Shown here: piece after piece, positions 1 through 64,000 of the stretch
Layout: every line of letters starts with the position of its first letter
How positions within the stretch are numbered: the first letter of the stretch is position 1
DNA from: Candidatus Nomurabacteria bacterium
GTDB lineage: Bacteria > Patescibacteriota > Minisyncoccia > Phycocordibacterales > UBA9973
Direction: 5' to 3'
DNA length: 64,000 bases
Assembly: GCA_026396015.1 (NCBI GenBank)
Contig: JAPLXP010000014.1
Location: forward strand, 15,944 to 79,943
Program-made: the position numbers and the translations under genes
Notes under the pieces: model-generated
Database searches by the model: none
What the model was told of the DNA's origin: nothing
Seen by the model: only the letters and a program-made list of their open reading frames with translations

Positions 1-651
1 TAGGTTCTTGGCCTCAAGATCACCCTTCTCAATACGCTTTGCAAGATCACGCTCCATAGAAGCCTGAATCAATGGATACTGACCGATTTCTTTTAGATAT
101 ATCTGGATAGAGTCATAGGCACTCGCATCTTTACTGTATTTCAGTGCTGCCTTTTCATTGTCGCCATCCATGTCGAGAAGATTTCCACCTTCTAGTACAT
201 CGATACCAGCGACAGCAAACTTTTCATATAGCTCATCTAGGAACAGGATATTGTTTTCAATATCTGGGAACATTTTTATGATCTCGTCATAAGTAATGAA
301 TCCACGCTTCTTTCCCTTTTCGATCATCTCATTAGACTTTGCATCTAATTCAAGAGCTTTCTTTATCGCTACTGTCTGTTTGGCATTTTTTTCTTTTGGG
401 ACTTTTGGTGCCTTTGGAGCCTTTTCTTTTTTAAGAGGCTTCTTTACCACCTTTTTCTTCTCCACTTTTTTTACAGGCTTCTTTGCGACAATCTTTTTCT
501 TTGGGGCAACTTTTTTAACAGCAACCTTTTTTACTGGCTTCTTTACTACCTTTTTCTTCTCCACTTTTTTTACAGGCTTCTTTGCGACAATCTTTTTTGG
601 AGATGTTTTTTTCATAATTTTATTTACTTTTTTATTTTTCTTTTTGTTCAT
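1..651 (-). CDS. rpoD: RNA polymerase sigma-70 factor RpoD, N-terminal part (gene runs off window start)
   Basis: Minus-strand translation of the first ~90 nt gives EIGQYPLIQASMERDLAKRIEKGDLEAKN, matching sigma-70 region 1.2. ATG at ~651-649. The N-terminus is a K-rich repeat (KKPVKKVEKKKVVKKP...). The antisense 296..658 track ORF is its F/T-rich mirror. Confidence 0.8.
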   Translation of the reverse strand, partial: MNKKKNKKVNKIMKKTSPKKIVAKKPVKKVEKKKVVKKPVKKVAVKKVAPKKKIVAKKPVKKVEKKKVVKKPLKKEKAPKAPKVPKEKNAKQTVAIKKALELDAKSNEMIEKGKKRGFITYDEIIKMFPDIENNILFLDELYEKFAVAGIDVLEGGNLLDMDGDNEKAALKYSKDASAYDSIQIYLKEIGQYPLIQASMERDLAKRIEKGDLEAKNL

Positions 652-669
652 ACATTAAGATAAAAATTA

Positions 670-2418
670 TTATAAGCGACTATTTTTAATATGTTGAATC
701 TTTTGGGTTAATATTTGATATTCTTCTATTAAATCTTTCGGTAGTGAATTATCCGATCTATTCATATTGTCTGATACTACGATCAAACGTTCTTTTAATA
801 GCTCCTCCTCAGTATTTAACAATAATTCTACTATATCCCGAGAAAGTGTATCTATCTTGCCACCATACCACATCTCAGCTTCAAATGAAAGAGATTCTAT
901 ATATGGCGTATGGATATTTTCCAATTCCCCCCAATAGCTTTCTCCAAAAACTTCGTCTATTTTTTCTCTAAATACTTCTATCTGTTTTGATATTTCAATA
1001 TTATTCTTTTGCCAATTCAGTATTCCAAACAGTCTTTTTAGTAATACATCTTTTCTAGAATCAACCACGCTCTTTATCACTTTTACTTTATCTTCTTTTA
1101 CTTCAGAGAAAGTTTTATTTACTTTAAGAAAGTCTTGAAAGTCAGAAAAGATTGCTTGCTGCCCGAGTCCAGTATTACTTGCTATCTCCTGCATATAGGC
1201 ATCAAGTTCGATAGAACTTTTGACCATAGCGAGATATGGAAATACAACTTCACGAATTTTTCTGCCCCGGATTCTCAAATCACCAGTCTCATCACAAATA
1301 CGTCGAACATAAAAAGTAATAATATTTACAGAATTTTTAATTATATTTTTCCAAACTTCACTATCCTTTTTTATTATATCTGCAGGGTCCTCACCTTCTG
1401 GGAGTATTGCTACTTTTACTTGCATATCGAATCCCAATGCTATCATCGCCCCACGTCCACATGCACGAATACCAGCACCATCTCCATCAAAAGCAAAAAT
1501 TATATTCTGAGAGAGTCTGCGTAGTAGGCCAAGGTTATTTATCCGAGCATCATTTGTCTCAGTCGCATCTGCTAGTGCTGTACCTGAAGTAGCTACTGTA
1601 TTGGTAAAGCCTGCTTGATGAGACAGGACCAGGTCTAGCTGCCCTTCTACGATGATACTGTATCCACGAGTACGTATTGCAGTCTTGGCACGGTCGATAC
1701 CAAATAATACATTGGATTTGTTGAACAGTGTGGTATCTGGGCTATTGAGATACTTTGCTTCTTCATCATCTGGACGTCCAAATATTCTCCCTGAAAAAGC
1801 AATCACTCTACCACTACTATCAGATATCGGAAACATAATGCGCCCACGAAAACGATCATAAAAACTATTTTCTTTATTTTTTATCAAACCAATATTTTCA
1901 ATTTCAGTCTTTGTAAACCCTTTTTTCAAAAGATAATCCGATACAGAGCGCCATTCATGAGGAGCAAATCCAATTCTAAAATTCTTGATTGATTCATCAG
2001 ATACTCCACGATTCAACAGATACATCCGAGCCTCAGAATTCTTCAAGAATTCCGCTTGGAAATATTTTGTCGCTTCTTCCATACAGTCATACAGGCGTTC
2101 CTTTTCATCTCTGTCTTCCTTGGAATTTCTAAAATCTTCGAGTGGCACACCAGCGCGGAGAGCTAGCATCTTCAATGCACCCTTAAAATCAGTACCTTCA
2201 AAGTGCTCCACAAAAGAAAAAATGTCACCGCGGGCGCCGCAACCAAAACAATAGTAACTATTACGTTCAGGAGAAATATAGAAAGATGGAGTCTTTTCAT
2301 TATGAAAAGGACATCTAGCTTTAAAATTTTTACCTGAACCCTCCACCGTGATGTACGACGATAGTACATCCACGATGTTTAAGCGTTCTTTTATGGTTGG
2401 GACTACAGAAAGTGACAT
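670..2418 (-). CDS. dnaG: DNA primase
   Basis: CHC2 zinc finger CPFHNEKTPSF...CFGCGARGD and TOPRIM EGQLDLVLSHQAG. Canonical position upstream of rpoD. Confidence 0.92.
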   Translation of the reverse strand: MSLSVVPTIKERLNIVDVLSSYITVEGSGKNFKARCPFHNEKTPSFYISPERNSYYCFGCGARGDIFSFVEHFEGTDFKGALKMLALRAGVPLEDFRNSKEDRDEKERLYDCMEEATKYFQAEFLKNSEARMYLLNRGVSDESIKNFRIGFAPHEWRSVSDYLLKKGFTKTEIENIGLIKNKENSFYDRFRGRIMFPISDSSGRVIAFSGRIFGRPDDEEAKYLNSPDTTLFNKSNVLFGIDRAKTAIRTRGYSIIVEGQLDLVLSHQAGFTNTVATSGTALADATETNDARINNLGLLRRLSQNIIFAFDGDGAGIRACGRGAMIALGFDMQVKVAILPEGEDPADIIKKDSEVWKNIIKNSVNIITFYVRRICDETGDLRIRGRKIREVVFPYLAMVKSSIELDAYMQEIASNTGLGQQAIFSDFQDFLKVNKTFSEVKEDKVKVIKSVVDSRKDVLLKRLFGILNWQKNNIEISKQIEVFREKIDEVFGESYWGELENIHTPYIESLSFEAEMWYGGKIDTLSRDIVELLLNTEEELLKERLIVVSDNMNRSDNSLPKDLIEEYQILTQKIQHIKNSRL

Positions 2419-2441
2419 ATTCCCTAATTATATATTATTTG

Positions 2442-5400
2442 TTAATTTGTTTCTTCTACGATAGATTCTTCGATCACCTCCATTTCCTTTTGGTCTTTTT
2501 GGTGATGAGCGAATCCAGTACCAGCTGGGATCAAGTTACCGATAATAACATTTTCCTTCAAGCCTCGGAGATTATCAACTCCTCCACGGATTGCATTGTT
2601 GATCAATACGCGGTTTGTGTTTTGGAATGAAGCAGCTGACAACCAACTCTTAGTTGTTAGAGATACTTCAGAGATACCTAGGACGATTGTCGTTGCTGTA
2701 GCAGGACGGCCATTTGCAGGTGCTACACGATCATTCTCTTCGATAAGCTCGATTGATTCTACTATCTCACCTGGTGAGAATGTAGTATCTCCAGCATCCT
2801 TTATCTTCTTTCTTGAGAACATTTGACGAATGATTATTTCGATATGCTTACGAGAGATTGATGCACTTTGTAGATCGTAAACTTTGTTGATTTCATTTAC
2901 GATATACTCTTCTGCAGTTTCTTTTCCTCCGTATTTAACTATCTCATTGATATCAGCTGATCCATCAGTAAGTAGATCTCCCTTCTTTATCTTGTCTCCT
3001 GCTCTTACTACTGGCTGACGACGGAATGCAACAGTGTATTCCATTTCATTTGTCTTTGCATCACCCTTTGTGTCAGATAGGACTTTGATAACTTTTTCTT
3101 TTCCATTGTTTGTGATTTCAAGAACTTCACCATCTGTCTGAGAAATAATAGCTGGGTTCTTTGGTAGACGACGCTCGAAGATTTCTTCAACACGAGGCAA
3201 ACCAGTAGTGATGTCGACTGTCGCCACACCTCCAGCGTGGAAAGTACGAAGTGTAAGCTGAGTACCTGGCTCACCGATAGCTTGCGCTGCGATGATACCT
3301 ACAGCCTGACCGATTTCAATCAAACAGTTGCGTCCAAGATCAAGACCGTAACACATACGACATAGTCCATGGACTGTCTCACATGATAGTGGTGTACGAA
3401 CAAAAGCTTCCTTTACTCCTGCCTTATCAATCATCTTTGCATCTTCTTTTGTAACGAGAGTTCCCTTCTTCTTTATGACTTTTCCAAAACCATCCTTAAC
3501 ATCCATAAGTAGAACACGTCCTGATACATACTTTGCAAATACTCCTTCAACAGCATGAATCATTTTTCCATTCTTTGTTCCACAATCCTCTTCAGTGATT
3601 ACGACATCTTGTGCGACGTCTACTAGACGACGTGTTAGATATCCAGCCTTTGCAGTGTTGAGCGCTGTATCGGCAGCACCCTTACGAGAACCGTGAGTAG
3701 TAATGAAGTATTCAAGTGGTGATAGACCTTCGATATATGAAGGAACGATTGGGAAGTCTAGAGTCTCTCCAGAAGTATTCACAATCAAACCGATCATTCC
3801 ACACATCTGTACTAGAGATCCCATATTTCCGCGGGCTCCTGAAGTAATCAGGTCGTATGTAGAACCTGTAATGTCGAGAGTAGCAGGGATTATCTTTTCG
3901 ATTTCCTTCTTTGCATTTTCCCAGATTTGAATAATCTTCTGATATTCTTCATCTTCTGAAAGCAAACCTTCATTGTATTGATCACGAACTGCTAATTCTG
4001 ATGCACGTGCAGTCTTTACGATAGCAGTCTTACCTTCTGGCACAGACACATTGTCTATACCCCAAGTAACACCAGAGTAAGTAGCATATTTGAATCCGAA
4101 AGTTTTTATTTTATCAAGAATTTTTGGAGTACGGTCGATACCATAGTGCATGATCATCTCATCTACGAGTGCTGACATACGCTTGATAGTAATTTCTTCA
4201 TTCAAGTATGGGAAATCATCTGGAAGAATACTGTTGAAGAATAGACGCCCAACTGTAGTCTCGAATGGCTTGCCTTCGAATTTATTGTAACGAGCTTTTT
4301 CACTTCCTAGAACCTTGATCTTTGCACGGAATGTAATAGCACCTAGATCAAAAGCAGTGATAGCTTGGTTTGGACCCGTAAAAATCATTCCTTCACCCTT
4401 TTCACCATCTACAGACTTTGTCATCCAGTAACATCCAAGAACGATATCCATCTTTGGGTTTACGATTGGAGCTCCATCTTGAGGCTTTAGCAAGTTCTTT
4501 GCTGATGACATAAAGTCACGAGCTTCAGCTTGAGCTTCTTCTCCTAGTGGAACATATACAGCCATCTGGTCTCCGTCGAAGTCGGCGTTGAATCCAGCAC
4601 AGACTAGAGGGTGAACCTGGATAGCATTACCTTCGATTAGGATCGGTTTGAAAGCTTGGATACCTAGACGGTGAAGTGTAGGAGCACGGTTTAGAAGCAC
4701 GTGTTTTCCACGGATCACCTCTTCAAGGATTGCCCAAACTTCTGGAATACCTTCTTCTATCAAACGGTTTGCACCACGGATATTGAAAGCTAATTCTGTC
4801 TCAAGAACTTTTGCGATTACGAATGGACGGAACAATTCCAGTGCCATGTGCTTTGGAAGTCCACATTCATCAAGATCTAAGTTTGGACCCACAACGATAA
4901 CAGAACGTCCAGAGTAGTCCACACGCTTTCCGAGCAAGTTTTGACGGAATAGACCTTGTTTTGATTTTAGGTTGTCTGAAAGAGATTTCAATGCACGCTT
5001 TTGAGATGAAGACACAGCTTGCGAATCATTCTGCTTTGCGATTGAGTTGTCGATCAATGCATCTACTGCTTCTTGAAGAATACGCTTTTCGTTTCGGAGG
5101 ATTACATCTGGAGCACCGATTTCCTTCAATTTCTTTAGACGGTTGTTTCTGTTTATAACACGACGATATAGATCGTTTAGATCTGAAGTCGCATGACGTC
5201 CACCATCAAGAGCCACCATAGGGCGGAGTGCTGGAGGAATAACAGGGATAACTGTCATGAACATCCATTCAGGACGGATTCCTGAAAGGATCATTGAACG
5301 GATCAATGATAGACGCTTTTCCAATTTCTCTTTATCTAGAGTTGAAGCTTTTGGAAGCATAGCTTCTGTTTCAGTCTTTAATTTTTCAAGATCAAGATTT

Positions 5401-6068
5401 TTGAAAATTGTGTATATAGCTTCAGCACCGATACTTGCATCAAAACAAGAACCGTACTTTAGACTAAAGTGGTGGTAGGCTATTTCATTTAAAACTTTTC
5501 CTGGAATTATCTCGCCGATCTCTCTCTTTGTATTTGAAAGAAGTTCTTTTAATTTTTCTTTTGTTTCTTCGTCATTTGCACCCTTTATCTTTGATTTGAA
5601 TTCACTATCAAGATTCTTAATAACTTCATCTTTTTCAGATTGGTGAACATTGATGATGATGTATCCAGCAAAGTAAATAACTTTTTCCAAATCAGAAACT
5701 GAAATGTTCAAAAGTGTAGACATACGACTTGGTACTCCACGTAGGAACCAAATGTGTGCCACAGGTGATGCAAGGTCGATGTGACCCATACGATCACGAC
5801 GAACTATAGAGCGAGTAACCTCAACTCCACATTTTTCACAGACGATATCCTTGTAGCGAATACGTCGGTATTTTCCACAGTAACATTCGTAGTCTTTTTC
5901 TGGTCCGAAGATTCTTTCGTCGAATAGTCCAGAGCGCTCTGAGCGGCCTGTACGGTAGTTTATTGTCTCGGGCTTTGTAACTTCTCCATATGACCATTCA
6001 CGAATACGATCAGGGCTAGCGAGGGAGAGTGTGATTGAATCAAAATCTGTTGTATCTATTGTTTTCAT
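2442..6068 (-). CDS. rpoC: DNA-directed RNA polymerase beta-prime subunit
   Basis: 1208 aa with [14 protein letters not shown] catalytic motif. Zn-binding Cys near the N-terminus. Confidence 0.97.
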
Positions 6069-6092
6069 AATTTTAATTTTAATTTTAATCTA

Positions 6093-9000
6093 TTAAAAAT
6101 TCCCCTTACGTAGATCGACGTCCAGTGCTAGTCCACGGAGATATGCTAGTAATACATTGAATGATGCTGGTACATTTGGTTCACCGATTGGCTTGCCTTT
6201 GATAATCGCATCGAATGTCTGTGAACGTCCAACGATATCGTCAGATTTGATAGTGAGCATTTCGCGGAGTGTATAAGCAGCTCCATGACCTTCCAATGCC
6301 CACACCTCCATTTCTCCGAAACGTTGCCCTCCACCTTGAGCTTTACCTCCGAGTGGCTGTTGAGTAATGAGTGAGTACGGACCGATTGAACGCATGTGCA
6401 GCTTGTCTTCCACCATGTGGTGCAGCTTGAGCATGTACATATAACCGATAGCGATATCCTGGTCAAAAGCATCACCTGTACGTCCATCGTAAAGTGTAAC
6501 CTTACCTGATTCTGGCATTCCTGAAGCTACTAGTTCAGCTTTGATTTCTGGAACTGTCGCAGATGTAAATGGTGGAACGATAGCCTGGTATCCGAGTGTG
6601 TGTGCAGCATAACCCAAGTGCATTTCTAGGACCTGTCCTAGGTTCATACGAGATGGAACACCGAGCGGAGTTAGAACAACATCCACAGGAGTACCGTCTG
6701 CCATGAATGGCATTTCTTCCTCTGGCAAGATAACAGAGATGACACCCTTGTTACCGTGACGTCCAGCGAGCTTGTCACCCACTGAGATATTTCTGATTTG
6801 TGCGATTTCCACGATGATACGCTTGATGATACCTGATTCTAGATTGTGACCTTGATCACGTGAGAATATCTTGATACCAACAACACGTCCCTTCTTGCCG
6901 TGTTCAAGACGTAGAGAACTGTCTTTTACATCACGAGCTTTTTCAGTAAAGATAGAACGTAGTAGGCGCTCTTCTGGAGTAAGTTCTGTCTCACCCTTTG
7001 GAGTGATCTTACCTACGAGAATATCGTTTTCACGGATTTCAGCACCGACAGTAATGATACCGTCTTCATCCAAGTCTTTCAATTTATTTTCACCAACGTT
7101 TGGAATATCACGAGTTGTGACCTCGGGTCCGAGTTTTGTATCACGCACGTTACATACGAATTCTGTAACATAAATACTTGTGAATTTACTCTTCTTTACA
7201 AGACGCTCTGATAGGATGATCGCATCTTCGTAGTTTGCACCTCCCCATGACATGAATGCTGTGAGTACGTTCTGACCAAGAGCAATCTGACCACGATCAG
7301 TAGTAGATGTATCTGCTAGAACCATACCTTTTTTCACAGTCTCACCCATAGACACACTTGGTCTCTGGTGGAATGTAGAGAAGTTGTTTGTACGAGAAAA
7401 TGTAACGAGTGGATATGTATGATCTTTGCCTTTGTCATCTGTAACTGTAACTTTCTTTCCATCAACATATGACACCTTACCATTTACCTCTGATACGACT
7501 AGACGTCCAGATGAACGAGCAGCAAGTTCTTCCATACCAGTAGCAACCAACGGTGCTTCTGGAGTTATGCAGGCCATAGCCTGCTTTTGCATGTTACTTC
7601 CCATGAGTGTACGGTGACCGTTATCGTGTTCTAGGAATGGAATCATAGAAGTAGCAATAGAGAATGGCTGGTTTGTAGCCACGTCGATAAAGTCTATTTC
7701 ATCGCGCTTCACTATTCCAGGATTTGTCTTGATACGAGCTTCAACATATTCTTCAGAGATTTTTCCAGCTTCATCGTACTTTACACCAGCATGAGCGATG
7801 TTGTACTTTTCTTCTTCAAGAGCATTCAAATACACCACTTCGGAAGTGATCTTACCTTTGTTTACTTTGATGTATGGAGTCTCGATAATACCGAATTCAT
7901 TGATCTTTGCATAGGTAGACAAGTGCAAGATAAGACCGATGTTTGGACCTTCTGGAGTGTGGATAGGACATACACGACCGTAGTGGGATGTATGCACGTC
8001 ACGAACTTCTAGACCTGCACGCTCGCGAGTAAGACCTCCGGGTCCGAGTGCTGACAGAGTTCTGAGGTGCTCTACTTCGGCCATCACGTTTTCTTGGTTC
8101 ATGAATTGTGAAAGCTGGTTAGCTGTGAAGAATTCCTTGATACGAGCCTGAAGTGGACGCTGGTTTATGATCTGGATTGGCATTGTAGTACCGACGTCTA
8201 TAGTAGACATACGGTCTTGAACATTACGCTTGATCTGAGCCATACCCATGCGAACTTTTTGCTGGAACATTTCTCCGACATAGCGGACACGACGCTGACC
8301 TAGGTGGTCGATATCGTCTGCCTTTGCATGAGGATCAGAATTTAGAGCTGTAATATGAGAGATGATAGTAACTACGTCTTCTGCAGAAATAACACGACGC
8401 TCCATTTCTTTTGCATCCATGTTCTTTTCAAAACGCTTGTTGAAACGGAAACGTCCAACAGGAGAAAGATCATAACGCTCGTTTGAAAGGAGTGTAGTTA
8501 TAAAATCACGAGCATTGTCTGGAGTAGCTAGGTCACCATCACGAAGACGCTTGTATATCTCGATATATGAGTCAGATAGTGTCTTTGCTGGATCCTTTTC
8601 GATACATGCATTGATTACCTTCAATAGGGCCTCATCTTTACTGAAAGCTTTGGTCATAGCTTCATCGGTATGCATTCCTAGGACACGCAAAAGAGACGCA
8701 ATTGAAAACTTGCGCTTTTTATCGATGCGTACATATATAGCACCATCTGGATCTGATTCTATTTCAATCCAAACTCCACGTGCTGGGATTATCTTTGCAC
8801 CAAAATATCTCTTACTCTTCATTTCCTGATCAGTAAAGAAAACTCCGAATGAACGAGTAAGCTGAGGAACGATAACACGCTCTACTCCATTGATAATGAA
8901 AGTACCGTGCTTTGTCATCAACGGCACATCTGCCATGAAGATTTCCTGCTCTTTTGTTGTACCTAGGCTTTTGTTTAGAAGACTAACGCGAGTTTTTAGT

Positions 9001-9263
9001 GGACCCTCGTAAGTCAATTTGTTTATTTTTGTATATTCTTCATCAAACTTTGACTCACCAAGAGTGAATGAAGTGAAATTCAATTGGAACTTTTTGTCAG
9101 AGTAATCGTTGATTGGAGAAAATTCCTTAAAAACTTCTTTCAACCCACTCTCTACTAACCAATTGAATGAGACGATTTGATTCTCAATCAAATTAGGAAA
9201 CTCGACCAACGGTTTTTTGTACCGTGAAAAATACTTTTTCTCTCGTGCTGCTGTTTTTTTCAT
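6093..9263 (-). CDS. rpoB: DNA-directed RNA polymerase beta subunit
   Basis: 1056 aa with conserved beta-subunit blocks (GPGGLTRERAG..., HTSHYGRVCPIHTPEGPNIGL). Confidence 0.97.
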   Translation of the reverse strand: MKKTAAREKKYFSRYKKPLVEFPNLIENQIVSFNWLVESGLKEVFKEFSPINDYSDKKFQLNFTSFTLGESKFDEEYTKINKLTYEGPLKTRVSLLNKSLGTTKEQEIFMADVPLMTKHGTFIINGVERVIVPQLTRSFGVFFTDQEMKSKRYFGAKIIPARGVWIEIESDPDGAIYVRIDKKRKFSIASLLRVLGMHTDEAMTKAFSKDEALLKVINACIEKDPAKTLSDSYIEIYKRLRDGDLATPDNARDFITTLLSNERYDLSPVGRFRFNKRFEKNMDAKEMERRVISAEDVVTIISHITALNSDPHAKADDIDHLGQRRVRYVGEMFQQKVRMGMAQIKRNVQDRMSTIDVGTTMPIQIINQRPLQARIKEFFTANQLSQFMNQENVMAEVEHLRTLSALGPGGLTRERAGLEVRDVHTSHYGRVCPIHTPEGPNIGLILHLSTYAKINEFGIIETPYIKVNKGKITSEVVYLNALEEEKYNIAHAGVKYDEAGKISEEYVEARIKTNPGIVKRDEIDFIDVATNQPFSIATSMIPFLEHDNGHRTLMGSNMQKQAMACITPEAPLVATGMEELAARSSGRLVVSEVNGKVSYVDGKKVTVTDDKGKDHTYPLVTFSRTNNFSTFHQRPSVSMGETVKKGMVLADTSTTDRGQIALGQNVLTAFMSWGGANYEDAIILSERLVKKSKFTSIYVTEFVCNVRDTKLGPEVTTRDIPNVGENKLKDLDEDGIITVGAEIRENDILVGKITPKGETELTPEERLLRSIFTEKARDVKDSSLRLEHGKKGRVVGIKIFSRDQGHNLESGIIKRIIVEIAQIRNISVGDKLAGRHGNKGVISVILPEEEMPFMADGTPVDVVLTPLGVPSRMNLGQVLEMHLGYAAHTLGYQAIVPPFTSATVPEIKAELVASGMPESGKVTLYDGRTGDAFDQDIAIGYMYMLKLHHMVEDKLHMRSIGPYSLITQQPLGGKAQGGGQRFGEMEVWALEGHGAAYTLREMLTIKSDDIVGRSQTFDAIIKGKPIGEPNVPASFNVLLAYLRGLALDVDLRKGNF

Positions 9264-9577
9264 ATTTACAAAAATAAAATTAATAAATAGTTATTTTATC
9301 AATTTTATAAACGAAAAAACACCAAGGTGACCAAACCTTAATGTGTAATACTATTACATTATGCCTTTTGTACTGTTTTGCAAAATAGCTTTAGTAATTG
9401 GGTTAATAAATCGATTAAATCTGTCATAACTCAATCTATTCAATCTGTGCATATCTTATACCAAAATCGCTAAAATGTCAATATTTTGCAACGAATTGCC
9501 TTTTAAGGCAAAAAGGTGTATCATTTTCTTAATTTGGCTTGAACATTGATAATTTTTAAATCTAAAAATACATACAT

Positions 9578-10060
9578 ATGACAAAGTTTAACATACTAAT
9601 CATCATTGTAGTTCCCTGCTGCACAAGTGATTGCGGAGAACATTACAAGATCTCAGGTGAGTTATCTTCAAAAGGAGACAAAACTAAACAAATTAGTTCT
9701 ACTGTAGAAAATAACAAACTAAAGACAAACGAAGTATTCACTCCTACAGATAATGTTTACGCTAAATTTTTAGCGGAAAATATTTACTCGAATTTTACAG
9801 AAATAGAAGAATTATCGGATAAAAATTTTAATCCATACGATGCATCTTATTTAATTTCTGTAAAACTTAATAAAATTATAGAACCCCATTCAAAGAAAAA
9901 CGCTACAATAATAGTAAGTAAAAAAACAGCAGAACAAATACTATTATTAAAAGAATTCATCTCGTTTAATCCCCCATCAAGTGTTCAACCTTATGAAATA
10001 TATGTATTTAATAGGTTTGAAAATTCAATCAAAATGGTAGCACAACAGTCGCTATCTTAA
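9578..10060 (+). CDS. hypothetical small exported protein
   Basis: 160-aa ORF with hydrophobic N-terminus (MTKFNILIIIVVPCC). It lies in the divergent gap between rpoB and trmD. No recognisable domain. Confidence 0.3.
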   Translation: MTKFNILIIIVVPCCTSDCGEHYKISGELSSKGDKTKQISSTVENNKLKTNEVFTPTDNVYAKFLAENIYSNFTEIEELSDKNFNPYDASYLISVKLNKIIEPHSKKNATIIVSKKTAEQILLLKEFISFNPPSSVQPYEIYVFNRFENSIKMVAQQSLS

Positions 10061-10102
10061 AAAAACACGAAACTTGAATAATATTATTATTCAAGTTTCT
10101 TT

Positions 10103-10837
10103 TTATTTTTTACCAAGCTTCCAATTCTCTATTTTTTTATGATCACCGGATAGTAATACAGGTGGAACCTTGTATTTTTTACTTTTTATTTGTCCGTTCT
10201 TAGTAGTAGGAAATTCAAATATCTCTGGTCTTGTATATATCTCACTACTAGAAACTCTGGACTCTTCTCGAGAATCAAAATTGCCCAATACGCCGGGAAT
10301 CTGACGTGCCATACAATCTATTAGTATCATAGCGGGTAGCTCGCCACCTGTGAGGACATAGTCCCCGATCGAAATCTTTTTAGTCTTGAATACCTTGTCT
10401 ACACGAGCATCGATACCCTCATAGCGACCACAGATCATAATCACATCTGTGTACTTCTTTGTAGTCTTGTATGCGAAATCTGTCGTAAACTTTTCTCCTG
10501 ATGGAACAAAATTTATAATAAGAGTTTTTGCTGTTTTTTTCTTCTCTAGTTTTTTGACGATACTATCTATAGCCTTGATTATCGGCTCTGCCATCATGAC
10601 CATACCTGGACCACCACCATATGGGCGCTCATCTATCTGTAGTGATACATTGCCATCTGGCCAAACTTTTCTGTATTTTCCAGAGACAAACTTTCTAGGA
10701 TTCACAAAGTTCACCTTTATCTTCTTTTCCTTTATCGCACGTGCAAGAATAGACTCGCCTAAGTACGAGTCGAACATCTCTGGAAATAAAGTTATTATGT
10801 GAAAATTCATATCGTTACGATACCACAAAATACTCAA
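10103..10837 (-). CDS. trmD: tRNA (guanine37-N1)-methyltransferase
   Basis: HIITLFPEMF..GESIL...YGGGPGMVMM motifs. The real start is probably the internal Met at MNFHIITLF (~10810). Confidence 0.9.
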   Translation of the reverse strand: MSILWYRNDMNFHIITLFPEMFDSYLGESILARAIKEKKIKVNFVNPRKFVSGKYRKVWPDGNVSLQIDERPYGGGPGMVMMAEPIIKAIDSIVKKLEKKKTAKTLIINFVPSGEKFTTDFAYKTTKKYTDVIMICGRYEGIDARVDKVFKTKKISIGDYVLTGGELPAMILIDCMARQIPGVLGNFDSREESRVSSSEIYTRPEIFEFPTTKNGQIKSKKYKVPPVLLSGDHKKIENWKLGKK

Positions 10838-10968
10838 TTTATCAAAACAAAGAAAAAGGCCTCAGATGCGAGGCGCAGTCGAGGATACGAGGGAGATGTA
10901 GTTGTTCTACATTGACCGAAGTACCGGAGACTGCAACAAAGCAGATGAGGCCTTTTTATTTGTTTTAC

Positions 10969-11346
10969 TTAGATTCCTTTTAGATCATCGAGTGCTGCAT
11001 CTACTGATTTTGATGCCTCACTAGCTGACATAGCTTGCGCTGGTGCTGCTGATGCTGGTGCATCTACGCGGCCACCTTCTGGTTCATTGATTTTCAAATT
11101 TACACGTGCGTTATTCTTCATACCGATTACACGTAGTAGTGTACGGATTGCCTTTGCAGTATTACCCTGTCGGCCGATGATCTTACCCATGTCCGCTGGA
11201 TTCACTGTCATAGTAATAAGTACGCCCATCTCGTCTACTGTACGATCAATCTTCACATCGTTTGGATTATCTACTAGTGACTTTACAACATATTCTAGGA
11301 ATGCTTTGTCGTCTGCCATATATCTTTCTTTTATATTTCTAATCAA
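10969..11346 (-). CDS. KH-domain RNA-binding protein (YlqC/KhpA-like) with Ala/Ser-rich C-terminal tail
   Basis: GKIIGRQGNTAKAIRTLL KH core. Positioned between rpsP and trmD as in the rpsP-ylqC-rimM-trmD operon. rimM is absent here. Confidence 0.75.
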   Translation of the reverse strand: MIRNIKERYMADDKAFLEYVVKSLVDNPNDVKIDRTVDEMGVLITMTVNPADMGKIIGRQGNTAKAIRTLLRVIGMKNNARVNLKINEPEGGRVDAPASAAPAQAMSASEASKSVDAALDDLKGI

Positions 11347-11443
11347 TGCAATCGTGCGACGCGACTGCTGTACAATAACTATATCATATTTCTATTTTTG
11401 CACGCAATAAAAAATTCCCCACAACTGTGGAGAATTTTTTATA

Positions 11444-11749
11444 TTAACCTTGTTTGAGTGTCTTGCGTGGTTTTGTTGGAGATTTCTTTGAAAGCACATT
11501 TTTCTTTTTACCTTCGATCAATTTTTGTTTTACCAAGAAATTGTGAACTGTATCTGAAACTTGTGCACCATTACTCATCCAGTGCTTAATGCGGTCTGCC
11601 TTAAACATAACCTCACCACTCTTAACATTGTATGAACCAAGTATTTCCAAAAACTTACCACTTTTTGCTGAATTCTTTGAGTCAGTCAAAAGTACTCGGA
11701 AAGCCGGGTCATTCTTGCGTCCTGTTCTTTGTAGTCTGATTTTTAACAT
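11444..11749 (-). CDS. rpsP: 30S ribosomal protein S16 with basic C-terminal extension
   Basis: MLKIRLQRTGRKNDPAFRVL N-terminus is the S16 signature. Confidence 0.9.
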   Translation of the reverse strand: MLKIRLQRTGRKNDPAFRVLLTDSKNSAKSGKFLEILGSYNVKSGEVMFKADRIKHWMSNGAQVSDTVHNFLVKQKLIEGKKKNVLSKKSPTKPRKTLKQG

Positions 11750-11751
11750 AG

Positions 11752-13761
11752 GTGCATCTTAACACATATCCCTTTTGGAATCAAGCATCTACCCAAATAC
11801 TATGCTATAATACCCTCATGAAAACACAGACTCCTAAAAAAGACCCAAAAACACCTATTTCACGCAATGCTGAGGGTATTATATCTATATCACACAAAGG
11901 TTACGGTACTATCAACAAAGGCCGTGACAATGAAGTTGAAATAGATCACGCTTTTCTTCATACAGCACTCCATGGAGACACAGTAAAGGTACTAATCCAC
12001 CCAAAAGCAAAAGATGAAGTTCAAAAAGGTGAAGTCGTAGAGATCCTCCGTCACAGCAAACACGGTTTTGCAGGAATTCTAGAAAAAGAACACGATACAT
12101 ATTTTCTAATCCCGAGTGATTTGAAGATGTATGCTGATATTATAATCCCCTCTGATAAATTAAATGGTGCCCAAATCGGACAAAAGATATTCGTAGTCAT
12201 TACAGAATGGAAAGATTCTAAAAAAGCACCAGTTGGTGAAGTAAGAAAAGTTCTAGGTATGCCGATGGAGCATAATGCAGAGATGGAGGCCATCGCACTG
12301 GAAAAAGGATTCGATGCACACTTCCCTAGCGATGTTGAAGCTGAAGCAAAAGCAATCTCAGCACGTGGAATAACAGAAAAAGATTTTGATGGACGCCGTG
12401 ATATGCGTGGTGTGTCTACTTTTACTATCGACCCATTCGATGCCAAGGATTACGATGATGCATTATCATTCGCGACTCTTTCAAATGGTAATTACGAAAT
12501 AGGCATACACATCGCAGATGTATCACACTATGTGAAGATCGGTACAGCCCTCGATGACGAGGCACACACTCGTGGTACTTCTGTATATTTAGTAGATAGG
12601 ACAATACCGATGCTACCAGAGGAACTCTCAAATGACCTATGTAGTCTCAAAGAAGGTGTAGATCGTCTAACTTTTTCATCTATTTTTGAACTCGATGATA
12701 ATGGTCAAGTACACAATGAATGGTTCGGCCGCACTGTCATACATTCAGATAAGAGATTTACATATGAAAATGCTCAAGAAATAATAACTGCAAAAACTGG
12801 CCTATTCTTCAACGAATTAAATATACTGAACAATATCGCAAAGAAATTGACCAAACAAAGATTCAAGGATGGCGCAATATCACTAGAACAAGATGAAGTA
12901 AAATTCAAACTTGACCCCAATGGTGTTCCCCTTTCTGTATATACAAAAGAAAGACAGGATACAAATAAAATGATTGAAGAATTCATGCTATTGGCAAACC
13001 GCCGCGTAGCAGAGGTGATGTCCAGCAAGAAGCAAGGCGAGAAGAATATCGTCATGTATCGTATTCACGATACTCCAAACAAGGAGCGCATGCAGGATTT
13101 AGCCTTCTTCCTCAAAAAGCTTGGTTACAATGTGACATTAAAGGACGGTATCATCCCAGCAAATGAGATCAACAATCTCGTAGGTCAACTCGAGCATAGC
13201 CCCCTTCGTGATACAGTACACACAGCGATAATCCGCACAATGGCAAAGGCTATATACTCTACAAAGAATATCGGGCACTGGGGTCTAGGATTCAAATACT
13301 ATACACACTTCACCTCACCTATCCGTAGATATCCTGATATCATCGTACATCGAATGCTCGCAGACTTTCTGGTAAATAAAATAATTCCAAAAGAAAAATT
13401 CTTTGAATATGAAAAGATGGGAAGTGAAGCTAGTAGCCGTGAAAAGGAGGCCGCAGATGCAGAGCGCTCAAGTATCAAATACAAACAAGTAGAATACATG
13501 TCTACTCGTATTGGTCAGAGCTTTACAGGTATCATTACAGGAGTCACAGAGTGGGGCCTATATGTAGAGGAAAAGTCTACAAAATGTGAAGGTATGGTCC
13601 GTATGCGTGAACTAAAAGACGACTATTATACTTTTGATAAAAAGAGAATGAGTATCAGCGGAAAAAAGACTCACAAAAAATACACACTAGGCGACACAGT
13701 TCAATTCAAAGTCACAAGCGCTGACATGAACAAAAAGACTATTGATTACATAATAATTTAA
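11752..13761 (+). CDS. rnr: ribonuclease R / RNase II family exoribonuclease
   Basis: RNB domain motifs RRDMRGVSTFTIDPFDAKDYDDALS and HFTSPIRRYPDIIVHR. C-terminal S1-like domain. True start likely MKTQTPKK (~11818). Confidence 0.9.
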   Translation: MHLNTYPFWNQASTQILCYNTLMKTQTPKKDPKTPISRNAEGIISISHKGYGTINKGRDNEVEIDHAFLHTALHGDTVKVLIHPKAKDEVQKGEVVEILRHSKHGFAGILEKEHDTYFLIPSDLKMYADIIIPSDKLNGAQIGQKIFVVITEWKDSKKAPVGEVRKVLGMPMEHNAEMEAIALEKGFDAHFPSDVEAEAKAISARGITEKDFDGRRDMRGVSTFTIDPFDAKDYDDALSFATLSNGNYEIGIHIADVSHYVKIGTALDDEAHTRGTSVYLVDRTIPMLPEELSNDLCSLKEGVDRLTFSSIFELDDNGQVHNEWFGRTVIHSDKRFTYENAQEIITAKTGLFFNELNILNNIAKKLTKQRFKDGAISLEQDEVKFKLDPNGVPLSVYTKERQDTNKMIEEFMLLANRRVAEVMSSKKQGEKNIVMYRIHDTPNKERMQDLAFFLKKLGYNVTLKDGIIPANEINNLVGQLEHSPLRDTVHTAIIRTMAKAIYSTKNIGHWGLGFKYYTHFTSPIRRYPDIIVHRMLADFLVNKIIPKEKFFEYEKMGSEASSREKEAADAERSSIKYKQVEYMSTRIGQSFTGIITGVTEWGLYVEEKSTKCEGMVRMRELKDDYYTFDKKRMSISGKKTHKKYTLGDTVQFKVTSADMNKKTIDYIII

Positions 13762-13765
13762 AAAC

Positions 13766-14587
13766 ATGAAGCCAATCATAATAAAAAGAAAATATAAAAA
13801 TCCAATTATAGCAATCATAATATTGATTATTATAATTAGTATTACATATGTTGTATTTGCATACAGAAAAGCAGAAGCACCAAAAATACCAGAGATAAAA
13901 AATGAAGTTAAAAGTGATATTCAGAAATCCGCAACAGAGAGCAAGGAAAATACTAACAATAAAAATATTGGTACATATAAAATAACAAAAGATTTTAAAG
14001 TAATACCAACAGATAAAAATGCTGACAAGAAAGTAGTACTGCTAACTATCGATGACGGTCCTAGCTCACAATCATCTGATATTGTGAAGACTCTGACAGA
14101 TGCAAACATCCATGCTATATTTTTTATCAATGGCACAAATATAAAAGCTCACCCAGATGCACTTAAACAAGAATTTGCTGCTGGAAATATGATAGGCAAC
14201 CATACTTGGGATCATAAGAATTTACATCTTATAAAAGACGAAACAGCAAAAAAGGAAATTGATATGAACACAGATATCATAGTAAAAGAAACTGGAGTAA
14301 AGCCAATATTCTTTCGTTCACCATTTGGAGCTCTGACGACTTTTGCAAAAGATTACACTGAGAAAGAAGGAATGTTCCCATTCAATTGGTCTGATGCTGC
14401 ACTGGACTGGGAAAAGAACACAAAAGATAAAAAAGTATTTATCGCCAATGTTATCAAAGGTATCGGCCCAGGATCAATAATCTTGATGCACGAGCACCCA
14501 TGGTCACGAGATGCCCTCCCTGATCTAATCAAAGAAATAAAATCAAAAGGATATACATTCGTAGATCCAAAAGATATAGTTAAATAA
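13766..14587 (+). CDS. membrane-anchored polysaccharide deacetylase (NodB-homology domain)
   Basis: N-terminal TM helix, then VVLLTIDDGPS...GNHTWDHKNL, which is the NodB catalytic motif. Confidence 0.8.
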   Translation: MKPIIIKRKYKNPIIAIIILIIIISITYVVFAYRKAEAPKIPEIKNEVKSDIQKSATESKENTNNKNIGTYKITKDFKVIPTDKNADKKVVLLTIDDGPSSQSSDIVKTLTDANIHAIFFINGTNIKAHPDALKQEFAAGNMIGNHTWDHKNLHLIKDETAKKEIDMNTDIIVKETGVKPIFFRSPFGALTTFAKDYTEKEGMFPFNWSDAALDWEKNTKDKKVFIANVIKGIGPGSIILMHEHPWSRDALPDLIKEIKSKGYTFVDPKDIVK

Positions 14588-14589
14588 AT

Positions 14590-14626
14590 AAAATACCTCA
14601 CAATATTTGTGAGGTATTTTATTTAT
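14590..14626. terminator. bidirectional intrinsic terminator hairpin
   Basis: aaaatacctcacaatatttgtgaggtatttt with flanking A/T runs, between the convergent deacetylase and smc genes. Confidence 0.7.
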
Positions 14627-16887
14627 TTTGCGTAAACTTCTGCGTCGTCGAGTTTGATAGAAAGGAGTTTGGAGGCACCAAGAGCGTCCATAGTCACACC
14701 GTAGAGGACCTGTGCTCGAGACATAGTCTCGCGATTGTGAGTCACCACGATCAGCTGTGAACACTTGGATAAATTCTCAATCATGTTTCCATACTTGCGA
14801 GAGTTTGCTTCGTCCAATGCTGCATCAGTCTCGTCGAGGACTAGGAATGGCGGAGGATTGACCTGTGATATAGCAAATAGCAATGCGATAGATGTCAGTG
14901 ATCTTTCTCCACCCGAGAGCATATGTAGGTCTTTGACTTTCTTTTGAGGTAGAGTCACATTGATCTCTATCCCCCTTTCAAATCCAAGCTCTGTATCCTC
15001 TTCGGCTTCAGGATCTACTTCTTCTAGTTCATCTTTCTTGCGACTCTTCTTGTGCTCCATAGTCACAGATAGGAATGCAGATCCACCACCGAACATTAGA
15101 GAAAAGAATTCTTGGAATTGCTTATTAATCTTCTCTACCCCACGTTTAAATTCAGTATCTAGAGTATCCTTGAGATCTACTATCAAAGTACGGAGTGATT
15201 CAATGCTCTTTTGCAGATCAACCAATTCTTTTTCTAGGAACTGATCTCGTTCACGAGTATCTTCATATTCTTTTATAAGATCTCCACCACCAAGAGCCCC
15301 AGAGTCTTCTAATTTGATTTTAATACGCTCTATCTTGCGGCGAGCTTCGTCCTGAGAGCTGCGAGATACACTTGCACCATCTACATCCATTCGTACGTAT
15401 TCTAGGACCTCACGGCCGATAATAACAGATGCCTCGGATACTTCTGATTCAAATGCATTCTTGATATTTGTGAGTTTTTCTTCTTCGAATACTAGGCCAT
15501 GCATATTTGATACGAGTGTATTCTTTTCAGCTAGGAGTTCATACAGCACTCTCTCACTATCACGATTTGCATTTTGGCTTTGCTTTTCTGCATCACGAAT
15601 AGAATTTATAGCTGCAATTATCTCACCCTCTTCCTTGCTCATATTTTCTATATCTAGGTTGATACTCTCGCGTACTGATTCGAGTTCAATATATTCGCGC
15701 TTTAATTCTTCTTTGACTGAATTTGCTTCTTCTTTGTTTGAAGTCACACGAACAGAAGCCAACCGATTGCGAATACGAGCAAAGATATCCTTTAGCACAC
15801 CGAGATCTTCTGTATTGTCAGATTCAGAAAGGAATGATTCTAAATCATTTGCAAATCCTTGCCATGCTTCTTTTGAGATAATATCAACGCGCACTTCTGG
15901 AACTTTATTGATAGATCGCATGATACTATCGATGGACCCTTCGATGCGTCCGAGCTTGCGAGATAATTCGTCCTTCTTGCGACGTAGTTCCACAAGGAAA
16001 GATTCCCGGTCTCTGAGATCTTCTTTATAACTCTCATCATTTTGAATTTGATTCTTATTACTTTCCACAGCTGAAATACGGCCCTCGATATTCACAATAG
16101 CTTCATCCAGTGTTCGTCTCTTGTGTATTAGCCTATGAGATTCTGCTTTTGTATATGCGGATTCTCGAGATAAATAATCTCGATAGAGTACCCCCAATTC
16201 TTCTCGCATCTCACGAGCTTTTTCTAGCTTTTCAACTTGCTTCTTCAAAAAAGTAAGATGAGGAATGACTTCACGTCTCTGAGCTTGAACCTCTTTCATA
16301 TTCAAAACTGTCTTTTCTAGTTTGCGATCTGTCTCCTTGATTCTGAATTGATACACCTTCAGTCCGAGGGCATCCTCGATCATTCCACGTCGATCTTTAC
16401 TACTCGCATTGAGCACTCGATCTGCCTCACCTTGGGATATGATATGGTGACCTGAGCTACCGATATTCACAGATGCAAGTAAATCATTCACATCCTTTAG
16501 GCGTACTTCTGTACCATTGATACTGTACTTATTGGCACCATCTGCAAAGACTTCACGGGATACTGTAATCTCGTCGTAGTCTAGAGATACTCCGAGCCCA
16601 GAATTTGTAAAAGAAAATATTTTATTTTTATTATCAAAAGTAATAGATACAGATGCACGATTCGCAGCTGATAGAGATTTTGATCCCTTGTATATCAAAT
16701 CCACTCCACCTTTCCCGCGGAGAGATTTCATAGACTGCTCGCCGAGAACGAAACGAATTGCTTCGACGATATTTGATTTTCCAGATCCATTTGGACCTAC
16801 GATAGCAGTAACAGGCGTCGTATAATGTACAACGCTCTTTTTACCAAATGATTTAAAAGACGAAAGCTCTAGAGCTTTTAATGTCAT
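14623..16887 (-). CDS. smc: SMC-family chromosome segregation ATPase, short (754 aa) with no recognisable hinge
   Basis: N-terminal Walker A head FKSFGKK...AIVGPNGSGKSNIVEAIRFVLGE and C-terminal signature LSGGERSLTSIALLFAI...LVLDETDAALD. The middle is charged coiled-coil only. Canonical position downstream of rnc. Confidence 0.85.
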   Translation of the reverse strand: MTLKALELSSFKSFGKKSVVHYTTPVTAIVGPNGSGKSNIVEAIRFVLGEQSMKSLRGKGGVDLIYKGSKSLSAANRASVSITFDNKNKIFSFTNSGLGVSLDYDEITVSREVFADGANKYSINGTEVRLKDVNDLLASVNIGSSGHHIISQGEADRVLNASSKDRRGMIEDALGLKVYQFRIKETDRKLEKTVLNMKEVQAQRREVIPHLTFLKKQVEKLEKAREMREELGVLYRDYLSRESAYTKAESHRLIHKRRTLDEAIVNIEGRISAVESNKNQIQNDESYKEDLRDRESFLVELRRKKDELSRKLGRIEGSIDSIMRSINKVPEVRVDIISKEAWQGFANDLESFLSESDNTEDLGVLKDIFARIRNRLASVRVTSNKEEANSVKEELKREYIELESVRESINLDIENMSKEEGEIIAAINSIRDAEKQSQNANRDSERVLYELLAEKNTLVSNMHGLVFEEEKLTNIKNAFESEVSEASVIIGREVLEYVRMDVDGASVSRSSQDEARRKIERIKIKLEDSGALGGGDLIKEYEDTRERDQFLEKELVDLQKSIESLRTLIVDLKDTLDTEFKRGVEKINKQFQEFFSLMFGGGSAFLSVTMEHKKSRKKDELEEVDPEAEEDTELGFERGIEINVTLPQKKVKDLHMLSGGERSLTSIALLFAISQVNPPPFLVLDETDAALDEANSRKYGNMIENLSKCSQLIVVTHNRETMSRAQVLYGVTMDALGASKLLSIKLDDAEVYAK

Positions 16888-16890
16888 AAA

Positions 16891-17586
16891 TTAATCCAAC
16901 CACTTCTTAGCTTCTAATGCATTGCGGGCTGCTGATTGTTCAGCTTCTTGTTTACTCTTACCTTTACCCAATGCAATGCGATCATCACCAAAGAAAATAG
17001 CGATAGTGAAATGTTTATCATGATCAGGACCAGACTCGCTGACTACCTTGTAAGACGGAGTCACACCTACGTGCTCTTGAGATTTTTCTTGAACTAGACT
17101 CTTTGCATCTCTCCACAACTTCTTGGCTACGATCTCATCTATTTTACCAAATAAAGTACGAGCAATAAAATCCTCGGCCACGTCATAACCACGATCAAGA
17201 TATACAGCACCTACGTATGCCTCGTATGTATTGGCTAGGATATAACTACGAGCTTTACCCATATCTTTTGATTCACCTTTTGAGAGGAGCAGGTAGTTGT
17301 TCATACCGAGCTCACCAGCCACCTCACCTATGATCACAGCATTCACTAATGCTGATCTATATGCCGTTAGCTCACCTTCGTCACATTTTGGATATTTACG
17401 ATAAAGATAATTTGTGACTGCGAGTTCAAGAACTGCATCACCCAAAAATTCTAGACGCTCATTGTGAGACAATCTAGATCCTGAGTTTTCATTTATATAG
17501 GATCGATGAATAAAAGCTTGTTCTAAAAGTTTTTTATCATCAAAGATAATTCCTATATCTTTTTCAAATTTTGTAAAATCAATCAT
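16891..17586 (-). CDS. rnc: ribonuclease III
   Basis: ERLEFLGDAVLELAV RNase III signature plus C-terminal dsRBD. Confidence 0.92.
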   Translation of the reverse strand: MIDFTKFEKDIGIIFDDKKLLEQAFIHRSYINENSGSRLSHNERLEFLGDAVLELAVTNYLYRKYPKCDEGELTAYRSALVNAVIIGEVAGELGMNNYLLLSKGESKDMGKARSYILANTYEAYVGAVYLDRGYDVAEDFIARTLFGKIDEIVAKKLWRDAKSLVQEKSQEHVGVTPSYKVVSESGPDHDKHFTIAIFFGDDRIALGKGKSKQEAEQSAARNALEAKKWLD

Positions 17587-17590
17587 TAGA

Positions 17591-17660
17591 TTAGTTTCTA
17601 GGTTCTAGTGACTAGGTACTAGTATATTTTCTTTACTAGAAGCTAGTCACTAGAACCTAA
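17591..17660. promoter_or_regulatory. CTAG-rich palindromic intergenic element (family C): aggttctagtgactag ... ctagtcactagaacct
   Basis: Perfect 16-bp inverted repeat around an AT-rich spacer. It lies between the NusB-Nudix stop and the rnc start. The same motif recurs at ~52058, ~61000, ~61590 and ~58430. Confidence 0.6.
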
Positions 17661-18562
17661 TTCTTTGTTAATATTTCAATAGCTTTTGTGAGAAGCGGAA
17701 TCATATTTTCATAAATACGTAGTCCTGCTATCTCCTCGATTGGGAACCATTGCGCCCCATCGAGACCTCCTGTACCCTTTTCAAGTGTGATTTCTGTATA
17801 TTCTGATTCACCGAGAAAGAATACAACTTGCTTACGAATCTTTCCTTTTTCTGGGTGATTTGCTATGTATTCGTTGCGTCCAAGGATTTCCTTAATTTTA
17901 ATATCAAGATCCATTTCTTCTTTTATCTCACGAATAGCACCTTGTTCTTCATTCTCTCCATCTTCAATACTACCCTTGGATAATGTCCAGTATCCAAACA
18001 CATCATGAACAAAAGCAAAATACAATTTGCCATCATGATTTGAATAAACTACAGCTCCAGCTTTCTTTTCAATTGGGAATTTTGCAGGGTCAGTCTCAGT
18101 GAATTTTGGATTCTTCTTTTTGCTGACATCATCTTTGCCTGGCTCACCGATCTCCTTGTACACACCACCGAGGACTCCGTTTATAAACTTACTTGAATTC
18201 TCTCCACCAAAACTTTTAGCAAGTTCGATAGACTCATTTATAGCTACCTTTGGAGGAACCTGTGTTCTATCACCAAAAAGAAGCTCGTAGAGCCCCATAC
18301 GTAGAATATTACGATCAACTATAGATATCTTTTCAATTGGCCAATCAGGAGCAGCTTTTTCAATAATCTCATCGATTATAGCCTTCTTTTTTACGACACC
18401 GTTAAAAATCTCTTCTATGAAAGAGTTATCATCGAGGCCTGGACCAAATTCCTCTATATTGCGATCAAGCATAACAGTAGGAGATTCATCCTTATTCACA
18501 CCGAAATCCCACTCAAAGAGTGTTTGTAGAACAATTGAACGTGAAAGGTGCCTGTTTGCCAT
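17657..18562 (-). CDS. nusB: NusB antitermination factor fused to a C-terminal Nudix hydrolase domain
   Basis: N-terminal 140 aa are NusB-like (HLSRSIVLQTLFEWDF...AINESIELAKSFGGENSSKFINGVLG). The C-terminal half carries a Nudix box GSIEDGENEEQGAIREIKEEMDL (G-x5-E-x7-REUxEExGU). Confidence 0.8.
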   Translation of the reverse strand: MANRHLSRSIVLQTLFEWDFGVNKDESPTVMLDRNIEEFGPGLDDNSFIEEIFNGVVKKKAIIDEIIEKAAPDWPIEKISIVDRNILRMGLYELLFGDRTQVPPKVAINESIELAKSFGGENSSKFINGVLGGVYKEIGEPGKDDVSKKKNPKFTETDPAKFPIEKKAGAVVYSNHDGKLYFAFVHDVFGYWTLSKGSIEDGENEEQGAIREIKEEMDLDIKIKEILGRNEYIANHPEKGKIRKQVVFFLGESEYTEITLEKGTGGLDGAQWFPIEEIAGLRIYENMIPLLTKAIEILTKN

Positions 18563-18643
18563 AATTTTAGCTTTTTGAAAGCTTAAAGCTTTAGGCGTTA
18601 ATATAGTTTTTTAAACCTATATTAATGCGCCAAAACTCAAAGC

Positions 18644-18856
18644 TTACTTTGACTTTGTTTTTGTTGCTTTTTTTGTAACTTTCTTCACCACATCGAGAAC
18701 TTTTCTACCACGATACATGCCGCAGTTCTTGCAAACTGAGTGAGTCTCTTTTGGAGCCTGACAATTTGAACAAGCACCAAAAACTGTGCCTTTCAAAGCA
18801 TGATGTGAGCGTCGATTCCCTGTATGAGAACGTGTATGTCGCATTCGTACTACCAT
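18644..18856 (-). CDS. rpmF: 50S ribosomal protein L32 with K-rich C-terminal tail
   Basis: MVVRMRHTRSHTGNRRSHHAL...C-x2-C...C-x2-C matches the L32 zinc ribbon. The track ORF begins upstream at 18907, but the internal Met fits L32. Confidence 0.85.
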   Translation of the reverse strand: MVVRMRHTRSHTGNRRSHHALKGTVFGACSNCQAPKETHSVCKNCGMYRGRKVLDVVKKVTKKATKTKSK

Positions 18857-18896
18857 AAATACAAGTATACTGATTTTTACATAAAATGCAAATAAA

Positions 18897-18928
18897 AAGC
18901 CACTCATTCAGAATGAGTGGCTTTTTTG
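18897..18928 (-). terminator. intrinsic terminator
   Basis: aaaagccactcattcagaatgagtggcttttttg hairpin plus U-run downstream of the 18942..19709 gene. Confidence 0.7.
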
Positions 18929-18941
18929 TTTTTGCGACAAA

Positions 18942-19709
18942 TCAACGGCTTGCCTTGATATTTTTTTTCAAAAAATTAAATTTTTTGGGGTTTGATTCAA
19001 TAACAAACCTCAGTCCTTTTTCAAAATTATTTGAATGACCGTTATATAGTGATGCTCCGGTGCATTCACTAATTTCTTCAGAATAAGACCTGATAATTTT
19101 AGGATCAGGAGACCCAATAAAAGAACTAGGTGCATCTATGTCCATAGAAACAAAGTTCAATTTAAAATGACATGCAACTTCTGAGACTGACAATAAAGAT
19201 ACTATTCCGACCCTTGTTGCATCAATTTCCTCTTTTAATTCCCTTTTAACTGAATTAATCTGAGTTTCTTCGATTAAACGCAAAAAAAGATCCTCACTTT
19301 TATTTTTAAAAGTATCTTGGACTTTTTTGAATAAATTAGCAGTAAACTCATTAAAAATAGGATTTGCTGTTGCAAAATCTGTGATGCCATTAGAGTCCGA
19401 TACATACTGACGATTAAGTACATCAATCTCCATGTAGAGATATTCCAAAGAATGATCTCTATGGCCTGAAGATGTAAAACATTGTACCATATTGTCTATG
19501 GCTTTAAGCAAATCCTCACCAATAAATTTACCTCCAGGAATTCTTTTTTGAATTTCAAATTTGGAAAATTTATAATCTACTAACCAAACTCTTGGCGTCT
19601 CTCTTAGATCAAAAGACACGCAATTTACTGCGTAATTAAAAGTGTTAGGATTCTGAAAAACAGAATTCAAACCAGAGCCCGAGCGGGTCCCAATATCATT
19701 TTTTTTCAT
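18942..19709 (-). CDS. hypothetical protein
   Basis: 255-aa ORF with coding-like composition. No motif I can assign. Confidence 0.4.
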   Translation of the reverse strand: MKKNDIGTRSGSGLNSVFQNPNTFNYAVNCVSFDLRETPRVWLVDYKFSKFEIQKRIPGGKFIGEDLLKAIDNMVQCFTSSGHRDHSLEYLYMEIDVLNRQYVSDSNGITDFATANPIFNEFTANLFKKVQDTFKNKSEDLFLRLIEETQINSVKRELKEEIDATRVGIVSLLSVSEVACHFKLNFVSMDIDAPSSFIGSPDPKIIRSYSEEISECTGASLYNGHSNNFEKGLRFVIESNPKKFNFLKKNIKASR

Positions 19710-19811
19710 ATTTAATGTTTTAAATTTAAAAGTATTATATCACAACAGCATAATAAAGTCAATAATATAAAAGTCTTACAATGTAAAGTTTTTATGATAT
19801 AGTAAAAAGAT

Positions 19812-21557
19812 ATGGAAAATACAGAAAAATTACAAAATATCCGCCATACATTGGCTCACCTTTTAGCGCAAGCTGTAAAAAAAAATTATCCAAATGTTCA
19901 ACTAACCCTCGGTCCTGCCGTTGATAATGGATTCTACTATGACATAGATTTTGGCACAGATAAATTAAGTGATGAGGATTTATCTAAAATCCAAGCTACA
20001 ATGCTCGAGAATATCCCCTCTTGGACAACTTTCACACATGAGGAAGTATCAAAAGAAAAAGCTCTAGAAATTTTTGCTGGCAATGTATACAAAGCAGAGT
20101 TGATAAATGAGATAGCAGATCGTGGTGAAGTAATCACACTATACACATGTGGTGGATTCACAGACCTTTGTCGAGGTGGACATGCAGAAAATCCTGCAGC
20201 AGAAATACCAGCAGATTCATTCAAGCTCGACCGTGTAGCTGGTGCATACTGGCGTGGGAGTGAGTTGAATAAAATGCTCACTCGTATTTATGGACTAGCA
20301 TTTGAAAATAAAGAAGAATTAGAAAAATACATTTGGCAATTAGAAGAAGCAAAAAAGAGAGACCACAGAAAGATTGGTAAGGAGATGGGATTATTCGTAT
20401 TCTCAGAGCTCGTAGGACCTGGACTACCACTATGGACTCCAAAAGGTACAATCATCCGTGAATTGCTAAATGACTATGTCTGGGAACTCCGTAAAAAACA
20501 TGGATACCAAAAAGTCACAATTCCACATATTACAAAAAAGGAGTTATACGAGACCTCAGGACACTGGGCAAAATACGCCGACGACCTATTCAAGATAAAT
20601 ACTCGTGAGAATCATACCTTTGCGATGAAGCCTATGAATTGCCCACACCATACTCAAATATTCGACTGTGAGCCTCGTAGCTATCGTGATATGCCACAGA
20701 GATACTGTGAGACTACAATGGTATACAGAGATGAACAATCTGGAGAGCTTTCAGGATTATCTCGTGTACTCTCTATCACTCAGGATGATGCACATGTATT
20801 CTGCCGTGAGAATCAAATAGAGGCAGAAGCTATTGTCATCTGGGATATCATCGAGACATTCTATAAAACATTTGGTTTTGATTTAAAAGTTCGCTTTTCA
20901 AAACACGACCCTGCTACACCTGAAAAATATCTAGGAAGTCCAGAAACTTGGGCAAAAGCAGAAGGTGCACTCCAGAGTCTAATGGAGAAAAAAGGAGTAG
21001 AGTGGATAGATGGTACAGGTGAAGCTGCATTCTACGGACCAAAGATCGACTTTATATCTCATGACTCCATCGGCCGTGTACTACAGGTTGCTACAATTCA
21101 ATTAGATTTTAACCAGCCAAAAAACTTTGGATTAACATTTACAAATGAAAAGGGTGAGAAGGAGCAAGTAGTCATGATTCACTGTGCAATCATGGGATCA
21201 ATAGAGAGATTCATGTCTACACTCATCGAGCATCTCGCTGGTGTATTCCCTATCTGGCTATCACCTACACAGATATCTGTAATACCTGTAAAAGAAAACC
21301 ATGAAGAAGATACAATAAAAATAATAGAGGCATTGAATAATGAATCTATCCGTACAAATCATGTGACAAATGGTGACAGCCTAGGCAAAAGAATTCATGC
21401 AGGTAAAAAAGGAAATACTCCATATGTAATAGTCTATGGAGACAAAGAAAAGGAATCCGGAATGCTGACTATCGAGACTCGTACTGGAGAAAAAATTCAA
21501 ATAACCATCGAAGCATTAATAGAAAAAATAAATACAGAAATTAAAAACCGCTCATAG
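19812..21557 (+). CDS. thrS: threonyl-tRNA synthetase lacking the N-terminal TGS domain
   Basis: RHTLAHLLAQA...GPAVDNGFYYD (N2 editing domain), HRKIGKEMGLF, KPMNCPHHTQIF class II core, C-terminal anticodon-binding domain. Confidence 0.92.
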   Translation: MENTEKLQNIRHTLAHLLAQAVKKNYPNVQLTLGPAVDNGFYYDIDFGTDKLSDEDLSKIQATMLENIPSWTTFTHEEVSKEKALEIFAGNVYKAELINEIADRGEVITLYTCGGFTDLCRGGHAENPAAEIPADSFKLDRVAGAYWRGSELNKMLTRIYGLAFENKEELEKYIWQLEEAKKRDHRKIGKEMGLFVFSELVGPGLPLWTPKGTIIRELLNDYVWELRKKHGYQKVTIPHITKKELYETSGHWAKYADDLFKINTRENHTFAMKPMNCPHHTQIFDCEPRSYRDMPQRYCETTMVYRDEQSGELSGLSRVLSITQDDAHVFCRENQIEAEAIVIWDIIETFYKTFGFDLKVRFSKHDPATPEKYLGSPETWAKAEGALQSLMEKKGVEWIDGTGEAAFYGPKIDFISHDSIGRVLQVATIQLDFNQPKNFGLTFTNEKGEKEQVVMIHCAIMGSIERFMSTLIEHLAGVFPIWLSPTQISVIPVKENHEEDTIKIIEALNNESIRTNHVTNGDSLGKRIHAGKKGNTPYVIVYGDKEKESGMLTIETRTGEKIQITIEALIEKINTEIKNRS

Positions 21558-21567
21558 AGCGGTTTTT
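21542..21567. terminator. bidirectional terminator hairpin
   Basis: aaaaaccgctcatagagcggttttt between the convergent thrS and pilin genes. Confidence 0.75.
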
Positions 21568-21571
21568 AATT

Positions 21572-22183
21572 TTATCTACAAGTAACTGGATTATTTATAT
21601 CTAACACACTAGTAATAGGATCAAATACAGAAGTTGTATAACCACCACCTCCATAATTAGTACTCCAAGTTAAACTAGAGTACTTCACATTACCACTTGA
21701 ATCAACACACATAGTTGGTAATCCCGATTTTAAACCCTCAAAAGCAATCGCATATGATTGACCATCCTGGGATATACCACACCAAAATATATTTTCATTG
21801 GAAGCTTTATTTGTTCTCAACATGGCACTACCAACAACAAGACCTATTTGATAACTTGTAGTACCTGGACCATTACTACCATCTTGCCTAGAAAATGGCA
21901 TATTACAGTCCCCAGCGCCACCAGGAAAATTAACCCCGTACCCAGGGGCAGCAGGATTTTTATATGTACTTATTGAATTACCAGCACTAGTATATGTACC
22001 ATACCTACCATTTTGCTGATAGTACATTTCCAGGCCCTTTTTTACCTCATCTGCAGCTGATTTTACATAAGCGACATCTGCCTTATTCTTTGTATTTTGT
22101 AAACTTACCATCACTACAGAAGCAAGAATACCAATGATGGCAATGACAACCAGTAATTCCAATAATGTAAAACCTTTTTTCAT
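21572..22183 (-). CDS. type IV pilin / pseudopilin
   Basis: Prepilin leader plus N-methylation motif KKGFTLLELLVVIAIIGILA, followed by a Gly/Ser/Thr/Tyr-rich globular part. The start was moved to the internal Met. Confidence 0.8.
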   Translation of the reverse strand: MKKGFTLLELLVVIAIIGILASVVMVSLQNTKNKADVAYVKSAADEVKKGLEMYYQQNGRYGTYTSAGNSISTYKNPAAPGYGVNFPGGAGDCNMPFSRQDGSNGPGTTSYQIGLVVGSAMLRTNKASNENIFWCGISQDGQSYAIAFEGLKSGLPTMCVDSSGNVKYSSLTWSTNYGGGGYTTSVFDPITSVLDINNPVTCR

Positions 22184-22236
22184 AATTAATATTATAGCAC
22201 AAAAAATCACCTCAAGAAGGTGATTTTTTGTATTTA

Positions 22237-24330
22237 TTAGTAATCCAGATTTGCCATCTTGGCATGAGATTGGATAAAAGCTTTGCGTGGTGGAACCTCA
22301 GATCCCATCAACATATCAAATACTTTATTTGCATCTTCAGCATCATCTACTTTTACTTGCTTTAGAATTCTACGTGCCGGATCCATGGTAGTCTCCCATA
22401 GCTCTTCAGCATTCATTTCTCCGAGACCCTTGTATCGTTGTACATGAATCTTTGTAGATTTTTTCTTTGTGTCTTCCTCCTCTTCTTCGACATCTGTCTC
22501 GACGACTTGTTCATTCTCAGATTCTTTTAGAAGCTCTTCGAGATTCACAGCATCCTTACCGAGGATTTTATCTCTCTCTTCATCACTGTATGCGTAGAAT
22601 ATCTCCTTACCTTTTTTAATCTTGAATAGTGGTGGCTGAGCGATATAGATATATCCAGCATCGATGATTGGTCGGAAGTATCTGTACATCAATGTCAGGA
22701 TCAGTGTACGGATGTGTGCTCCGTCCACGTCGGCATCGGTAGCGATGATGATCTTGTGGTAACGCATCTTTTCTAGATCAAATGTATCTCCGATAGATGT
22801 ACCCATGGCGATGACCAGATTCTTGATCTGCTCTGATCCGAGCATACGATCCAATCTTGCACGCTCGACATTGAGAATCTTTCCGCGGAGTGGCAATATA
22901 GCCTGAGTCTTACGATCACGTCCCATCTTTGCAGTACCACCAGCAGAGTCTCCCTCCACTATGAATAGTTCTGCACTAGATGAATCCTTGACCTGACAGT
23001 CAGCGAGCTTTCCAGGGAGAGTCATACCTTCGAGTGCTCCTTTACGCAATACTGAATCCTTTGCGGCCTTTGCGGCCTTGCGAGCGCGGAGTGCGAGCAA
23101 TCCTTTGTTAATGATAGACTTTGCTTCATCAGGATTCTCTTCGAGGAACATTGTGAATGCATCACCAAATACTGTAGCTGTAGCACCTTGAGCTTCAGTA
23201 CTACCTAGCTTGGCTTTGGTCTGACCTTCAAATTGAATTTCGCGAAGTTTTACAGAGACCACAGCCATCAACCCCTCGAGTACGTCATCACCAGTGAATC
23301 CACCATCAGCCTCTTTGATCAGATTATTTTTCTTACCATAAGTATTCAATATCCGAGTCAGTGCTGTCTTGAATCCTGTGATGTGTGTACCACCTTCTGG
23401 GTTGTAGATATTGTTTGCAAATGGAACTATGTGTGAAGAGAAGTCATCGATATATTGAAGTGCGACTTCGACTCCGACATCGTCTACCTCCTTCTCTACA
23501 TAGAATACAGTAGAATGAATTGGCTTTTGGAGTTTGTTGTAAAATTTTACGAGTGATACGAGTCCTCCTTCAAAATAGAATGAAGTAGAAGGAACCTCTA
23601 ATTCAAGTTCAGAGAACCAGATAACATCATTGTAGTCAGTATTTTTCTTTGTAAGAATTGCCTCACCCATATCTCGAGCATCTATGATATGTATACGTAG
23701 GCCCTTTACTAGATACGCTTGCTGACGAAGATGAGAGACGATAGTATTCCAATCAAATTTAACTTCTTTAAAAATTTCTACGTCTGGCTCGAAAGTAATG
23801 ATTGTACCGTTTGATTTTGAATTGCCCACTTTTTTAACAGCGGCTTTCTTTTTACCTTGAGAGTATTCCTGTACATACTGACCACCATCACGGTGCACAC
23901 AAGCACGAGTATAGATAGACAGCGCATTCACCACAGAAGCACCCACTCCGTGTAGACCTCCAGATACTTTATATCCACTACCTTCACCTCCGAATTTACC
24001 TCCAGCATGGAGAGTTGTCATGACAGTCTCGAGAGCTGAGACTTTTGTCTTGGAGTGAATATCAACTGGGATACCACGACCATTGTCGGCGACGCGGACA
24101 CGATTGCCAGGCAAGAGAACTACTTCAATACGATCAGCATATCCACCCATGGCTTCATCACGAGAGTTGTCGAATATTTCCCATACGAGATGATGCAAAC
24201 CATCAATACCAGTAGAACCGATATACATACCCGGGCGACGACGTACTGGCTCAAGGCCCTCTAGAACCGAGATTTCATCTGCACCGTATGCACCTTCTTT
24301 TTTTGCTTTTTTAGTTTCGTCTTTTGCCAT
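22237..24330 (-). CDS. gyrB: DNA gyrase/topoisomerase IV subunit B (type IIA topoisomerase ATPase subunit)
   Basis: GHKL ATPase GLHHLVWEIFDNSRDEA, transducer and TOPRIM (EGDSAGG, PLRGKILNV) motifs. No gyrA is adjacent. Confidence 0.9.
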   Translation of the reverse strand: MAKDETKKAKKEGAYGADEISVLEGLEPVRRRPGMYIGSTGIDGLHHLVWEIFDNSRDEAMGGYADRIEVVLLPGNRVRVADNGRGIPVDIHSKTKVSALETVMTTLHAGGKFGGEGSGYKVSGGLHGVGASVVNALSIYTRACVHRDGGQYVQEYSQGKKKAAVKKVGNSKSNGTIITFEPDVEIFKEVKFDWNTIVSHLRQQAYLVKGLRIHIIDARDMGEAILTKKNTDYNDVIWFSELELEVPSTSFYFEGGLVSLVKFYNKLQKPIHSTVFYVEKEVDDVGVEVALQYIDDFSSHIVPFANNIYNPEGGTHITGFKTALTRILNTYGKKNNLIKEADGGFTGDDVLEGLMAVVSVKLREIQFEGQTKAKLGSTEAQGATATVFGDAFTMFLEENPDEAKSIINKGLLALRARKAAKAAKDSVLRKGALEGMTLPGKLADCQVKDSSSAELFIVEGDSAGGTAKMGRDRKTQAILPLRGKILNVERARLDRMLGSEQIKNLVIAMGTSIGDTFDLEKMRYHKIIIATDADVDGAHIRTLILTLMYRYFRPIIDAGYIYIAQPPLFKIKKGKEIFYAYSDEERDKILGKDAVNLEELLKESENEQVVETDVEEEEEDTKKKSTKIHVQRYKGLGEMNAEELWETTMDPARRILKQVKVDDAEDANKVFDMLMGSEVPPRKAFIQSHAKMANLDY

Positions 24331-24400
24331 TTTTATAAAGTTAAAAAATAAAGAAAATATCTCTTAAATCAAAGATATTTATGTATATATTATAACAAAA

Positions 24401-24432
24401 AAACACTAATTACACTAGTGTTTTTTTATCTA
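24401..24432. terminator. A/T-flanked hairpin terminator
   Basis: aaaaaacactaattacactagtgttttttt, located between RAYT-A and gyrB. Confidence 0.55.
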
Positions 24433-24523
24433 TTTTACCCTTTAAAATAAGGATATTTTCATTTTTATATATAAAAATAAGATAAACTCATACAGCCCTT
24501 CCAAACCAAAACCATACACAATA

Positions 24524-24557
24524 AAAATCTGCCTAGGTCCGACCTAGGCAGATTTTT
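24524..24557. repeat. REP-A palindrome copy 1 (aaaatctgcctaggtccgacctaggcagatttt)
   Basis: 14-bp perfect stem with tccga loop, overlapping the RAYT-A stop. Identical copy at 25257..25290. Variants at 24943..24967 and 39466..39490. Confidence 0.85.
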
Positions 24558-25233
24558 AAATACTGTAATTTTCAAAAAAATCAAACAATTCCCTCGTGTG
24601 ATTTACACGAATATGATCTGGTAATATTTGCCTATCTATTATTTTAGAATACTTTCTGCTGTCCACAAAGTAATCAAAGAAACTAGAGTACTTATATTTT
24701 TTCAAATAATCTATTGTTTTATTTTTATCGTTAATACCATTTATTTTCCAATCTTTTTGGATCAATTTTACAGGGTTCAAGTGAACATAAGAAAAAAGAT
24801 AGTTAAAATAATTCTCTTCACCCACATGATTAGATTTAAATTTTCCCTCAAATAAAGAGCCTGTGCGTCCATATTTTTTATTAAAATACATTGAGTACGA
24901 AGTAGAAACTTTACGAATAAATTCAGTTATAGGATTAAACTTTTCGCCTAGGTCCGACCTAGGCGAAATAAGAATAATATGAAAATGATTTGGCATAAGG
25001 ACCCAAGCTAAAACATTTACCAAAGTTTCCCCTCTTTCAAAATCAAATGAATCAATATTATTTCTAACAATTGAATTTCTAAAATTAAATTTCAGCTCTG
25101 AATTTGCAATATAGAGGAGCTTAGTAAAACGTTCATAATCTTCATCATCTAAAAATATCTGACTCTTTCCATTGCCACGATTGTAGATATGATAAAATTC
25201 GTTTTGCACTAAATTTGTTTTTCGCAATGACAT
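24556..25233 (-). CDS. REP-associated tyrosine transposase (RAYT, IS200/IS605 Y1 HUH family), copy A
   Basis: YHIYNRGN N-terminal motif, HUH motif LMPNHFHIIL, catalytic Tyr region YLFSYVHLNP. Bracketed on both sides by identical REP-A palindromes. Confidence 0.8.
   Translation of the reverse strand: MSLRKTNLVQNEFYHIYNRGNGKSQIFLDDEDYERFTKLLYIANSELKFNFRNSIVRNNIDSFDFERGETLVNVLAWVLMPNHFHIILISPRSDLGEKFNPITEFIRKVSTSYSMYFNKKYGRTGSLFEGKFKSNHVGEENYFNYLFSYVHLNPVKLIQKDWKINGINDKNKTIDYLKKYKYSSFFDYFVDSRKYSKIIDRQILPDHIRVNHTRELFDFFENYSI
24943..24967. repeat. REP-A copy embedded in-frame in the RAYT-A coding sequence
   Basis: ttcgcctaggtccgacctaggcgaa encodes SPRSDLGE just after the HUH motif. Confidence 0.8.
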
Positions 25234-25256
25234 ATTTATATTGTATCAAACAAATA

Positions 25257-25290
25257 AAATCTGCCTAGGTCCGACCTAGGCAGATTTTTT
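25257..25290. repeat. REP-A palindrome copy 2
   Basis: Same 33-mer as 24524..24557. It sits between the RAYT-A start and the stop of the 862-aa surface protein gene. Confidence 0.85.
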
Positions 25291-27877
25291 ATTGTTGTGG
25301 AGTAATTTCTGGGGATGGTGTTTGCGCAGGTGCTGGATTTACAATCACTCCCCCCGCAGGAGCTGGGTTTTCATCCACTACAAGAGGCGCCACAGGCTCT
25401 GGACTCACCACAACTGGAGCAGGAGCATTCACCACTACGCACTCCCCTGGTACTGTCTGCATCGCACCACTCACGACTTTCACACAGAATGGATCACCTG
25501 TCTCCTCATCGTAGATTGTAATACCTGTACGCTTTGCAGGACTACCTATGTGCAAAGTCTGCACAGTCAAATCTTTGATTGATGCCATAGTGCCTGACAC
25601 TTGAGTCACAACTCCACCAAAGAAATCAGACATCAGATTAGATACACCATGACTTCCAAGATTTGAATTCTCGAGAGCCTTCACACGCAAATCCATTGCA
25701 ACTATTTTTGAATTCTCTTCTTTTACAGATGCCATCAGTATTCCGTTTACAGATACTTGATCAATCATATTACCCACCATGAATGCAGGATTTACTTCAT
25801 CTGCGATATATCCAATACGAGTCTTTGCTAGCGGTGAATCTGATCCGTATCCATTTACTTCACGAATATATCTGAATGTATGCAATGGTGCATCTAGAAC
25901 CATTTGCAATGAGGCACTGTAGTCTGTGTAATCTGCTATATCTTGCTTTGTATCACGAGTAGATGTCTGTGCTCCTACCACGGTACCGGCTGTGTCGTTT
26001 GCATTACTTGGTGATGCTGTATTGATGCGAATGTTTCCTGCTGCATCTTGCCATACGTATCCAGCTGTACCAGCTTTACTTTGGAAGTTTATAGATCCAG
26101 CGCCAGTATTTGTAGCATTTGTATTGCGCCCTAGAGTAAACACTGGACCAGCCAAACCAGCACCTAGATCCGAAGAACCTATGTTTAAGGATCCAGTATT
26201 CGTCACATTAAACTTACTCACATAACTTCCACCTCCAGTACCAGCATCAATCAGATATTGAGCACCAGAACCCAAAGTTGTTTCCGTGCGATTGATCCAT
26301 AAATCTGTCGCTGCTGCTGTACCTGTCTGACTGAGATTTGGAGTTATTTTAAGAGTAGAATTATTACCTGAAGATTGTGTCTGGGAACCAGTACCAAGTG
26401 TCACATATGCAGCAGTGGTAGAAATAGATTGATTACCAAATGTCATTCCCAAATTGCTTGCTGCTCTAAATATAGTAGAAGTCATTCCATTTGGGGCATA
26501 CGCAGAACTAGATGTCACAAAAAATTGACTTGATCCATTTATTTGTAAATCGATAAGAGAGCCCGTATAACCCGTAGCTTCATTTACAGCTAAAGATGTT
26601 CCGCCTGCTTGACCTATAAATTTACCAGCGGTTGACCCATCGAATGCATTTCCTCCGATAGATAATGTGCCGTAAGCTGTAACTGCAGTAGGTGCTACTC
26701 CGATGGTCAATTTACTTGCTGGGGTGATTGTGCCGATACCCAACCTATGATTTGTAGAATCCCAATAGAATTGACCTCCAGCTGTAGTATCTTGGGAAAG
26801 CACCCCAGATGTACCAGCAAATAATATTGATCCGATAGTTGGAGTAAAAAATGTTGGAGCACCCGATCCACCAGACACTACAGCCTGACCACTAGTTCCA
26901 GTAGATGTATATGCATGTGCTGTACCTGTACCATATCCGATACCACCAGCTGTCGGAGTAGCAGATGAATTTGTACCTCCTTGAGCTATAGTCACAAGTG
27001 CATTATCTGTGAGGATAGTAGCAGAGATATTTGGAAGAGTGAAAGTCTTTGTCGAAGTAGTAGGACCTGAGAATGAAGTGAACGCATTACCTGTACCACC
27101 ATTTGTAGAACCTAAGGTTCCAGTCACAGTAGATGTACCGAGGGCAACTGTAAATCCAGTACCAGTAGAACCACTAGTGAGTGTGCCCACTGTAGCGATA
27201 TCTGTACCTACGAGCTTTGAAGCTGCGATACTACCAGCTAGGTCAGCATTCAAAACTGCACCTGTAAGCGATAACTTGGAATACGCTATTGAGCCAGCGA
27301 GGTCAGAATTTAAAATTGCACCAGAGAGTGAAAGCTTTGAATATCCGATAGACCCAGCGAGCATAGCACTAGTAACTGCACCAGAATTTATTGTCCAAGA
27401 TGCACCAGATGAAGCTACTGTTATGTCACCTTTGTTGCCATCAGTAACACCAGCCCCTCCACAAGCACCCCATGCAGGTGCACCTGATGAAGCAGAAGTA
27501 AGACACAATGTAGCACCTGCATTTGGAGCTAGCACACTAAGAGCTCCAGTTCCATTACCATATATAATTCCATTTGAAGTAAATGAACCAACTCCTGTAC
27601 CACCCTGGCCGACAGTCACTGCTGCATTAGTAGTCAGCACTGTGGCATTCGCATCTGGAAAAGTAAAAGTACGAGTAACAGTAGGACCTGTCACAGCAAA
27701 AACACCATCACCAACTTCTGACCACCCATGACCTGGATTTGGAGTAGTAGCAAACACAAGCTGAACAACAGAAAAAACTACTACAGAAAATAGCAGAGTA
27801 TAAGCAACATAGTGGAATGAAAATCGTGGTCGGATGGTGTGTAAGAATTTTTTAAATAATAATTTTAAATTAAACAT
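25289..27877 (-). CDS. large Gly/Thr/Ser/Ala-rich surface (tail-fibre-like) protein with C-terminal endosialidase-chaperone (peptidase S74-like) domain
   Basis: N-terminal signal/TM segment. Long G-x-G-T repeats and LAGSIAxSKLSL repeats. LGIGTITPASKLTIG fibre-like motif. C-terminal STRDTKQDIADYTDY...LHTFRYI resembles the intramolecular chaperone auto-processing domain. Pro-rich extreme C-terminus. Confidence 0.55.
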   Translation of the reverse strand: MFNLKLLFKKFLHTIRPRFSFHYVAYTLLFSVVVFSVVQLVFATTPNPGHGWSEVGDGVFAVTGPTVTRTFTFPDANATVLTTNAAVTVGQGGTGVGSFTSNGIIYGNGTGALSVLAPNAGATLCLTSASSGAPAWGACGGAGVTDGNKGDITVASSGASWTINSGAVTSAMLAGSIGYSKLSLSGAILNSDLAGSIAYSKLSLTGAVLNADLAGSIAASKLVGTDIATVGTLTSGSTGTGFTVALGTSTVTGTLGSTNGGTGNAFTSFSGPTTSTKTFTLPNISATILTDNALVTIAQGGTNSSATPTAGGIGYGTGTAHAYTSTGTSGQAVVSGGSGAPTFFTPTIGSILFAGTSGVLSQDTTAGGQFYWDSTNHRLGIGTITPASKLTIGVAPTAVTAYGTLSIGGNAFDGSTAGKFIGQAGGTSLAVNEATGYTGSLIDLQINGSSQFFVTSSSAYAPNGMTSTIFRAASNLGMTFGNQSISTTAAYVTLGTGSQTQSSGNNSTLKITPNLSQTGTAAATDLWINRTETTLGSGAQYLIDAGTGGGSYVSKFNVTNTGSLNIGSSDLGAGLAGPVFTLGRNTNATNTGAGSINFQSKAGTAGYVWQDAAGNIRINTASPSNANDTAGTVVGAQTSTRDTKQDIADYTDYSASLQMVLDAPLHTFRYIREVNGYGSDSPLAKTRIGYIADEVNPAFMVGNMIDQVSVNGILMASVKEENSKIVAMDLRVKALENSNLGSHGVSNLMSDFFGGVVTQVSGTMASIKDLTVQTLHIGSPAKRTGITIYDEETGDPFCVKVVSGAMQTVPGECVVVNAPAPVVVSPEPVAPLVVDENPAPAGGVIVNPAPAQTPSPEITPQQ

Positions 27878-27985
27878 AAATTACATTTATATTATATCAC
27901 GATAATATAAAAAAAGTACCACAAAATGATACTTTTTTTGAGAATAATGTGGATAACTTTTTTTATTTTATTTTTTTAAAAAATT

Positions 27986-29863
27986 TTATCGAATTATGTA
28001 GCCCAATCTAGAAATTTTTTCTGAAATATTGCCCATTATTTGATTTATCTCATCATCAGTGAGAGTTTTTTCATAAGATTGAAAAACTAATCGATATGCG
28101 TAAGAAATTTTTCCAACCTCGCCCGGTACATCTGAGGGTTTTACGAATTTATCTACTAGCTGTGGTTCACGAACGAGCAATTCTGTTCCAAATTCTTTGT
28201 AAATGTTTTTCAATTCATCTGATTCCACATTTTCAGGTACCCACACTGAAATATCGCGAGTCATAAATGGAAATGTTGACCATGACTTGAATAGAATTGA
28301 AGCGGAGTCAGAAGTGCTTTCAAAAATAGTCTGGCCGAGCTCCCCTTTTTCTCCTGCGAGGAGATCCGAGGACTTTTTTGAAAGTACTTCTGATGTAGCT
28401 ATAGTATAAATAAATTCATTTAAACTCGTCTCTTTTACTTCTTTTTTATTCGCAAAACATACATGAATTTCTTCTTTATCTCCAGAGAAAACTGTACCTA
28501 TTTCAAAAATTTTAACTTCATTTAGACCCAAGAATGGAGCATTTAATTTATTCAGATTAAAACTCTCTTTTAGGCCATCAATCAAATTCTTTCTCAAAAA
28601 ATTTTTATCAGAAGCAGAGGCTAATACTTCTATATCCCCTTTATTTGTAAAGCCATATGTCATCACCTCGCGATATCCATCACGAAGTAGAATTTCTTTT
28701 GCTTTCAAAATATTTTCATATACATCGTTCACTTTTGAGACAAAAGAAAGCTTTGGAATTGTCGGGATGACCTTGTCGTAACCTATCACACGTCCAATCT
28801 CTTCAGCCATGTCATTCATCGTCACGAGATCGCGACGAGCTAGTGGTATTGTGACAGTCCATTCCCCTTTTTCAAAGTCATTTGCATAACCAAAACTATA
28901 ATCATTCATAAATTTTTCAATCTGCTGATTTGAAATTTCCAAACCTAACATTTTTGAAATATATTCTGTCGTGAATTTCAGAGTTTTTTGAATTTCAGGA
29001 TTTGGGTATACATCTACGATGTCCTCAAATACTGCCTCCGGGAACATTTCAGATATTAATGCAGACAATTCCTTCATAGCAAAAGGGCAAGTCGAAGCTG
29101 AAAGATTATTCTCAAATCTTTTTGCTGAATCAGTCAGGATTCCTAGTCTGCGCGCAGTCTTGCGGACTGTAGCAGCATCAAAACTCGCAACTTCAAGTAA
29201 TATATCTGCAGTAGAGTCAGAAACTCCTGAATCAAATCCACCTTTGACTCCAGCGAGAGCTAAAGTTTTTTCTCCGTCAGTGATGACTAGATCATTTGAT
29301 TTTAATTTTGCGATGGTACCCTCTCTGCCTACCAATTTTAATTCTTCTCCTTCAATTGCATTGCGAACTACAATAGTTTCATTCGCAAATTTACTCAAAT
29401 CAAATGAATGAGTGGGATTTCCACAATTGTACATTACTAAATTTGTCGCATCTACAATATTATTTATCGAGCGTTGACCTATTGATTCTAGATGAGTGAC
29501 TACCCATTCTGGAGATGGACCAATCTTGATTCCACGTACAATACGCCCCATATAGCGATTACATCTATCTGTATCTAATGTAATTTTTAGATTTGTAGGT
29601 TTTGGTTCTGGTATCTTGTATACACGATCAGGGTCATTGAAATTCAGGCCCAGCTGTCCTGCGAGTTCGCGAGCCATACCACTATGTGATAGTAGATCTG
29701 GGGCACGATTCGGCAAGATATTCACGTCAAAAATAGTATCACCATTTGGTAATTTTTCTACACCATCCACCTCGGTCAGGTGGTATGTCAAAATATCAGC
29801 TATTTTATCAGCCTCGGGAATTTCTGGTATATACCATTTGAGCCAGTTGTAAGATATTTTCAT
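27986..29863 (-). CDS. pheT: phenylalanyl-tRNA synthetase beta subunit (reduced, 625 aa)
   Basis: MKISYNWLKWYIPE N-terminus, B3/B4 and B5 regions, C-terminal ferredoxin-fold anticodon-binding domain. Confidence 0.9.
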   Translation of the reverse strand: MKISYNWLKWYIPEIPEADKIADILTYHLTEVDGVEKLPNGDTIFDVNILPNRAPDLLSHSGMARELAGQLGLNFNDPDRVYKIPEPKPTNLKITLDTDRCNRYMGRIVRGIKIGPSPEWVVTHLESIGQRSINNIVDATNLVMYNCGNPTHSFDLSKFANETIVVRNAIEGEELKLVGREGTIAKLKSNDLVITDGEKTLALAGVKGGFDSGVSDSTADILLEVASFDAATVRKTARRLGILTDSAKRFENNLSASTCPFAMKELSALISEMFPEAVFEDIVDVYPNPEIQKTLKFTTEYISKMLGLEISNQQIEKFMNDYSFGYANDFEKGEWTVTIPLARRDLVTMNDMAEEIGRVIGYDKVIPTIPKLSFVSKVNDVYENILKAKEILLRDGYREVMTYGFTNKGDIEVLASASDKNFLRKNLIDGLKESFNLNKLNAPFLGLNEVKIFEIGTVFSGDKEEIHVCFANKKEVKETSLNEFIYTIATSEVLSKKSSDLLAGEKGELGQTIFESTSDSASILFKSWSTFPFMTRDISVWVPENVESDELKNIYKEFGTELLVREPQLVDKFVKPSDVPGEVGKISYAYRLVFQSYEKTLTDDEINQIMGNISEKISRLGYIIR

Positions 29864-29868
29864 ATATT

Positions 29869-30573
29869 TTAAAATTGATTAAGTCTCAAGTCTCCCTGGT
29901 AAAGAAGTCGTACATCTGGAATATTCCATTTGATCATAGCAATACGATCGAGTCCTCCTCCAAAAGCAAAACCTTGGACCTTTTCCGGATCAAGACCTGC
30001 ATTCTTCAGTACAGTCGGATGAATCATGCCACCCCCCATCATCTCTAGCCATTTACCATTGAACTTTGCATGCACTTCTACAGAAGGCTCGGTAAAAGGA
30101 AAGAAACTAGGACGGAATTCTATCTCCACATCAGGACCTAGAACTTTTTTATAGAATTCTACGAGCACACCCTTCATATGAGAAAGATTTATATTCTGAC
30201 CTATCATGAATCCATCAATCTGGTGGAATTGCATCTCATGAGTAGCGTCAGTCGATTCATTGCGGAAAACTTTACCAACAGAAATATACGCGCCCTCTGT
30301 CATATTTTCTTTTGCCATCTTTTCTAGGTTGCGAGCAGTAGTATTTGTAGCATGAGTACGGAGAACTGCATCAGGAGAGTTTTTGATATAAAAAGTATCC
30401 TGCATATCACGAGCAGGGTGATCCTTTGGCACATTTAGTGCGTCGAAGTTGTACCAAGTAGTCTCGAGCTCTGGAGCGAGAGATACCTCGAATCCAAGGC
30501 CAGTAAATAGATCGTAGGCCTGATTCTGTAGGATAGTTAGTGGGTGAAGTGACCCCTTTTCATATTCATTCAT
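29869..30573 (-). CDS. pheS: phenylalanyl-tRNA synthetase alpha subunit (catalytic core only, 234 aa)
   Basis: Class II motifs FRPSFFPFTEPSVEV and GGGMIHP. Lacks the N-terminal coiled coil. Confidence 0.9.
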   Translation of the reverse strand: MNEYEKGSLHPLTILQNQAYDLFTGLGFEVSLAPELETTWYNFDALNVPKDHPARDMQDTFYIKNSPDAVLRTHATNTTARNLEKMAKENMTEGAYISVGKVFRNESTDATHEMQFHQIDGFMIGQNINLSHMKGVLVEFYKKVLGPDVEIEFRPSFFPFTEPSVEVHAKFNGKWLEMMGGGMIHPTVLKNAGLDPEKVQGFAFGGGLDRIAMIKWNIPDVRLLYQGDLRLNQF

Positions 30574-30591
30574 ACGTTTAAATATAGCATT

Positions 30592-31027
30592 TTACCCTAA
30601 TTTTTCCAAAAGCTCTTTCTTCAATTTATACCCATCCCCCCACTTCAGCATACCTAAATAAGAATTCACGCTCTCTTCTTTAAAATTATTCTTTTTCAAA
30701 TTCCTAAACATTCTCTTCTTTGTCGCTGTTCGTAATACTCTATTATTAGCAATAATGTACCCAGCCTAGGAAATCAAGTCCTGATGCTAGAGTTTTAATA
30801 TATACTTTTTCTGGATGTAGTTGTAGTTTTAAATTTTTATTTAAAAAATCTGAAATTACAGGTAAAAAATTCTCAAGATATAATTTATCATCAGAAAGTA
30901 TCACAAAATCATCCGCATATCTCTCGTAGTATTTTACTTTTGATTCAGCGGAATCATGTCGCTTATCTATTCTGCATGAATACGAATCGTATATAAATTT
31001 CTTGTCGAAATATGGGTGTCGTTGTCA
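30592..31027 (-). pseudogene. reverse transcriptase remnant (DGR/retron-type RT motifs 5-7 plus C-terminal tail), N-terminally truncated and frameshifted
   Basis: Minus-strand translation gives ...KVKYYERYADDFVILSDDKLYLENFLPVISDFLNKNLKLQLHPEKVYIKTLASGLDFLGW then a stop. The next frame continues (G)YIIANNRVLRTATKKRMFRNLKKNNFKEESVNSYLGMLKWGDGYKLKKELLEKLG*. The YADD box, FLG(Y) motif 7 and the SYLG..K.G..YKL tail typical of DGR RTs are present. Motifs 1-4 are absent and no frame is open upstream. Confidence 0.65.
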
Positions 31028-31236
31028 AACTTGTTCACATTGAGCTTCAAGCAACCATCGTCATCAAAGTTGACATCAGCAACAAAGAAATTATAAGATA
31101 TCCCATCTATTCCACTGCATATTAAATCATAATAATGCTGTATTTTATTTTGAACCAAGAGTTCAAAGAATATCTTACCTACAAAATATTTTTTATTGGT
31201 TTCTACTATGATCACGCTTTGAGAAGATATCTCCAC
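30967..31236 (-). other. truncated paralogous fragment of the DGR target C-terminus carrying the template repeat (TR); track ORF of 89 aa
   Basis: Encodes ...NFFVADVNFDDDGCLKLNVNKFD, the TR version of the VR peptide FFVADVRFDDDGCLKLYVDGFD. The rest is not homologous to the target. Probably not an independent functional gene. Confidence 0.5.
31017..31092 (-). repeat. DGR template repeat (TR)
   Basis: 67-nt core identical to the VR except at 7 positions, plus 2 flank positions. At every mismatch the TR coding strand has A. TR codons AAC/AAT/AAC/AAG correspond to VR CGC/TAT/GAC/GGG. Confidence 0.8.
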
Positions 31237-31396
31237 TCAAATTCTGGATAATAACAAAAACATACCTTTTATCCTAAGTTTCAGTATAAAGATTAAGTAA
31301 TAGACCGAGGATATCAAAAGAATACGAGTTTAGTATACAAAAATCCCCCAGTACACGCAAAGTGTCTGAGGGATTAAGAAATTAAGGGTCTAAATT

Positions 31397-32077
31397 TTAA
31401 ATTACTGAGTGAACAAGCGCTGTAGCTGGGACAACAACACGAGACTGATTGCTCGCACACCAAACATCGATGTAGTCAAACCCGTCCACATAGAGCTTCA
31501 AGCAACCATCGTCATCAAAGCGGACATCAGCAACAAAGAAACTTTCGCCTTCCTTAAAAAGAAAGAATGTGGCATAGCCATTTGTACGAAGTTTATCTTT
31601 ATTTTTTTCACAGAAGTTTTTGATTTGCGCCTGGGTCATACAGAGTGCTTCTAAATCCTTATTGAAAGAACCGAAAATAGTCCTGTAATCGCCATCCTTG
31701 TGCATCTCAAATACTTTCATTTCGGATTTCTCCGTTTTAGGTTGAGTATTAATTAAATTCCAATCTTTTAAATTGGTACTCAAGTACCCTGTAAACAAGT
31801 CTCCTGCATAATGAAGTCCTGACTCTTTTGTACCTCCGCATTCATCAACAAAAATTTCTTCTTCACAATGCAACTCGGTAAGGTGGGATGTTTTTACAGG
31901 TTCAGTGGACTTTAATCCAAAAATCTTCATCCTATCTTTAAGACTCATTTTGTGAAAACCAATAAGACAATTTATGTAATCAGAGTTTTGTTTTCTGTAC
32001 GCTGACCATAAATTTTTGTCTACTTCTTTTTGTAGGCCTTCAATGTTTGAAGGATCTACGATGAATTTTTGTATCAT
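31397..32077 (-). CDS. DGR target protein (226 aa) with variable repeat near C-terminus
   Basis: C-terminal ...ESFFVADVRFDDDGCLKLYVDGFDY... contains the VR. Otherwise no recognised domain. Confidence 0.6.
   Translation of the reverse strand: MIQKFIVDPSNIEGLQKEVDKNLWSAYRKQNSDYINCLIGFHKMSLKDRMKIFGLKSTEPVKTSHLTELHCEEEIFVDECGGTKESGLHYAGDLFTGYLSTNLKDWNLINTQPKTEKSEMKVFEMHKDGDYRTIFGSFNKDLEALCMTQAQIKNFCEKNKDKLRTNGYATFFLFKEGESFFVADVRFDDDGCLKLYVDGFDYIDVWCASNQSRVVVPATALVHSVI
31475..31541 (-). repeat. DGR variable repeat (VR)
   Basis: See TR. The VR sits ~450 nt upstream of the TR on the + axis, inside the target gene's 3' region. Confidence 0.8.
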
Positions 32078-32227
32078 CTTTTTGTTTTTAAATAACTAGA
32101 TCGTTAGTTCACTAGTTCAGGAGTATTATATCACAAAATATGCCTGCAAGTCAAGCTTAAAAAGGCTATATTTTAAAGGGTTTTGTGTGGATATTGCAGG
32201 ATTTAATAGATTATGATACAGTATACG

Positions 32228-32392
32228 TACTAGTGGCTTCGGCCTCCGAGAAAGCTCCCGCAAGGGAGCTTTCGATTTTATACTTGCAGTCTATATAACA
32301 GTATGGTATTATAAAAATATTGAGAGGTTGCCTCTCTTGCTCGCAAGAGCCGATAGCCCCGCAAGGGGCTATTATAATTTATAAAGCTTACT
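32228..32392 (+). ncRNA. candidate structured small RNA: cluster of tetraloop-capped hairpins (1 UUCG, 3 GCAA, 1 UUGC)
   Basis: Hairpins ggcTTCGgcc (32235-44), gagaaagctcccGCAAgggagctttc (32248-74), gagaggTTGCcctctc (32322-36), gctcGCAAgagc (32339-50) and atagccccGCAAggggctat (32353-72). Possible promoter ttgcag-17-tacagt at ~32195-32223. GNRA loops appear only in + orientation. No overlapping protein gene except a spurious 62-aa track ORF. Confidence 0.35.
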
Positions 32393-32764
32393 AAAGTATT
32401 CTTGTATTTTAGAATATTCTTCGTCTGAAAGAATATATTTCCTCTCTGTAAGTCTCCTCTTGTCAAAACTACGTATCTGATACACTAGTGCTGTATGCAA
32501 AATACCGTCATCTGTTTTTATAATACAAGAATATTTTCTATTTTTAACTTTTGAGGTAAGTGGTATACCAATAAAACTTTCACTACCTTCGGCATTTATC
32601 ACAAGAACTGGTCTTGTATAATCATCCCCTTTACCATACACCTCACTACCCACATTCATCCCAATACTACACCACCAAATTTCTTTTTCTTGTGGATGAT
32701 TAAATGTTTCATTTTGATCAATCTTTATTTTCTTTTTATTCCACTTATCAAAATCTTTATCCAT
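32372..32764 (-). CDS. MazF/PemK/EndoA-family endoribonuclease toxin, no adjacent antitoxin gene
   Basis: VGSEVYGKGDDYTRPVLVINAEG...IGIPLTSK and ALVYQIRSFDKRRLTERKYILSDEEY align with B. subtilis EndoA (VGSEQGGVRPVLVIQND...; LLEQIRTIDKQRLTDK...). It has a ~35-aa N-terminal extension. Confidence 0.75.
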   Translation of the reverse strand: MDKDFDKWNKKKIKIDQNETFNHPQEKEIWWCSIGMNVGSEVYGKGDDYTRPVLVINAEGSESFIGIPLTSKVKNRKYSCIIKTDDGILHTALVYQIRSFDKRRLTERKYILSDEEYSKIQEYFSKLYKL

Positions 32765-32796
32765 ATTTAAATTATATCACTACTAACCCCTGAGTT

Positions 32797-35778
32797 CTAT
32801 GCTGATTTATATATTCTAGCCCTCGCGCAGTTTGGACATACGGAATCCCTGCCGTAGGATTTGAAATTACATGGACGGTTTATCCACACACCAGTTTTTA
32901 AATCTCTATCATACTCAGTAATATCACGGACCAATAGATCAATCTCCTCATTTGTGATACTCGTCTTGTAAATACCATTCTTGTCTCCCTTTTTGGCCTC
33001 TAGGAATTCCAATTGAGATTCTGATACTCGATCATTGTTATTCGCACCGTGAATAAGGTACGAGTACATTGCGAGTTGTCGCATATAGCTACTCATACTC
33101 TCGTTTTCGCCCCGTTTTTCAATTTCTGATTTTGTTTTTACGCTACCTGTCTTGAAATCCGTCACTCGAAAAGTATTTTTTTCTATCTCCTCTGTCAGGT
33201 CCACCTTTCCATAGAAAAGTAAGCTTGGAAAGCGAGAATCTCGATACGATAGCGGTCGCTCTGTCATATAATTCTTTATATTGGGCAGTCTTTCCTTTAC
33301 CCAGACAGATACTATTCCGACAGCTTCTTTTTGTAATCTTTTAACCATTGATTCTTCATAAATATTTTGCTTGTGTATCTGATCGAGGATTATATCTTCA
33401 AGCAAATCTCCGTTCTTCTTCAATACTTGCTCGATCGTACCGTGAACCACATTACCAAAGACTAGACTCTCAGAAACTACGTCCGGCAAGCGCAATAGAT
33501 TCCTAAAATACCACTTCCATGGGCATTCAAAAAAGTTGTTCAGCATCGTCACCGATACCTTTGTCTTTTGGTATTCCTCAGCGACCATATCGGTCAGATC
33601 TTTCGTTGAAAAATCTACCTCTGCATGAGGTACAGCAGTGACATATGATTTTGGGTCCCTGCTCAGAATTTGTTCTTCTACTTGATTGAAATTTTTCTTT
33701 ATAAATAGGTCTTCTGGCAGTTCCGCGATGATATGTGACAATTCCTGATCGCCACCTGTATATGAGTATCTAGAATATGAAAAAGTACAGAATCGCTTTG
33801 CTCGAGTCAGTGCTACATAGAGCTGCTTTTTCACCACTTCAGCATCTTTTTCTTCTATTTTATTTTGTACATCTTCTGGGAGTGTGAATGCCTGCTTTTT
33901 GCCATGCATCAATGTCTTTTCATCCATATGAGCCACCCAGACGAAATCAAATTCCAATCCTTTTGAGGAGTGAAGTGTCAGAACCTTTACACCTTTGTCG
34001 CCATAGAATACGTCTAGTGGTAGATCCTCGCCATAAGATTTGAGTCGGTCGATAAAGTCGATAAATCTTTTCAGTGTGAATTTCTGATGCTCCCGCTCGC
34101 TCTTTTCCCTCTCCCCTTGCGCTAGGTGCAGTACTGTACGCACCACCTCCACGCGACGAATCAGATCATCGTGATTCTCTGCTGTATCTAGTAGTAGACT
34201 CTCGCCCACATATTGGACTAATTCGTACACATCACGAGTATTGGATTCCTCAATATAGGATTTCAATTTATCACCCCAGGAATTCACTGGATCAATACCT
34301 GTAAATAAATCTTTTTTGCCGCCACCGAGATCCTCTACGGATAGCTTGTAAGTATTCACACTCTGCAAAAACTTATGTGCCGAGAGTGGTGGTATCTTAT
34401 TTATCGGATCAAACAAAGATTCAGAGATAGAGATATTGTCATATGGATTTAATACTATTCGAAGTGCCCGAATCAGAGTATCTGCCTCGGGTACACCAAA
34501 GAGTGTCAGTATGCCTGATGAAGCCACAGGTATACCGCGATCTCGGAGTATCTGCACAGCGTTTTTGACTTGATAATTTTTTGGCACAAGAATCGTGCAT
34601 TCATCAGGACTCACACCATCTGCCACCTTCGCCTCTATCTCCATAGCAGCAGCAATGATCTCGTCACGAGGATATTCGCATTCATAGAGCTGTAGTTTAT
34701 GCATCTCTCCATGATTACTCTTGAGTTTTTCCAGTGTCATCGAACTTCGCAGTAGTGTGTCTGCACTATCGAGAATCGCCTGTGTAGAACGATAATTCTC
34801 CACCAATGTGATCAACTTTGCTTTACCAAAAAGCGTCTTAAAACTCTCAAAATATTCGATAGACGCACCCCCAAAACCATAGATGAGCTGTCGGTCATCA
34901 CCCACAACGAATATATTTGGCAATTCTGTATCGTGCCAGATAGCACGAAGTATCGCATTCTGCGTAGCACTACTATCCTGATGCTCGTCTACGAGTGCAT
35001 ACAGATATCGCTCGCGAATAGTCGCCTGTGCATCATCGGAATTTACCAGAATATGCCATGCGTATTTGAGCACATCATCATAATCACAGAGACCTCGCTC
35101 CTCTTTTAATTTCTCGTATTCACGATAGAAAATTACGACTTCTTTTGTCCTCTCGAGTCCATCGATTTTCTTTTCTACTTCTTTTTTAAGTTGTCCTTTG
35201 CTCTCGCCACGACTAGAAATACTATCCGGGTCATTCTTGATCCGATCAATCTCGAAATTTATAGATGCCAAAAACTCTTCAGGCTTTATATTTTCTCTTT
35301 TCAATAATGAAATCAGACTTTTGATATCTCGGAAAAACATGCCTGAATTACCTCGTGGACGAATGTAGACCCAGCTACCATTCTCTAGAATCTCATCCAC
35401 GAGGGCGATATTGCTCGTCTCATCTAGTATCACCGGTGGCTTTTGCATGTCGAGAACCTGGTGGAATTCCTCGAGTATATTCATAGCAAAACTATGAAAA
35501 GTAGAAATCTTGATCTGTGTAGCTGGAGGGCCAATATATTTCAATAAACGCTTACGCATCTCTTGCACCCCAGAATTAGTAAAAGTTAGACATAAAATTT
35601 CGTTTGGTTGTGTTTGGTTTGAACTATTTAAAATATAAGCAATACGCAGTGACAATACCTGAGTTTTTCCAGTACCGGGACCCGCCACTACCATCACTGG
35701 ACCGTCGATAGTATCTACGGCCAATTTTTGCTCTTTATTTAGCTTTTTATATGCAGAATTATATAAGTCTTGATTCAT
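32797..35778 (-). CDS. UvrD/AddA-like SF1 helicase fused to C-terminal RecB-family PD-(D/E)xK nuclease with Cas4/AddB-like Fe-S cysteines
   Basis: N-terminal LNKEQKLAVDT...VVAGPGTGKTQVL Walker A and UvrD motifs. C-terminal ...FECPWKWYF ... DFKTG...K nuclease core. Terminal RPC-x10-C-x2-C cysteine cluster. No AddB/RecC partner is adjacent. Confidence 0.8.
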   Translation of the reverse strand: MNQDLYNSAYKKLNKEQKLAVDTIDGPVMVVAGPGTGKTQVLSLRIAYILNSSNQTQPNEILCLTFTNSGVQEMRKRLLKYIGPPATQIKISTFHSFAMNILEEFHQVLDMQKPPVILDETSNIALVDEILENGSWVYIRPRGNSGMFFRDIKSLISLLKRENIKPEEFLASINFEIDRIKNDPDSISSRGESKGQLKKEVEKKIDGLERTKEVVIFYREYEKLKEERGLCDYDDVLKYAWHILVNSDDAQATIRERYLYALVDEHQDSSATQNAILRAIWHDTELPNIFVVGDDRQLIYGFGGASIEYFESFKTLFGKAKLITLVENYRSTQAILDSADTLLRSSMTLEKLKSNHGEMHKLQLYECEYPRDEIIAAAMEIEAKVADGVSPDECTILVPKNYQVKNAVQILRDRGIPVASSGILTLFGVPEADTLIRALRIVLNPYDNISISESLFDPINKIPPLSAHKFLQSVNTYKLSVEDLGGGKKDLFTGIDPVNSWGDKLKSYIEESNTRDVYELVQYVGESLLLDTAENHDDLIRRVEVVRTVLHLAQGEREKSEREHQKFTLKRFIDFIDRLKSYGEDLPLDVFYGDKGVKVLTLHSSKGLEFDFVWVAHMDEKTLMHGKKQAFTLPEDVQNKIEEKDAEVVKKQLYVALTRAKRFCTFSYSRYSYTGGDQELSHIIAELPEDLFIKKNFNQVEEQILSRDPKSYVTAVPHAEVDFSTKDLTDMVAEEYQKTKVSVTMLNNFFECPWKWYFRNLLRLPDVVSESLVFGNVVHGTIEQVLKKNGDLLEDIILDQIHKQNIYEESMVKRLQKEAVGIVSVWVKERLPNIKNYMTERPLSYRDSRFPSLLFYGKVDLTEEIEKNTFRVTDFKTGSVKTKSEIEKRGENESMSSYMRQLAMYSYLIHGANNNDRVSESQLEFLEAKKGDKNGIYKTSITNEEIDLLVRDITEYDRDLKTGVWINRPCNFKSYGRDSVCPNCARARIYKSA

Positions 35779-35860
35779 AAACCCATTATACCCCGAGGGT
35801 CAGGAAAATAAAAAAACCACTATAAAATTATATTTTATAGTGGTTAAATACTTTCTTTCT

Positions 35861-36211
35861 CTAATCTTTAACAATTTCTTTAACCTTATCAATTAAATGA
35901 TTGTGTGATTCAAAATTGAAAATTCCAGGACCATCTGGTTTGATGGGTGAAAGTGTCGAAGCTAAAAAAGCTTTGGATTCAGAATTCAATTGCTCAACAA
36001 CAACATGAGGAGCGGACCCTGGGTAGCTAAAATTTGCATAATGCAAATAGAAGTAATCTTCATGAATATGATTTTCAAGATCATCATACTCAATAAATAC
36101 CAATACCATGGATGGCAAGTGTTTTTCAAACGTTTTATTTAAAAGCAAAACATCAACACTACCTCCTTCTAAGCTCTCTAGGAGCACAACTAACTTTTTC
36201 TTCTTATTCAT
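35861..36211 (-). CDS. hypothetical protein
   Basis: 116-aa ORF with coding-like composition. No assignable domain. Confidence 0.4.
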   Translation of the reverse strand: MNKKKKLVVLLESLEGGSVDVLLLNKTFEKHLPSMVLVFIEYDDLENHIHEDYFYLHYANFSYPGSAPHVVVEQLNSESKAFLASTLSPIKPDGPGIFNFESHNHLIDKVKEIVKD

Positions 36212-36302
36212 AATAAAATCATATATTTGTGTATATTATAGCATAAATCATACGCATTTGTCAAATCACAAAAAGTGTTGCTCTGTATGATATAATCCTC
36301 CA

Positions 36303-38042
36303 ATGTCTATACTTTTTACATATTTAAAGCATTATTGGAAGCTACTATTATTAGCTCTAGTTCTCGCTACTATCAATCAAGTCTTCTCACTTCTTGACCC
36401 CCTCATATTCCGTCATGTGATCGATGGGTATGCCACAAAATTTGATCAATATACATTCGCAGAATTCGCGCGTGGAGTAGGATACCTATTGCTATTGGCA
36501 GTTGGTGCAGCATTTGTATCTCGTGTAGCCAAGAATTTCCAGGATTACTATGTGAATACCATCACTCAGCGTATCGGCGCAAAAATGTATGCTGATGGGA
36601 TATCGCATTCACTATCTCTTCCTTATCAGCAATTCGAGGACGAACGCAGTGGCGAGACACTAGGTAAAATACAGAAGGTTCGTACAGATATTGAAAAATT
36701 GATAGCATCCATGATAAATGTGATCTTCGTATCACTCGTAGGATTCGTCTTTGTCATTATCTACGCATTAAAAGTCTACTGGGTGATCGCACCACTGTAT
36801 ATACTCGCGATACCATTGATCGGTGGAGTCAGCTATGTATTGAGCAAGAAGATTAAAAAAGTTCAGAAAACTATCGTAGCAGAGACTGCCGCACTAGCAG
36901 GCACTACGACAGAATCCCTCCGCAATATTGAGCTCGTAAAGAGTCTAGGCCTAGCCGAGCAAGAAATAGGAAGACTGAACAATACGACAGGTAAAATACT
37001 AGAACTGGAGCTTAAAAAAGTGAAATACCTACGAAGTCTGTCATTTGTCCAAGGTACGATTATAAACTTTGTCCGTACTGCTATCCTATTTATAATGCTG
37101 TATTTGATTTTTGCTCAGAAGATTACATTTGGAGAATTCTTTTCACTATGGATCTACTCATTCTTCCTCTTTGGGCCCCTACAGGAACTTGGAAATATTA
37201 TTGGTACATATCGTGAGAGTGAAGCATCGTTGGAAAACTTTAAAAAGATCCTCGATAGTAAACCAGAAGAGACACCAGAGAATCCAAAACATATCGGAGA
37301 TATAAAATCACTATCATTCAAAGAAATAAAATTCAAACACAAGATGGCAAGTGTCGAAGCTCTGAAGAATGTTTCTTTTGAAGTAAAGCAGGGTGAGACA
37401 ATAGCATTCGTAGGACCATCTGGAGCAGGCAAGACTACACTCGTAAAGCTCCTCGTAGGCCTCTACAAGCCCGCAGGCGGAGAGATTTCTTACAACGAGA
37501 TACAGAGTGCAGATGTAGATCTAAATGAGCTACGTAGTCAAATAGGATTCGTCACTCAGGATACCCAATTATTCGCTGGAACGATAAGAGAAAACTTATT
37601 ATTCGTGAATCCGGGTGCTACAGACGAGATGTGTCTAGACGCATTAAAGAAATCTGCTTGTGATGGACTACTCGCTCGTGCAGAAAAAGGTCTTGATACA
37701 GTTATCGGTGAAAACGGTGTAAAAGTCTCTGGTGGTGAGAAGCAACGTCTATCTATCGCCCGCGCACTATTACGTAAACCAAAGTTATTGATATTCGACG
37801 AGGCGACAAGCTCGCTCGACTCTCTGACAGAGGAAGAAATATCAAAGACAATCCAATCTGTCAGTGAATCAAAAAATCACATCACCGTATTGATCGCGCA
37901 CCGCCTATCGACAATCATGCATGCAGACCGCATCTATGTATTGGAAAAAGGAAGTGTCACAGAGAGTGGTAGTCATACAGAGCTACTCTCACAGAGCGGA
38001 CTATATGCAGCTATGTGGAGACAACAAATCGGAGAGAATTAG
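36303..38042 (+). CDS. ABC transporter, fused permease/ATP-binding protein (MsbA/lipid exporter-like)
   Basis: Six predicted TM helices, then Walker A GPSGAGKTT, signature LSGGEKQRLSIARAL and Walker B LIFDEATSSLD. Confidence 0.9.
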   Translation: MSILFTYLKHYWKLLLLALVLATINQVFSLLDPLIFRHVIDGYATKFDQYTFAEFARGVGYLLLLAVGAAFVSRVAKNFQDYYVNTITQRIGAKMYADGISHSLSLPYQQFEDERSGETLGKIQKVRTDIEKLIASMINVIFVSLVGFVFVIIYALKVYWVIAPLYILAIPLIGGVSYVLSKKIKKVQKTIVAETAALAGTTTESLRNIELVKSLGLAEQEIGRLNNTTGKILELELKKVKYLRSLSFVQGTIINFVRTAILFIMLYLIFAQKITFGEFFSLWIYSFFLFGPLQELGNIIGTYRESEASLENFKKILDSKPEETPENPKHIGDIKSLSFKEIKFKHKMASVEALKNVSFEVKQGETIAFVGPSGAGKTTLVKLLVGLYKPAGGEISYNEIQSADVDLNELRSQIGFVTQDTQLFAGTIRENLLFVNPGATDEMCLDALKKSACDGLLARAEKGLDTVIGENGVKVSGGEKQRLSIARALLRKPKLLIFDEATSSLDSLTEEEISKTIQSVSESKNHITVLIAHRLSTIMHADRIYVLEKGSVTESGSHTELLSQSGLYAAMWRQQIGEN

Positions 38043-38045
38043 AAA

Positions 38046-38076
38046 TAAAAAGCCCCGCGGCATATGCCGCGGGGCT
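38046..38076. terminator. bidirectional GC-rich terminator hairpin
   Basis: aaaaagccccgcggcatatgccgcggggcttttg between the convergent ABC transporter and murI genes. Confidence 0.8.
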
Positions 38077-38083
38077 TTTGTAT

Positions 38084-38875
38084 TTATAAATATTTTATTT
38101 CAAAATCATCCCCATACCAATCTTGTCCATATTTTTGAAAAATAGGATTTTCTCCTGTGATATAGAATATGAGCGATCCGTCTAAAGCCAATTTATTATT
38201 AAAATTTTGATTTTCTTTTATGTATTTTTCAAGGAATGGTGGAGTTATCTCTTCTTGAAGAATCCAATTTGAGACATTTGGAAAAATATTTTTAAATTCT
38301 GACACAGCGATACCATAGTGCGTACATCCGAGCACTACAGAATCCACACCAGCAGGTATGACTTCTCTATTCTGATCTAGATATGCAGACACATCCCCTC
38401 CTTTTTCTATGATAGAGGCGAGCTCTGGCAATACGAATTCATGAGTTTCAATATTCTTTTCTTCGAGAGATTCTTTATAAAAATGTGAATCCACAGTCCG
38501 GTGTGTAGCAAAAACCATCACACCGTTTGAATCTGAGATTGATTCTACTGTAGGATGTGCGATGCCGAATAGTAATCTGTCTGGATAATTTTCTCTTACC
38601 CATTCTTTCAACTCTGGATATATGGCTGTACTAGTAGTATTGCAAGCGAGCAATACTACTACACAATTCTGCTCGCCATACAGGAATGCCAAAGCGGTAG
38701 TAGTAAAAACAAACAAATCATTTTTTGATTTATTCCCGTATGGCACATTCTTTTGATCACCATAGAATACGTAATTGTATTCAGGGAGTAATTCTCTGAT
38801 GTGCTTCAATATCCATAGTCCACCTAGGCCTGAATCAAATACTCCAATATTTCCTTTTGTATTTTCATTATTCAT
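38084..38875 (-). CDS. murI: glutamate racemase
   Basis: VFDSGLGGLWILKHIRELLP and VLLACNTTSTAI catalytic Cys motifs. Confidence 0.88.
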   Translation of the reverse strand: MNNENTKGNIGVFDSGLGGLWILKHIRELLPEYNYVFYGDQKNVPYGNKSKNDLFVFTTTALAFLYGEQNCVVVLLACNTTSTAIYPELKEWVRENYPDRLLFGIAHPTVESISDSNGVMVFATHRTVDSHFYKESLEEKNIETHEFVLPELASIIEKGGDVSAYLDQNREVIPAGVDSVVLGCTHYGIAVSEFKNIFPNVSNWILQEEITPPFLEKYIKENQNFNNKLALDGSLIFYITGENPIFQKYGQDWYGDDFEIKYL

Positions 38876-39579
38876 TAAATTACAATCAATTCTTTTGGTG
38901 ACTTTGTAAGGATAGTGCTACCCTTTTTGGTAACCAGGATAGTATCCTCTATACGAATACCCAATTTATTTTTTATATATACACCTGGCTCGACTGTGAT
39001 GACCATATTATCGTCGAGAATTGGTTTTGTGATTTTAAAATAAATTCGTGGATTTTCATGAATGAGTTTCCCTACTCCATGACCTGTCATATGGATAAAA
39101 TATTTAGCATATCTACCGAGTGCCTTTCTGCATACTTCGTCTACTGTGAACGCATACACACCACTTTTAACCTCACCAATTCCCGCTAACTCACTCTGTA
39201 AAACTAGATCATAAATTTTCTTTTGTTCAATAGTTGGAACGCCGACAAATATCGTGCGAGTCATATCTGAGCAATAGCCATTTACCTTTACCCCAAGATC
39301 AATAATCACAAAACCAGATAATTTTTTATCGGTCGGCTGTGGGTGAATATCATTGCCTGCATTACGGCCTGATGTGACGATAGGTGGAAAGCTCGGTCTT
39401 AAACCTCTTTTCTTTATCTCAAATAAAATAAAATCTCGCAATTCCACTTCGGTAATTTTATGAGTCTTGCCTAGGTCGGACCTAGGCAAGAATTTTAAGA
39501 TATTTTTGAAAATAGCATCAGTCTCGCGGCAAGCCTTCTTGATATTTTCAATCTCTTCTTTTGTCTTTATTTGTGCCAT
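38875..39579 (-). CDS. M24-family metallopeptidase (Xaa-Pro/methionine aminopeptidase catalytic domain only) carrying an in-frame REP-A insertion
   Basis: IVTSGRNAGNDIHP...IIDLGVKVNGYCSDMTRT...HMTGHGVGKLIHENP...VEPGVYI pita-bread motifs. The N-terminal segment KFLPRSDLGKTHK is encoded by the REP-A palindrome. Confidence 0.8.
   Translation of the reverse strand: MAQIKTKEEIENIKKACRETDAIFKNILKFLPRSDLGKTHKITEVELRDFILFEIKKRGLRPSFPPIVTSGRNAGNDIHPQPTDKKLSGFVIIDLGVKVNGYCSDMTRTIFVGVPTIEQKKIYDLVLQSELAGIGEVKSGVYAFTVDEVCRKALGRYAKYFIHMTGHGVGKLIHENPRIYFKITKPILDDNMVITVEPGVYIKNKLGIRIEDTILVTKKGSTILTKSPKELIVI
39466..39490. repeat. REP-A copy (inverted orientation) inside the M24 peptidase CDS
   Basis: cttgcctaggtcggacctaggcaag. 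Same palindrome family as the RAYT-A flanks. In-frame, encoding LPRSDLGK. Confidence 0.8.
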
Positions 39580-39694
39580 GTTATTTAAATGCGCAATAAA
39601 TTATTTTCTTTTTGAATGGTCTGGCTGAGCATATTTTTGTATCTGCGAAGAGATCCGAGGACCTGAAAAAAGAATATAATTTATGAAGCTGTGT

Positions 39695-40378
39695 TTATTT
39701 TTGTAAGTATGCGAGCCAGTAGTCTCTCTTGTATATCCGTCCATCAACTGTCGGATATGACGTCTTCTTTTCTAATGACAAAATTTTAAAATACTGACCA
39801 TACATTTTTATGAAATCCTCTCGAGAAAATACACGCTCGTATAAATCTAAATCTCGCATATAGTATGTATCGTATTCACGACCCGGGCTATCCTTCAATA
39901 AATTTTTTACATTTTTATTGCCATCTTTGCAAAGTGCGCGAACAAAGAAATATCCCCCACTTTTTAATACACGTGAGGTTTCTGATAAATATATTGCACG
40001 TCCTTTTTCATCTAGTGCATTTGAGCTGGTTATATCAAGAACGACATCAATAGATTCATCTGGTATATCATAATGCTCACCAATGTCACCCAGCCTATAA
40101 TCCACTTTTACACCAATGCCTATCGCACGTTCTTTTGCGAGAGTGAGGGCAGTTTTAGATATCTCAATACCTATCACACTGTTCCCCTCTTCTGCTAAAT
40201 AGTTCGCATTACGACCAGTCCCACACCCGAGATCTAAAATATTTTTCCCATCCAATTTATATTTCTGATCCTTTTTAAGAAACTTCAAGAATCGTAAAGT
40301 GTCCGCCTGAGGACCATCCGCCTTGGTTACTAGTTTTGAATTCTGATATTCTTTTTCCCATGCACGACCCTGATTCAT
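39695..40378 (-). CDS. class I SAM-dependent methyltransferase
   Basis: ILDLGCGTGRNANYLAEEG motif I and downstream motifs. Confidence 0.75.
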   Translation of the reverse strand: MNQGRAWEKEYQNSKLVTKADGPQADTLRFLKFLKKDQKYKLDGKNILDLGCGTGRNANYLAEEGNSVIGIEISKTALTLAKERAIGIGVKVDYRLGDIGEHYDIPDESIDVVLDITSSNALDEKGRAIYLSETSRVLKSGGYFFVRALCKDGNKNVKNLLKDSPGREYDTYYMRDLDLYERVFSREDFIKMYGQYFKILSLEKKTSYPTVDGRIYKRDYWLAYLQK

Positions 40379-40382
40379 AAAA

Positions 40383-41633
40383 TTATATTTTGGTTATATC
40401 TCTAGAGAAAAATAGATTCATAGTCCAATCAAATGCAACTTTGATTTTTTTGAATGGTGATATGAATTTGAATAGATATACTGTTCTCCACATGAACCAT
40501 GCTATAGCACCCGTAACAGGCACACCGAAAACATTGGCTAACCCCTCGAATCTGCCGAGTGACGCCATCTCTCCTTTTGATTCAAACTTGAATGGAATTA
40601 GGTCATATCCATTCATAAAGTTGTGCACGTTTTGAGCTACATGAGGGCCCTGCTGTGTAGCAACTTGAGCAGTCATAGGTAGTGGTAAACTATTTTCATT
40701 CTCTTTGATAAATGACACGTCGCCAATCACAAAAATTTCTGGATTATCTGCTATGTGCAGATTTTTATCTACAAATATTCTTCCACCTTTATCCATAGGT
40801 AAAATATTTGCAAACATTTCAGTATTTGGCTTTACTCCAGCTGTCCATACTGTATATGATGAATGTATTTTAGTATCGTCAGAAAATACGACTTCGTCTG
40901 CGTGAACCTCCTTTACTCCAGTATTCAGATATACTTTTATTTTTTTGTCTTGCAGTACAGTGAGGGCCTTGCCACGTAGCTTTACTGGAAAAGGTGCCAG
41001 AAGTTCTGGCCCACGATTCACTAGTGATACAGATATATCATCACAAGAAATAGAATCCTTGTAATAATCCATAAGAGTATTGTGTATAAATTCTGCCATT
41101 TCAGCTGCGAGCTCTACGCCAGTAGGACCCCCTCCGACAACCACAAATGATAGCGCTTTCTTGCGATCTTCATCTACTTTGAGTACTGATGCCTTTTGAA
41201 ATGCATCGATAATACTACCACGCATCTTTACTGCATCACTCAAATCTTTTAATGCCAATGAATGTTCCTCTGCCCCTGGTGTACCAAAATAATTTGTAGA
41301 TGCACCCAATGCGACAATAAGAATATCGTATGATAATTTTTCAAGACTAGTAGTAACAATCTTATTTTCTTTGTCGAGTGACAACACATCCGCTATATGT
41401 ATCACATCACCATTGCGAGATAGGAAATGCTGGATAGACTCTACGACAGAATTCTCAGACAACCCACCTGTAGCCACCTCGTGTAGTAGTGGAGTAAATA
41501 AAAAGTAATTTGTCTTATTTACAATAGTCACATCTATTTCGTTTTTATTGAAATGTCTATATAGAGATCTATATGCGTACAATCCCCCAAACCCAGCTCC
41601 GAGTATTAGAATTTTCTTTTTTGTTTTTATCAT
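40383..41633 (-). CDS. type II NADH dehydrogenase-like FAD/NAD(P) oxidoreductase
   Basis: ILILGAGFGGLY and VVVGGGPTGVELAAE dinucleotide-binding motifs. Confidence 0.8.
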   Translation of the reverse strand: MIKTKKKILILGAGFGGLYAYRSLYRHFNKNEIDVTIVNKTNYFLFTPLLHEVATGGLSENSVVESIQHFLSRNGDVIHIADVLSLDKENKIVTTSLEKLSYDILIVALGASTNYFGTPGAEEHSLALKDLSDAVKMRGSIIDAFQKASVLKVDEDRKKALSFVVVGGGPTGVELAAEMAEFIHNTLMDYYKDSISCDDISVSLVNRGPELLAPFPVKLRGKALTVLQDKKIKVYLNTGVKEVHADEVVFSDDTKIHSSYTVWTAGVKPNTEMFANILPMDKGGRIFVDKNLHIADNPEIFVIGDVSFIKENENSLPLPMTAQVATQQGPHVAQNVHNFMNGYDLIPFKFESKGEMASLGRFEGLANVFGVPVTGAIAWFMWRTVYLFKFISPFKKIKVAFDWTMNLFFSRDITKI

Positions 41634-42352
41634 TTAATAATTTTTATTTTGATAATAGTACCACCATCACTCGACATTTTTATCATAACTTTATCCCCTA
41701 CTCTAAGCTCTTCTTTTAAGAATTTTTTATCTATTTTAAAAGTCTTTATTCCGTCAGTCTTGTCTACAGCCGAAAAATCGATTACATCAGTAGATTCATT
41801 CACTTGAGACAATTTACCGATATATACGGAATTAGATTTAATGGCACTTCGTGCTTTCAAGCGCTGTGAATTTCTGATTGGTACATTGTTTACGTACGTA
41901 CTCTTTATCGATTGCATACTATTTCTAATAGCAAAAAAATTCTCTGCCAATTCAGCCATTCCCAAACCCAAGACAACAGCGACCAGTACACTCAGAGCAA
42001 AAATCTTATTTCTGTCTTTTACACCGGGAAGGTCAAATTTTCGATAAATAAATATAAATACGAATACTAGACATATAGCAACCACAAGGTATTCATATAA
42101 AAAATGTTGCGGGCCATATACACTCTGATTCAAGAAATTTTCAACACTTCTCTTTTCAAAAAAATCAAAGATAAACATTGCTATTAAAAACACTGCCCCC
42201 AATATCAGGGTAGCACATATAGACAACACTCCGATTTGAGTACCACGAACAACCCAAGAAGGTATTGGTTTTTTATCTTTTATGTTTTCTTTTATCTTTA
42301 AAAGAATTTTCTGCTTATTATTATTCATAATTAATTCCTTTTTCTGAAGCAT
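41630..42352 (-). CDS. membrane protein, possible anti-sigma factor partner of the upstream ECF sigma
   Basis: Overlaps the 3' end of the sigma gene. Three TM helices and a small C-terminal domain. Assignment by position only. Confidence 0.4.
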   Translation of the reverse strand: MLQKKELIMNNNKQKILLKIKENIKDKKPIPSWVVRGTQIGVLSICATLILGAVFLIAMFIFDFFEKRSVENFLNQSVYGPQHFLYEYLVVAICLVFVFIFIYRKFDLPGVKDRNKIFALSVLVAVVLGLGMAELAENFFAIRNSMQSIKSTYVNNVPIRNSQRLKARSAIKSNSVYIGKLSQVNESTDVIDFSAVDKTDGIKTFKIDKKFLKEELRVGDKVMIKMSSDGGTIIKIKIIK

Positions 42353-42875
42353 ATTTTTTAATTTTACTCTTCGCTCTTTTTATTTTGACAGTTATAGTAT
42401 TCTCTTTTATTTTATACAAATCAGATATTTCTTTTACAGACAGACCTTCAATATAAAACAGGGCTAGAATACTGCGCTCTTCTTCATCTACAAACTCCAA
42501 AAATTTTTCAACCATCATTTTGTCAGATAAATCCAAAGGTGCATCCTCAAAATGATCTTGATTATTTTCTAGATATGAATCGAGCGACACATTTGGATGC
42601 CTCATCTTTGGGCGAAGATGGTCAATAACTGTATTACGTGCAATACGATAAATCCATGCAGAAAAAGGAATAGATGGTGAATATGAATTTATAAATCTAT
42701 AAGCTTTATAAAAAGTCTCCGAAGTTGAGTCTTCTGCGTCGTCAGTATTACCTAGGTGCATTTTTGTAGTGTAGCGAAAGATTTTATCAAAGTATCTTTC
42801 AGTTACTTCATTAAAAAGCTCAGTATTCCCTTTCTGTATTTCTATTACTAGATCTTCATCTGTCATAAGACCCAT
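42321..42875 (-). CDS. ECF-type RNA polymerase sigma factor (sigma-70 regions 2 and 4)
   Basis: Region 2 FYKAYRFINSY...FSAWIYRIARNTVIDHLR. Region 4 LALFYIEGLSVKEISDLYKIKENTITVKIKRAKSKI. Confidence 0.85.
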   Translation of the reverse strand: MGLMTDEDLVIEIQKGNTELFNEVTERYFDKIFRYTTKMHLGNTDDAEDSTSETFYKAYRFINSYSPSIPFSAWIYRIARNTVIDHLRPKMRHPNVSLDSYLENNQDHFEDAPLDLSDKMMVEKFLEFVDEEERSILALFYIEGLSVKEISDLYKIKENTITVKIKRAKSKIKKYASEKGINYE

Positions 42876-42935
42876 AATAGCACAAACCCCACATTGAAAA
42901 AATGCGGGGTTTGTTGCTTCTAATTAAATAGAGTA

Positions 42936-43319
42936 TTAGTTAGCTTTTGGAGCAGCAGTGCCTGCTTTGTTTGCATCCTTCTTTGCTTTCATTTCTGCCT
43001 TAGCAGCTTCACGCTTTGCATTTGCATCTGCCTTTGCAGCATCAATTTTTGACTTTGCTTCTGCTTTTGCAGCATCTTTCTTTGCTTTTGCATCTGCCTT
43101 TGCAGCATCTTTCTTTGCTTTGATTTCTGCTTTTGTAGCTTCTTTCTTTGCTTTAGCATCTACTTTAATTGAAGCTTTTTCTGTACTACCTGCATTCGCT
43201 GTATTTACTCCAGCAGCTGGAGTAGCTACTTCTGCAGCAAATACTGGAGATGCTACAACTGCTAATAGCATAAGACCCATAGAACCACTAACCAATGCTT
43301 TTTTGAAATTATTTTTCAT
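42936..43319 (-). CDS. secreted Lys/Ala-rich tandem-repeat protein
   Basis: Signal peptide MKNNFKKALVSGSMGLMLLAVVASPVFA, then KAKKDAAKA(D/E)AK repeats, seen in the DNA as ~33-bp tandem repeats. Confidence 0.5.
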   Translation of the reverse strand: MKNNFKKALVSGSMGLMLLAVVASPVFAAEVATPAAGVNTANAGSTEKASIKVDAKAKKEATKAEIKAKKDAAKADAKAKKDAAKAEAKSKIDAAKADANAKREAAKAEMKAKKDANKAGTAAPKAN

Positions 43320-43407
43320 ATATATAATTGTTATTTTTTAATAATAAAAAGGCTTATTGTTGCCCTCTATATATTACTACGTTTGAAACTAGTAAAATAT
43401 GACAATA

Positions 43408-44124
43408 CTATCGAACAAAACAATCTGTATCTTTTGGCAAATATTTTTGTAATGCAAAATGAGGCATGTCCCCTGATATATAATGACATAGACCAGATTC
43501 GTTTGCTACTCTTATCCAGTCTCTATATTCAACAGAATCAACAGGGGGCACAATATCTACAGCAATACCTAATGAATGGTCTGAATCACAAGAAGGCGGA
43601 GTATGACCTTTTATAAAACCATGAATACTAGCCTCTCTAATCAATCGAGATTTTTGAGTACTATTTAATTCACTAATCTTTGAAATATCAATGTGTGTTT
43701 TATATTTACAATTATGACCCTCAGTAAAACTCTTGTCATTTACATATCTCCATATCTCCCACACTGAACGAATATGCTCACCATACAATGCGGGCCTATA
43801 TACTTGCAATATATTTAACTTCTTACCCCACTTATCCTCAAACAATTTTACTGCTTGATGTAACTCTGGCTTTGCATTATCCCAATCTAGAAACGGGTAT
43901 GGATCTTCACCTACCCATTTCTTTAATTCTGGAATTTCTTTTTCGGAAACTTCAATGGGAAGAACATCTTGCTTATCTTCTATCTTAGATATTTTTACGA
44001 CAGAGACTACGGGAACTTGCTTTGTATTATTAGAATCCAGATTCAAAAAAATAAATAAAATGAGCAGAATAAATCCCAACATCAAGATAACAATTTTTAT
44101 ATTTAAAGTTTTAATTTTAAGCAT
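43408..44124 (-). CDS. membrane-anchored peptidase M15-like (D-Ala-D-Ala carboxypeptidase / CwlK-like) protein
   Basis: N-terminal TM anchor. SCDSDHSLGIAVDI resembles the M15 zinc motif H-x(n)-G-x-A-x-D. A His follows later (GDMPHF). Confidence 0.55.
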   Translation of the reverse strand: MLKIKTLNIKIVILMLGFILLILFIFLNLDSNNTKQVPVVSVVKISKIEDKQDVLPIEVSEKEIPELKKWVGEDPYPFLDWDNAKPELHQAVKLFEDKWGKKLNILQVYRPALYGEHIRSVWEIWRYVNDKSFTEGHNCKYKTHIDISKISELNSTQKSRLIREASIHGFIKGHTPPSCDSDHSLGIAVDIVPPVDSVEYRDWIRVANESGLCHYISGDMPHFALQKYLPKDTDCFVR

Positions 44125-44160
44125 TTTATTTTCGCGGGGAATTCCGATTTCGTTTTATTG

Positions 44161-44247
44161 CGGAGAGAGAGGGATTTGAACCCTCGAAGGCTTTAACACC
44201 TTGCTACCTTTCCAAGGTAGTCGTTTCAACCACTCACGCACCTCTCC
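44161..44247 (-). tRNA. tRNA-Ser (anticodon GGA), type II with long variable arm
   Basis: Reverse complement GGAGAGGTGCGTGAGTGGTTGAAACGACTACCTTGGAAAGGTAGCAAGGTGTTAAAGCCTTCGAGGGTTCAAATCCCTCTCTCTCCG folds with a 7-bp acceptor stem, anticodon stem CTACC/GGTAG with loop TTGGAAA, long variable arm, and T-arm GAGGGTTCAAATCCCTC. Confidence 0.85.
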
Positions 44248-44369
44248 ATATCCTAAATACGCCTGCCCGAAGGCAGGCATATTTAAGTGTTGTGGGCATT
44301 TATAAATAAGAGCCCACATGTAAAGAACATCCAGAGAGTATATTACTACTTTTACACACGAAACACAAA

Positions 44370-45257
44370 CTACATTTCTCTCAAAATCTTGATTCTGTCT
44401 TCTAGTGGTGGATGAGTAGAAAATAGATTTCCTATCTTCTTTGCTTTGTCGCCAGCACCAAATGGATTGGAAATATATAGATGTGCAATGGCTGTAGACT
44501 GATGATTCATGGGAGCACTATATTTCTCCAACTTTTCTAAAGCAGAGGCTAGACCTTCTGGATAGCGAGTCAGTAATGCACCAGATGCATCGGCTAGATA
44601 CTCACGCTTACGAGAGATTGCGAGCTGTATGAGTGTAGCCATAATAGGAGCTAGAATTGCTAGTACTACGCCGAGGATCATGAATAGCATATTACCCTCT
44701 CTATCATCGCGCCTATTACCAAATAGGGTCATACGTATAATCATGTCTGAAATAATAGATATAAATCCTACTAGAACCACAGCCACAGTCGATACGAGCA
44801 TATCCCTATTTCCAATGTGGCTCATCTCGTGAGCCATCACCCCTTCGAGCTCTTGCTTGTTCATGATTGCGAGGAGTCCAGTCGTCGCAGCGACTACTGA
44901 ATGATCCTTGTCGCGGCCAGTAGCGAATGCATTTGGCGCCGAATCCTCTATCACATAAATTTTTGGTATTGGTAATCCTGCAGTGATAGATAGATTCTCC
45001 ACAGTCGTATACAAATCAAAATATTGCTCACGTGTAGCAGGATGTGCACCTGCGATAGCGAGTGCAATCTTGTCTGAATACCAATAGCCGATAATATTCA
45101 TCACGATACTAAATACAACAAAAATATAAAGAATATTTGGATTGCCATATAGCTGGGAAATAAAAAATCCGAGTCCTATGACAATGATCAAAAAACCACT
45201 CATGAGCAGCCATGTCTTTTCTACGTTCTTTGTTTGTTGAGTATATAGTGTTGCCAT
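44370..45257 (-). CDS. htpX: protease HtpX (M48 zinc metalloprotease)
   Basis: HEMSHIGNRD HExxH motif with four TM segments. Confidence 0.88.
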   Translation of the reverse strand: MATLYTQQTKNVEKTWLLMSGFLIIVIGLGFFISQLYGNPNILYIFVVFSIVMNIIGYWYSDKIALAIAGAHPATREQYFDLYTTVENLSITAGLPIPKIYVIEDSAPNAFATGRDKDHSVVAATTGLLAIMNKQELEGVMAHEMSHIGNRDMLVSTVAVVLVGFISIISDMIIRMTLFGNRRDDREGNMLFMILGVVLAILAPIMATLIQLAISRKREYLADASGALLTRYPEGLASALEKLEKYSAPMNHQSTAIAHLYISNPFGAGDKAKKIGNLFSTHPPLEDRIKILREM

Positions 45258-45264
45258 TTTTTAC

Positions 45265-46017
45265 TTAGATAACATTATCCCCTTTTATCATCTTCATTGC
45301 CTCTTGAACTGTAGTCATAAATTGCGCAGGAAAAATAATTGTAGAATTCTTTTCTACACTAATCTCTGCCATAGTCTGCAATGTGCGGAGTTGTAGTGCT
45401 ACAGGATGTGCAGTCATGATATCTGCTGCTTCTCCAAGCTTTTGTGCAGCTTGCATTTCACCTTCTGCTGCTACGATCTTTGCACGGCGTTCACGCTCTG
45501 CCTCGGCCTCCTTTGCCATAGCACGCTGCATGTTCTCTGGTAGCGAGATATCTTTGATCTCAACTGCAGAGACCTCTACTCCCCATGGCTCTGTATGTGC
45601 ATCGATCACATTCTTGATCTGATTGTTTATCTCACCTGTCTGAGAAAGTAGCTGGTCTAGCTGGAATTGCCCTACTACATTACGCACTGTAGTCTGACTG
45701 ATTTGATTTACTGCTTTGTATACATCCTCGATACTTACCACTGCCTTCATCGGATCTACTACATGATAATAGGCTACAGCTGCGATATCTATAGATACAT
45801 TATCTTTTGTAATAATTTTTTGTGATGGAATCTCCATAGTCACCGTGCGGAGCTGCACTCTAGTCATCTGTTCAAAAACTGGGATGACTAGTATCAATCC
45901 TGGACCACGAATACCTGCAGATTTACCGAGAAACAATATGACTCCTCTCTCATACTCCTTTACCACCCGGATAGAAGCGATGAGTAATAAAACAATAACA
46001 GCGATAATTATGTACAT
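45265..46017 (-). CDS. SPFH/band-7 (stomatin/prohibitin-like) membrane protein
   Basis: N-terminal TM, band-7 core and C-terminal coiled coil EAEAERERRAKIVAAEGE. Confidence 0.85.
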   Translation of the reverse strand: MYIIIAVIVLLLIASIRVVKEYERGVILFLGKSAGIRGPGLILVIPVFEQMTRVQLRTVTMEIPSQKIITKDNVSIDIAAVAYYHVVDPMKAVVSIEDVYKAVNQISQTTVRNVVGQFQLDQLLSQTGEINNQIKNVIDAHTEPWGVEVSAVEIKDISLPENMQRAMAKEAEAERERRAKIVAAEGEMQAAQKLGEAADIMTAHPVALQLRTLQTMAEISVEKNSTIIFPAQFMTTVQEAMKMIKGDNVI

Positions 46018-46035
46018 ATATAATATATTAATTTA

Positions 46036-46344
46036 TTAATTCTTATTTGGAGTGTAGTAATCTGAGATATCATCTACCGATACAGTGACACCATATTCAA
46101 AACTAGGATTCTCTTCATTTTTAGACGAAATATTCAGAGTTAAGGCATCAGAATTTTTTTCTGATACAGAATAAATCTCTCCTTTATACATAGCTGTGTC
46201 ACCGATCTTTATATCGTCAAATTTAACTTTTCGTGCTTTTTCTATGTCAGATTGTTTTTTATTATTCTCTTCTAAAACTTTTTTATCCCAAGCTTCATTA
46301 TCTTTCTTTGCATTATCTCCTGATGAAAATTTAAAGGACTCCAT
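46036..46344 (-). CDS. hypothetical acidic protein
   Basis: 102-aa ORF. No assignable domain. Confidence 0.35.
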   Translation of the reverse strand: MESFKFSSGDNAKKDNEAWDKKVLEENNKKQSDIEKARKVKFDDIKIGDTAMYKGEIYSVSEKNSDALTLNISSKNEENPSFEYGVTVSVDDISDYYTPNKN

Positions 46345-46349
46345 AAGAT

Positions 46350-46904
46350 TTAGAATTTAACTTCTACTGGATTCTTTTCTACACTATCAGCCTCGAGCTG
46401 AAAGAAGTCCATCTTTGTAAATGAGAACATTGATGCGATCACATTGCCTGGGAACATTTGTATTCCAGTGTTGAAATCACGAACATTGCCATTGTAAAAA
46501 CGACGAGCTGCTTGTATTTTGTTTTCTGTATCTGAAAGTTCTTTTTGGAGTTCGATAAAGTTTGTATTTGCTTTGAGCTCTGGATAAGCTTCAGATATTG
46601 CGATGATAGATTTTAGAGTTCCTGATAGCATATTCTCTGCTGCACCCTTTTCCTCAGCTTTCGCACCCATAGCAGCTGAACGAGCCTCTGTCACCTTTTC
46701 AAATACTGCAGATTCATGAGTAGCATAACCTTTTACTGTATTCACAATATTTGGTATCAAATCATAGCGACGCTTTAGCTGTACATCGATATCTGCCCAT
46801 GCCTCGGTAGCACGATTTTTCAACGTGACAAAACCATTGTATTTAATAATAAAAAACAAAACGACTAGACCCAAAACCACTAAAATAATTAAAGTTGTAC
46901 TCAT
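46350..46904 (-). CDS. lemA: LemA family protein
   Basis: N-terminal TM, then ...NGFVTLKNRATEAWADIDVQLKRRYDLIPN LemA signature. Confidence 0.85.
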   Translation of the reverse strand: MSTTLIILVVLGLVVLFFIIKYNGFVTLKNRATEAWADIDVQLKRRYDLIPNIVNTVKGYATHESAVFEKVTEARSAAMGAKAEEKGAAENMLSGTLKSIIAISEAYPELKANTNFIELQKELSDTENKIQAARRFYNGNVRDFNTGIQMFPGNVIASMFSFTKMDFFQLEADSVEKNPVEVKF

Positions 46905-46935
46905 AAAAATAAGGTTAAATAATAAATCACTTATA

Positions 46936-46968
46936 AGTCTATTATACCAAAAAACTCCCCATTTTACG
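46936..46968 (-). terminator. intrinsic terminator downstream of secF
   Basis: aaaaactccccattttacgagggagttttttg. 10-bp stem plus U-run. Confidence 0.7.
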
Positions 46969-47006
46969 AGGGAGTTTTTTGATGTAGAAAATCTACAATT
47001 TATGAG

Positions 47007-47876
47007 CTACTTCTTCTTGTTTACCATCACTAGTAGTGGACTTGCAAGGAAGATTGATGAATATGTTCCAAAGAACATTCCAGCAGTTAGCATCATAGCA
47101 AATACCTTTGTAGTAGATGGACCCCAGAATACCAATGCGAGCAATACTACGATAACTGTGAATGATGTAGCTATTGAGCGAGTGTAAACTTGAGTCAGAC
47201 TGTTCCCTACTGTCTCTTCAAAAGTCTTGAAATGTCCCATGCGAATATTCTCACGGATACGGTCGAATACTACGATAGTATCTGACACAGATAGACCCAA
47301 TACTGTCAGCACTGCCACTACGAATAGTGTATCCACCTCTACTCCATAAGTATGAGATAGGAATGCAAATACTCCGACTGGAATCATTATATCGTGGATC
47401 AATGTAGCGATAGCTATCAAACCGTATTTCCAAGAAGAAACAGGCTTTGAGACTTTACGGAAAGAGAAAGCGATAAAGAAGATAATTCCGAGTGATACAA
47501 AGATAAATGAGAACAATGCCTTACGAGCGAGCTCGGTACCCACAGATGGACCAATAGAAGTAAATGTCTTTTCTGTAGATCCAGATAGAGACATCAACAA
47601 TGCCTGGTGTTCTGCTTCTGTAAGATTCTTTGTCTTGATACTATATCCGTCTGTACCCGTTGGCTGAATTAGAGCTTCACCAATATTTAATTTACTGATT
47701 GATTCTGAAACTAATACTTGTTCTGGGCGAGCTCCTACATATGATACTTCTAGCAATGAACCTCCCTTGAAATCAATACCCATATTCAAACCAAAGTATG
47801 AAATAGAAGCGATTGAAATCAACACGAGTAATGCAGAGATTGCAACGAAAACTTTTTTGTATTTAATGATAAACAT
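47007..47876 (-). CDS. secF: protein-export membrane protein SecF
   Basis: GIDFKGGSLLEVSY and downstream TM bundle. The internal Met MFIIKYKK was chosen as start so the gene does not overlap secD. Confidence 0.88.
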   Translation of the reverse strand: MFIIKYKKVFVAISALLVLISIASISYFGLNMGIDFKGGSLLEVSYVGARPEQVLVSESISKLNIGEALIQPTGTDGYSIKTKNLTEAEHQALLMSLSGSTEKTFTSIGPSVGTELARKALFSFIFVSLGIIFFIAFSFRKVSKPVSSWKYGLIAIATLIHDIMIPVGVFAFLSHTYGVEVDTLFVVAVLTVLGLSVSDTIVVFDRIRENIRMGHFKTFEETVGNSLTQVYTRSIATSFTVIVVLLALVFWGPSTTKVFAMMLTAGMFFGTYSSIFLASPLLVMVNKKK

Positions 47877-47880
47877 ATAA

Positions 47881-49263
47881 TTATTTGTGAGAAGAAGCAT
47901 TAGTAAAACCCGACCCAAAAAGGAAACTGATAAGCTTTGTATGCTTTGTAATATTTAGAGAGTACAGGAACAATCTTGTGATTGTAATCGCAGAGAACAT
48001 TGATACGATAACTCCAAGGAAGAATGTGAGAGCGAACCCTTGGATAAGTGGTGTACCGAATGCGTACAATATACATGCAGTCAAAAGACTTGAGATGTTT
48101 GAATCACGGATAGACAACCATGCACGAGAGAATCCATTGCGGATTGCTTCTGCTACATTGCGTCCAGTACCTAGCTCTTCTTTGATACGTTCAAAGATCA
48201 GAACATTGGCATCCACAGCAATACCGATAGAGATAATAAATCCAGCGATACCAGCAGCAGTAAGAGTCACAGGGATCAATTTGAATATAGCAAGGATTGT
48301 TACTGTATAGATTGATAGTGCCAATACTGCGAGTAATCCTGGGAGTCTGTACCAAAAGATAAGGAATATTGCGATAGCAAGGAATCCAATCAATGCAGCT
48401 TTTACTCCAGCAGCAGTAGCTGTACTACCAAGTGACGGACCGATTGTCTCAGTACCAATATGCTCAATAGGTACAGGAAGTGCACCAGAATTTAGACGTC
48501 CTACTAGAGTCTTTGCCTCTGCAGGTGTAAAGTTTCCAGAGATCTGTGCTACTCCACCAGTGATAGCCTCACGTACAACCGGAGCTGATATAGGTGCACC
48601 ATCTAGGTAGATAGCTACAGTCTTACCAACATTTTCTCTTGTAATTTTTTCAAATAATTTTGAACCTTCATCATTGAATTTAAGTGAAACTTTTGGTTCA
48701 CCAGTATTTTGATCAAATTCCAAAGTTGCCTTTGAGAGGTAGCGACCAGTTAGTTCTGTACTTACGTACTGTGAATCAATACTCAAGTTAACCTTTCCAT
48801 CTTTTCCTACAGTAGCAGTCTGAGGTGCATTCTTGTTTGGATTTTCAGTTTTGAATTCAAGCAATGGTGTCTGACCGATCATAGACACTGCCTTTGATAC
48901 ATCAGTCACACCAGGAAGATCAATGATAAGACGATTTTCGCCACCATTTGAAAATCCACTATTCTGGACTGTGATGACTGGTTCTGCTACTCCAAATAAG
49001 TTGATACGTCTTTCAATAACATCACGAAGAGCACTCATAGATTCTGCGACTTGATCAGATTTTATTTTTGAGACATCTGCGCGATAAATAAGATGACTAC
49101 CACCAGAAAGATCAAGACCCAATTTAAATGGGAATTTAGCTACACCGTGTGCAGTATCAGTCTTTGCAAGCTTTTGATGTGCTAGCTCTGACTTGTAAAC
49201 AAAAAAACCTATACCAAAACCGATAATAAGGATTAATAATGCTGTAATTCTCGTTTTCCACAT
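47881..49263 (-). CDS. secD: protein-export membrane protein SecD
   Basis: LGLDLSGGSHLIYRAD periplasmic domain start and C-terminal 6-TM bundle. Confidence 0.9.
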   Translation of the reverse strand: MWKTRITALLILIIGFGIGFFVYKSELAHQKLAKTDTAHGVAKFPFKLGLDLSGGSHLIYRADVSKIKSDQVAESMSALRDVIERRINLFGVAEPVITVQNSGFSNGGENRLIIDLPGVTDVSKAVSMIGQTPLLEFKTENPNKNAPQTATVGKDGKVNLSIDSQYVSTELTGRYLSKATLEFDQNTGEPKVSLKFNDEGSKLFEKITRENVGKTVAIYLDGAPISAPVVREAITGGVAQISGNFTPAEAKTLVGRLNSGALPVPIEHIGTETIGPSLGSTATAAGVKAALIGFLAIAIFLIFWYRLPGLLAVLALSIYTVTILAIFKLIPVTLTAAGIAGFIISIGIAVDANVLIFERIKEELGTGRNVAEAIRNGFSRAWLSIRDSNISSLLTACILYAFGTPLIQGFALTFFLGVIVSMFSAITITRLFLYSLNITKHTKLISFLFGSGFTNASSHK

Positions 49264-49413
49264 AATAGGGTTATTTTATAGGGTTTTAGCTAAAAAAGCA
49301 ACTTATCAGTGTGTTTTATTATATTAATCAAAGATATCACTTCACACTAAAATTTAGTGATTTTTAAAGGGAAAAGAACTATAAAACCCTTGTTTTTAAA
49401 GCTATTTTATATA

Positions 49414-49447
49414 CTTGACAATATGCTCATATATGTGGTATACTATA
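49414..49447 (+). promoter_or_regulatory. near-consensus sigma-70 promoter (TTGACA-17/18-TGgTATACT)
   Basis: tacTTGACAatatgctcatatatgTGgTATACTat, ~110 nt upstream of the 49563 ORF. Confidence 0.5.
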
Positions 49448-49562
49448 TATAAGTTCATTTATGGGTTTGGTTTTAATCCCTAATTGCAAGGCTCTCATAG
49501 TAACTATAAAATAGTTCTTATGAAAACCTTGTAATGTAGCATGGTTTTAAAAACAAAGAAAA

Positions 49563-49853
49563 ATGAAAAAGTTATTTGAATTAATTAAAATAAATGTAAG
49601 GTATTTTTTACATTTTAGTTACGAATTAATTGTATGGTTAAAACATTATAGCCTTATAATTTTAGTATTTGTAGCTTGTGTAGTGGGATTGCTCTTGAGT
49701 TACCAAGAAGTTTTTATGGGAATTCACAGATTCCCTGATTACTTTAATAGAGTGAGCTCTCTTGGGGCTTCTGCTATCTACCTAGGGTCACTTGCATTGT
49801 TATTCTATTCAATTCTATCCGCTATTAATTATAGAGGTTGGAAGAAAATTTAA
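49563..49853 (+). CDS. hypothetical small membrane protein
   Basis: 96-aa ORF with two hydrophobic helices. Followed by a hairpin plus T-run at ~49867-49900. Confidence 0.4.
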   Translation: MKKLFELIKINVRYFLHFSYELIVWLKHYSLIILVFVACVVGLLLSYQEVFMGIHRFPDYFNRVSSLGASAIYLGSLALLFYSILSAINYRGWKKI

Positions 49854-49942
49854 TTTTAAAAAGAACAAAAAAAAGATTAAACGTCACTAAGTGGCGTTTA
49901 TTTTTTATTCACCCAACAACTATCCATAAGTCCGACTTATGG

Positions 49943-50716
49943 CTAGTTAAGGAATAGGTAAAACAAAACAATAATTCCGAGTGCAATACGATACCACCCA
50001 AATACACCGAATGAGTGACTACGGATATAATTCAAAAACATTTTAATAACAAAATAGGCAACGATAAATGAGACAATAAAACCAAGGCCAATACTACCCC
50101 ACTGTGATGTAGTGATAGAAAGCCCTGATTTATACACATCGTAGAGTGTAGCTGCGAGCATTGTAGGAATAGCGAGCATAAAAGAAAATTCAGTAATTAA
50201 TTTTCGAGGAATTTTTATAGCTCTTCCTGAAATAATCACTGCGCCAGATCGTGACACTCCAGGCACCACAGCTAGAGCCTGAGCTGTACCCAGGAGTAGT
50301 AGCTCTTTATTCGTAAGAGTCTCGATCCCCCTCTCCTCTTCTGAACTATCACCATATCTTTTTTCAAATAGAACGATGATGATACCACCTAGCAGTAAGG
50401 CAGACGCGATAATAAAAGTATTACCCAATAGATAATGTTTTACAATTTTATATAATACGAAACCAATGACTCCAGTAGGAATAAAAGATATTACGAGTGC
50501 TCGTATAGTGCTCCAAGTAAATAACTTTTTAAAATACAATACAACTACTGCCATAATAGCGCCGAGTTGAATTATGATTTCAAAACTTTTTATAAAATCT
50601 GAAGTTGGTATAGATAGCAATGATCGAACCAGATCAATATGCGCAGTAGAAGATACTGGTAAAAATTCAGTTAGGCCTTCTACTATCCCTAGTATGATTG
50701 TATGGATGATGTTCAT
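49943..50716 (-). CDS. uppP: undecaprenyl-diphosphate phosphatase
   Basis: ILGIVEGLTEFLPVSSTAHIDL BacA signature. Confidence 0.9.
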   Translation of the reverse strand: MNIIHTIILGIVEGLTEFLPVSSTAHIDLVRSLLSIPTSDFIKSFEIIIQLGAIMAVVVLYFKKLFTWSTIRALVISFIPTGVIGFVLYKIVKHYLLGNTFIIASALLLGGIIIVLFEKRYGDSSEEERGIETLTNKELLLLGTAQALAVVPGVSRSGAVIISGRAIKIPRKLITEFSFMLAIPTMLAATLYDVYKSGLSITTSQWGSIGLGFIVSFIVAYFVIKMFLNYIRSHSFGVFGWYRIALGIIVLFYLFLN

Positions 50717-51219
50717 TATTTTTTCAAAAATTTAAAAACCAAACTAGTAAATAAAACACCAACACAATACCCTGCTACTACATCAATAGGATAATGCACA
50801 CCTATAACAATGCGAGACAATCCGATGAGCAGAGCAAAGAACATCAATGCATAGCCTAGATGCTTGTGCATAAAATATCCGGATAATGCGAGACTAGCAC
50901 ACACAGCAGCATGCTCTGATGGGAATGAATATCCAGAATCTCTAAATAGAGGAACGATATTCTCTGTCAGATAAGGTCGAGGAATCATCATGGTAATCTT
51001 TAAAAAGTGAGCTGCGAACCATGACAATACACCAGAAAAAGCTATCAATGAAAAATCAAATACTTTTTTATTCTTTTTAACAAAAAATAATGACCAAATA
51101 ATCAGAATAATAATGATTAGATATATATAAACATAAGATAAAAACATAGCAAAATCTGCAATATAAGAATTATGTGACAGTGAGAATATGAGGTGAAATA
51201 AAGATTGATTTAAAGACAT
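50716..51219 (-). CDS. PAP2-family membrane phosphatase
   Basis: SFPSEHAAVCASLA and SRIVIGVHYPIDVVAG PAP2 motifs. Confidence 0.8.
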   Translation of the reverse strand: MSLNQSLFHLIFSLSHNSYIADFAMFLSYVYIYLIIIILIIWSLFFVKKNKKVFDFSLIAFSGVLSWFAAHFLKITMMIPRPYLTENIVPLFRDSGYSFPSEHAAVCASLALSGYFMHKHLGYALMFFALLIGLSRIVIGVHYPIDVVAGYCVGVLFTSLVFKFLKK

Positions 51220-51220
51220 A

Positions 51221-52054
51221 TTATTTTTTTGCTATAAGCAAAACATTATTTAATAAAATCGCAATTGTCACCGGACCCACACCACCAGGAACCGGAGATA
51301 TAAACGAAGCGACACCAGACACACTATCTGTATCTACATCACCTACTATACCCCCATCGGATTCTGATGTACCAGCATCGATGATCACCACACCTTCCTT
51401 TACCATAGACCCATCGATGAATTTACCCACACCAGCAGCAGAGATCAGAATATCAGCAGACTTAATTATAGAATCCTTGTCCTCTGTAGACTTTGTGATA
51501 GTAGTGATATCAAATCCCCTGCGTGACAGTATATGTGCCACTGGCTTGCCAACTAATTCCCCTTGACCTACAATCACAATTTTTTTATTATTTAAATCTA
51601 GATTCAATGAGTCTAGAATATGCACACACGATAATGCAGCTGGATATCCAGTGTCATTCATATTCTCATAAAAAGCGATCCGTGCACCGTCTCCTAGACA
51701 GTCTACGTCGAGATGTGGAGCGATAGTATTCACGACTAAATCCTTGCTGAATTTTTCCGGTAGAGGTAGCTGGACGATCACACCGCAAATATTTTGAATT
51801 TGATTTATTTTTTTTATTTCTTCAATCAGTTCTTCTTGAGAAATCGATTCTGAAAAATGCGCGTCATGAAAAAGAATACCTAGATTTGTGGCGGCCTTCT
51901 TTTTCATATTTACGTATTGAGAAGACACTACGTCATCCCCTACTAGGACATCACAGAATACAGGCTGGAATGATAATTGCTCAACTTCAGATTTTACATC
52001 CAACAATATTTCATCTCTTATTTTTCTTCCATTTATTATTTGTGTTTGCATCAT
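51221..52054 (-). CDS. folD: bifunctional methylenetetrahydrofolate dehydrogenase/cyclohydrolase
   Basis: IINGRKIRDEIL N-terminus, VIVQLPLP, VVGQGELVGKPVA and FISPVPGGVGPVTIA motifs. Confidence 0.88.
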   Translation of the reverse strand: MMQTQIINGRKIRDEILLDVKSEVEQLSFQPVFCDVLVGDDVVSSQYVNMKKKAATNLGILFHDAHFSESISQEELIEEIKKINQIQNICGVIVQLPLPEKFSKDLVVNTIAPHLDVDCLGDGARIAFYENMNDTGYPAALSCVHILDSLNLDLNNKKIVIVGQGELVGKPVAHILSRRGFDITTITKSTEDKDSIIKSADILISAAGVGKFIDGSMVKEGVVIIDAGTSESDGGIVGDVDTDSVSGVASFISPVPGGVGPVTIAILLNNVLLIAKK

Positions 52055-52057
52055 AAA

Positions 52058-52135
52058 TTAGTTTCTAGGTTCTAGTGACTAGGTTCTAGGATTTTTAACT
52101 AATCACTAAAAACTAAATACTAGAACCTAATTTAA
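52058..52135. promoter_or_regulatory. CTAG-rich palindromic intergenic element (family C copy)
   Basis: aggttctagtgactaggttctagg ... tactagaacctaa between the ftsW stop and folD start. Core is identical to the 17600..17615 copy. Confidence 0.6.
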
Positions 52136-53254
52136 TTATATTCCCAGAAATTCGTTTCTCATATCATCCTTATGTGCCACTCTATTATACTTCCTCATCC
52201 CCATCAATATACCCAATCCGATAAATTCTGAGAGCAGATGAGATCCTCCGTAGCTGACAAATGGTAGCGTGATACCTGTGACAGGAGCCAGGCCAATATT
52301 CATACCTACATTGATTATAAAATGACTCATAAAGTAGATAGCCAAACCCATACCATATAGCATTTCAAAATTCGTCGCTCCGAGCATGGCATTGTGTAAT
52401 ATACGCCATATTATCAAACCTAGCAACACAAAGAGCAGTACCACACCTACAAAACCCCACTCTTCTGCGAAGGCTGCAAAGATAAAGTCAGTCTCGTATT
52501 CAGGTAGGAAGTTCAATCGTGACTGAGTGCCGAATCCTACACCCTTGCCTAGCAGCTGACCAGAACCTACTGCTATAGTAGATTGATACACATTATACCC
52601 TGATCCATGCACGTCTGACAGTGGGTGCAGGAAGTTCAAAATACGATGCTTTTGATACGGATGAAAGGCAAACATCCAGAGAATTCCAAAAGTCAAAATA
52701 CCAATTCCAATTACTGCGCCTAGATGCTTCAAGGAAATGCCAGACACTAGAGCCATACCAAACCAGATAAAGAAAATGATCATCGCAGAACCAAAGTCTG
52801 GCTGCAGGAATACGAGCATGAACGGAATAAAAGCATACAAACCAGAAATAAATAAATGCTTGATATTGCGAATCTCGACATGGCGACGAGAGAAATATTT
52901 TGCTAGTAGTAGTATCACTACGAGCTTCATCATATCAGAAGGTTGAAAAGAAAATCCACCAAATGAGAACCAACTCTTTGCACCATTTGATACGTGACCA
53001 GCTACGAATAGAGCCAAGAGCATCAAGGAGAAAAAGGCAAAAAGAGCAATCAGTACTTCAGTCTTTTTCAAGAATCTAAAATCAAAAAAAGATAGTGTAA
53101 AAAATACTGTAAAAGATATACCTATCCAAATCAATTGGTGGTTAAAGAGTGATGTTGCACCGGTGAATGACTTCATCACCACTAATCCTGCGCCCAATAC
53201 AGGCAGCAAGAATAAAAATAGTAGCCAGTCTATCTGTAGTAAGTTATTCTTCAT
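52136..53254 (-). CDS. ftsW: SEDS-family peptidoglycan glycosyltransferase (FtsW/RodA)
   Basis: 10 predicted TM helices. Conserved GYNVYQSTIAVGSGQLLGKGVG and C-terminal PFVSYGGSH motifs. Confidence 0.85.
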   Translation of the reverse strand: MKNNLLQIDWLLFLFLLPVLGAGLVVMKSFTGATSLFNHQLIWIGISFTVFFTLSFFDFRFLKKTEVLIALFAFFSLMLLALFVAGHVSNGAKSWFSFGGFSFQPSDMMKLVVILLLAKYFSRRHVEIRNIKHLFISGLYAFIPFMLVFLQPDFGSAMIIFFIWFGMALVSGISLKHLGAVIGIGILTFGILWMFAFHPYQKHRILNFLHPLSDVHGSGYNVYQSTIAVGSGQLLGKGVGFGTQSRLNFLPEYETDFIFAAFAEEWGFVGVVLLFVLLGLIIWRILHNAMLGATNFEMLYGMGLAIYFMSHFIINVGMNIGLAPVTGITLPFVSYGGSHLLSEFIGLGILMGMRKYNRVAHKDDMRNEFLGI

Positions 53255-53256
53255 AC

Positions 53257-54063
53257 TTAAAACGGAGTAGTAAACGGGTCAACGGACAACAATAAATCTT
53301 GCAAGACCGGCTTGCCATTGAAAGGTTCTGGCCAAGTAAATGATATCGGGAACTTTCCATTACTCTTGACCCCTTCGGCATGAGTACTACTGACACCGAT
53401 GGCATTATGATTCTCATCATAAACAATAGCAATCACATTAAATGCAGGTAGGTCATATACACTATCATTTACGACATCGGCTGTGATGATAGGTGAACCA
53501 GAGTCATCAGACAAAACTTTATTTTGAATTTTTATAGGCTGAGTTTGGATTGTAGGTTCCTTTTTATACCAGAAAAACTTTCCCTGGAAATCAAAAGTCA
53601 CACTCTTTGGAATACTATTCCCTACATCTATACGAGATTCAAATACAGCAAAACGCTGATTGGGTGGTATGAATGTCTTGCCAGCACGAGTAGCAATCAG
53701 AATACCATCTTGATCATAAACACGGAATTCATACGGCACATCCACAGCTCCCCCATTTTTATTTTGATTCTCAATATAAGCTAAAACATTGTAAGAACTA
53801 CCAGACACATGAAAAGCACGAGACCATAGCACCACAGGCTCGGAAACCTGAGCAGAGCAGAACTTCATACATAGTCCTCCACAGTCCACTCCGAGTTCAC
53901 TGCCGTTCTGTATATTGTCATTACAATTTGGAGCCTTGAAAATGACATTGTAAAATAACACAAAAAGAATCAATGCTACTACAAAGATTAGTCCCGTCAA
54001 ATACGTAAATTGTCTGCGTCCTGCCCATGACATATATTTTAAGTATAACAAAAATCCGCTCAA
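53257..54063 (-). CDS. hypothetical membrane-anchored exported protein
   Basis: TM anchor plus Cys-containing N-terminal region. No assignable family. Real start probably the internal ATG (MSWAGRR). Confidence 0.45.
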   Translation of the reverse strand: MSGFLLYLKYMSWAGRRQFTYLTGLIFVVALILFVLFYNVIFKAPNCNDNIQNGSELGVDCGGLCMKFCSAQVSEPVVLWSRAFHVSGSSYNVLAYIENQNKNGGAVDVPYEFRVYDQDGILIATRAGKTFIPPNQRFAVFESRIDVGNSIPKSVTFDFQGKFFWYKKEPTIQTQPIKIQNKVLSDDSGSPIITADVVNDSVYDLPAFNVIAIVYDENHNAIGVSSTHAEGVKSNGKFPISFTWPEPFNGKPVLQDLLLSVDPFTTPF

Positions 54064-54216
54064 ATGTAGAGCGGATTTTATTTCAATTTTTTTGTTTTTC
54101 GTTTTTCATTTCCTCAAGTAATTTTTTAACACGAAGGTCAACTTCAGACAAAGGCTTATTTTTTAATAATAGTGTGGTTATAAAATGTGTCCCACATTTA
54201 TTACACTTAAAATGAG

Positions 54217-54277
54217 AGTGTAGCAAGAACAGTGTAGCAAGAACGGTTCTTGCTACACTGAACGGTTCTTGCTACAC
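54217..54277. repeat. REP-B doublet: (gtgtagcaagaac)x2 then (gttcttgctacac)x2
   Basis: Two direct plus two inverted copies of the GTAG-initiated 12-13-mer can form a long nested hairpin. Same family as the copies around RAYT-B at 63371-63409 and 63589-63610. Confidence 0.8.
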
Positions 54278-54359
54278 TTGGGTATTTTTCTTTTAGTTGA
54301 ACTCTTTGTTCTGATGTGAAGTCGGAACAAAGGGACCCGACAGCAAGGCCTATTCTTTT

Positions 54360-54656
54360 TTAACCAAAAAATTTAAATAAAAATGATAACAATAAAGGAA
54401 TTACGATCAATATTAAGGCAATAATTAAAACTCTACTTAACATTTTAATCAAGATAGATACTATCTGTTTAAAATCCATCTTTTTAAGATCTTCTTTTTT
54501 TAAATTCTTATCAACATTTAAATCTACTTTAAAAAACTTTGATATTTTTGAAGTTAAATTTGATGCACCCCACAACATTACCAACTGAAAGCCTCCAAAC
54601 AAAAGACCTCCGAGAACAACAATACCGAGCACAAACAATAAATCAGAATTTTCCAT
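54360..54656 (-). CDS. hypothetical small membrane protein
   Basis: 98 aa with two hydrophobic helices. Confidence 0.35.
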   Translation of the reverse strand: MENSDLLFVLGIVVLGGLLFGGFQLVMLWGASNLTSKISKFFKVDLNVDKNLKKEDLKKMDFKQIVSILIKMLSRVLIIALILIVIPLLLSFLFKFFG

Positions 54657-54740
54657 TTTTTAAAAAATTAACATTAATAACATAATATTACCTTTATTAA
54701 TATATATTGTCAAAAGAGGATTTTAGACAAACAACAATAC

Positions 54741-54780
54741 TAAAATCAAAACCGTTACATTTCTGTAACGGTTTTGATTT
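54741..54780 (-). terminator. intrinsic terminator of the 23S-5S operon
   Basis: Minus strand reads aaaaccgttacagaaatgtaacgg followed by ttttgatttt, immediately 3' of the 5S rRNA. Confidence 0.8.
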
Positions 54781-54795
54781 TAGTTGAACTCTTTG

Positions 54796-54905
54796 TTCTG
54801 GCGACAACCTACTTTTCCCACGAATGAGTATCATCGGCGCAGATGGGCTTAACTTCCGAGTTCGGAATGTTATCGGGTGTGACTCCATTGCCAAATCACC
54901 AGAAC
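54796..54905 (-). rRNA. rrf: 5S ribosomal RNA
   Basis: Reverse complement GTTCTGGTGATTTGGCAATGGAGTCACACCCGATAACATTCCGAACTCGGAAGTTAAGCCCATCTGCGCCGATGATACTCATTCGTGGGAAAAGTAGGTTGTCGCCAGAAC. It contains the CCGAAC..GAAGTTAAGC and GCGCCGATG 5S hallmarks, and the terminal helix I pairs. Confidence 0.88.
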
Positions 54906-55039
54906 AAAATTTTCAACTAACGTATTGTATCAACAAATTTTGTCGAAAACAATAAACGATGTGTCATGATATGTGAAAACTGAATGCTATTTGATAGAGT
55001 GTCTCCCCGTAGGGAGATATACAAGATTGTTTGTGATTT

Positions 55040-58005
<2,966 letters not shown>

Positions 58006-58305
58006 GGAAATTTAAAAACCACATTTTCTTCCCTCTCTCGATAAGAGGAAAGCGATACACAATTTTGCTTTGTTGACGGGAACCGCTTCCCAGCAAAAGG
58101 TGTATCCTTTTATTTCTATCTTGCACTCTATTTCCATCCCGTATAAAAGACCCTAAAAAATTTTAGGATAACAGTGGGATGGAATAGCATTCAGTTTTCA
58201 AATATCATGATGTTTTTAAACAAAAAAAATAGCCTTTCGGCGGTACAAGCGAAACCATAAGAGGTTTAACTTCTCCGCAGATTTTGATTACTTTTCTTTA
58301 ATAAC

Positions 58306-58345
58306 ATCGTAGGAGCATTCTATACTAACGGAAAAAGAAAGTCAA
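58306..58345 (-). promoter_or_regulatory. candidate rRNA operon promoter (TTGACT-17-TAGAAT) ~300 nt upstream of the mature 23S 5' end
   Basis: Minus strand gcTTGACTttctttttccgttagtaTAGAATgctcc. The leader contains a 12-bp hairpin at 58126-58190. Confidence 0.45.
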
Positions 58346-58398
58346 GCATTTAGATTAGGTTCTATTAATTAATGGCTAGGGGCTAGTAAATATAAAGA

Positions 58399-58426
58399 AA
58401 AAGAGCCTGAAAGGCTCTTTTTCTTT
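58399..58426 (-). terminator. intrinsic terminator downstream of the 58486..59172 gene
   Basis: aaaaagagcctgaaaggctctttttc. Confidence 0.75.
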
Positions 58427-58485
58427 ACTAGAAACTAATTATTAAAAACTAGTCACTAATCATATGACGAAGCTTTATTCTGTGC

Positions 58486-59172
58486 TTATTTTGAGATATC
58501 TTTTGAAACATTCTCGATAGCGCGAGCAGCTGCATCGCGACCACCAATACCAAATGCTAGACCAAATGCCAATGCCAATGCTGCGATCAATCCTGTGAAT
58601 AGGATCTGCATAAATGCAGAGGCTATTCCTAGCTCTGAAAATGCAACGATAAATGCGAATATCCAGATTGCATAGTTTGCAATAGAACCTAGCATATTTG
58701 CTGAAGTTACATTTGCAGCACGTGCAGACGCAGAAACAATCTTTTTCATTGTTTGGGCGATAACTGTAGCGATGATCAATACTAGTGCAGCGATAGCTAC
58801 CTTTGGTAGATAGTAAACTACTGTCTCACGTAGAAAATCATTTACTTGTGTAAGACCCATAATCTCCAATGATGCCATCATGAAAGCCACAATAATAAAC
58901 CACTTGAAAAGTCCACCTATAAATCCACCTACATCAAGACGAAGACCTGCTTTTTGAAATGCTTCATTTGCACCAGCACTCTCGAATAGTTTGTCGATTT
59001 TAAGAGTTGCAAACAATTGAACAACTGCTTTACAAATAATAGAACCTACAACCCAACCAATAACAAATAAGATTACTGCACCCAATAGACTTGGAACAAA
59101 AGACATAAAACCTACCCATAGACTCTGAAGTGAACCTGTAAATACCTCACCCCATGTTTGTAAAAAAATCAT
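58486..59172 (-). CDS. membrane protein with repeated conserved TM-helix units (mechanosensitive-channel-like small protein)
   Basis: Six hydrophobic helices with repeated (V/I)IGWVVG / GLAFGIGG patterns. Confidence 0.55.
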   Translation of the reverse strand: MIFLQTWGEVFTGSLQSLWVGFMSFVPSLLGAVILFVIGWVVGSIICKAVVQLFATLKIDKLFESAGANEAFQKAGLRLDVGGFIGGLFKWFIIVAFMMASLEIMGLTQVNDFLRETVVYYLPKVAIAALVLIIATVIAQTMKKIVSASARAANVTSANMLGSIANYAIWIFAFIVAFSELGIASAFMQILFTGLIAALALAFGLAFGIGGRDAAARAIENVSKDISK

Positions 59173-59273
59173 AATAGAAATATATTTTACTAATTAATAA
59201 TTAAACGTACTTTGATAAAGCTTCGACCTCCTCAAGTACTATTTATATTATAACAAAAAATAGCCCATAAAGG

Positions 59274-59945
59274 CTATTTTTTTAGTAAATATGTGGATAA
59301 CTGCCCATTGTCTATTAAGGTCTCGTGTGGGAAGTCTACAATATCACATACTAGCTTGTCGTACATATTGAGTCTGTATTGGAATTCTTCAGTCTCGAAC
59401 ACTACATAGTCGAGTTCTTTGCCTATCTCTGCCTCTAGGCCCTTCACCACTTGTTGTAATACATTCTTTTTGAGCTTGTCCCCCACTAGCATCACATCTA
59501 CGCGAGAATCCTTGTTATTGGTAATAAACACACCGGACACGAGCATGAGCTTGATTTTGCCAGCCTGCCTGAATCGAGCTGCTAGATCCTCCTGAAGGAG
59601 TAGATTGGGGTCTACTAGTAGATCCCGAATGGCATTCACATATTGAAATGAAGTATCTAGGTACCAAGCAGGTATTTTCTTCTTTGATCCACGTGAACCC
59701 TCCACTGTGACAAATTTTTGTTTTACAAAGCCCATAGCTGCCAATGCATTGATTTCTTTTCTGACATTTGGCTTTGTGACACGACTACGAGATACTACAT
59801 CTTCTACATCAAAAGATGTATCTGGGTTTAATAAAAATAATCTCATTATCTTGACTCTGGCCTGACCGCCAAACAGCTTTGCTAGTGTTTCCATGGGTAT
59901 TAGTATACTCCATCTCCCCCAGCCTTTCAACCCCTGGAAAAACAT
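59274..59945 (-). CDS. hypothetical protein with N-terminal winged-HTH; C-terminal region weakly nucleotidyltransferase-like
   Basis: ArsR-like wHTH: KIMRLFLLNPDTSFDVEDVVSRSRVTKPNVRKEINALAAMGFV. C-terminal MLVSGVFITNNKDSRVDVMLVGD is only loosely reminiscent of the minimal NTase G[SG]...D.D motif. Confidence 0.4.
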   Translation of the reverse strand: MFFQGLKGWGRWSILIPMETLAKLFGGQARVKIMRLFLLNPDTSFDVEDVVSRSRVTKPNVRKEINALAAMGFVKQKFVTVEGSRGSKKKIPAWYLDTSFQYVNAIRDLLVDPNLLLQEDLAARFRQAGKIKLMLVSGVFITNNKDSRVDVMLVGDKLKKNVLQQVVKGLEAEIGKELDYVVFETEEFQYRLNMYDKLVCDIVDFPHETLIDNGQLSTYLLKK

Positions 59946-59989
59946 AAAAAAAGACCCTTTATGGGGGTCTTTTAAATAAATAGAATATA

Positions 59990-60589
59990 TTAGATACTAA
60001 TCTCATCGAGATTTATAAATTTCTCTGTCTGTAGATAATTTAAAATTCTGGGCTTCATTTTTGCAATCTGTTGATCGCACAATTTCAATACAGAAATTGA
60101 ATCATACAAAGGAAGGTAAAGACCTTTCTCATTAGTAATTCCATGATAACGGACTGTTTGATCCCACTCATAATCACTTGCTTCACCTTTGTCTTCTCCC
60201 GTTAAGATAAATCCTGGTTTCAATATTTTTCCTGAAATAGTCTCACGATATGGATTTCTTGTTAGAAAAACATCACGGTCCCAATGTGGAGTCCATGCCA
60301 ATATTTCTCCAGCGATAAGGTCAAACGTAAATGTGTCTGAGAATATAAATGTCTGATCACGTAATACCTGCCATGCAAGTATTTTATCCCATCCTTTCTC
60401 TGGACGAAGTAATTGTTTACTTTTATTTTTTTCCTCCACCTGTTCTAAAAGTTTTGAAAGTTGAGGATACAAACTTTCGTCTTTAGTGTCTAGGTACTGG
60501 TCATATAGAGCCCAGAAATCCTGCAATGCTTGTGTATTCATAATATAAAATGTTTTTTTCATATTACTTATAAAAAATAAATATGTCAA
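59990..60589 (-). CDS. hypothetical protein
   Basis: 199-aa ORF. No assignable domain. Confidence 0.4.
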   Translation of the reverse strand: MTYLFFISNMKKTFYIMNTQALQDFWALYDQYLDTKDESLYPQLSKLLEQVEEKNKSKQLLRPEKGWDKILAWQVLRDQTFIFSDTFTFDLIAGEILAWTPHWDRDVFLTRNPYRETISGKILKPGFILTGEDKGEASDYEWDQTVRYHGITNEKGLYLPLYDSISVLKLCDQQIAKMKPRILNYLQTEKFINLDEISI

Positions 60590-60593
60590 TAAA

Positions 60594-60622
60594 AAAACAC
60601 CCCCGTACGGGGTGTTTTTTTG
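60594..60622 (-). terminator. intrinsic terminator after rplL
   Basis: aaaaaaacacccccgtacggggtgtttttttg. Confidence 0.8.
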
Positions 60623-60630
60623 TAGGTTGA

Positions 60631-60993
60631 TTACTTAAGTGTAACTTTACCTCCTGCGTCTTCAATTTGCTTTTTTAGAGCTTCTGCTTCTGCCTTCTTC
60701 ATACCGTCCTTTAGAACAGATGGAGCTGCATCTACTAAATCCTTTGCCTCTTTAAGACCTAGGGCTAGAGCTTCTTTAACTACCTTCATAACACCGATTT
60801 TCTGCTCACCAGCTGATGTAAGTTCAACTGTAAATGAGTCTTTAACTTCACCAGCTTCTGCTGCTGCAGCTGGAGCTGCTGATACTGCTTGCGCTGATAC
60901 TCCGAATTTTTCTTCAATAGCCTTTACAAGGTCATTGAGTTCTAGAACTGAAGCGTTTTCAAGTTCTGTAAGAAATGAATCAAATTTTGCCAT
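60631..60993 (-). CDS. rplL: 50S ribosomal protein L7/L12
   Basis: [32 protein letters not shown]...[24 protein letters not shown]. Confidence 0.92.
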
Positions 60994-61000
60994 ATTTTTG

Positions 61001-61097
61001 TTAGGTTCTAGTAGCTAGGTTATAGCTTCTAGAACAATTAATTAATTGAATAAACTTTTTTGTATTTTACTAGCAACTAGAAACTAGTCACTAGAAA
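61001..61097. promoter_or_regulatory. CTAG-rich palindromic intergenic element (family C copy) between rplJ and rplL
   Basis: ttaggttctagtagctagg ... actagaaactagtcactagaaact. The 3' arm overlaps the rplJ stop codon. Confidence 0.55.
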
Positions 61098-61583
61098 CTA
61101 CTTCGTGCCTGCGACTGCAGATACTGCAATAGCGAGACGTTGCATTGGAGACTTGAGCAAGTATGCGATCTGTGATAGCAATACTTCTCGAGATGGGATT
61201 GTAGCAACCTTTTCCATCTCAGCCTTATCCATATACTTTCCTTCAAATACACCACCGACAATAGAGATATTCTCTTTATGTGTCTTTGCAAATGCGTAAA
61301 CTTCACGAGCCGGAGCAAGTAAATCTGTACCATATGCCATAGCGATCTGACCAGATAGTTCTGGCATGTCACCTGTCACTCCTTTTACAGCGAGGGCTCT
61401 CTTTAGGAGAGTCTTCTTTGCAACGTAGTAACCGATGCCATCTTTTTGTAAACTGCGGCGAAGTTCGTTTACGTCCTTTACCTTCAATTTATCAAATTTT
61501 ACAAAAACTACAGATTGAGCATCTACTAGAGCTTTGTCTAGTGTAACTGCAATCTCTACTTTCTTTTCCTTTTTTAATGCCAT
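61098..61583 (-). CDS. rplJ: 50S ribosomal protein L10
   Basis: MALKKEKKVEIAVTLDKALVDAQSVVFVKFDKLKVKDVNELRRSL matches the L10 N-terminal domain. Confidence 0.92.
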   Translation of the reverse strand: MALKKEKKVEIAVTLDKALVDAQSVVFVKFDKLKVKDVNELRRSLQKDGIGYYVAKKTLLKRALAVKGVTGDMPELSGQIAMAYGTDLLAPAREVYAFAKTHKENISIVGGVFEGKYMDKAEMEKVATIPSREVLLSQIAYLLKSPMQRLAIAVSAVAGTK

Positions 61584-61585
61584 AA

Positions 61586-61625
61586 TGTTAGGTTCTAGGA
61601 GCTAGGTTCTAGTGACTAGTAAATA
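61586..61625. promoter_or_regulatory. CTAG-rich palindromic element (family C copy) immediately upstream of the rplJ start
   Basis: ttaggttctaggagctaggttctagtgactag. Confidence 0.55.
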
Positions 61626-61800
61626 CTAATCCAAAACCAAATTCTTCAAACCTGTTTCTAAAATAAAAAATCGACCTGTTAAGGCCGTCTAATCACAATC
61701 CACAAGTGGATTTTAGTGACCTCGGAAGGGCTTATGATTGCCTTCTGTCTACGGCTTACGAGAGATAATGTAACATGAATTCCGTAGAAATGCAATACTA
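61626..61800 (-). promoter_or_regulatory. candidate L10 (rplJ) autoregulatory leader
   Basis: Long untranslated region upstream of rplJ with a 12-bp perfect hairpin (atccacttgtggat) and a GC-rich segment cgtaagccgtagacagaaggcaatcataagccc. Assigned by position and analogy only. Confidence 0.25.
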
Positions 61801-61942
61801 TTTATATGAATCCATCACAGTTAGAATCACCAGACCCAATCCGATCATAAGAGAGAAACCTATTATCACTTTGAATGAATGCTTGGTGAACATATATTTA
61901 TTATATCATGCGTTTTTATACATATGTCGATACACAACAAAA

Positions 61943-61978
61943 AAGCACCTTGGGCTAGAGCCCGCGGTGCTTTTTGTT
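61943..61978. terminator. hairpin H1: aaaaagcaccttgggctagagcccgcggtgcttttt
   Basis: Near-identical to hairpin H2 at 62549..62585 except that the central CTAG tetranucleotide is inverted (ctag vs tcta context). The two bracket the toxin-antitoxin cassette. Confidence 0.6.
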
Positions 61979-62234
61979 ACTTATATAAATCATGATCCCC
62001 TATAGCTAAAAGAATTGCTTCTTCTTTGTCACCCCACATAAAAACAATACGAATTTTATAATTTACATAAAAACTAAAATTTTCTTTAAATCTTCCGTGA
62101 AGTTTATGAACTTTTAATATAATATGGTTATCTTTATTTCTAAATAATTCTATCTTTTCTAAAACCTCTTGCTGTAAATCTTTTTCTAATTTTGAAAAAG
62201 ATTTAACAAAAGTTGGCTTATATGATATTTCCAT
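61977..62234 (-). CDS. RelE/ParE-family toxin
   Basis: MEISYKPTFVKSFSKLEKDLQQEVLEKIELF...HGRFKENFSFYVNYKIRIVFMWGDKEEAILLAIGDHDLYK, the typical RelE/ParE fold signature. Confidence 0.75.
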   Translation of the reverse strand: MEISYKPTFVKSFSKLEKDLQQEVLEKIELFRNKDNHIILKVHKLHGRFKENFSFYVNYKIRIVFMWGDKEEAILLAIGDHDLYK

Positions 62235-62240
62235 AAAGTA

Positions 62241-62450
62241 TTATTCAAAATTTTTAGCCAATTCTCTCAAATCTCCACGCAGTGTTGGTTCTTTCATAGC
62301 ATTTAAAACAACCTGAACCGCTTCTTCTTCTGCAATATGCGCAATGGCACGACGAACAACATCAGCTTTATTGGAGCCATACCCACTTTCTATTAAACCT
62401 TTTATTGATTCCTCTAGCTTAGCAGAAATCGGTACAGATATTGTAGTCAT
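62241..62450 (-). CDS. RHH-type antitoxin (ParD/CopG-like)
   Basis: MTTISVPISAKLEESIKGLIESGYGSNKADVVRRAIAHI is a ribbon-helix-helix N-terminus. The gene lies immediately upstream of the toxin, with a 7-nt gap. Confidence 0.65.
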   Translation of the reverse strand: MTTISVPISAKLEESIKGLIESGYGSNKADVVRRAIAHIAEEEAVQVVLNAMKEPTLRGDLRELAKNFE

Positions 62451-62548
62451 ATATTTATATTGTATGATATTATAATATGATATTATCATACATTATCCCC
62501 CTCAAAAAGGCAACATTTTAGAAATATACCCAATAAATACAACAAAAA

Positions 62549-62585
62549 AGCACCGTGGGCTCTAGCCCGCGGTGCTTTTTTGTAT
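62549..62585. terminator. hairpin H2: aaaaaagcaccgtgggctctagcccgcggtgctttttt
   Basis: Twin of H1. Confidence 0.6.
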
Positions 62586-62608
62586 TTATACCTTTTAAAT
62601 AAAGTATA

Positions 62609-63130
62609 CTATTCTACGATGATAGTAGCAGGATTCTGTTGTGATCCACAATCTACTAGGTATTCTGTAGGAGATTTTAACGCTTCCAGCTTTGCTATCT
62701 CATAATCGTATGCGGCTACTTTGTATATACTGCCACCGATTTTGATATCCTGCTCTTTATCTGTACGATTGTCTAGCATGATTGTAGTACCATTTGAGTA
62801 CACAGAACTACGAGGGAAAGCCTGACATTTAGAATCAAATTGGATTCTGTAGCCACCACTATATGCTTTTAAAGCATCAGCATAAGACATCTTTGGAGTA
62901 GCTACTGGCTTCTTTGTATGAGTCACCTTTTTAGGAGTGACTACTGGATTTGCAATACTCTCGTTCACCACTGGAGTCTCTACTACTGCCACTTCCCCGT
63001 TCTTGTGACCCAAAATACGGAAACCAAATATAACAGCCAATACTAATACAACTGAACCTGCACCTATAAGGTAATTTTTATATTCTTTCATAATAGAAAC
63101 AATACTATCATAAATTCCCAAAATGTCCAT
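62609..63130 (-). CDS. hypothetical membrane-anchored protein
   Basis: TM helix at residues ~20-40, then a probable extracytoplasmic domain. Confidence 0.4.
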   Translation of the reverse strand: MDILGIYDSIVSIMKEYKNYLIGAGSVVLVLAVIFGFRILGHKNGEVAVVETPVVNESIANPVVTPKKVTHTKKPVATPKMSYADALKAYSGGYRIQFDSKCQAFPRSSVYSNGTTIMLDNRTDKEQDIKIGGSIYKVAAYDYEIAKLEALKSPTEYLVDCGSQQNPATIIVE

Positions 63131-63199
63131 ATATACTCGCCCTTACAGCGGTCCAACCCCTGTAAAAGGAGATGCATCGCAAATAAAAAATATTGCCTT

Positions 63200-63320
63200 T
63201 AATTTTTAAAAATGGTATAGTATTTGTGTGCCTGTGGGCGAAAGCCCCTTATCGGCTACGGATTCTCCTAAGCTGAAAGCAGGTACATAAAAAAAACCAA
63301 ACATTTGTTTGGTCTTTTTT
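63200..63320 (+). ncRNA. candidate small RNA with its own promoter and intrinsic terminator
   Basis: TTGCCT-17-TATAGT promoter at ~63203-63231. ~90-nt transcript GTGTGCCTGTGGGCGAAAGCCCC...AGCTGAAAGCAGG with a GAAA-capped hairpin. It ends in aaccaaacatttgtttggt plus T-run at 63292-63320. No + strand ORF. Confidence 0.3.
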
Positions 63321-63370
63321 ATTTTAATCTTCATCTATACCTTTATCATACATCTTTTTGTACGGCATTG

Positions 63371-63409
63371 TATAGCAAGAACTGTATAGCAAGAACAGTT
63401 CTTGCTATA
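63371..63409. repeat. REP-B copies (tatagcaagaac x2 + inverted gttcttgctata) overlapping the RAYT-B stop
   Basis: Same GTAG-core palindrome family as 54217..54277. Confidence 0.8.
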
Positions 63410-64000
63410 GGGTTTTAATGAAATAATTCTCAACAAATTCTTTAAAAGATTGCTGATTTTGGAAATAATCTGGAAATGCAGTCTTATTCAAAATATTTCC
63501 CTCTATCCTACCCTGCCCAACATAGTCAAGATAACTAGAATATCTATATGAATCAAGGAATTTTTTCATTTCATTTTGACTATTCCCCTGTAGCAAGAAC
63601 AGTTCTTGCTTATGGTTTTCACTATTATTCCATCCAGAAAATTCAATATCTAGCGGATTTATGTGAATATATCCAAACAATTGCCTCATATAATTATCAT
63701 CTGTTTTTATACATTTTGATTTAAATGGCCCACCAAACAGAGCCCCTTGTCTTTGGTATTTAATGTTAAAAAACATTGAATACCCTACTCCGAGCTTTCT
63801 CATAAACTTAGTGATTCCTCCATCTACTTCTTGTCGGACTAAAATATGAAAATGATTGGTCATTAGACACCAAGCTCCAATAGAAACGAGAGGTTCTCCT
63901 TTATCTAAAATCATAATTTCATCAAAACTCTTATGAGAATGATTAATCAAATTATCTAACCTTGGAGTTTTTTCACTACTAGAATTTGAAATATATAAAA
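63405..64000 (-). CDS. REP-associated tyrosine transposase (RAYT) copy B, N-terminus beyond window end
   Basis: HUH motif LMTNHFHILV and catalytic Tyr region LFGYIHINPL. The reading frame stays open to the window edge. An internal REP-B copy at 63589..63610 encodes HKQELFLLQ. Confidence 0.75.
   Translation of the reverse strand, partial: LYISNSSSEKTPRLDNLINHSHKSFDEIMILDKGEPLVSIGAWCLMTNHFHILVRQEVDGGITKFMRKLGVGYSMFFNIKYQRQGALFGGPFKSKCIKTDDNYMRQLFGYIHINPLDIEFSGWNNSENHKQELFLLQGNSQNEMKKFLDSYRYSSYLDYVGQGRIEGNILNKTAFPDYFQNQQSFKEFVENYFIKTL

What the first reader, a model, noticed from the sequence alone, without database searches (positions are those of the whole stretch)
30592..32077. Diversity-generating retroelement: TR/VR pair differing only at template adenines, with a decayed RT
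Two 67-nt segments, TR ~31025-31091 and VR ~31475-31541, are identical except at 7 core positions plus 2 at the edges. At every one of these the TR has A on the coding (minus) strand, while the VR has G, C or T. The affected TR codons are AAC/AAT/AAC/AAG (Asn, Asn, Asn, Lys). The VR codons are CGC/TAT/GAC/GGG. AAY codons in the template are the classic DGR mutagenic-retrohoming signature. Outside the core the mismatches stop being A-specific, which marks the repeat boundary. The VR lies ~20 codons from the C-terminus of a 226-aa protein of unknown fold. Immediately 3' of the TR is an RT remnant with YADD, FLG(Y) and the SYLG.LK.G.YKL C-tail. It lacks motifs 1-4 and is frameshifted at motif 7. 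The cassette therefore has a history of diversification but is probably not autonomous now. It could be inactive or served in trans.
Basis: partly seen in the sequence, partly recalled or inferred. Interest (0 to 1): 0.85.

Follow-up and report, generated by a model that had tools for sequence, protein, structure and literature searches.

The report
Broken diversity-generating retroelement, frozen target
This is the wreck of a diversity-generating retroelement in a Candidatus Nomurabacteria genome: the target gene still carries the adenine-specific mutation signature, but deletions have destroyed the reverse transcriptase, its helper gene and part of the template, so this is an ordinary decayed copy of a well-known system.

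Summary
On the minus strand, a template repeat (TR, 31090→31017) and a variable repeat (VR, 31541→31468) lie 451 nt apart. They differ at 10 of 73 compared positions. Nine of these are A in the TR and G/C/T in the VR, at codon positions 1-2 of AAY/AAG codons (P≈8e-6).

The interpretation, a DGR with a decayed RT, holds. Three related contigs (L006, L014, L018) carry the same cassette with its other parts present: target, conserved spacer, 120-nt TR and bAvd on the opposite strand. L006 also has a 294-aa RT; the L014 and L018 contigs end before any RT.

Against L006, the window has:
- a ~719-bp deletion that removed the last 47 nt of the TR, all of Avd and RT codons 1-56;
- a second ~290-bp deletion that removed RT motifs 3-4;
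- a +1 frameshift after motif 7.

No other RT or Avd lies in the 64 kb. The part of the VR that has lost its TR still shows the adenine signature, so diversification came before the deletion. The target (226 aa, no Pfam match) has a confident model whose C-terminal domain resembles C-type-lectin/FGE folds only remotely. Other family members lack any DGR nearby. Degraded DGRs and DGRs in these bacteria are already described, so interest is low to moderate.

The parts
32125..32154 (-). Promoter-like site of the target gene: TTGACT, 18 nt, TG-TATAAT
   Evidence: Consensus scan gives 11 of 12 matches with an extended -10. A TTGAC...TATAAT pair sits in the corresponding region of L006. Function is inferred.
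31397..32077 (-). Target (variable protein) gene. 226 aa, intact ORF, identical to MCX6756496.1 of a Candidatus Nomurabacteria MAG.
31422..31541 (-). Variable repeat (VR), 120 nt, codons 179-218 of the target. Only 31468-31541 still has a local TR counterpart.
   Evidence: Aligns over its whole length to the full TRs of L006, L014 and L018. Mismatches to the local TR are 9 A>N and 1 G>A. In the part without a local TR, 5 of 7 differences from positions invariant in the relatives' TRs are at adenines. The same columns are hypervariable among homologues.
31342..31375 (-). Terminator-like hairpin followed by a T-run, downstream of the target stop codon
   Evidence: Helix 1 of alignment A7: 14 pairs, 94% of cells paired. 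The segment that carries the hairpin is also retained in the DGR-less relative L005.
31093..31325 (-). Conserved, probably structured non-coding leader just upstream of the TR; candidate 5' part of the DGR RNA
   Evidence: 82.7% identical to L006, against 72% for the target CDS. Five lineages aligned. Across the whole 6-helix structure, 16 pairs change on both sides, against 2-5 in slid controls and 6.5±2 in shuffles; 15 of these lie in helices 2-6. Found only in loci that keep a TR.
31017..31090 (-). Template repeat (TR) remnant: the 5' 74 nt of an originally 120-nt TR
   Evidence: Repeat found. Colinearity with L006, L014 and L018 stops at 31017 in all three. TR alignment.
31016..31017 (-). 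Junction of deletion 1. About 719 bp of L006 (5073-5791) are missing: the TR 3' 47 nt, the whole Avd gene and RT codons 1-56.
   Evidence: blastn and local alignments against L006. No Avd anywhere in the window by tblastn.
30959..31015 (-). RT fragment 1, PYFDKKFIYDSYSCRIDK (motif-2 region), corresponding to L006 RT residues 57-75
   Evidence: Local alignment to L006 5792-5848, tblastn and protein alignment.
30948..30958 (-). Junction of deletion 2. L006 5849-6147 is missing (RT residues ~76-175, including motif 3 with its catalytic Asp and the GNLTSQ motif 4).
30752..30947 (-). RT fragment 2: motifs 5-7. YADD lies at 30919->30908 and FLGW at 30772->30761.
   Evidence: tblastn gives 73% identity to L006 RT residues 178-240. 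Coordinates. Pfam and NCBIfam RT hits.
30592..30751 (-). A +1 frameshift (extra base near 30751), then RT fragment 3 (thumb and C-tail ...SYLGMLKWGDGYKL...), with the stop codon at 30594-30592
   Evidence: Translations in two frames. tblastn gives 68% identity to L006 RT residues 241-281 in the other frame.
32372..32764 (-). PemK/MazF-like toxin gene just upstream of the target. This is context; the same neighbour is present in L006.
   Evidence: Pfam PemK_toxin, E 3.7e-12. L006 has PemK at 3386-3799 next to its target.

Best explanation
This is a relic diversity-generating retroelement (DGR) in a Candidatus Nomurabacteria genome.

The ancestral cassette is preserved in relatives. In order it was: promoter, target gene with a 120-nt VR at its 3' end, terminator hairpin, structured leader, 120-nt TR, an Avd gene on the opposite strand, and a ~294-aa DGR reverse transcriptase.

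The inferred mechanism follows the Bordetella phage paradigm. The TR was transcribed with its flanking RNA. The RT-Avd complex copied it into cDNA while misreading adenines. The cDNA then replaced the VR, recoding about 15 AAY/AAG/GAY codons of a lectin-like C-terminal domain.

What the sequence shows for this genome:
- One deletion removed the TR 3' end, Avd and the RT 5' end.
- A second deletion removed RT motifs 3-4.
- A frameshift broke the thumb region of the RT.

The local machinery therefore cannot work, and the target gene, still intact and with its own promoter, carries a frozen VR allele. The RT remnant has no stop codons apart from those exposed by the frameshift, so the decay is probably recent compared with the split from the relatives (inferred).
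For: - Adenine-specific TR/VR mismatches at codon positions 1-2.
- The RT nature of the remnant.
- Intact or near-intact related cassettes. L006 has 13 TR/VR mismatches, 12 at A, plus bAvd and RVT_1 at E 3.7e-23. L014 has 15 mismatches, 14 at A, plus bAvd. L018 has a full-length TR and bAvd.
- Colinearity with all three relatives ends at window 31017, and the RT is split into three pieces.
- No other RT, Avd or target copy in the 64 kb.
- The same sequence appears in an independent Logan assembly, 6938 nt at 100% identity.
- The VR segment that has lost its TR still differs from invariant TR positions of relatives mostly at adenines, 5 of 7.
- VR columns are hypervariable across homologues.
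- In the Bordetella system, RNA downstream of the TR is required for priming and processivity (PMC6182149; bioRxiv 10.1101/2023.10.23.563531). That RNA is deleted here.
- DGR-less relatives show that the family does lose its DGR: L001/L012, L005 and L021.
Against: - The rest of the genome could not be examined. Only 64 kb of an 80-kb contig of a MAG was available, so a second DGR that could supply RT, Avd or even a matching full TR in trans cannot be excluded.
- No read-level data were available to show that the VR is now invariant. The only hints are weak: the protein's 90% cluster holds a single sequence, and the identical protein is on two Logan contigs.
- The ancestral state is inferred from relatives whose targets are about 70-81% identical in protein, not from a sister strain.
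- One TR/VR mismatch (G>A at 31020) is not at an adenine.
Confidence: 0.88

Rival explanations
1. The cassette is still being diversified. A second, intact DGR elsewhere in the genome would supply RT and Avd, and possibly a full-length matching TR, in trans. The decayed local RT would then be irrelevant.
For: Multi-target and remote-target DGRs are known (PMC5758913). The target ORF, its promoter and the conserved leader plus TR 5' part are all intact. The rest of the genome was not available.
Against: There is no RT or Avd in the 64 kb. The local TR has lost its 3' 47 nt and all downstream RNA, and in the Bordetella DGR that RNA carries the priming site and the Avd-binding element. A remote TR would therefore be needed, and no third copy of the repeat exists in the 8 kb around the cassette (repeat finder on 28000-36000). 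tblastn with the L006 target finds only the target gene and the TR region anywhere in the 64 kb. Only one sequence exists in the protein's 90% cluster.
Confidence: 0.07
2. The two deletions and the frameshift are artefacts of metagenome assembly, or belong to a minority variant, and the real population carries an intact DGR.
For: The window comes from a MAG. DGR repeats can confuse assemblers.
Against: An independent Logan assembly of run SRR20698644 reproduces the region base for base over 6.9 kb. Three separate lesions at non-repeated positions are not what repeat-induced misassembly produces. Similar internal deletions and frameshifts occur in other RT homologues of this group (P0080, P0075, L009).
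Confidence: 0.04
3. This is a plain segmental duplication of the 3' end of the gene that has drifted, lying by chance next to a decayed group II intron RT.
For: The best NCBIfam hit of the remnant is the group II intron RT/maturase model.
Against: Nine of 10 mismatches sit on TR adenines, always with A in the same copy (P≈8e-6). Orthologous loci have bAvd and the DGR-type GNLTSQ motif 4. No group II intron RNA reaches the Rfam threshold. The same TR-VR spacing of about 450 nt is conserved in relatives.
Confidence: 0.01

Closest known systems
Bordetella phage BPP-1 DGR (mtd-avd-TR-brt), the prototype
   Same: A TR/VR pair with adenine-specific substitutions in AAY codons at the 3' end of a target gene. 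An RT of the DGR type and an Avd partner are present in the intact relatives. Structured RNA flanks the TR.
   Different: Here the RT, Avd, the TR 3' end and the downstream RNA are deleted. In the intact relatives Avd lies on the opposite strand between TR and RT. The host is a small-genome bacterium of the Candidate Phyla Radiation (CPR), not a phage. No GC-rich IMH-like element was recognised at the VR end.
Cellular DGRs of Patescibacteria/CPR (DGR clade 2 of Roux et al. 2021, PMC8144416)
   Same: The host group is the same. RT homologues come from Parcubacteria, Nomurabacteria, Levybacteria and similar groups. The target is a small chromosomal gene with a C-terminal VR.
   Different: This copy is non-functional. 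Its target family has no Pfam or PDB match by sequence.
Degraded DGRs in cyanobacteria: Nostoc all3226 with remnant TR-VR homology, and the Anabaena sp. 90 RT-only remnant (PMC7517822)
   Same: DGR components were lost after diversification, leaving a target with a remnant TR-VR signature. The authors' idea that the machinery is removed once a variant is selected fits here.
   Different: Here the TR, the VR and the RT pseudogene are all still visible in one locus, so the individual lesions can be mapped against intact relatives.
Treponema denticola TvpA and other CLec/FGE-fold DGR variable proteins

Membership tests
Diversity-generating retroelement (DGR) | TR/VR repeat pair whose mismatches are (almost) confined to adenines of the TR | tested here: met
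   Nine of 10 mismatches over 73 positions are A>N, always with A in the same copy; P≈8e-6.
Diversity-generating retroelement (DGR) | VR inside the 3' part of a protein-coding target, with substitutions at codon positions 1-2 of AAY-type codons | tested here: met
   The VR covers codons 179-218 of a 226-aa ORF. Changes are AAC/AAT/AAG to CGC/TAT/GAC/GGG/TAC, all at codon positions 1-2.
Diversity-generating retroelement (DGR) | Intact DGR-clade reverse transcriptase (motifs 1-7, with the I/LGxxxSQ motif 4) near the TR | tested here: not met
   Only three fragments remain. Motifs 1, 3 and 4 are deleted and there is a frameshift after motif 7. The L006 orthologue is intact, with GNLTSQ.
Diversity-generating retroelement (DGR) | Accessory variability determinant (Avd) gene | tested here: not met
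   tblastn with L006 Avd finds nothing in the 64 kb. bAvd is present, above the Pfam cut-off, in L006, L014 and L018.
Diversity-generating retroelement (DGR) | Complete TR with its 3' end and downstream RNA elements (priming site, Avd-binding stem-loop) | tested here: not met
   The TR stops at 31017, at position 74 of 120. The sequence that follows is RT codon ~57.
Diversity-generating retroelement (DGR) | Ongoing VR variability within the population | not testable with these tools
   No read data were available. The only indication is a single sequence in the 90% protein cluster and an identical Logan contig.
CLec-fold DGR variable proteins | VR displayed on a C-type-lectin/FGE-like fold | tested here: inconclusive
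Group II intron | Intron RNA domains flanking the RT ORF | tested here: not met
   Rfam gives no group II hit at the gathering score. The best is 19 bits against a cut-off of 34, at E 0.33.

The most novel reading that the evidence does not exclude
The conserved structured leader plus the truncated TR may not be dead DNA. They could still be used, as a satellite template, by an RT-Avd pair encoded elsewhere in the genome, so that only the 5' 74 nt of the VR would now be diversified.

Alternatively, the target's VR domain could be a new scaffold for DGR hypervariation rather than a very divergent C-type lectin fold.
Probability: 0.08. Interest if true: 0.55.

Novelty: new member of a known kind. 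Interest (0 to 1): 0.3.

Why it matters
The locus catches DGR decay halfway. Close relatives show the intact cassette, this genome shows the cassette after two deletions and a frameshift, and further relatives keep only the target gene. That series supports the idea that, in small CPR genomes, hypermutation machinery is discarded once a useful variant is fixed.

It also flags a small, unannotated family of CPR proteins as DGR targets or former targets. For genome annotation, it warns that a TR/VR signature alone does not mean an active DGR.

Tried and rejected
- Both metagenome-contig scans returned nothing. One used a TR/VR pattern with N at adenine positions, the other the target-protein alignment.
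- The genome-contig scan returned only two loci, one of them the L006 contig.
- Attempts to reach the rest of the MAG through proteins at the window ends gave only short Logan contigs. The trans-RT question therefore stays open.
- P0071, a Nomurabacteria RT, belongs to a different assembly by accession.
- Foldseek against the PDB, a profile search of PDB sequences, Pfam and NCBIfam on the target, and hhalign against two other CPR DGR targets gave nothing significant.
- Rfam gave no family for the leader or the hairpins.
- I first suspected that the many ~125-aa RT hits meant a recurrent functional half-RT. Inspection showed frameshifts, internal deletions or truncated gene calls instead.

Full report
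**1. The observation**

The window region 30000-33000 was read directly. The repeat finder reports a single long direct repeat in 28000-36000: 31021-31090 and 31472-31541, 70 nt, 90% identical, 451 nt apart. The coding strand is the minus strand.

All seven mismatches in this core have A in the 31021-31090 copy and G, C or T in the other. They fall at codon positions 1 or 2 of the ORF 32077->31397 and change AAC>CGC, AAT>TAT, AAC>GAC, AAG>GGG and AAC>TAC. If 7 mismatches were placed at random among the 70 positions, the chance of all landing on the 17 adenines is 1.6e-5.

Template repeats of relatives show that the true TR continues to 31017. Over those 73 compared positions there are 10 mismatches: nine A>N and one G>A. 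The chance of at least 9 of 10 falling on adenines is 8e-6.

**2. The RT remnant**

Just downstream of the TR on the minus strand, two reading frames together spell PYFDKKFIYDSYSCRIDKRHDSAESKVKYYERYADDFVIL...GLDFLGWVHY, then a frameshift, then ANNRVLRTATKKRMF...SYLGMLKWGDGYKLKKELLEKLG*. The stitched peptide gives:
- Pfam RVT_1 at E 3.7e-6, below the gathering score because only the last third of the model is covered.
- The NCBIfam group II RT model at E 6e-13.
- 500 RT homologues, the closest from Parcubacteria, Nomurabacteria, Levybacteria and other CPR bacteria.

**3. Intact relatives give the ancestral state**

The target protein is identical to MCX6756496.1 of a Candidatus Nomurabacteria MAG. 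It has 55 homologues, none with a Pfam domain. The contigs of three close homologues carry the same cassette in the same order.
- L006: PemK toxin, target, VR 4550-4669, TR 5000-5119 (450-nt spacing), a bAvd gene on the opposite strand (5140-5481) and a 294-aa RT (5624-6508). Its TR/VR mismatches are 12 A>N and 1 G>C. One of them turns the TR's AAG into an in-frame TAG in the target.
- L014 (81% protein identity): a full 120-nt TR and bAvd. The contig ends before any RT.
- L018 (79% protein identity): likewise a full 120-nt TR and bAvd, with the contig ending before any RT.

L014 shows 14 A>N and 1 T>C. The L006 RT has the DGR-type motif 4, GNLTSQ.

**4. The lesions in the window**

Window 32282->31017 is colinear with L006 3795-5072, and in all three relatives colinearity stops at window 31017. 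Downstream of that point:
- Window 31015->30959 matches L006 5792-5848, which is RT residues 57-75.
- Window 30947->30630 matches L006 6148-6464, which is RT residues 176-281, with a frame change near 30751.

Relative to L006, the window therefore lacks about 719 bp: the last 47 nt of the TR, all of Avd and RT codons 1-56. It also lacks about 290 bp that hold RT motif 3 (catalytic Asp) and motif 4, and it has one extra base after motif 7.

tblastn with the L006 RT, Avd and target finds no other copy in the 64 kb. A Logan assembly of run SRR20698644 is 100% identical over 6938 nt across the whole locus, so the structure is reproducible.

**5. Order of events**

The window's VR aligns to the full 120-nt TRs of the relatives. 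In the 47 nt that no longer have a local TR, 7 positions differ from bases that are invariant in the three foreign TRs. Five of these are at adenines. The VR was therefore written from a full-length TR before deletion 1.

The RT remnant has no stops apart from those exposed by the frameshift, and it is as similar to the L006 RT (68-73% aa) as the target is to the L006 target (70%). I take this to mean recent inactivation. This is inference.

**6. Can it still work?**

In the Bordetella phage DGR, cDNA synthesis needs bRT, Avd and RNA on both sides of the TR. The downstream segment binds Avd and supplies the priming site (PMC6182149; bioRxiv 10.1101/2023.10.23.563531). Similar elements are predicted in CPR DGRs.

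All of that is deleted here, so the local TR should be unusable even with a foreign RT-Avd. A remote full-length TR elsewhere in the genome cannot be excluded, because I could not reach the rest of the MAG.

**7. The target protein**

AlphaFold2 with the 55-sequence alignment gives pLDDT 87.6. Residues 60-226 alone give pLDDT 95.0 and pTM 0.91.
- Foldseek against the PDB finds nothing at E<=0.001.
- A profile search of PDB sequences finds nothing significant.

This agrees with the rule that VRs sit on CLec-type folds (PMC8144416), but membership is not proven.

Across homologues the VR columns vary in the pattern FFVAxVxFxxxGxLxLxVxxFxxxxVWxAxxxxRxVVP.

**8. A decay series**

The target family appears in three states:
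- Cassette with TR and Avd present: L006, L014, L018.
- Partly deleted cassette: this window.
- No TR, RT or Avd within 4-5 kb: L001/L012, L005 and the distant L021. The L021 protein is found unchanged on 14 contigs.

L005 keeps the target's downstream sequence, including the terminator hairpin, and then diverges. Degraded DGRs and remnant TR-VR homology have been described in cyanobacteria (PMC7517822).

**9. Verdict**

The finding is a genuine but defunct DGR. It is a new member of a known kind, in a lineage already known to be rich in DGRs. Its value is as a clear, mappable example of DGR loss and as a pointer to an unannotated target family. Interest is low to moderate.

Noticed in passing
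window 31093-31325 (minus strand); L006 4717-4999, L014 1368-1675, L018 807-1120: The non-coding stretch between the target's terminator and the TR is better conserved than the neighbouring genes (82.7% against 72% versus L006). It also shows covariation. Over the whole 6-helix structure, 96.6% of cells are paired and 16 pairs change on both sides, against 2-5 in slid controls; 15 of these pairs lie in helices 2-6, which make up this stretch. It is likely the upstream part of the DGR RNA. Only 4-5 sequences were available.
   Followed up: partly
L006 5140-5481, L014 1819-2157, L018 1262-1591, L008 3022-3528, L009 2976-3401: In these CPR DGRs the bAvd gene lies on the strand opposite to the target, TR and RT. 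In L006, L014 and L018 it starts about 20 nt after the TR, so the RNA downstream of the TR is antisense to avd.
   Followed up: partly
L006 4607-4609: The intact relative's target has an in-frame TAG inside its VR, exactly where the TR has AAG. Adenine mutagenesis has apparently produced a nonsense allele in the assembled consensus.
   Followed up: partly
proteins P0080, P0075; L009 3336-4378; L008 4001-4384: Several other RT homologues of this CPR group are damaged. P0080 (on 11 contigs) and P0075 have internal deletions. The L009 RT has a frameshift, and the gene call there is a 125-aa C-terminal half; L008 has a similar 127-aa half-length call. Decay of DGR RTs may be common in these genomes.
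   Followed up: partly
window 32230-32375 (between the PemK gene and the target): A cluster of GC-rich hairpins with GCAA/CGAA tetraloops sits in an AT-rich intergenic region. One of them (~32250-32273) is conserved in L006 with a compensatory change. There is no Rfam match.
   Followed up: partly
window 32372-32764 (minus): A PemK/MazF-like toxin gene has no recognisable antitoxin ORF next to it. It sits directly upstream of the DGR target both here and in L006.
   Followed up: no
window 24556-27877 (minus): An 862-aa Gly/Thr/Ser-rich protein has a weak Peptidase_S74 (endosialidase chaperone) match at its C-terminus. Next to it is a 225-aa ORF with a weak IS200-like Y1 transposase match.
   Followed up: no
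window 54796-58005 (minus): The 23S and 5S rRNA genes are present, but no 16S gene lies anywhere in the 64 kb. The rRNA operon appears unlinked.
   Followed up: no
window 29869-30573 (minus): PheS is only 234 aa. It consists of the catalytic core alone, without the usual N-terminal extension.
   Followed up: no

Follow-up and report, generated by a model that had tools for sequence, protein, structure and literature searches.

In several type I toxin-antitoxin systems, such as txpA/RatA and bsrG/SR4 of Bacillus subtilis and par (RNA I/RNA II) of the Enterococcus plasmid pAD1, the antitoxin is an RNA whose gene converges on that of the toxin and overlaps it at the 3' end. The RNA promoter is then much stronger than the toxin promoter. 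SymE/SymR and RalR/RalA combine RNase-type toxins with RNA antitoxins acting via 5'-end or trans pairing. Type III systems (ToxIN, CptIN, and TenpIN) consist of an endoribonuclease toxin and a structured RNA antitoxin, and have no protein antitoxin. ToxN resembles the Kid/MazF fold. Antitoxins of the ToxI type are encoded as tandem direct repeats on the toxin strand, upstream of the toxin gene and with a terminator between the two, and the toxin processes them.

A homologous locus is found in plasmid pVir of Campylobacter jejuni 81-176, which carries the gene CJJ81176_pVir0047 and a convergent sRNA, CJpv3 (Dugar et al. 2013, PMC3656092). CJpv3 is 77 nt long and convergent to pVir0047, was detected by Northern blot, and has a step height at its transcription start site of 16164, versus 28 for the toxin (PMC3656092). 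It runs from 31119 to 31043, starting ~80 nt beyond the stop codon of pVir0047 (at 31038) and ending 5 nt from it. Excerpts of citing papers report on pVir a validated "antisense sRNA CjrA ... type I TA." A full-text literature search for cjpT returned nothing relevant. We take pVir0047/CJpv3 to be, probably, the type I toxin-antitoxin system cjpT/cjrA (Shen et al. 2016, Mol Microbiol 101:909).

The locus analyzed here is a cluster of hairpins at 32228-32392 of a 64-kb stretch of DNA (the window, meaning that whole stretch), next to a MazF/PemK-family toxin gene. Our main reading, to which we give a probability of about 0.6, is that the cluster holds two convergent sRNA genes that would be conserved RNA partners, most likely antitoxins, of a MazF devoid of MazE. 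We are very confident that sRNA-A and sRNA-B are real toxin-linked sRNA genes and find it quite likely that they neutralize the toxin; the choice of an antisense mode over protein binding is tentative, at slightly less than even odds. The features are as follows, with promoters as read from the sequence and transcript ends as predicted.

32194..32222, + strand: promoter of sRNA-A, with −35 TTGCAG (32194-32199), a 17-nt spacer, and −10 TACAGT (32217-32222)
32214-32215, + strand: TG of the extended −10 in the sRNA-A promoter
about 32229..32282, + strand: sRNA-A, ~52 nt (model R1)
32235-32244, + strand: hairpin 1 (in sRNA-A), GGC-UUCG-GCC
32245-32250, + strand: conserved linker UCCGAG of sRNA-A, between mini-hairpin and terminator hairpin
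32250-32273, + strand: hairpin 2 (in sRNA-A), GAAAGCUCCC-GCAA-GGGAGCUUUC
32284..32312, + strand: promoter of sRNA-B, with −35 TTGCAG (32284-32289), a 17-nt spacer, and −10 TATTAT (32307-32312)
32304-32305, + strand: TG of the extended −10 in the sRNA-B promoter
about 32319..32385, + strand: sRNA-B, ~65 nt (model R2)
32322-32336, + strand: hairpin 3, or B1, GAGAGG-UUG-CCUCUC
32339-32350, + strand: hairpin 4, or B2, GCUC-GCAA-GAGC
32353-32372, + strand: hairpin 5, or B3, AUAGCCCC-GCAA-GGGGCUAU
32764..32372, − strand: MazF/PemK-family toxin gene, 130 aa (Pfam PF02452, E 3.7e-12)
32771..32779, − strand: putative MazF promoter, extended −10 TGaTATAAT, 6 nt before the ATG

All five inverted repeats described in the first-pass annotation of this DNA are found at 32228-32392, and four of the loops are as it gave them (one UUCG and three GCAA); the UUGC tetraloop that it assigned to hairpin 3 is in fact a UUG triloop on a 6-bp stem. 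The last hairpin indeed abuts the MazF stop codon, with a one-base overlap at 32372. A region of 186 nt folds far more strongly than dinucleotide shuffles on either strand: −64.9 kcal/mol on the + strand (z −5.1; 0/200 shuffles equal it) and −59.8 kcal/mol on the − strand (z −4.2). A consensus scan of 32050-32850 recovered four terminator-like sites versus 0.3 expected from shuffles, two of them on the + strand and corresponding to hairpins 2 and 5 (32250-32273 and 32352-32373). The usual terminators of the window are A-tract/stem/T-tract palindromes, and GC-rich tetraloop hairpins without flanking A/T tracts were found nowhere in its 64 kb outside the cluster. Relatives have their U-tract behind the last hairpin, on the strand antisense to MazF. 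The hairpins with U-tracts at the + strand sites are the predicted 3' ends of the sRNAs and not terminators of the flanking genes.

The cluster had been proposed to form a single structured noncoding RNA. The structured RNA stands, but the second promoter at 32284-32312, absent from the earlier description and located 9 nt upstream of hairpin B1, divides the cluster into two sRNA genes that are independent of each other and differ in structural class. These appear to be tandem + strand genes, each with its own promoter and a terminator-like last hairpin. The promoter previously suggested for the whole (TTGCAG-17-TACAGT) is present at 32194-32222 and carries in addition the extended −10 TG. sRNA-A is made of a 5' mini-hairpin (GGC-UUCG-GCC), the linker UCCGAG, the terminator hairpin, and the U-tract GAUUUUAU, while sRNA-B is made of B1, B2, and B3 followed by the U-rich tail UAUAAUUUAUA. 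Both converge on the MazF/PemK gene, whose stop codon is overlapped by B3. Models built for each RNA had one match apiece in the window, R1 at 32229-32290 (+; 65.6 bits; E 3e-23) and R2 at 32317-32389 (+; 96.5 bits; E 6e-25). Since neither R1 nor R2 recovered the other RNA, a common origin of modules A and B was rejected.

The first-pass annotation placed the RNA on the + strand, opposite to MazF, and promoter position, loop orientation, and wobble counts agree with it. In the loci of relatives, 63 GNRA and 9 UNCG loops lie on the RNA strand versus 2 on the MazF strand, and reading the stems on the RNA strand gives 41 G·U versus 16 A·C. The alignment of 17 sRNA-B sequences has 12 G·U cells on the + strand, and the B2 loop is GNAA on this strand in all sequences read by eye. 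Within the protein-selected set of 77 loci, the promoter pattern occurs downstream of MazF in antisense orientation in 48 and in sense orientation in 4.

The toxin has 297 homologs. Among solved structures, B. subtilis MazF/EndoA (4MDX, E 1.5e-9) is the closest to it; RPVLVI and PLTS are conserved, and catalytic-type residues and the fold signature are retained. An N-terminal extension of ~25 aa, with W8 and K12 invariant in the family, is absent from canonical MazF. NCBIfam and PADLOC gave no match for the window toxin. It had been called an orphan, and the loci of relatives bear this out, with no conserved protein partner. No upstream ORF is conserved across 78 loci (ORFs are absent in 24 and otherwise unrelated), the largest upstream-ORF cluster having 3 members, explained by synteny. 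An upstream MazE/PemI gene was found in no genomic context examined, and in the window only 32 nt separate MazF from the upstream helicase gene.

A search of related genomes showed that the stems are kept outside this genome with compensatory changes. Across 58 distinct relatives, 98.2% of the cells in the sRNA-A stems are paired, with two-sided changes in 9 of 11 pairs (0/500 shuffles as good). For sRNA-B (17 sequences), the corresponding values are 95.7%, all the non-pairs being alignment-register artifacts, and 10 of 18 pairs (0/500 shuffles as good). Covariation in both classes exceeds that of every shuffle and every slid control. The promoters are also conserved: relatives of sRNA-A have TTGAC(A/T)-17-TAnnnT at a fixed ~12 nt before GGCUUCGGCC, and relatives of sRNA-B, aligned by eye, have a −35 (TTGCAx or TTGACx) and a TATAAT-like −10 located 8 to 10 nt upstream of B1. 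The 16-nt 5' segment GGCUUCGGCC(U/C)CCGAG is almost invariant, with cognate toxins 35 to 84% identical, and the terminator stem drifts freely while the 5' hairpin and linker hardly change.

The MazF subfamily is matched in 333 species-level genomes, mainly uncultured Patescibacteria, and is distributed over Patescibacteria/CPR, Rickettsiales, and plasmids and prophages of Campylobacterota. Of the 80 MazF-family loci fetched from these 333 genomes, all but one (its 3' end is replaced) have a convergent promoter-plus-hairpin RNA at the 3' end of MazF, the hairpins coming immediately after the stop codon. R1 matches ~36 of the fetched loci and R2 matches 15; the other 37, assessed by eye rather than with a covariance model, carry variant 5' hairpins behind an antisense promoter. 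All significant R1 and R2 matches lie at the 3' end of MazF on the opposite strand, except for a few same-strand second copies elsewhere and, on the MazF strand, weak echoes of the hairpin limited to its stem. Some relatives have the sRNA inside the toxin ORF. The flanking genes vary by locus and include a diversity-generating retroelement (DGR), HEPN/NTase genes, a serine recombinase, and others. A protein-blind metagenome search with the promoter plus GGCTTCGGCC (sRNA-A type) returned 124 matches, 74 of them beside a convergent MazF ORF that mostly ends 22 to 42 nt away. Of the ~16 remaining family-like matches, several have a decayed or frameshifted MazF and a few have unrelated ORFs. The RNA is thus obligately linked to this MazF family across unrelated genomic contexts. 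RNA class tracks toxin clade: sRNA-B appears to be the class specific to the window toxin's own clade (at least 53% identity), and sRNA-A seems to be that of more distant clades, retained in the window as a second copy. This conserved linkage to an orphan MazF supports the earlier suggestion of an sRNA or RNA antitoxin, and from it we infer the antitoxin function. That the sRNA is kept beside decayed MazF genes, and that no intact gene was seen without a convergent RNA, is the pattern expected of an antitoxin.

Other identities for the element were considered and rejected. No Rfam family matches it: the scan of the 64-kb window at gathering thresholds returned only 23S, 5S, and tRNA, that of 31900-32900 at E<=10 two chance matches, both away from the element, and that of 18 related loci at E<=1 nothing at the RNA positions. 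The pemK RNA motif, associated by name with PemK-family genes, has no match here either (Rfam 15). A small peptide gene is excluded by the lack of any AUG in the RNAs and of a start codon or frame conserved across relatives. The resemblance of GAGCCGAUAGCCCC-GCAA-GGGGCUAU to domain V of group II introns fails, since the 3' strand closing the lower stem is missing and no Rfam intron matches. Mimicry of rRNA or tRNA was discarded because only chance-level 9- to 11-mers are shared with the 23S of the window. The motifs ACA, UACAU, and UCCUU are absent from both sRNAs. The proximity to a DGR target gene, pointed out in the first-pass annotation, is real but incidental and lineage-specific, being restricted to the window and two other loci (L001 and L002); a functional connection was rejected since the element travels with MazF and the DGR is missing from nearly all other loci. 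The DGR beside the element in the window is decayed.

The mode of action that we favor would resemble type I. A toxin mRNA that reads through, and only such an mRNA, would carry in its 3' end the exact complement of the sRNAs; a terminator belonging to the toxin gene itself is not conserved. In the window, the B1 hairpin and U-rich tail could stop some toxin transcripts after sRNA-B. The putative MazF promoter would give a leaderless toxin mRNA. The sRNAs would be abundant and very stable, and toxin mRNA may be kept low by duplex formation and by convergent transcription, which a much stronger promoter would drive. Antisense pairing should nevertheless be slow, since the sRNAs and the complementary mRNA segment are folded in tetraloop-capped stems. 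Pairing in trans with the toxin translation start was rejected, as cognate and noncognate duplexes have similar energies (p = 0.38).

The same sRNA genes could instead work in the manner of type III systems, the RNA binding the MazF-fold dimer as a pseudo-substrate or inhibitor, perhaps by contacting the N-terminal extension, with convergence merely ensuring co-inheritance. We regard this as unlikely, but several observations fit it. The 5' hairpin and linker are near-invariant though toxins diverge to 35% identity, and a cis-antisense RNA would not need such constancy of this 16-nt segment, which may point to a protein that recognizes it. The GNRA and UUCG caps are hyper-stable and suit a stable protein ligand better than a kissing antisense RNA, the RNA class changes with the toxin clade, the extension with W8 and K12 is missing from canonical MazF, and the RNAs do not pair in trans with the toxin 5' end. 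Yet no ToxIN-type tandem repeat array lies upstream on the toxin strand, the strict convergent geometry abutting the stop codon would be unexplained if complementarity were irrelevant, and the C. jejuni system is described, in the excerpts cited above, as antisense/type I. In its strongest and equally doubtful form, the MazF subfamily would have replaced MazE with hyper-stable sRNAs that inhibit the toxin protein directly and sequence-specifically, the UUCG mini-hairpin plus UCCGAG being recognized, perhaps via the N-terminal extension. If true, this would be a MazF-based type III-like or hybrid I/III system with several coevolving RNA classes. CPR bacteria for the most part lack CRISPR, and such a system could then serve them as a major module for addiction or abortive infection.

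It is improbable that the sRNAs are partners of MazF without being antitoxins, i.e., that they serve as a substrate or cofactor or regulate other genes and that the MazF-like protein is an RNA-processing enzyme rather than a toxin. Linkage demonstrates partnership and not neutralization, and the RNA appears long-lived, unlike classic labile antitoxins. However, the protein has kept the catalytic-type residues and fold signature of MazF, the family occurs on plasmids and prophages as addiction modules do, the retention of the sRNA beside decayed toxin genes is noted above, and excerpts of citing papers refer to a validated RNA antitoxin on pVir. Very improbable is a stack of terminators or 3'-UTR stabilizers of the minus-strand MazF mRNA, or a DGR attenuator, with no RNA gene at all. 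The hairpins do fold on both strands, and B1 followed by AAUAUUUUUA scores as a terminator on the minus strand, but relatives do not share the U-tract that follows B1. Moreover, loop identity, G·U pairs, and promoters point to the opposite strand, each module has a conserved promoter of its own, the homologous C. jejuni RNA is a discrete and abundant 77-nt antisense transcript, and nearly all other element-bearing loci are without a DGR. Finally, the occurrence of the toxin-RNA cassette in many genomic contexts, once next to a serine recombinase, might suggest a DNA-level element (an attC-like or other recombination site, a mobile-element end, or a REP-like repeat), but we dismiss this, as each module is single-copy in the 64-kb window, RNA-specific signals (GNRA/UUCG loops and G·U wobbles) are confined to one strand, promoters and U-tract terminators are conserved, and no recombinase consistently adjoins.

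"Orphan" MazF toxins are common and unexplained, and here one large subfamily pairs with a convergent structured sRNA instead of MazE. Rfam lacks these sRNAs, which make up two or more structural classes with covariation. Should they act as antitoxins, RNA-antitoxin control would reach the best known of the type II toxin folds, many "solo toxin" annotations would be accounted for, and CPR bacteria would gain an abundant and previously unannotated class of sRNA genes. Cultured relatives of the system, on plasmids of Campylobacter, Helicobacter, and Nitratiruptor, make this directly testable.

The locus shares traits with each of types I, II, and III. It has the MazF/PemK fold of type II MazEF/PemIK (PF02452, E 3.7e-12; 4MDX, E 1.5e-9), but lacks the adjacent cotranscribed gene for a protein antitoxin, and its toxin is set apart from the canonical ones by the N-terminal extension. 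As in type III, an endoribonuclease toxin stands with structured RNA and no protein antitoxin; nevertheless, upstream tandem repeats of the ToxI type were not found in the window, the RNA genes lie downstream, on the other strand, and the toxin belongs to Pfam PemK/MazF and not to ToxN/AbiQ. SymE/SymR and RalR/RalA have no convergent 3' overlap, unlike this locus. Such an arrangement is that of the type I systems txpA/RatA, bsrG/SR4, and par, in which the convergent toxin and RNA genes overlap or abut at their 3' ends, and a cis-encoded antisense RNA gene overlapping or abutting the toxin unit was present in all the loci examined. The type I toxins are small hydrophobic membrane peptides, whereas this one is a soluble 130-aa protein of the MazF fold.

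The comparison with pVir shows a homologous toxin next to a different RNA. The window family and pVir0047 align with an hhalign probability of 99.7% (E 1e-26; 36% identity over 122 columns), pVir0047 has the N-terminal W-N-K extension, and neither locus has a MazE gene. Both have an opposite-strand sRNA with its own promoter (extended −10 TGnTATAAT for CJpv3) ending at or over the toxin stop codon, a layout also found in the plasmid homologs of Nitratiruptor and Helicobacter suis. CJpv3 folds into three hairpins and resembles the window RNA in hairpin count and layout alone; with filters off, neither R1 nor R2 matches at its position, and the window RNAs are GC-rich with GNRA and UUCG caps, unlike CJpv3. 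The window locus also differs in having two tandem sRNA genes of different classes and in being chromosomal, in an uncultured CPR bacterium (Paceibacteria), rather than plasmid-borne. Given CJpv3, convergent sRNAs beside toxins of this family are not entirely without precedent, and the window locus adds a new variant to an RNA-antitoxin/MazF system that has hardly been studied.

The genes surrounding the hairpin cluster lie without exception on the minus strand of this AT-rich window (Patescibacteria/CPR; GC content 38%), whose nearest relative is the Candidatus Paceibacterota MAG GCA_018061145. The locus is organized as follows, DGR denoting a diversity-generating retroelement:

35778..32797 (-): UvrD/PD-(D/E)XK helicase
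32764..32372 (-): PemK/MazF-family gene, 130 aa (PF02452, E 3.7e-12)
Between the MazF gene and the DGR target gene: hairpin cluster
32194-32222 (+): promoter-like site proposed by the first-pass annotation, TTGCAG-17-TACAGT, extended -10 TG
~32229-32282 (+): module A (sRNA-A), with 5' mini-hairpin GGC-UUCG-GCC, linker UCCGAG, and terminator hairpin plus U-tract
32284-32312 (+): second promoter-like site, between hairpins 2 and 3, TTGCAG-17-TATTAT, extended -10 TG
~32319-32385 (+): module B (sRNA-B), with three hairpins, B1 to B3
32077..31397 (-): DGR target gene
Beyond the DGR target gene (-): template repeat, truncated reverse transcriptase, pheS/pheT

All five inverted repeats claimed from the sequence alone were present, the third with its 6-bp stem and a UUG triloop in place of the proposed UUGC loop. 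On either strand the region folded far more stably than its shuffles (z = -5.1 for plus, -4.2 for minus), and a consensus scan found four terminator-like sites (0.3 expected), two of them on the plus strand at hairpins 2 and 5. Ordinary terminators elsewhere in the window are A-tract/stem/T-tract palindromes, unlike the cluster in style. The palindrome (A)nCTGCCTAGGTCCGACCTAGGCAG(T)n recurs four times in nearly identical form, at 24522-24558, 24942-24968, 25256-25288 and 39465-39491 (the last with an inverted loop, GTCGGAC). Some copies are intergenic and others apparently within ORFs; they may be a family of REP-like dispersed hairpins or bidirectional terminators.

The comparative data resolve the cluster into two separate modules, each conserved on its own and each with its own putative promoter; the proposed structured plus-strand RNA stands, the single five-hairpin element does not. 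The covariance model of module A (R1, built from 38 relatives) matched the window once (32229-32290, +; 65.6 bits, E 3e-23), as did that of module B (R2; 32317-32389, +; 96.5 bits, E 6e-25), and neither detected the other module. The suggested Rfam search returned no family matching the RNAs of the window, those of 18 related loci, or the Campylobacter sRNA CJpv3. An 11-nt stretch of sRNA-B (32353-32365, B3 arm and loop) is complementary to the window 23S rRNA near rRNA position 379, which is close to chance expectation and probably meaningless. The 23S and 5S rRNA genes adjoin on the minus strand (54796-58005), and since no 16S gene was found in the 6 kb upstream (58006-64000), a stretch filled by protein ORFs, the rRNA operon appears to be unlinked in this genome.

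The stems are conserved in other genomes. In module A (58 distinct sequences), 98.2% of the cells were paired and 9 of 11 pairs showed two-sided changes; the values for module B (17 distinct sequences) were 95.7% and 10 of 18. None of 500 shuffles did as well for either module, and slid controls reached at most 69% (A) and 61% (B) of paired cells. The module A alignment was fitted to the covariance model, and RNAalifold, applied independently to an alignment made with MAFFT, agreed with it. Across 13 loci picked via the protein alone, with toxins 35-84% identical (median 56%), the 16-mer GGCUUCGGCC(U/C)CCGAG had a single variable position, while the terminator stem was free to change. Its invariance was left uncounted in the pattern-derived metagenome set, where it arises partly by construction.

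Three independent signals indicate that the selected strand is the one opposite MazF, i.e., the plus strand of the window, as first proposed. Loops after the mini-hairpin in 111 distinct module A RNAs were GNRA (63) or UNCG (9) on this strand, compared with 2 such loops on the MazF strand, and the B2 loop of module B was GNAA here without exception. Internal wobbles in module A favored G·U over A·C (41 versus 16), and module B had 12 G·U cells and no true A·C, every non-pair being an alignment-register artefact. Of the 77 loci in the protein-selected set, 48 carried the promoter pattern downstream of MazF in antisense and 4 in sense; the control regions upstream gave counts of 5 and 2. Taken together, these comparisons indicate two promoter-to-terminator small-RNA units with structure and strand under selection.

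The toxin family aligns to Bacillus subtilis MazF/EndoA (PDB 4MDX, E 1.5e-9). Both share the RPVLVI and PLTS segments, which bear the catalytic Arg and Thr of MazF enzymes, and the family adds an N-terminal extension of ~25 residues with invariant W8 and K12. NCBIfam and PADLOC gave no match for the toxin. No conserved ORF precedes it across 78 loci (24 have none; in the others it is unrelated, save for syntenic trios), in line with its description as an orphan. In the window, TGaTATAAT (32771-32779, -) ends 6 nt ahead of the MazF ATG, which would make the toxin mRNA leaderless. No obvious Shine-Dalgarno sequence precedes MazF, pheS or the DGR target.

We found 297 MazF homologs, nearly all in Patescibacteria metagenomes. 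When one genome was scanned for each GTDB species, 333 proved to encode a relative; of the 80 loci retrieved from these, about 36 matched R1 at E<0.01 and 15 matched R2. Significant matches all lay at the MazF 3' end on the opposite strand, except for a few same-strand second copies elsewhere and weak stem-only echoes of the same hairpin on the MazF strand. R2 matches were confined to the clade whose toxins share at least 53% identity with that of the window (two of these loci were outside the R2 seed), and R1 matches fell in more distant clades and in four clade-B loci holding both modules like the window. At the 37 loci that neither model matched, inspection by eye revealed the same plan: a promoter in antisense, then a 5' hairpin of 4 bp whose pairs covary (UGGC/GCCA, UGCC/GGCA, UGGG/CCCA, UCCC/GGGA), and one or two further hairpins. 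The sole clear exception among the fetched loci was L084, in which the 3' end of the toxin gene itself is replaced.

A protein-blind search of metagenome contigs with TTGAC-N17-19-TANNNT-N10-14-GGCTTCGGCC gave at least 124 matches. Among the 124 listed, 74 had a convergent MazF-family ORF, its stop mostly 22-42 nt past the motif; ~16 more were family-like (several with truncated or frameshifted MazF, a few with an unrelated ORF or reaching the contig end), and the rest were evident GC-rich chance matches. The sRNA thus persists beside decayed MazF in several loci, and no intact MazF gene without a convergent RNA was seen in the loci examined. These associations point to a MazE-less MazF subfamily obligately paired with sRNAs.

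L011, L013, L014 and L020 share the tandem A+B arrangement of the window, and tandem A copies occur in L027, L028, L036 and L183, suggesting dosage or RNA-class turnover. The 6.7-kb metagenome contig L156 carries three MazF-sRNA cassettes, and pairs of sRNA genes, either tandem or sharing a contig, occur in L098, L183, L027, L028 and L036; the cassette therefore multiplies within genomes. In L033, L034, L036, L041, L074 and L146, the MazF frame extends across the entire sRNA gene, ending ...GCCAAUGUGUAA, so that the sRNA is antisense to coding sequence over its full length and translation takes in the conserved 16-mer as well. In L070, from a Patescibacteria MAG, a MazF-sRNA cassette is preceded at ~250 nt by a match to the type III hammerhead ribozyme (1204-1258, +; E 3.7e-7; 46.9 bits, slightly below the gathering score of 48.5).

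The hairpins beside the stop codon accompany MazF into unrelated contexts, followed by an intact DGR, a HEPN/nucleotidyltransferase pair or a serine recombinase, among others; the position upstream of the DGR target, correctly noted at first, is thus incidental. The window DGR (30746-32077, -; compared with L001 4761-7259) is decayed. Its VR (31472-31541) and TR (31021-31090) share 90% identity and differ in an adenine-specific way, the avd gene is absent, and the reverse transcriptase remnant begins no earlier than the YADD motif. L001/L002, a 98%-related MAG, keep the order target-bAvd-RT-pheS intact, and the window matches only the final ~330 nt of their RT gene. The target has a near-consensus promoter (TTGACT-18-TATAAT, 32154..32125, -), divergent from that of sRNA-A. 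PheS (29869-30573, -) has 234 aa, the catalytic core domain alone without N-terminal extension (Pfam tRNA-synt_2d, residues 3-232), and the L001 and L002 copies are equally long.

A tblastn search also located the toxin family in CJIE4 prophages of Campylobacter and on plasmids of Campylobacter, Helicobacter and Nitratiruptor. The homolog on pVir of C. jejuni 81-176 is CJJ81176_pVir0047 (30634-31038, +; hhalign against the family profile, 99.7% probability, E 1e-26). Beyond it lies CJpv3, a 77-nt sRNA detected by Northern blot (minus strand, 31119->31043; Dugar et al. 2013, PMC3656092), with a TSS step height of 16164, the highest among the pVir entries examined, against 28 for the toxin TSS. 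CJpv3 folds into three hairpins, its 3' end 5 nt past the pVir0047 stop codon; in Nitratiruptor and H. suis the loci are arranged in the same way. Probably, cjpT/cjrA are pVir0047/CJpv3. According to papers citing Shen et al. (2016), pVir encodes a type I antitoxin validated by experiment, the antisense sRNA CjrA.

The obligate pairing and the sRNAs outlasting decayed MazF support the initial suggestion of an RNA antitoxin or regulator, and we infer that the sRNAs are the antitoxin of this subfamily. They could act in a type-III-like manner, by binding the toxin protein: the lack of pairing to the toxin 5' region, the invariance of the 16-mer and the hyper-stable hairpins with their tetraloops speak for this and against a type-I-like mode. 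However, the convergent, stop-codon-abutting geometry is universal, in some loci up to full overlap of the toxin coding end, and CjrA, probably the C. jejuni relative, is described in those citing papers as antisense/type I. A type-I-like mode is therefore favored, in which any toxin mRNA that reads through would carry a perfect complement of the sRNAs.

Compared with the window, pVir0047/CJpv3 has the same toxin family and a likewise convergent RNA, but one detected by neither R1 nor R2. The element is best filed as a variant of this barely studied RNA-antitoxin/MazF system, with two RNA classes that are new and a distribution in CPR that is very wide and previously unreported.
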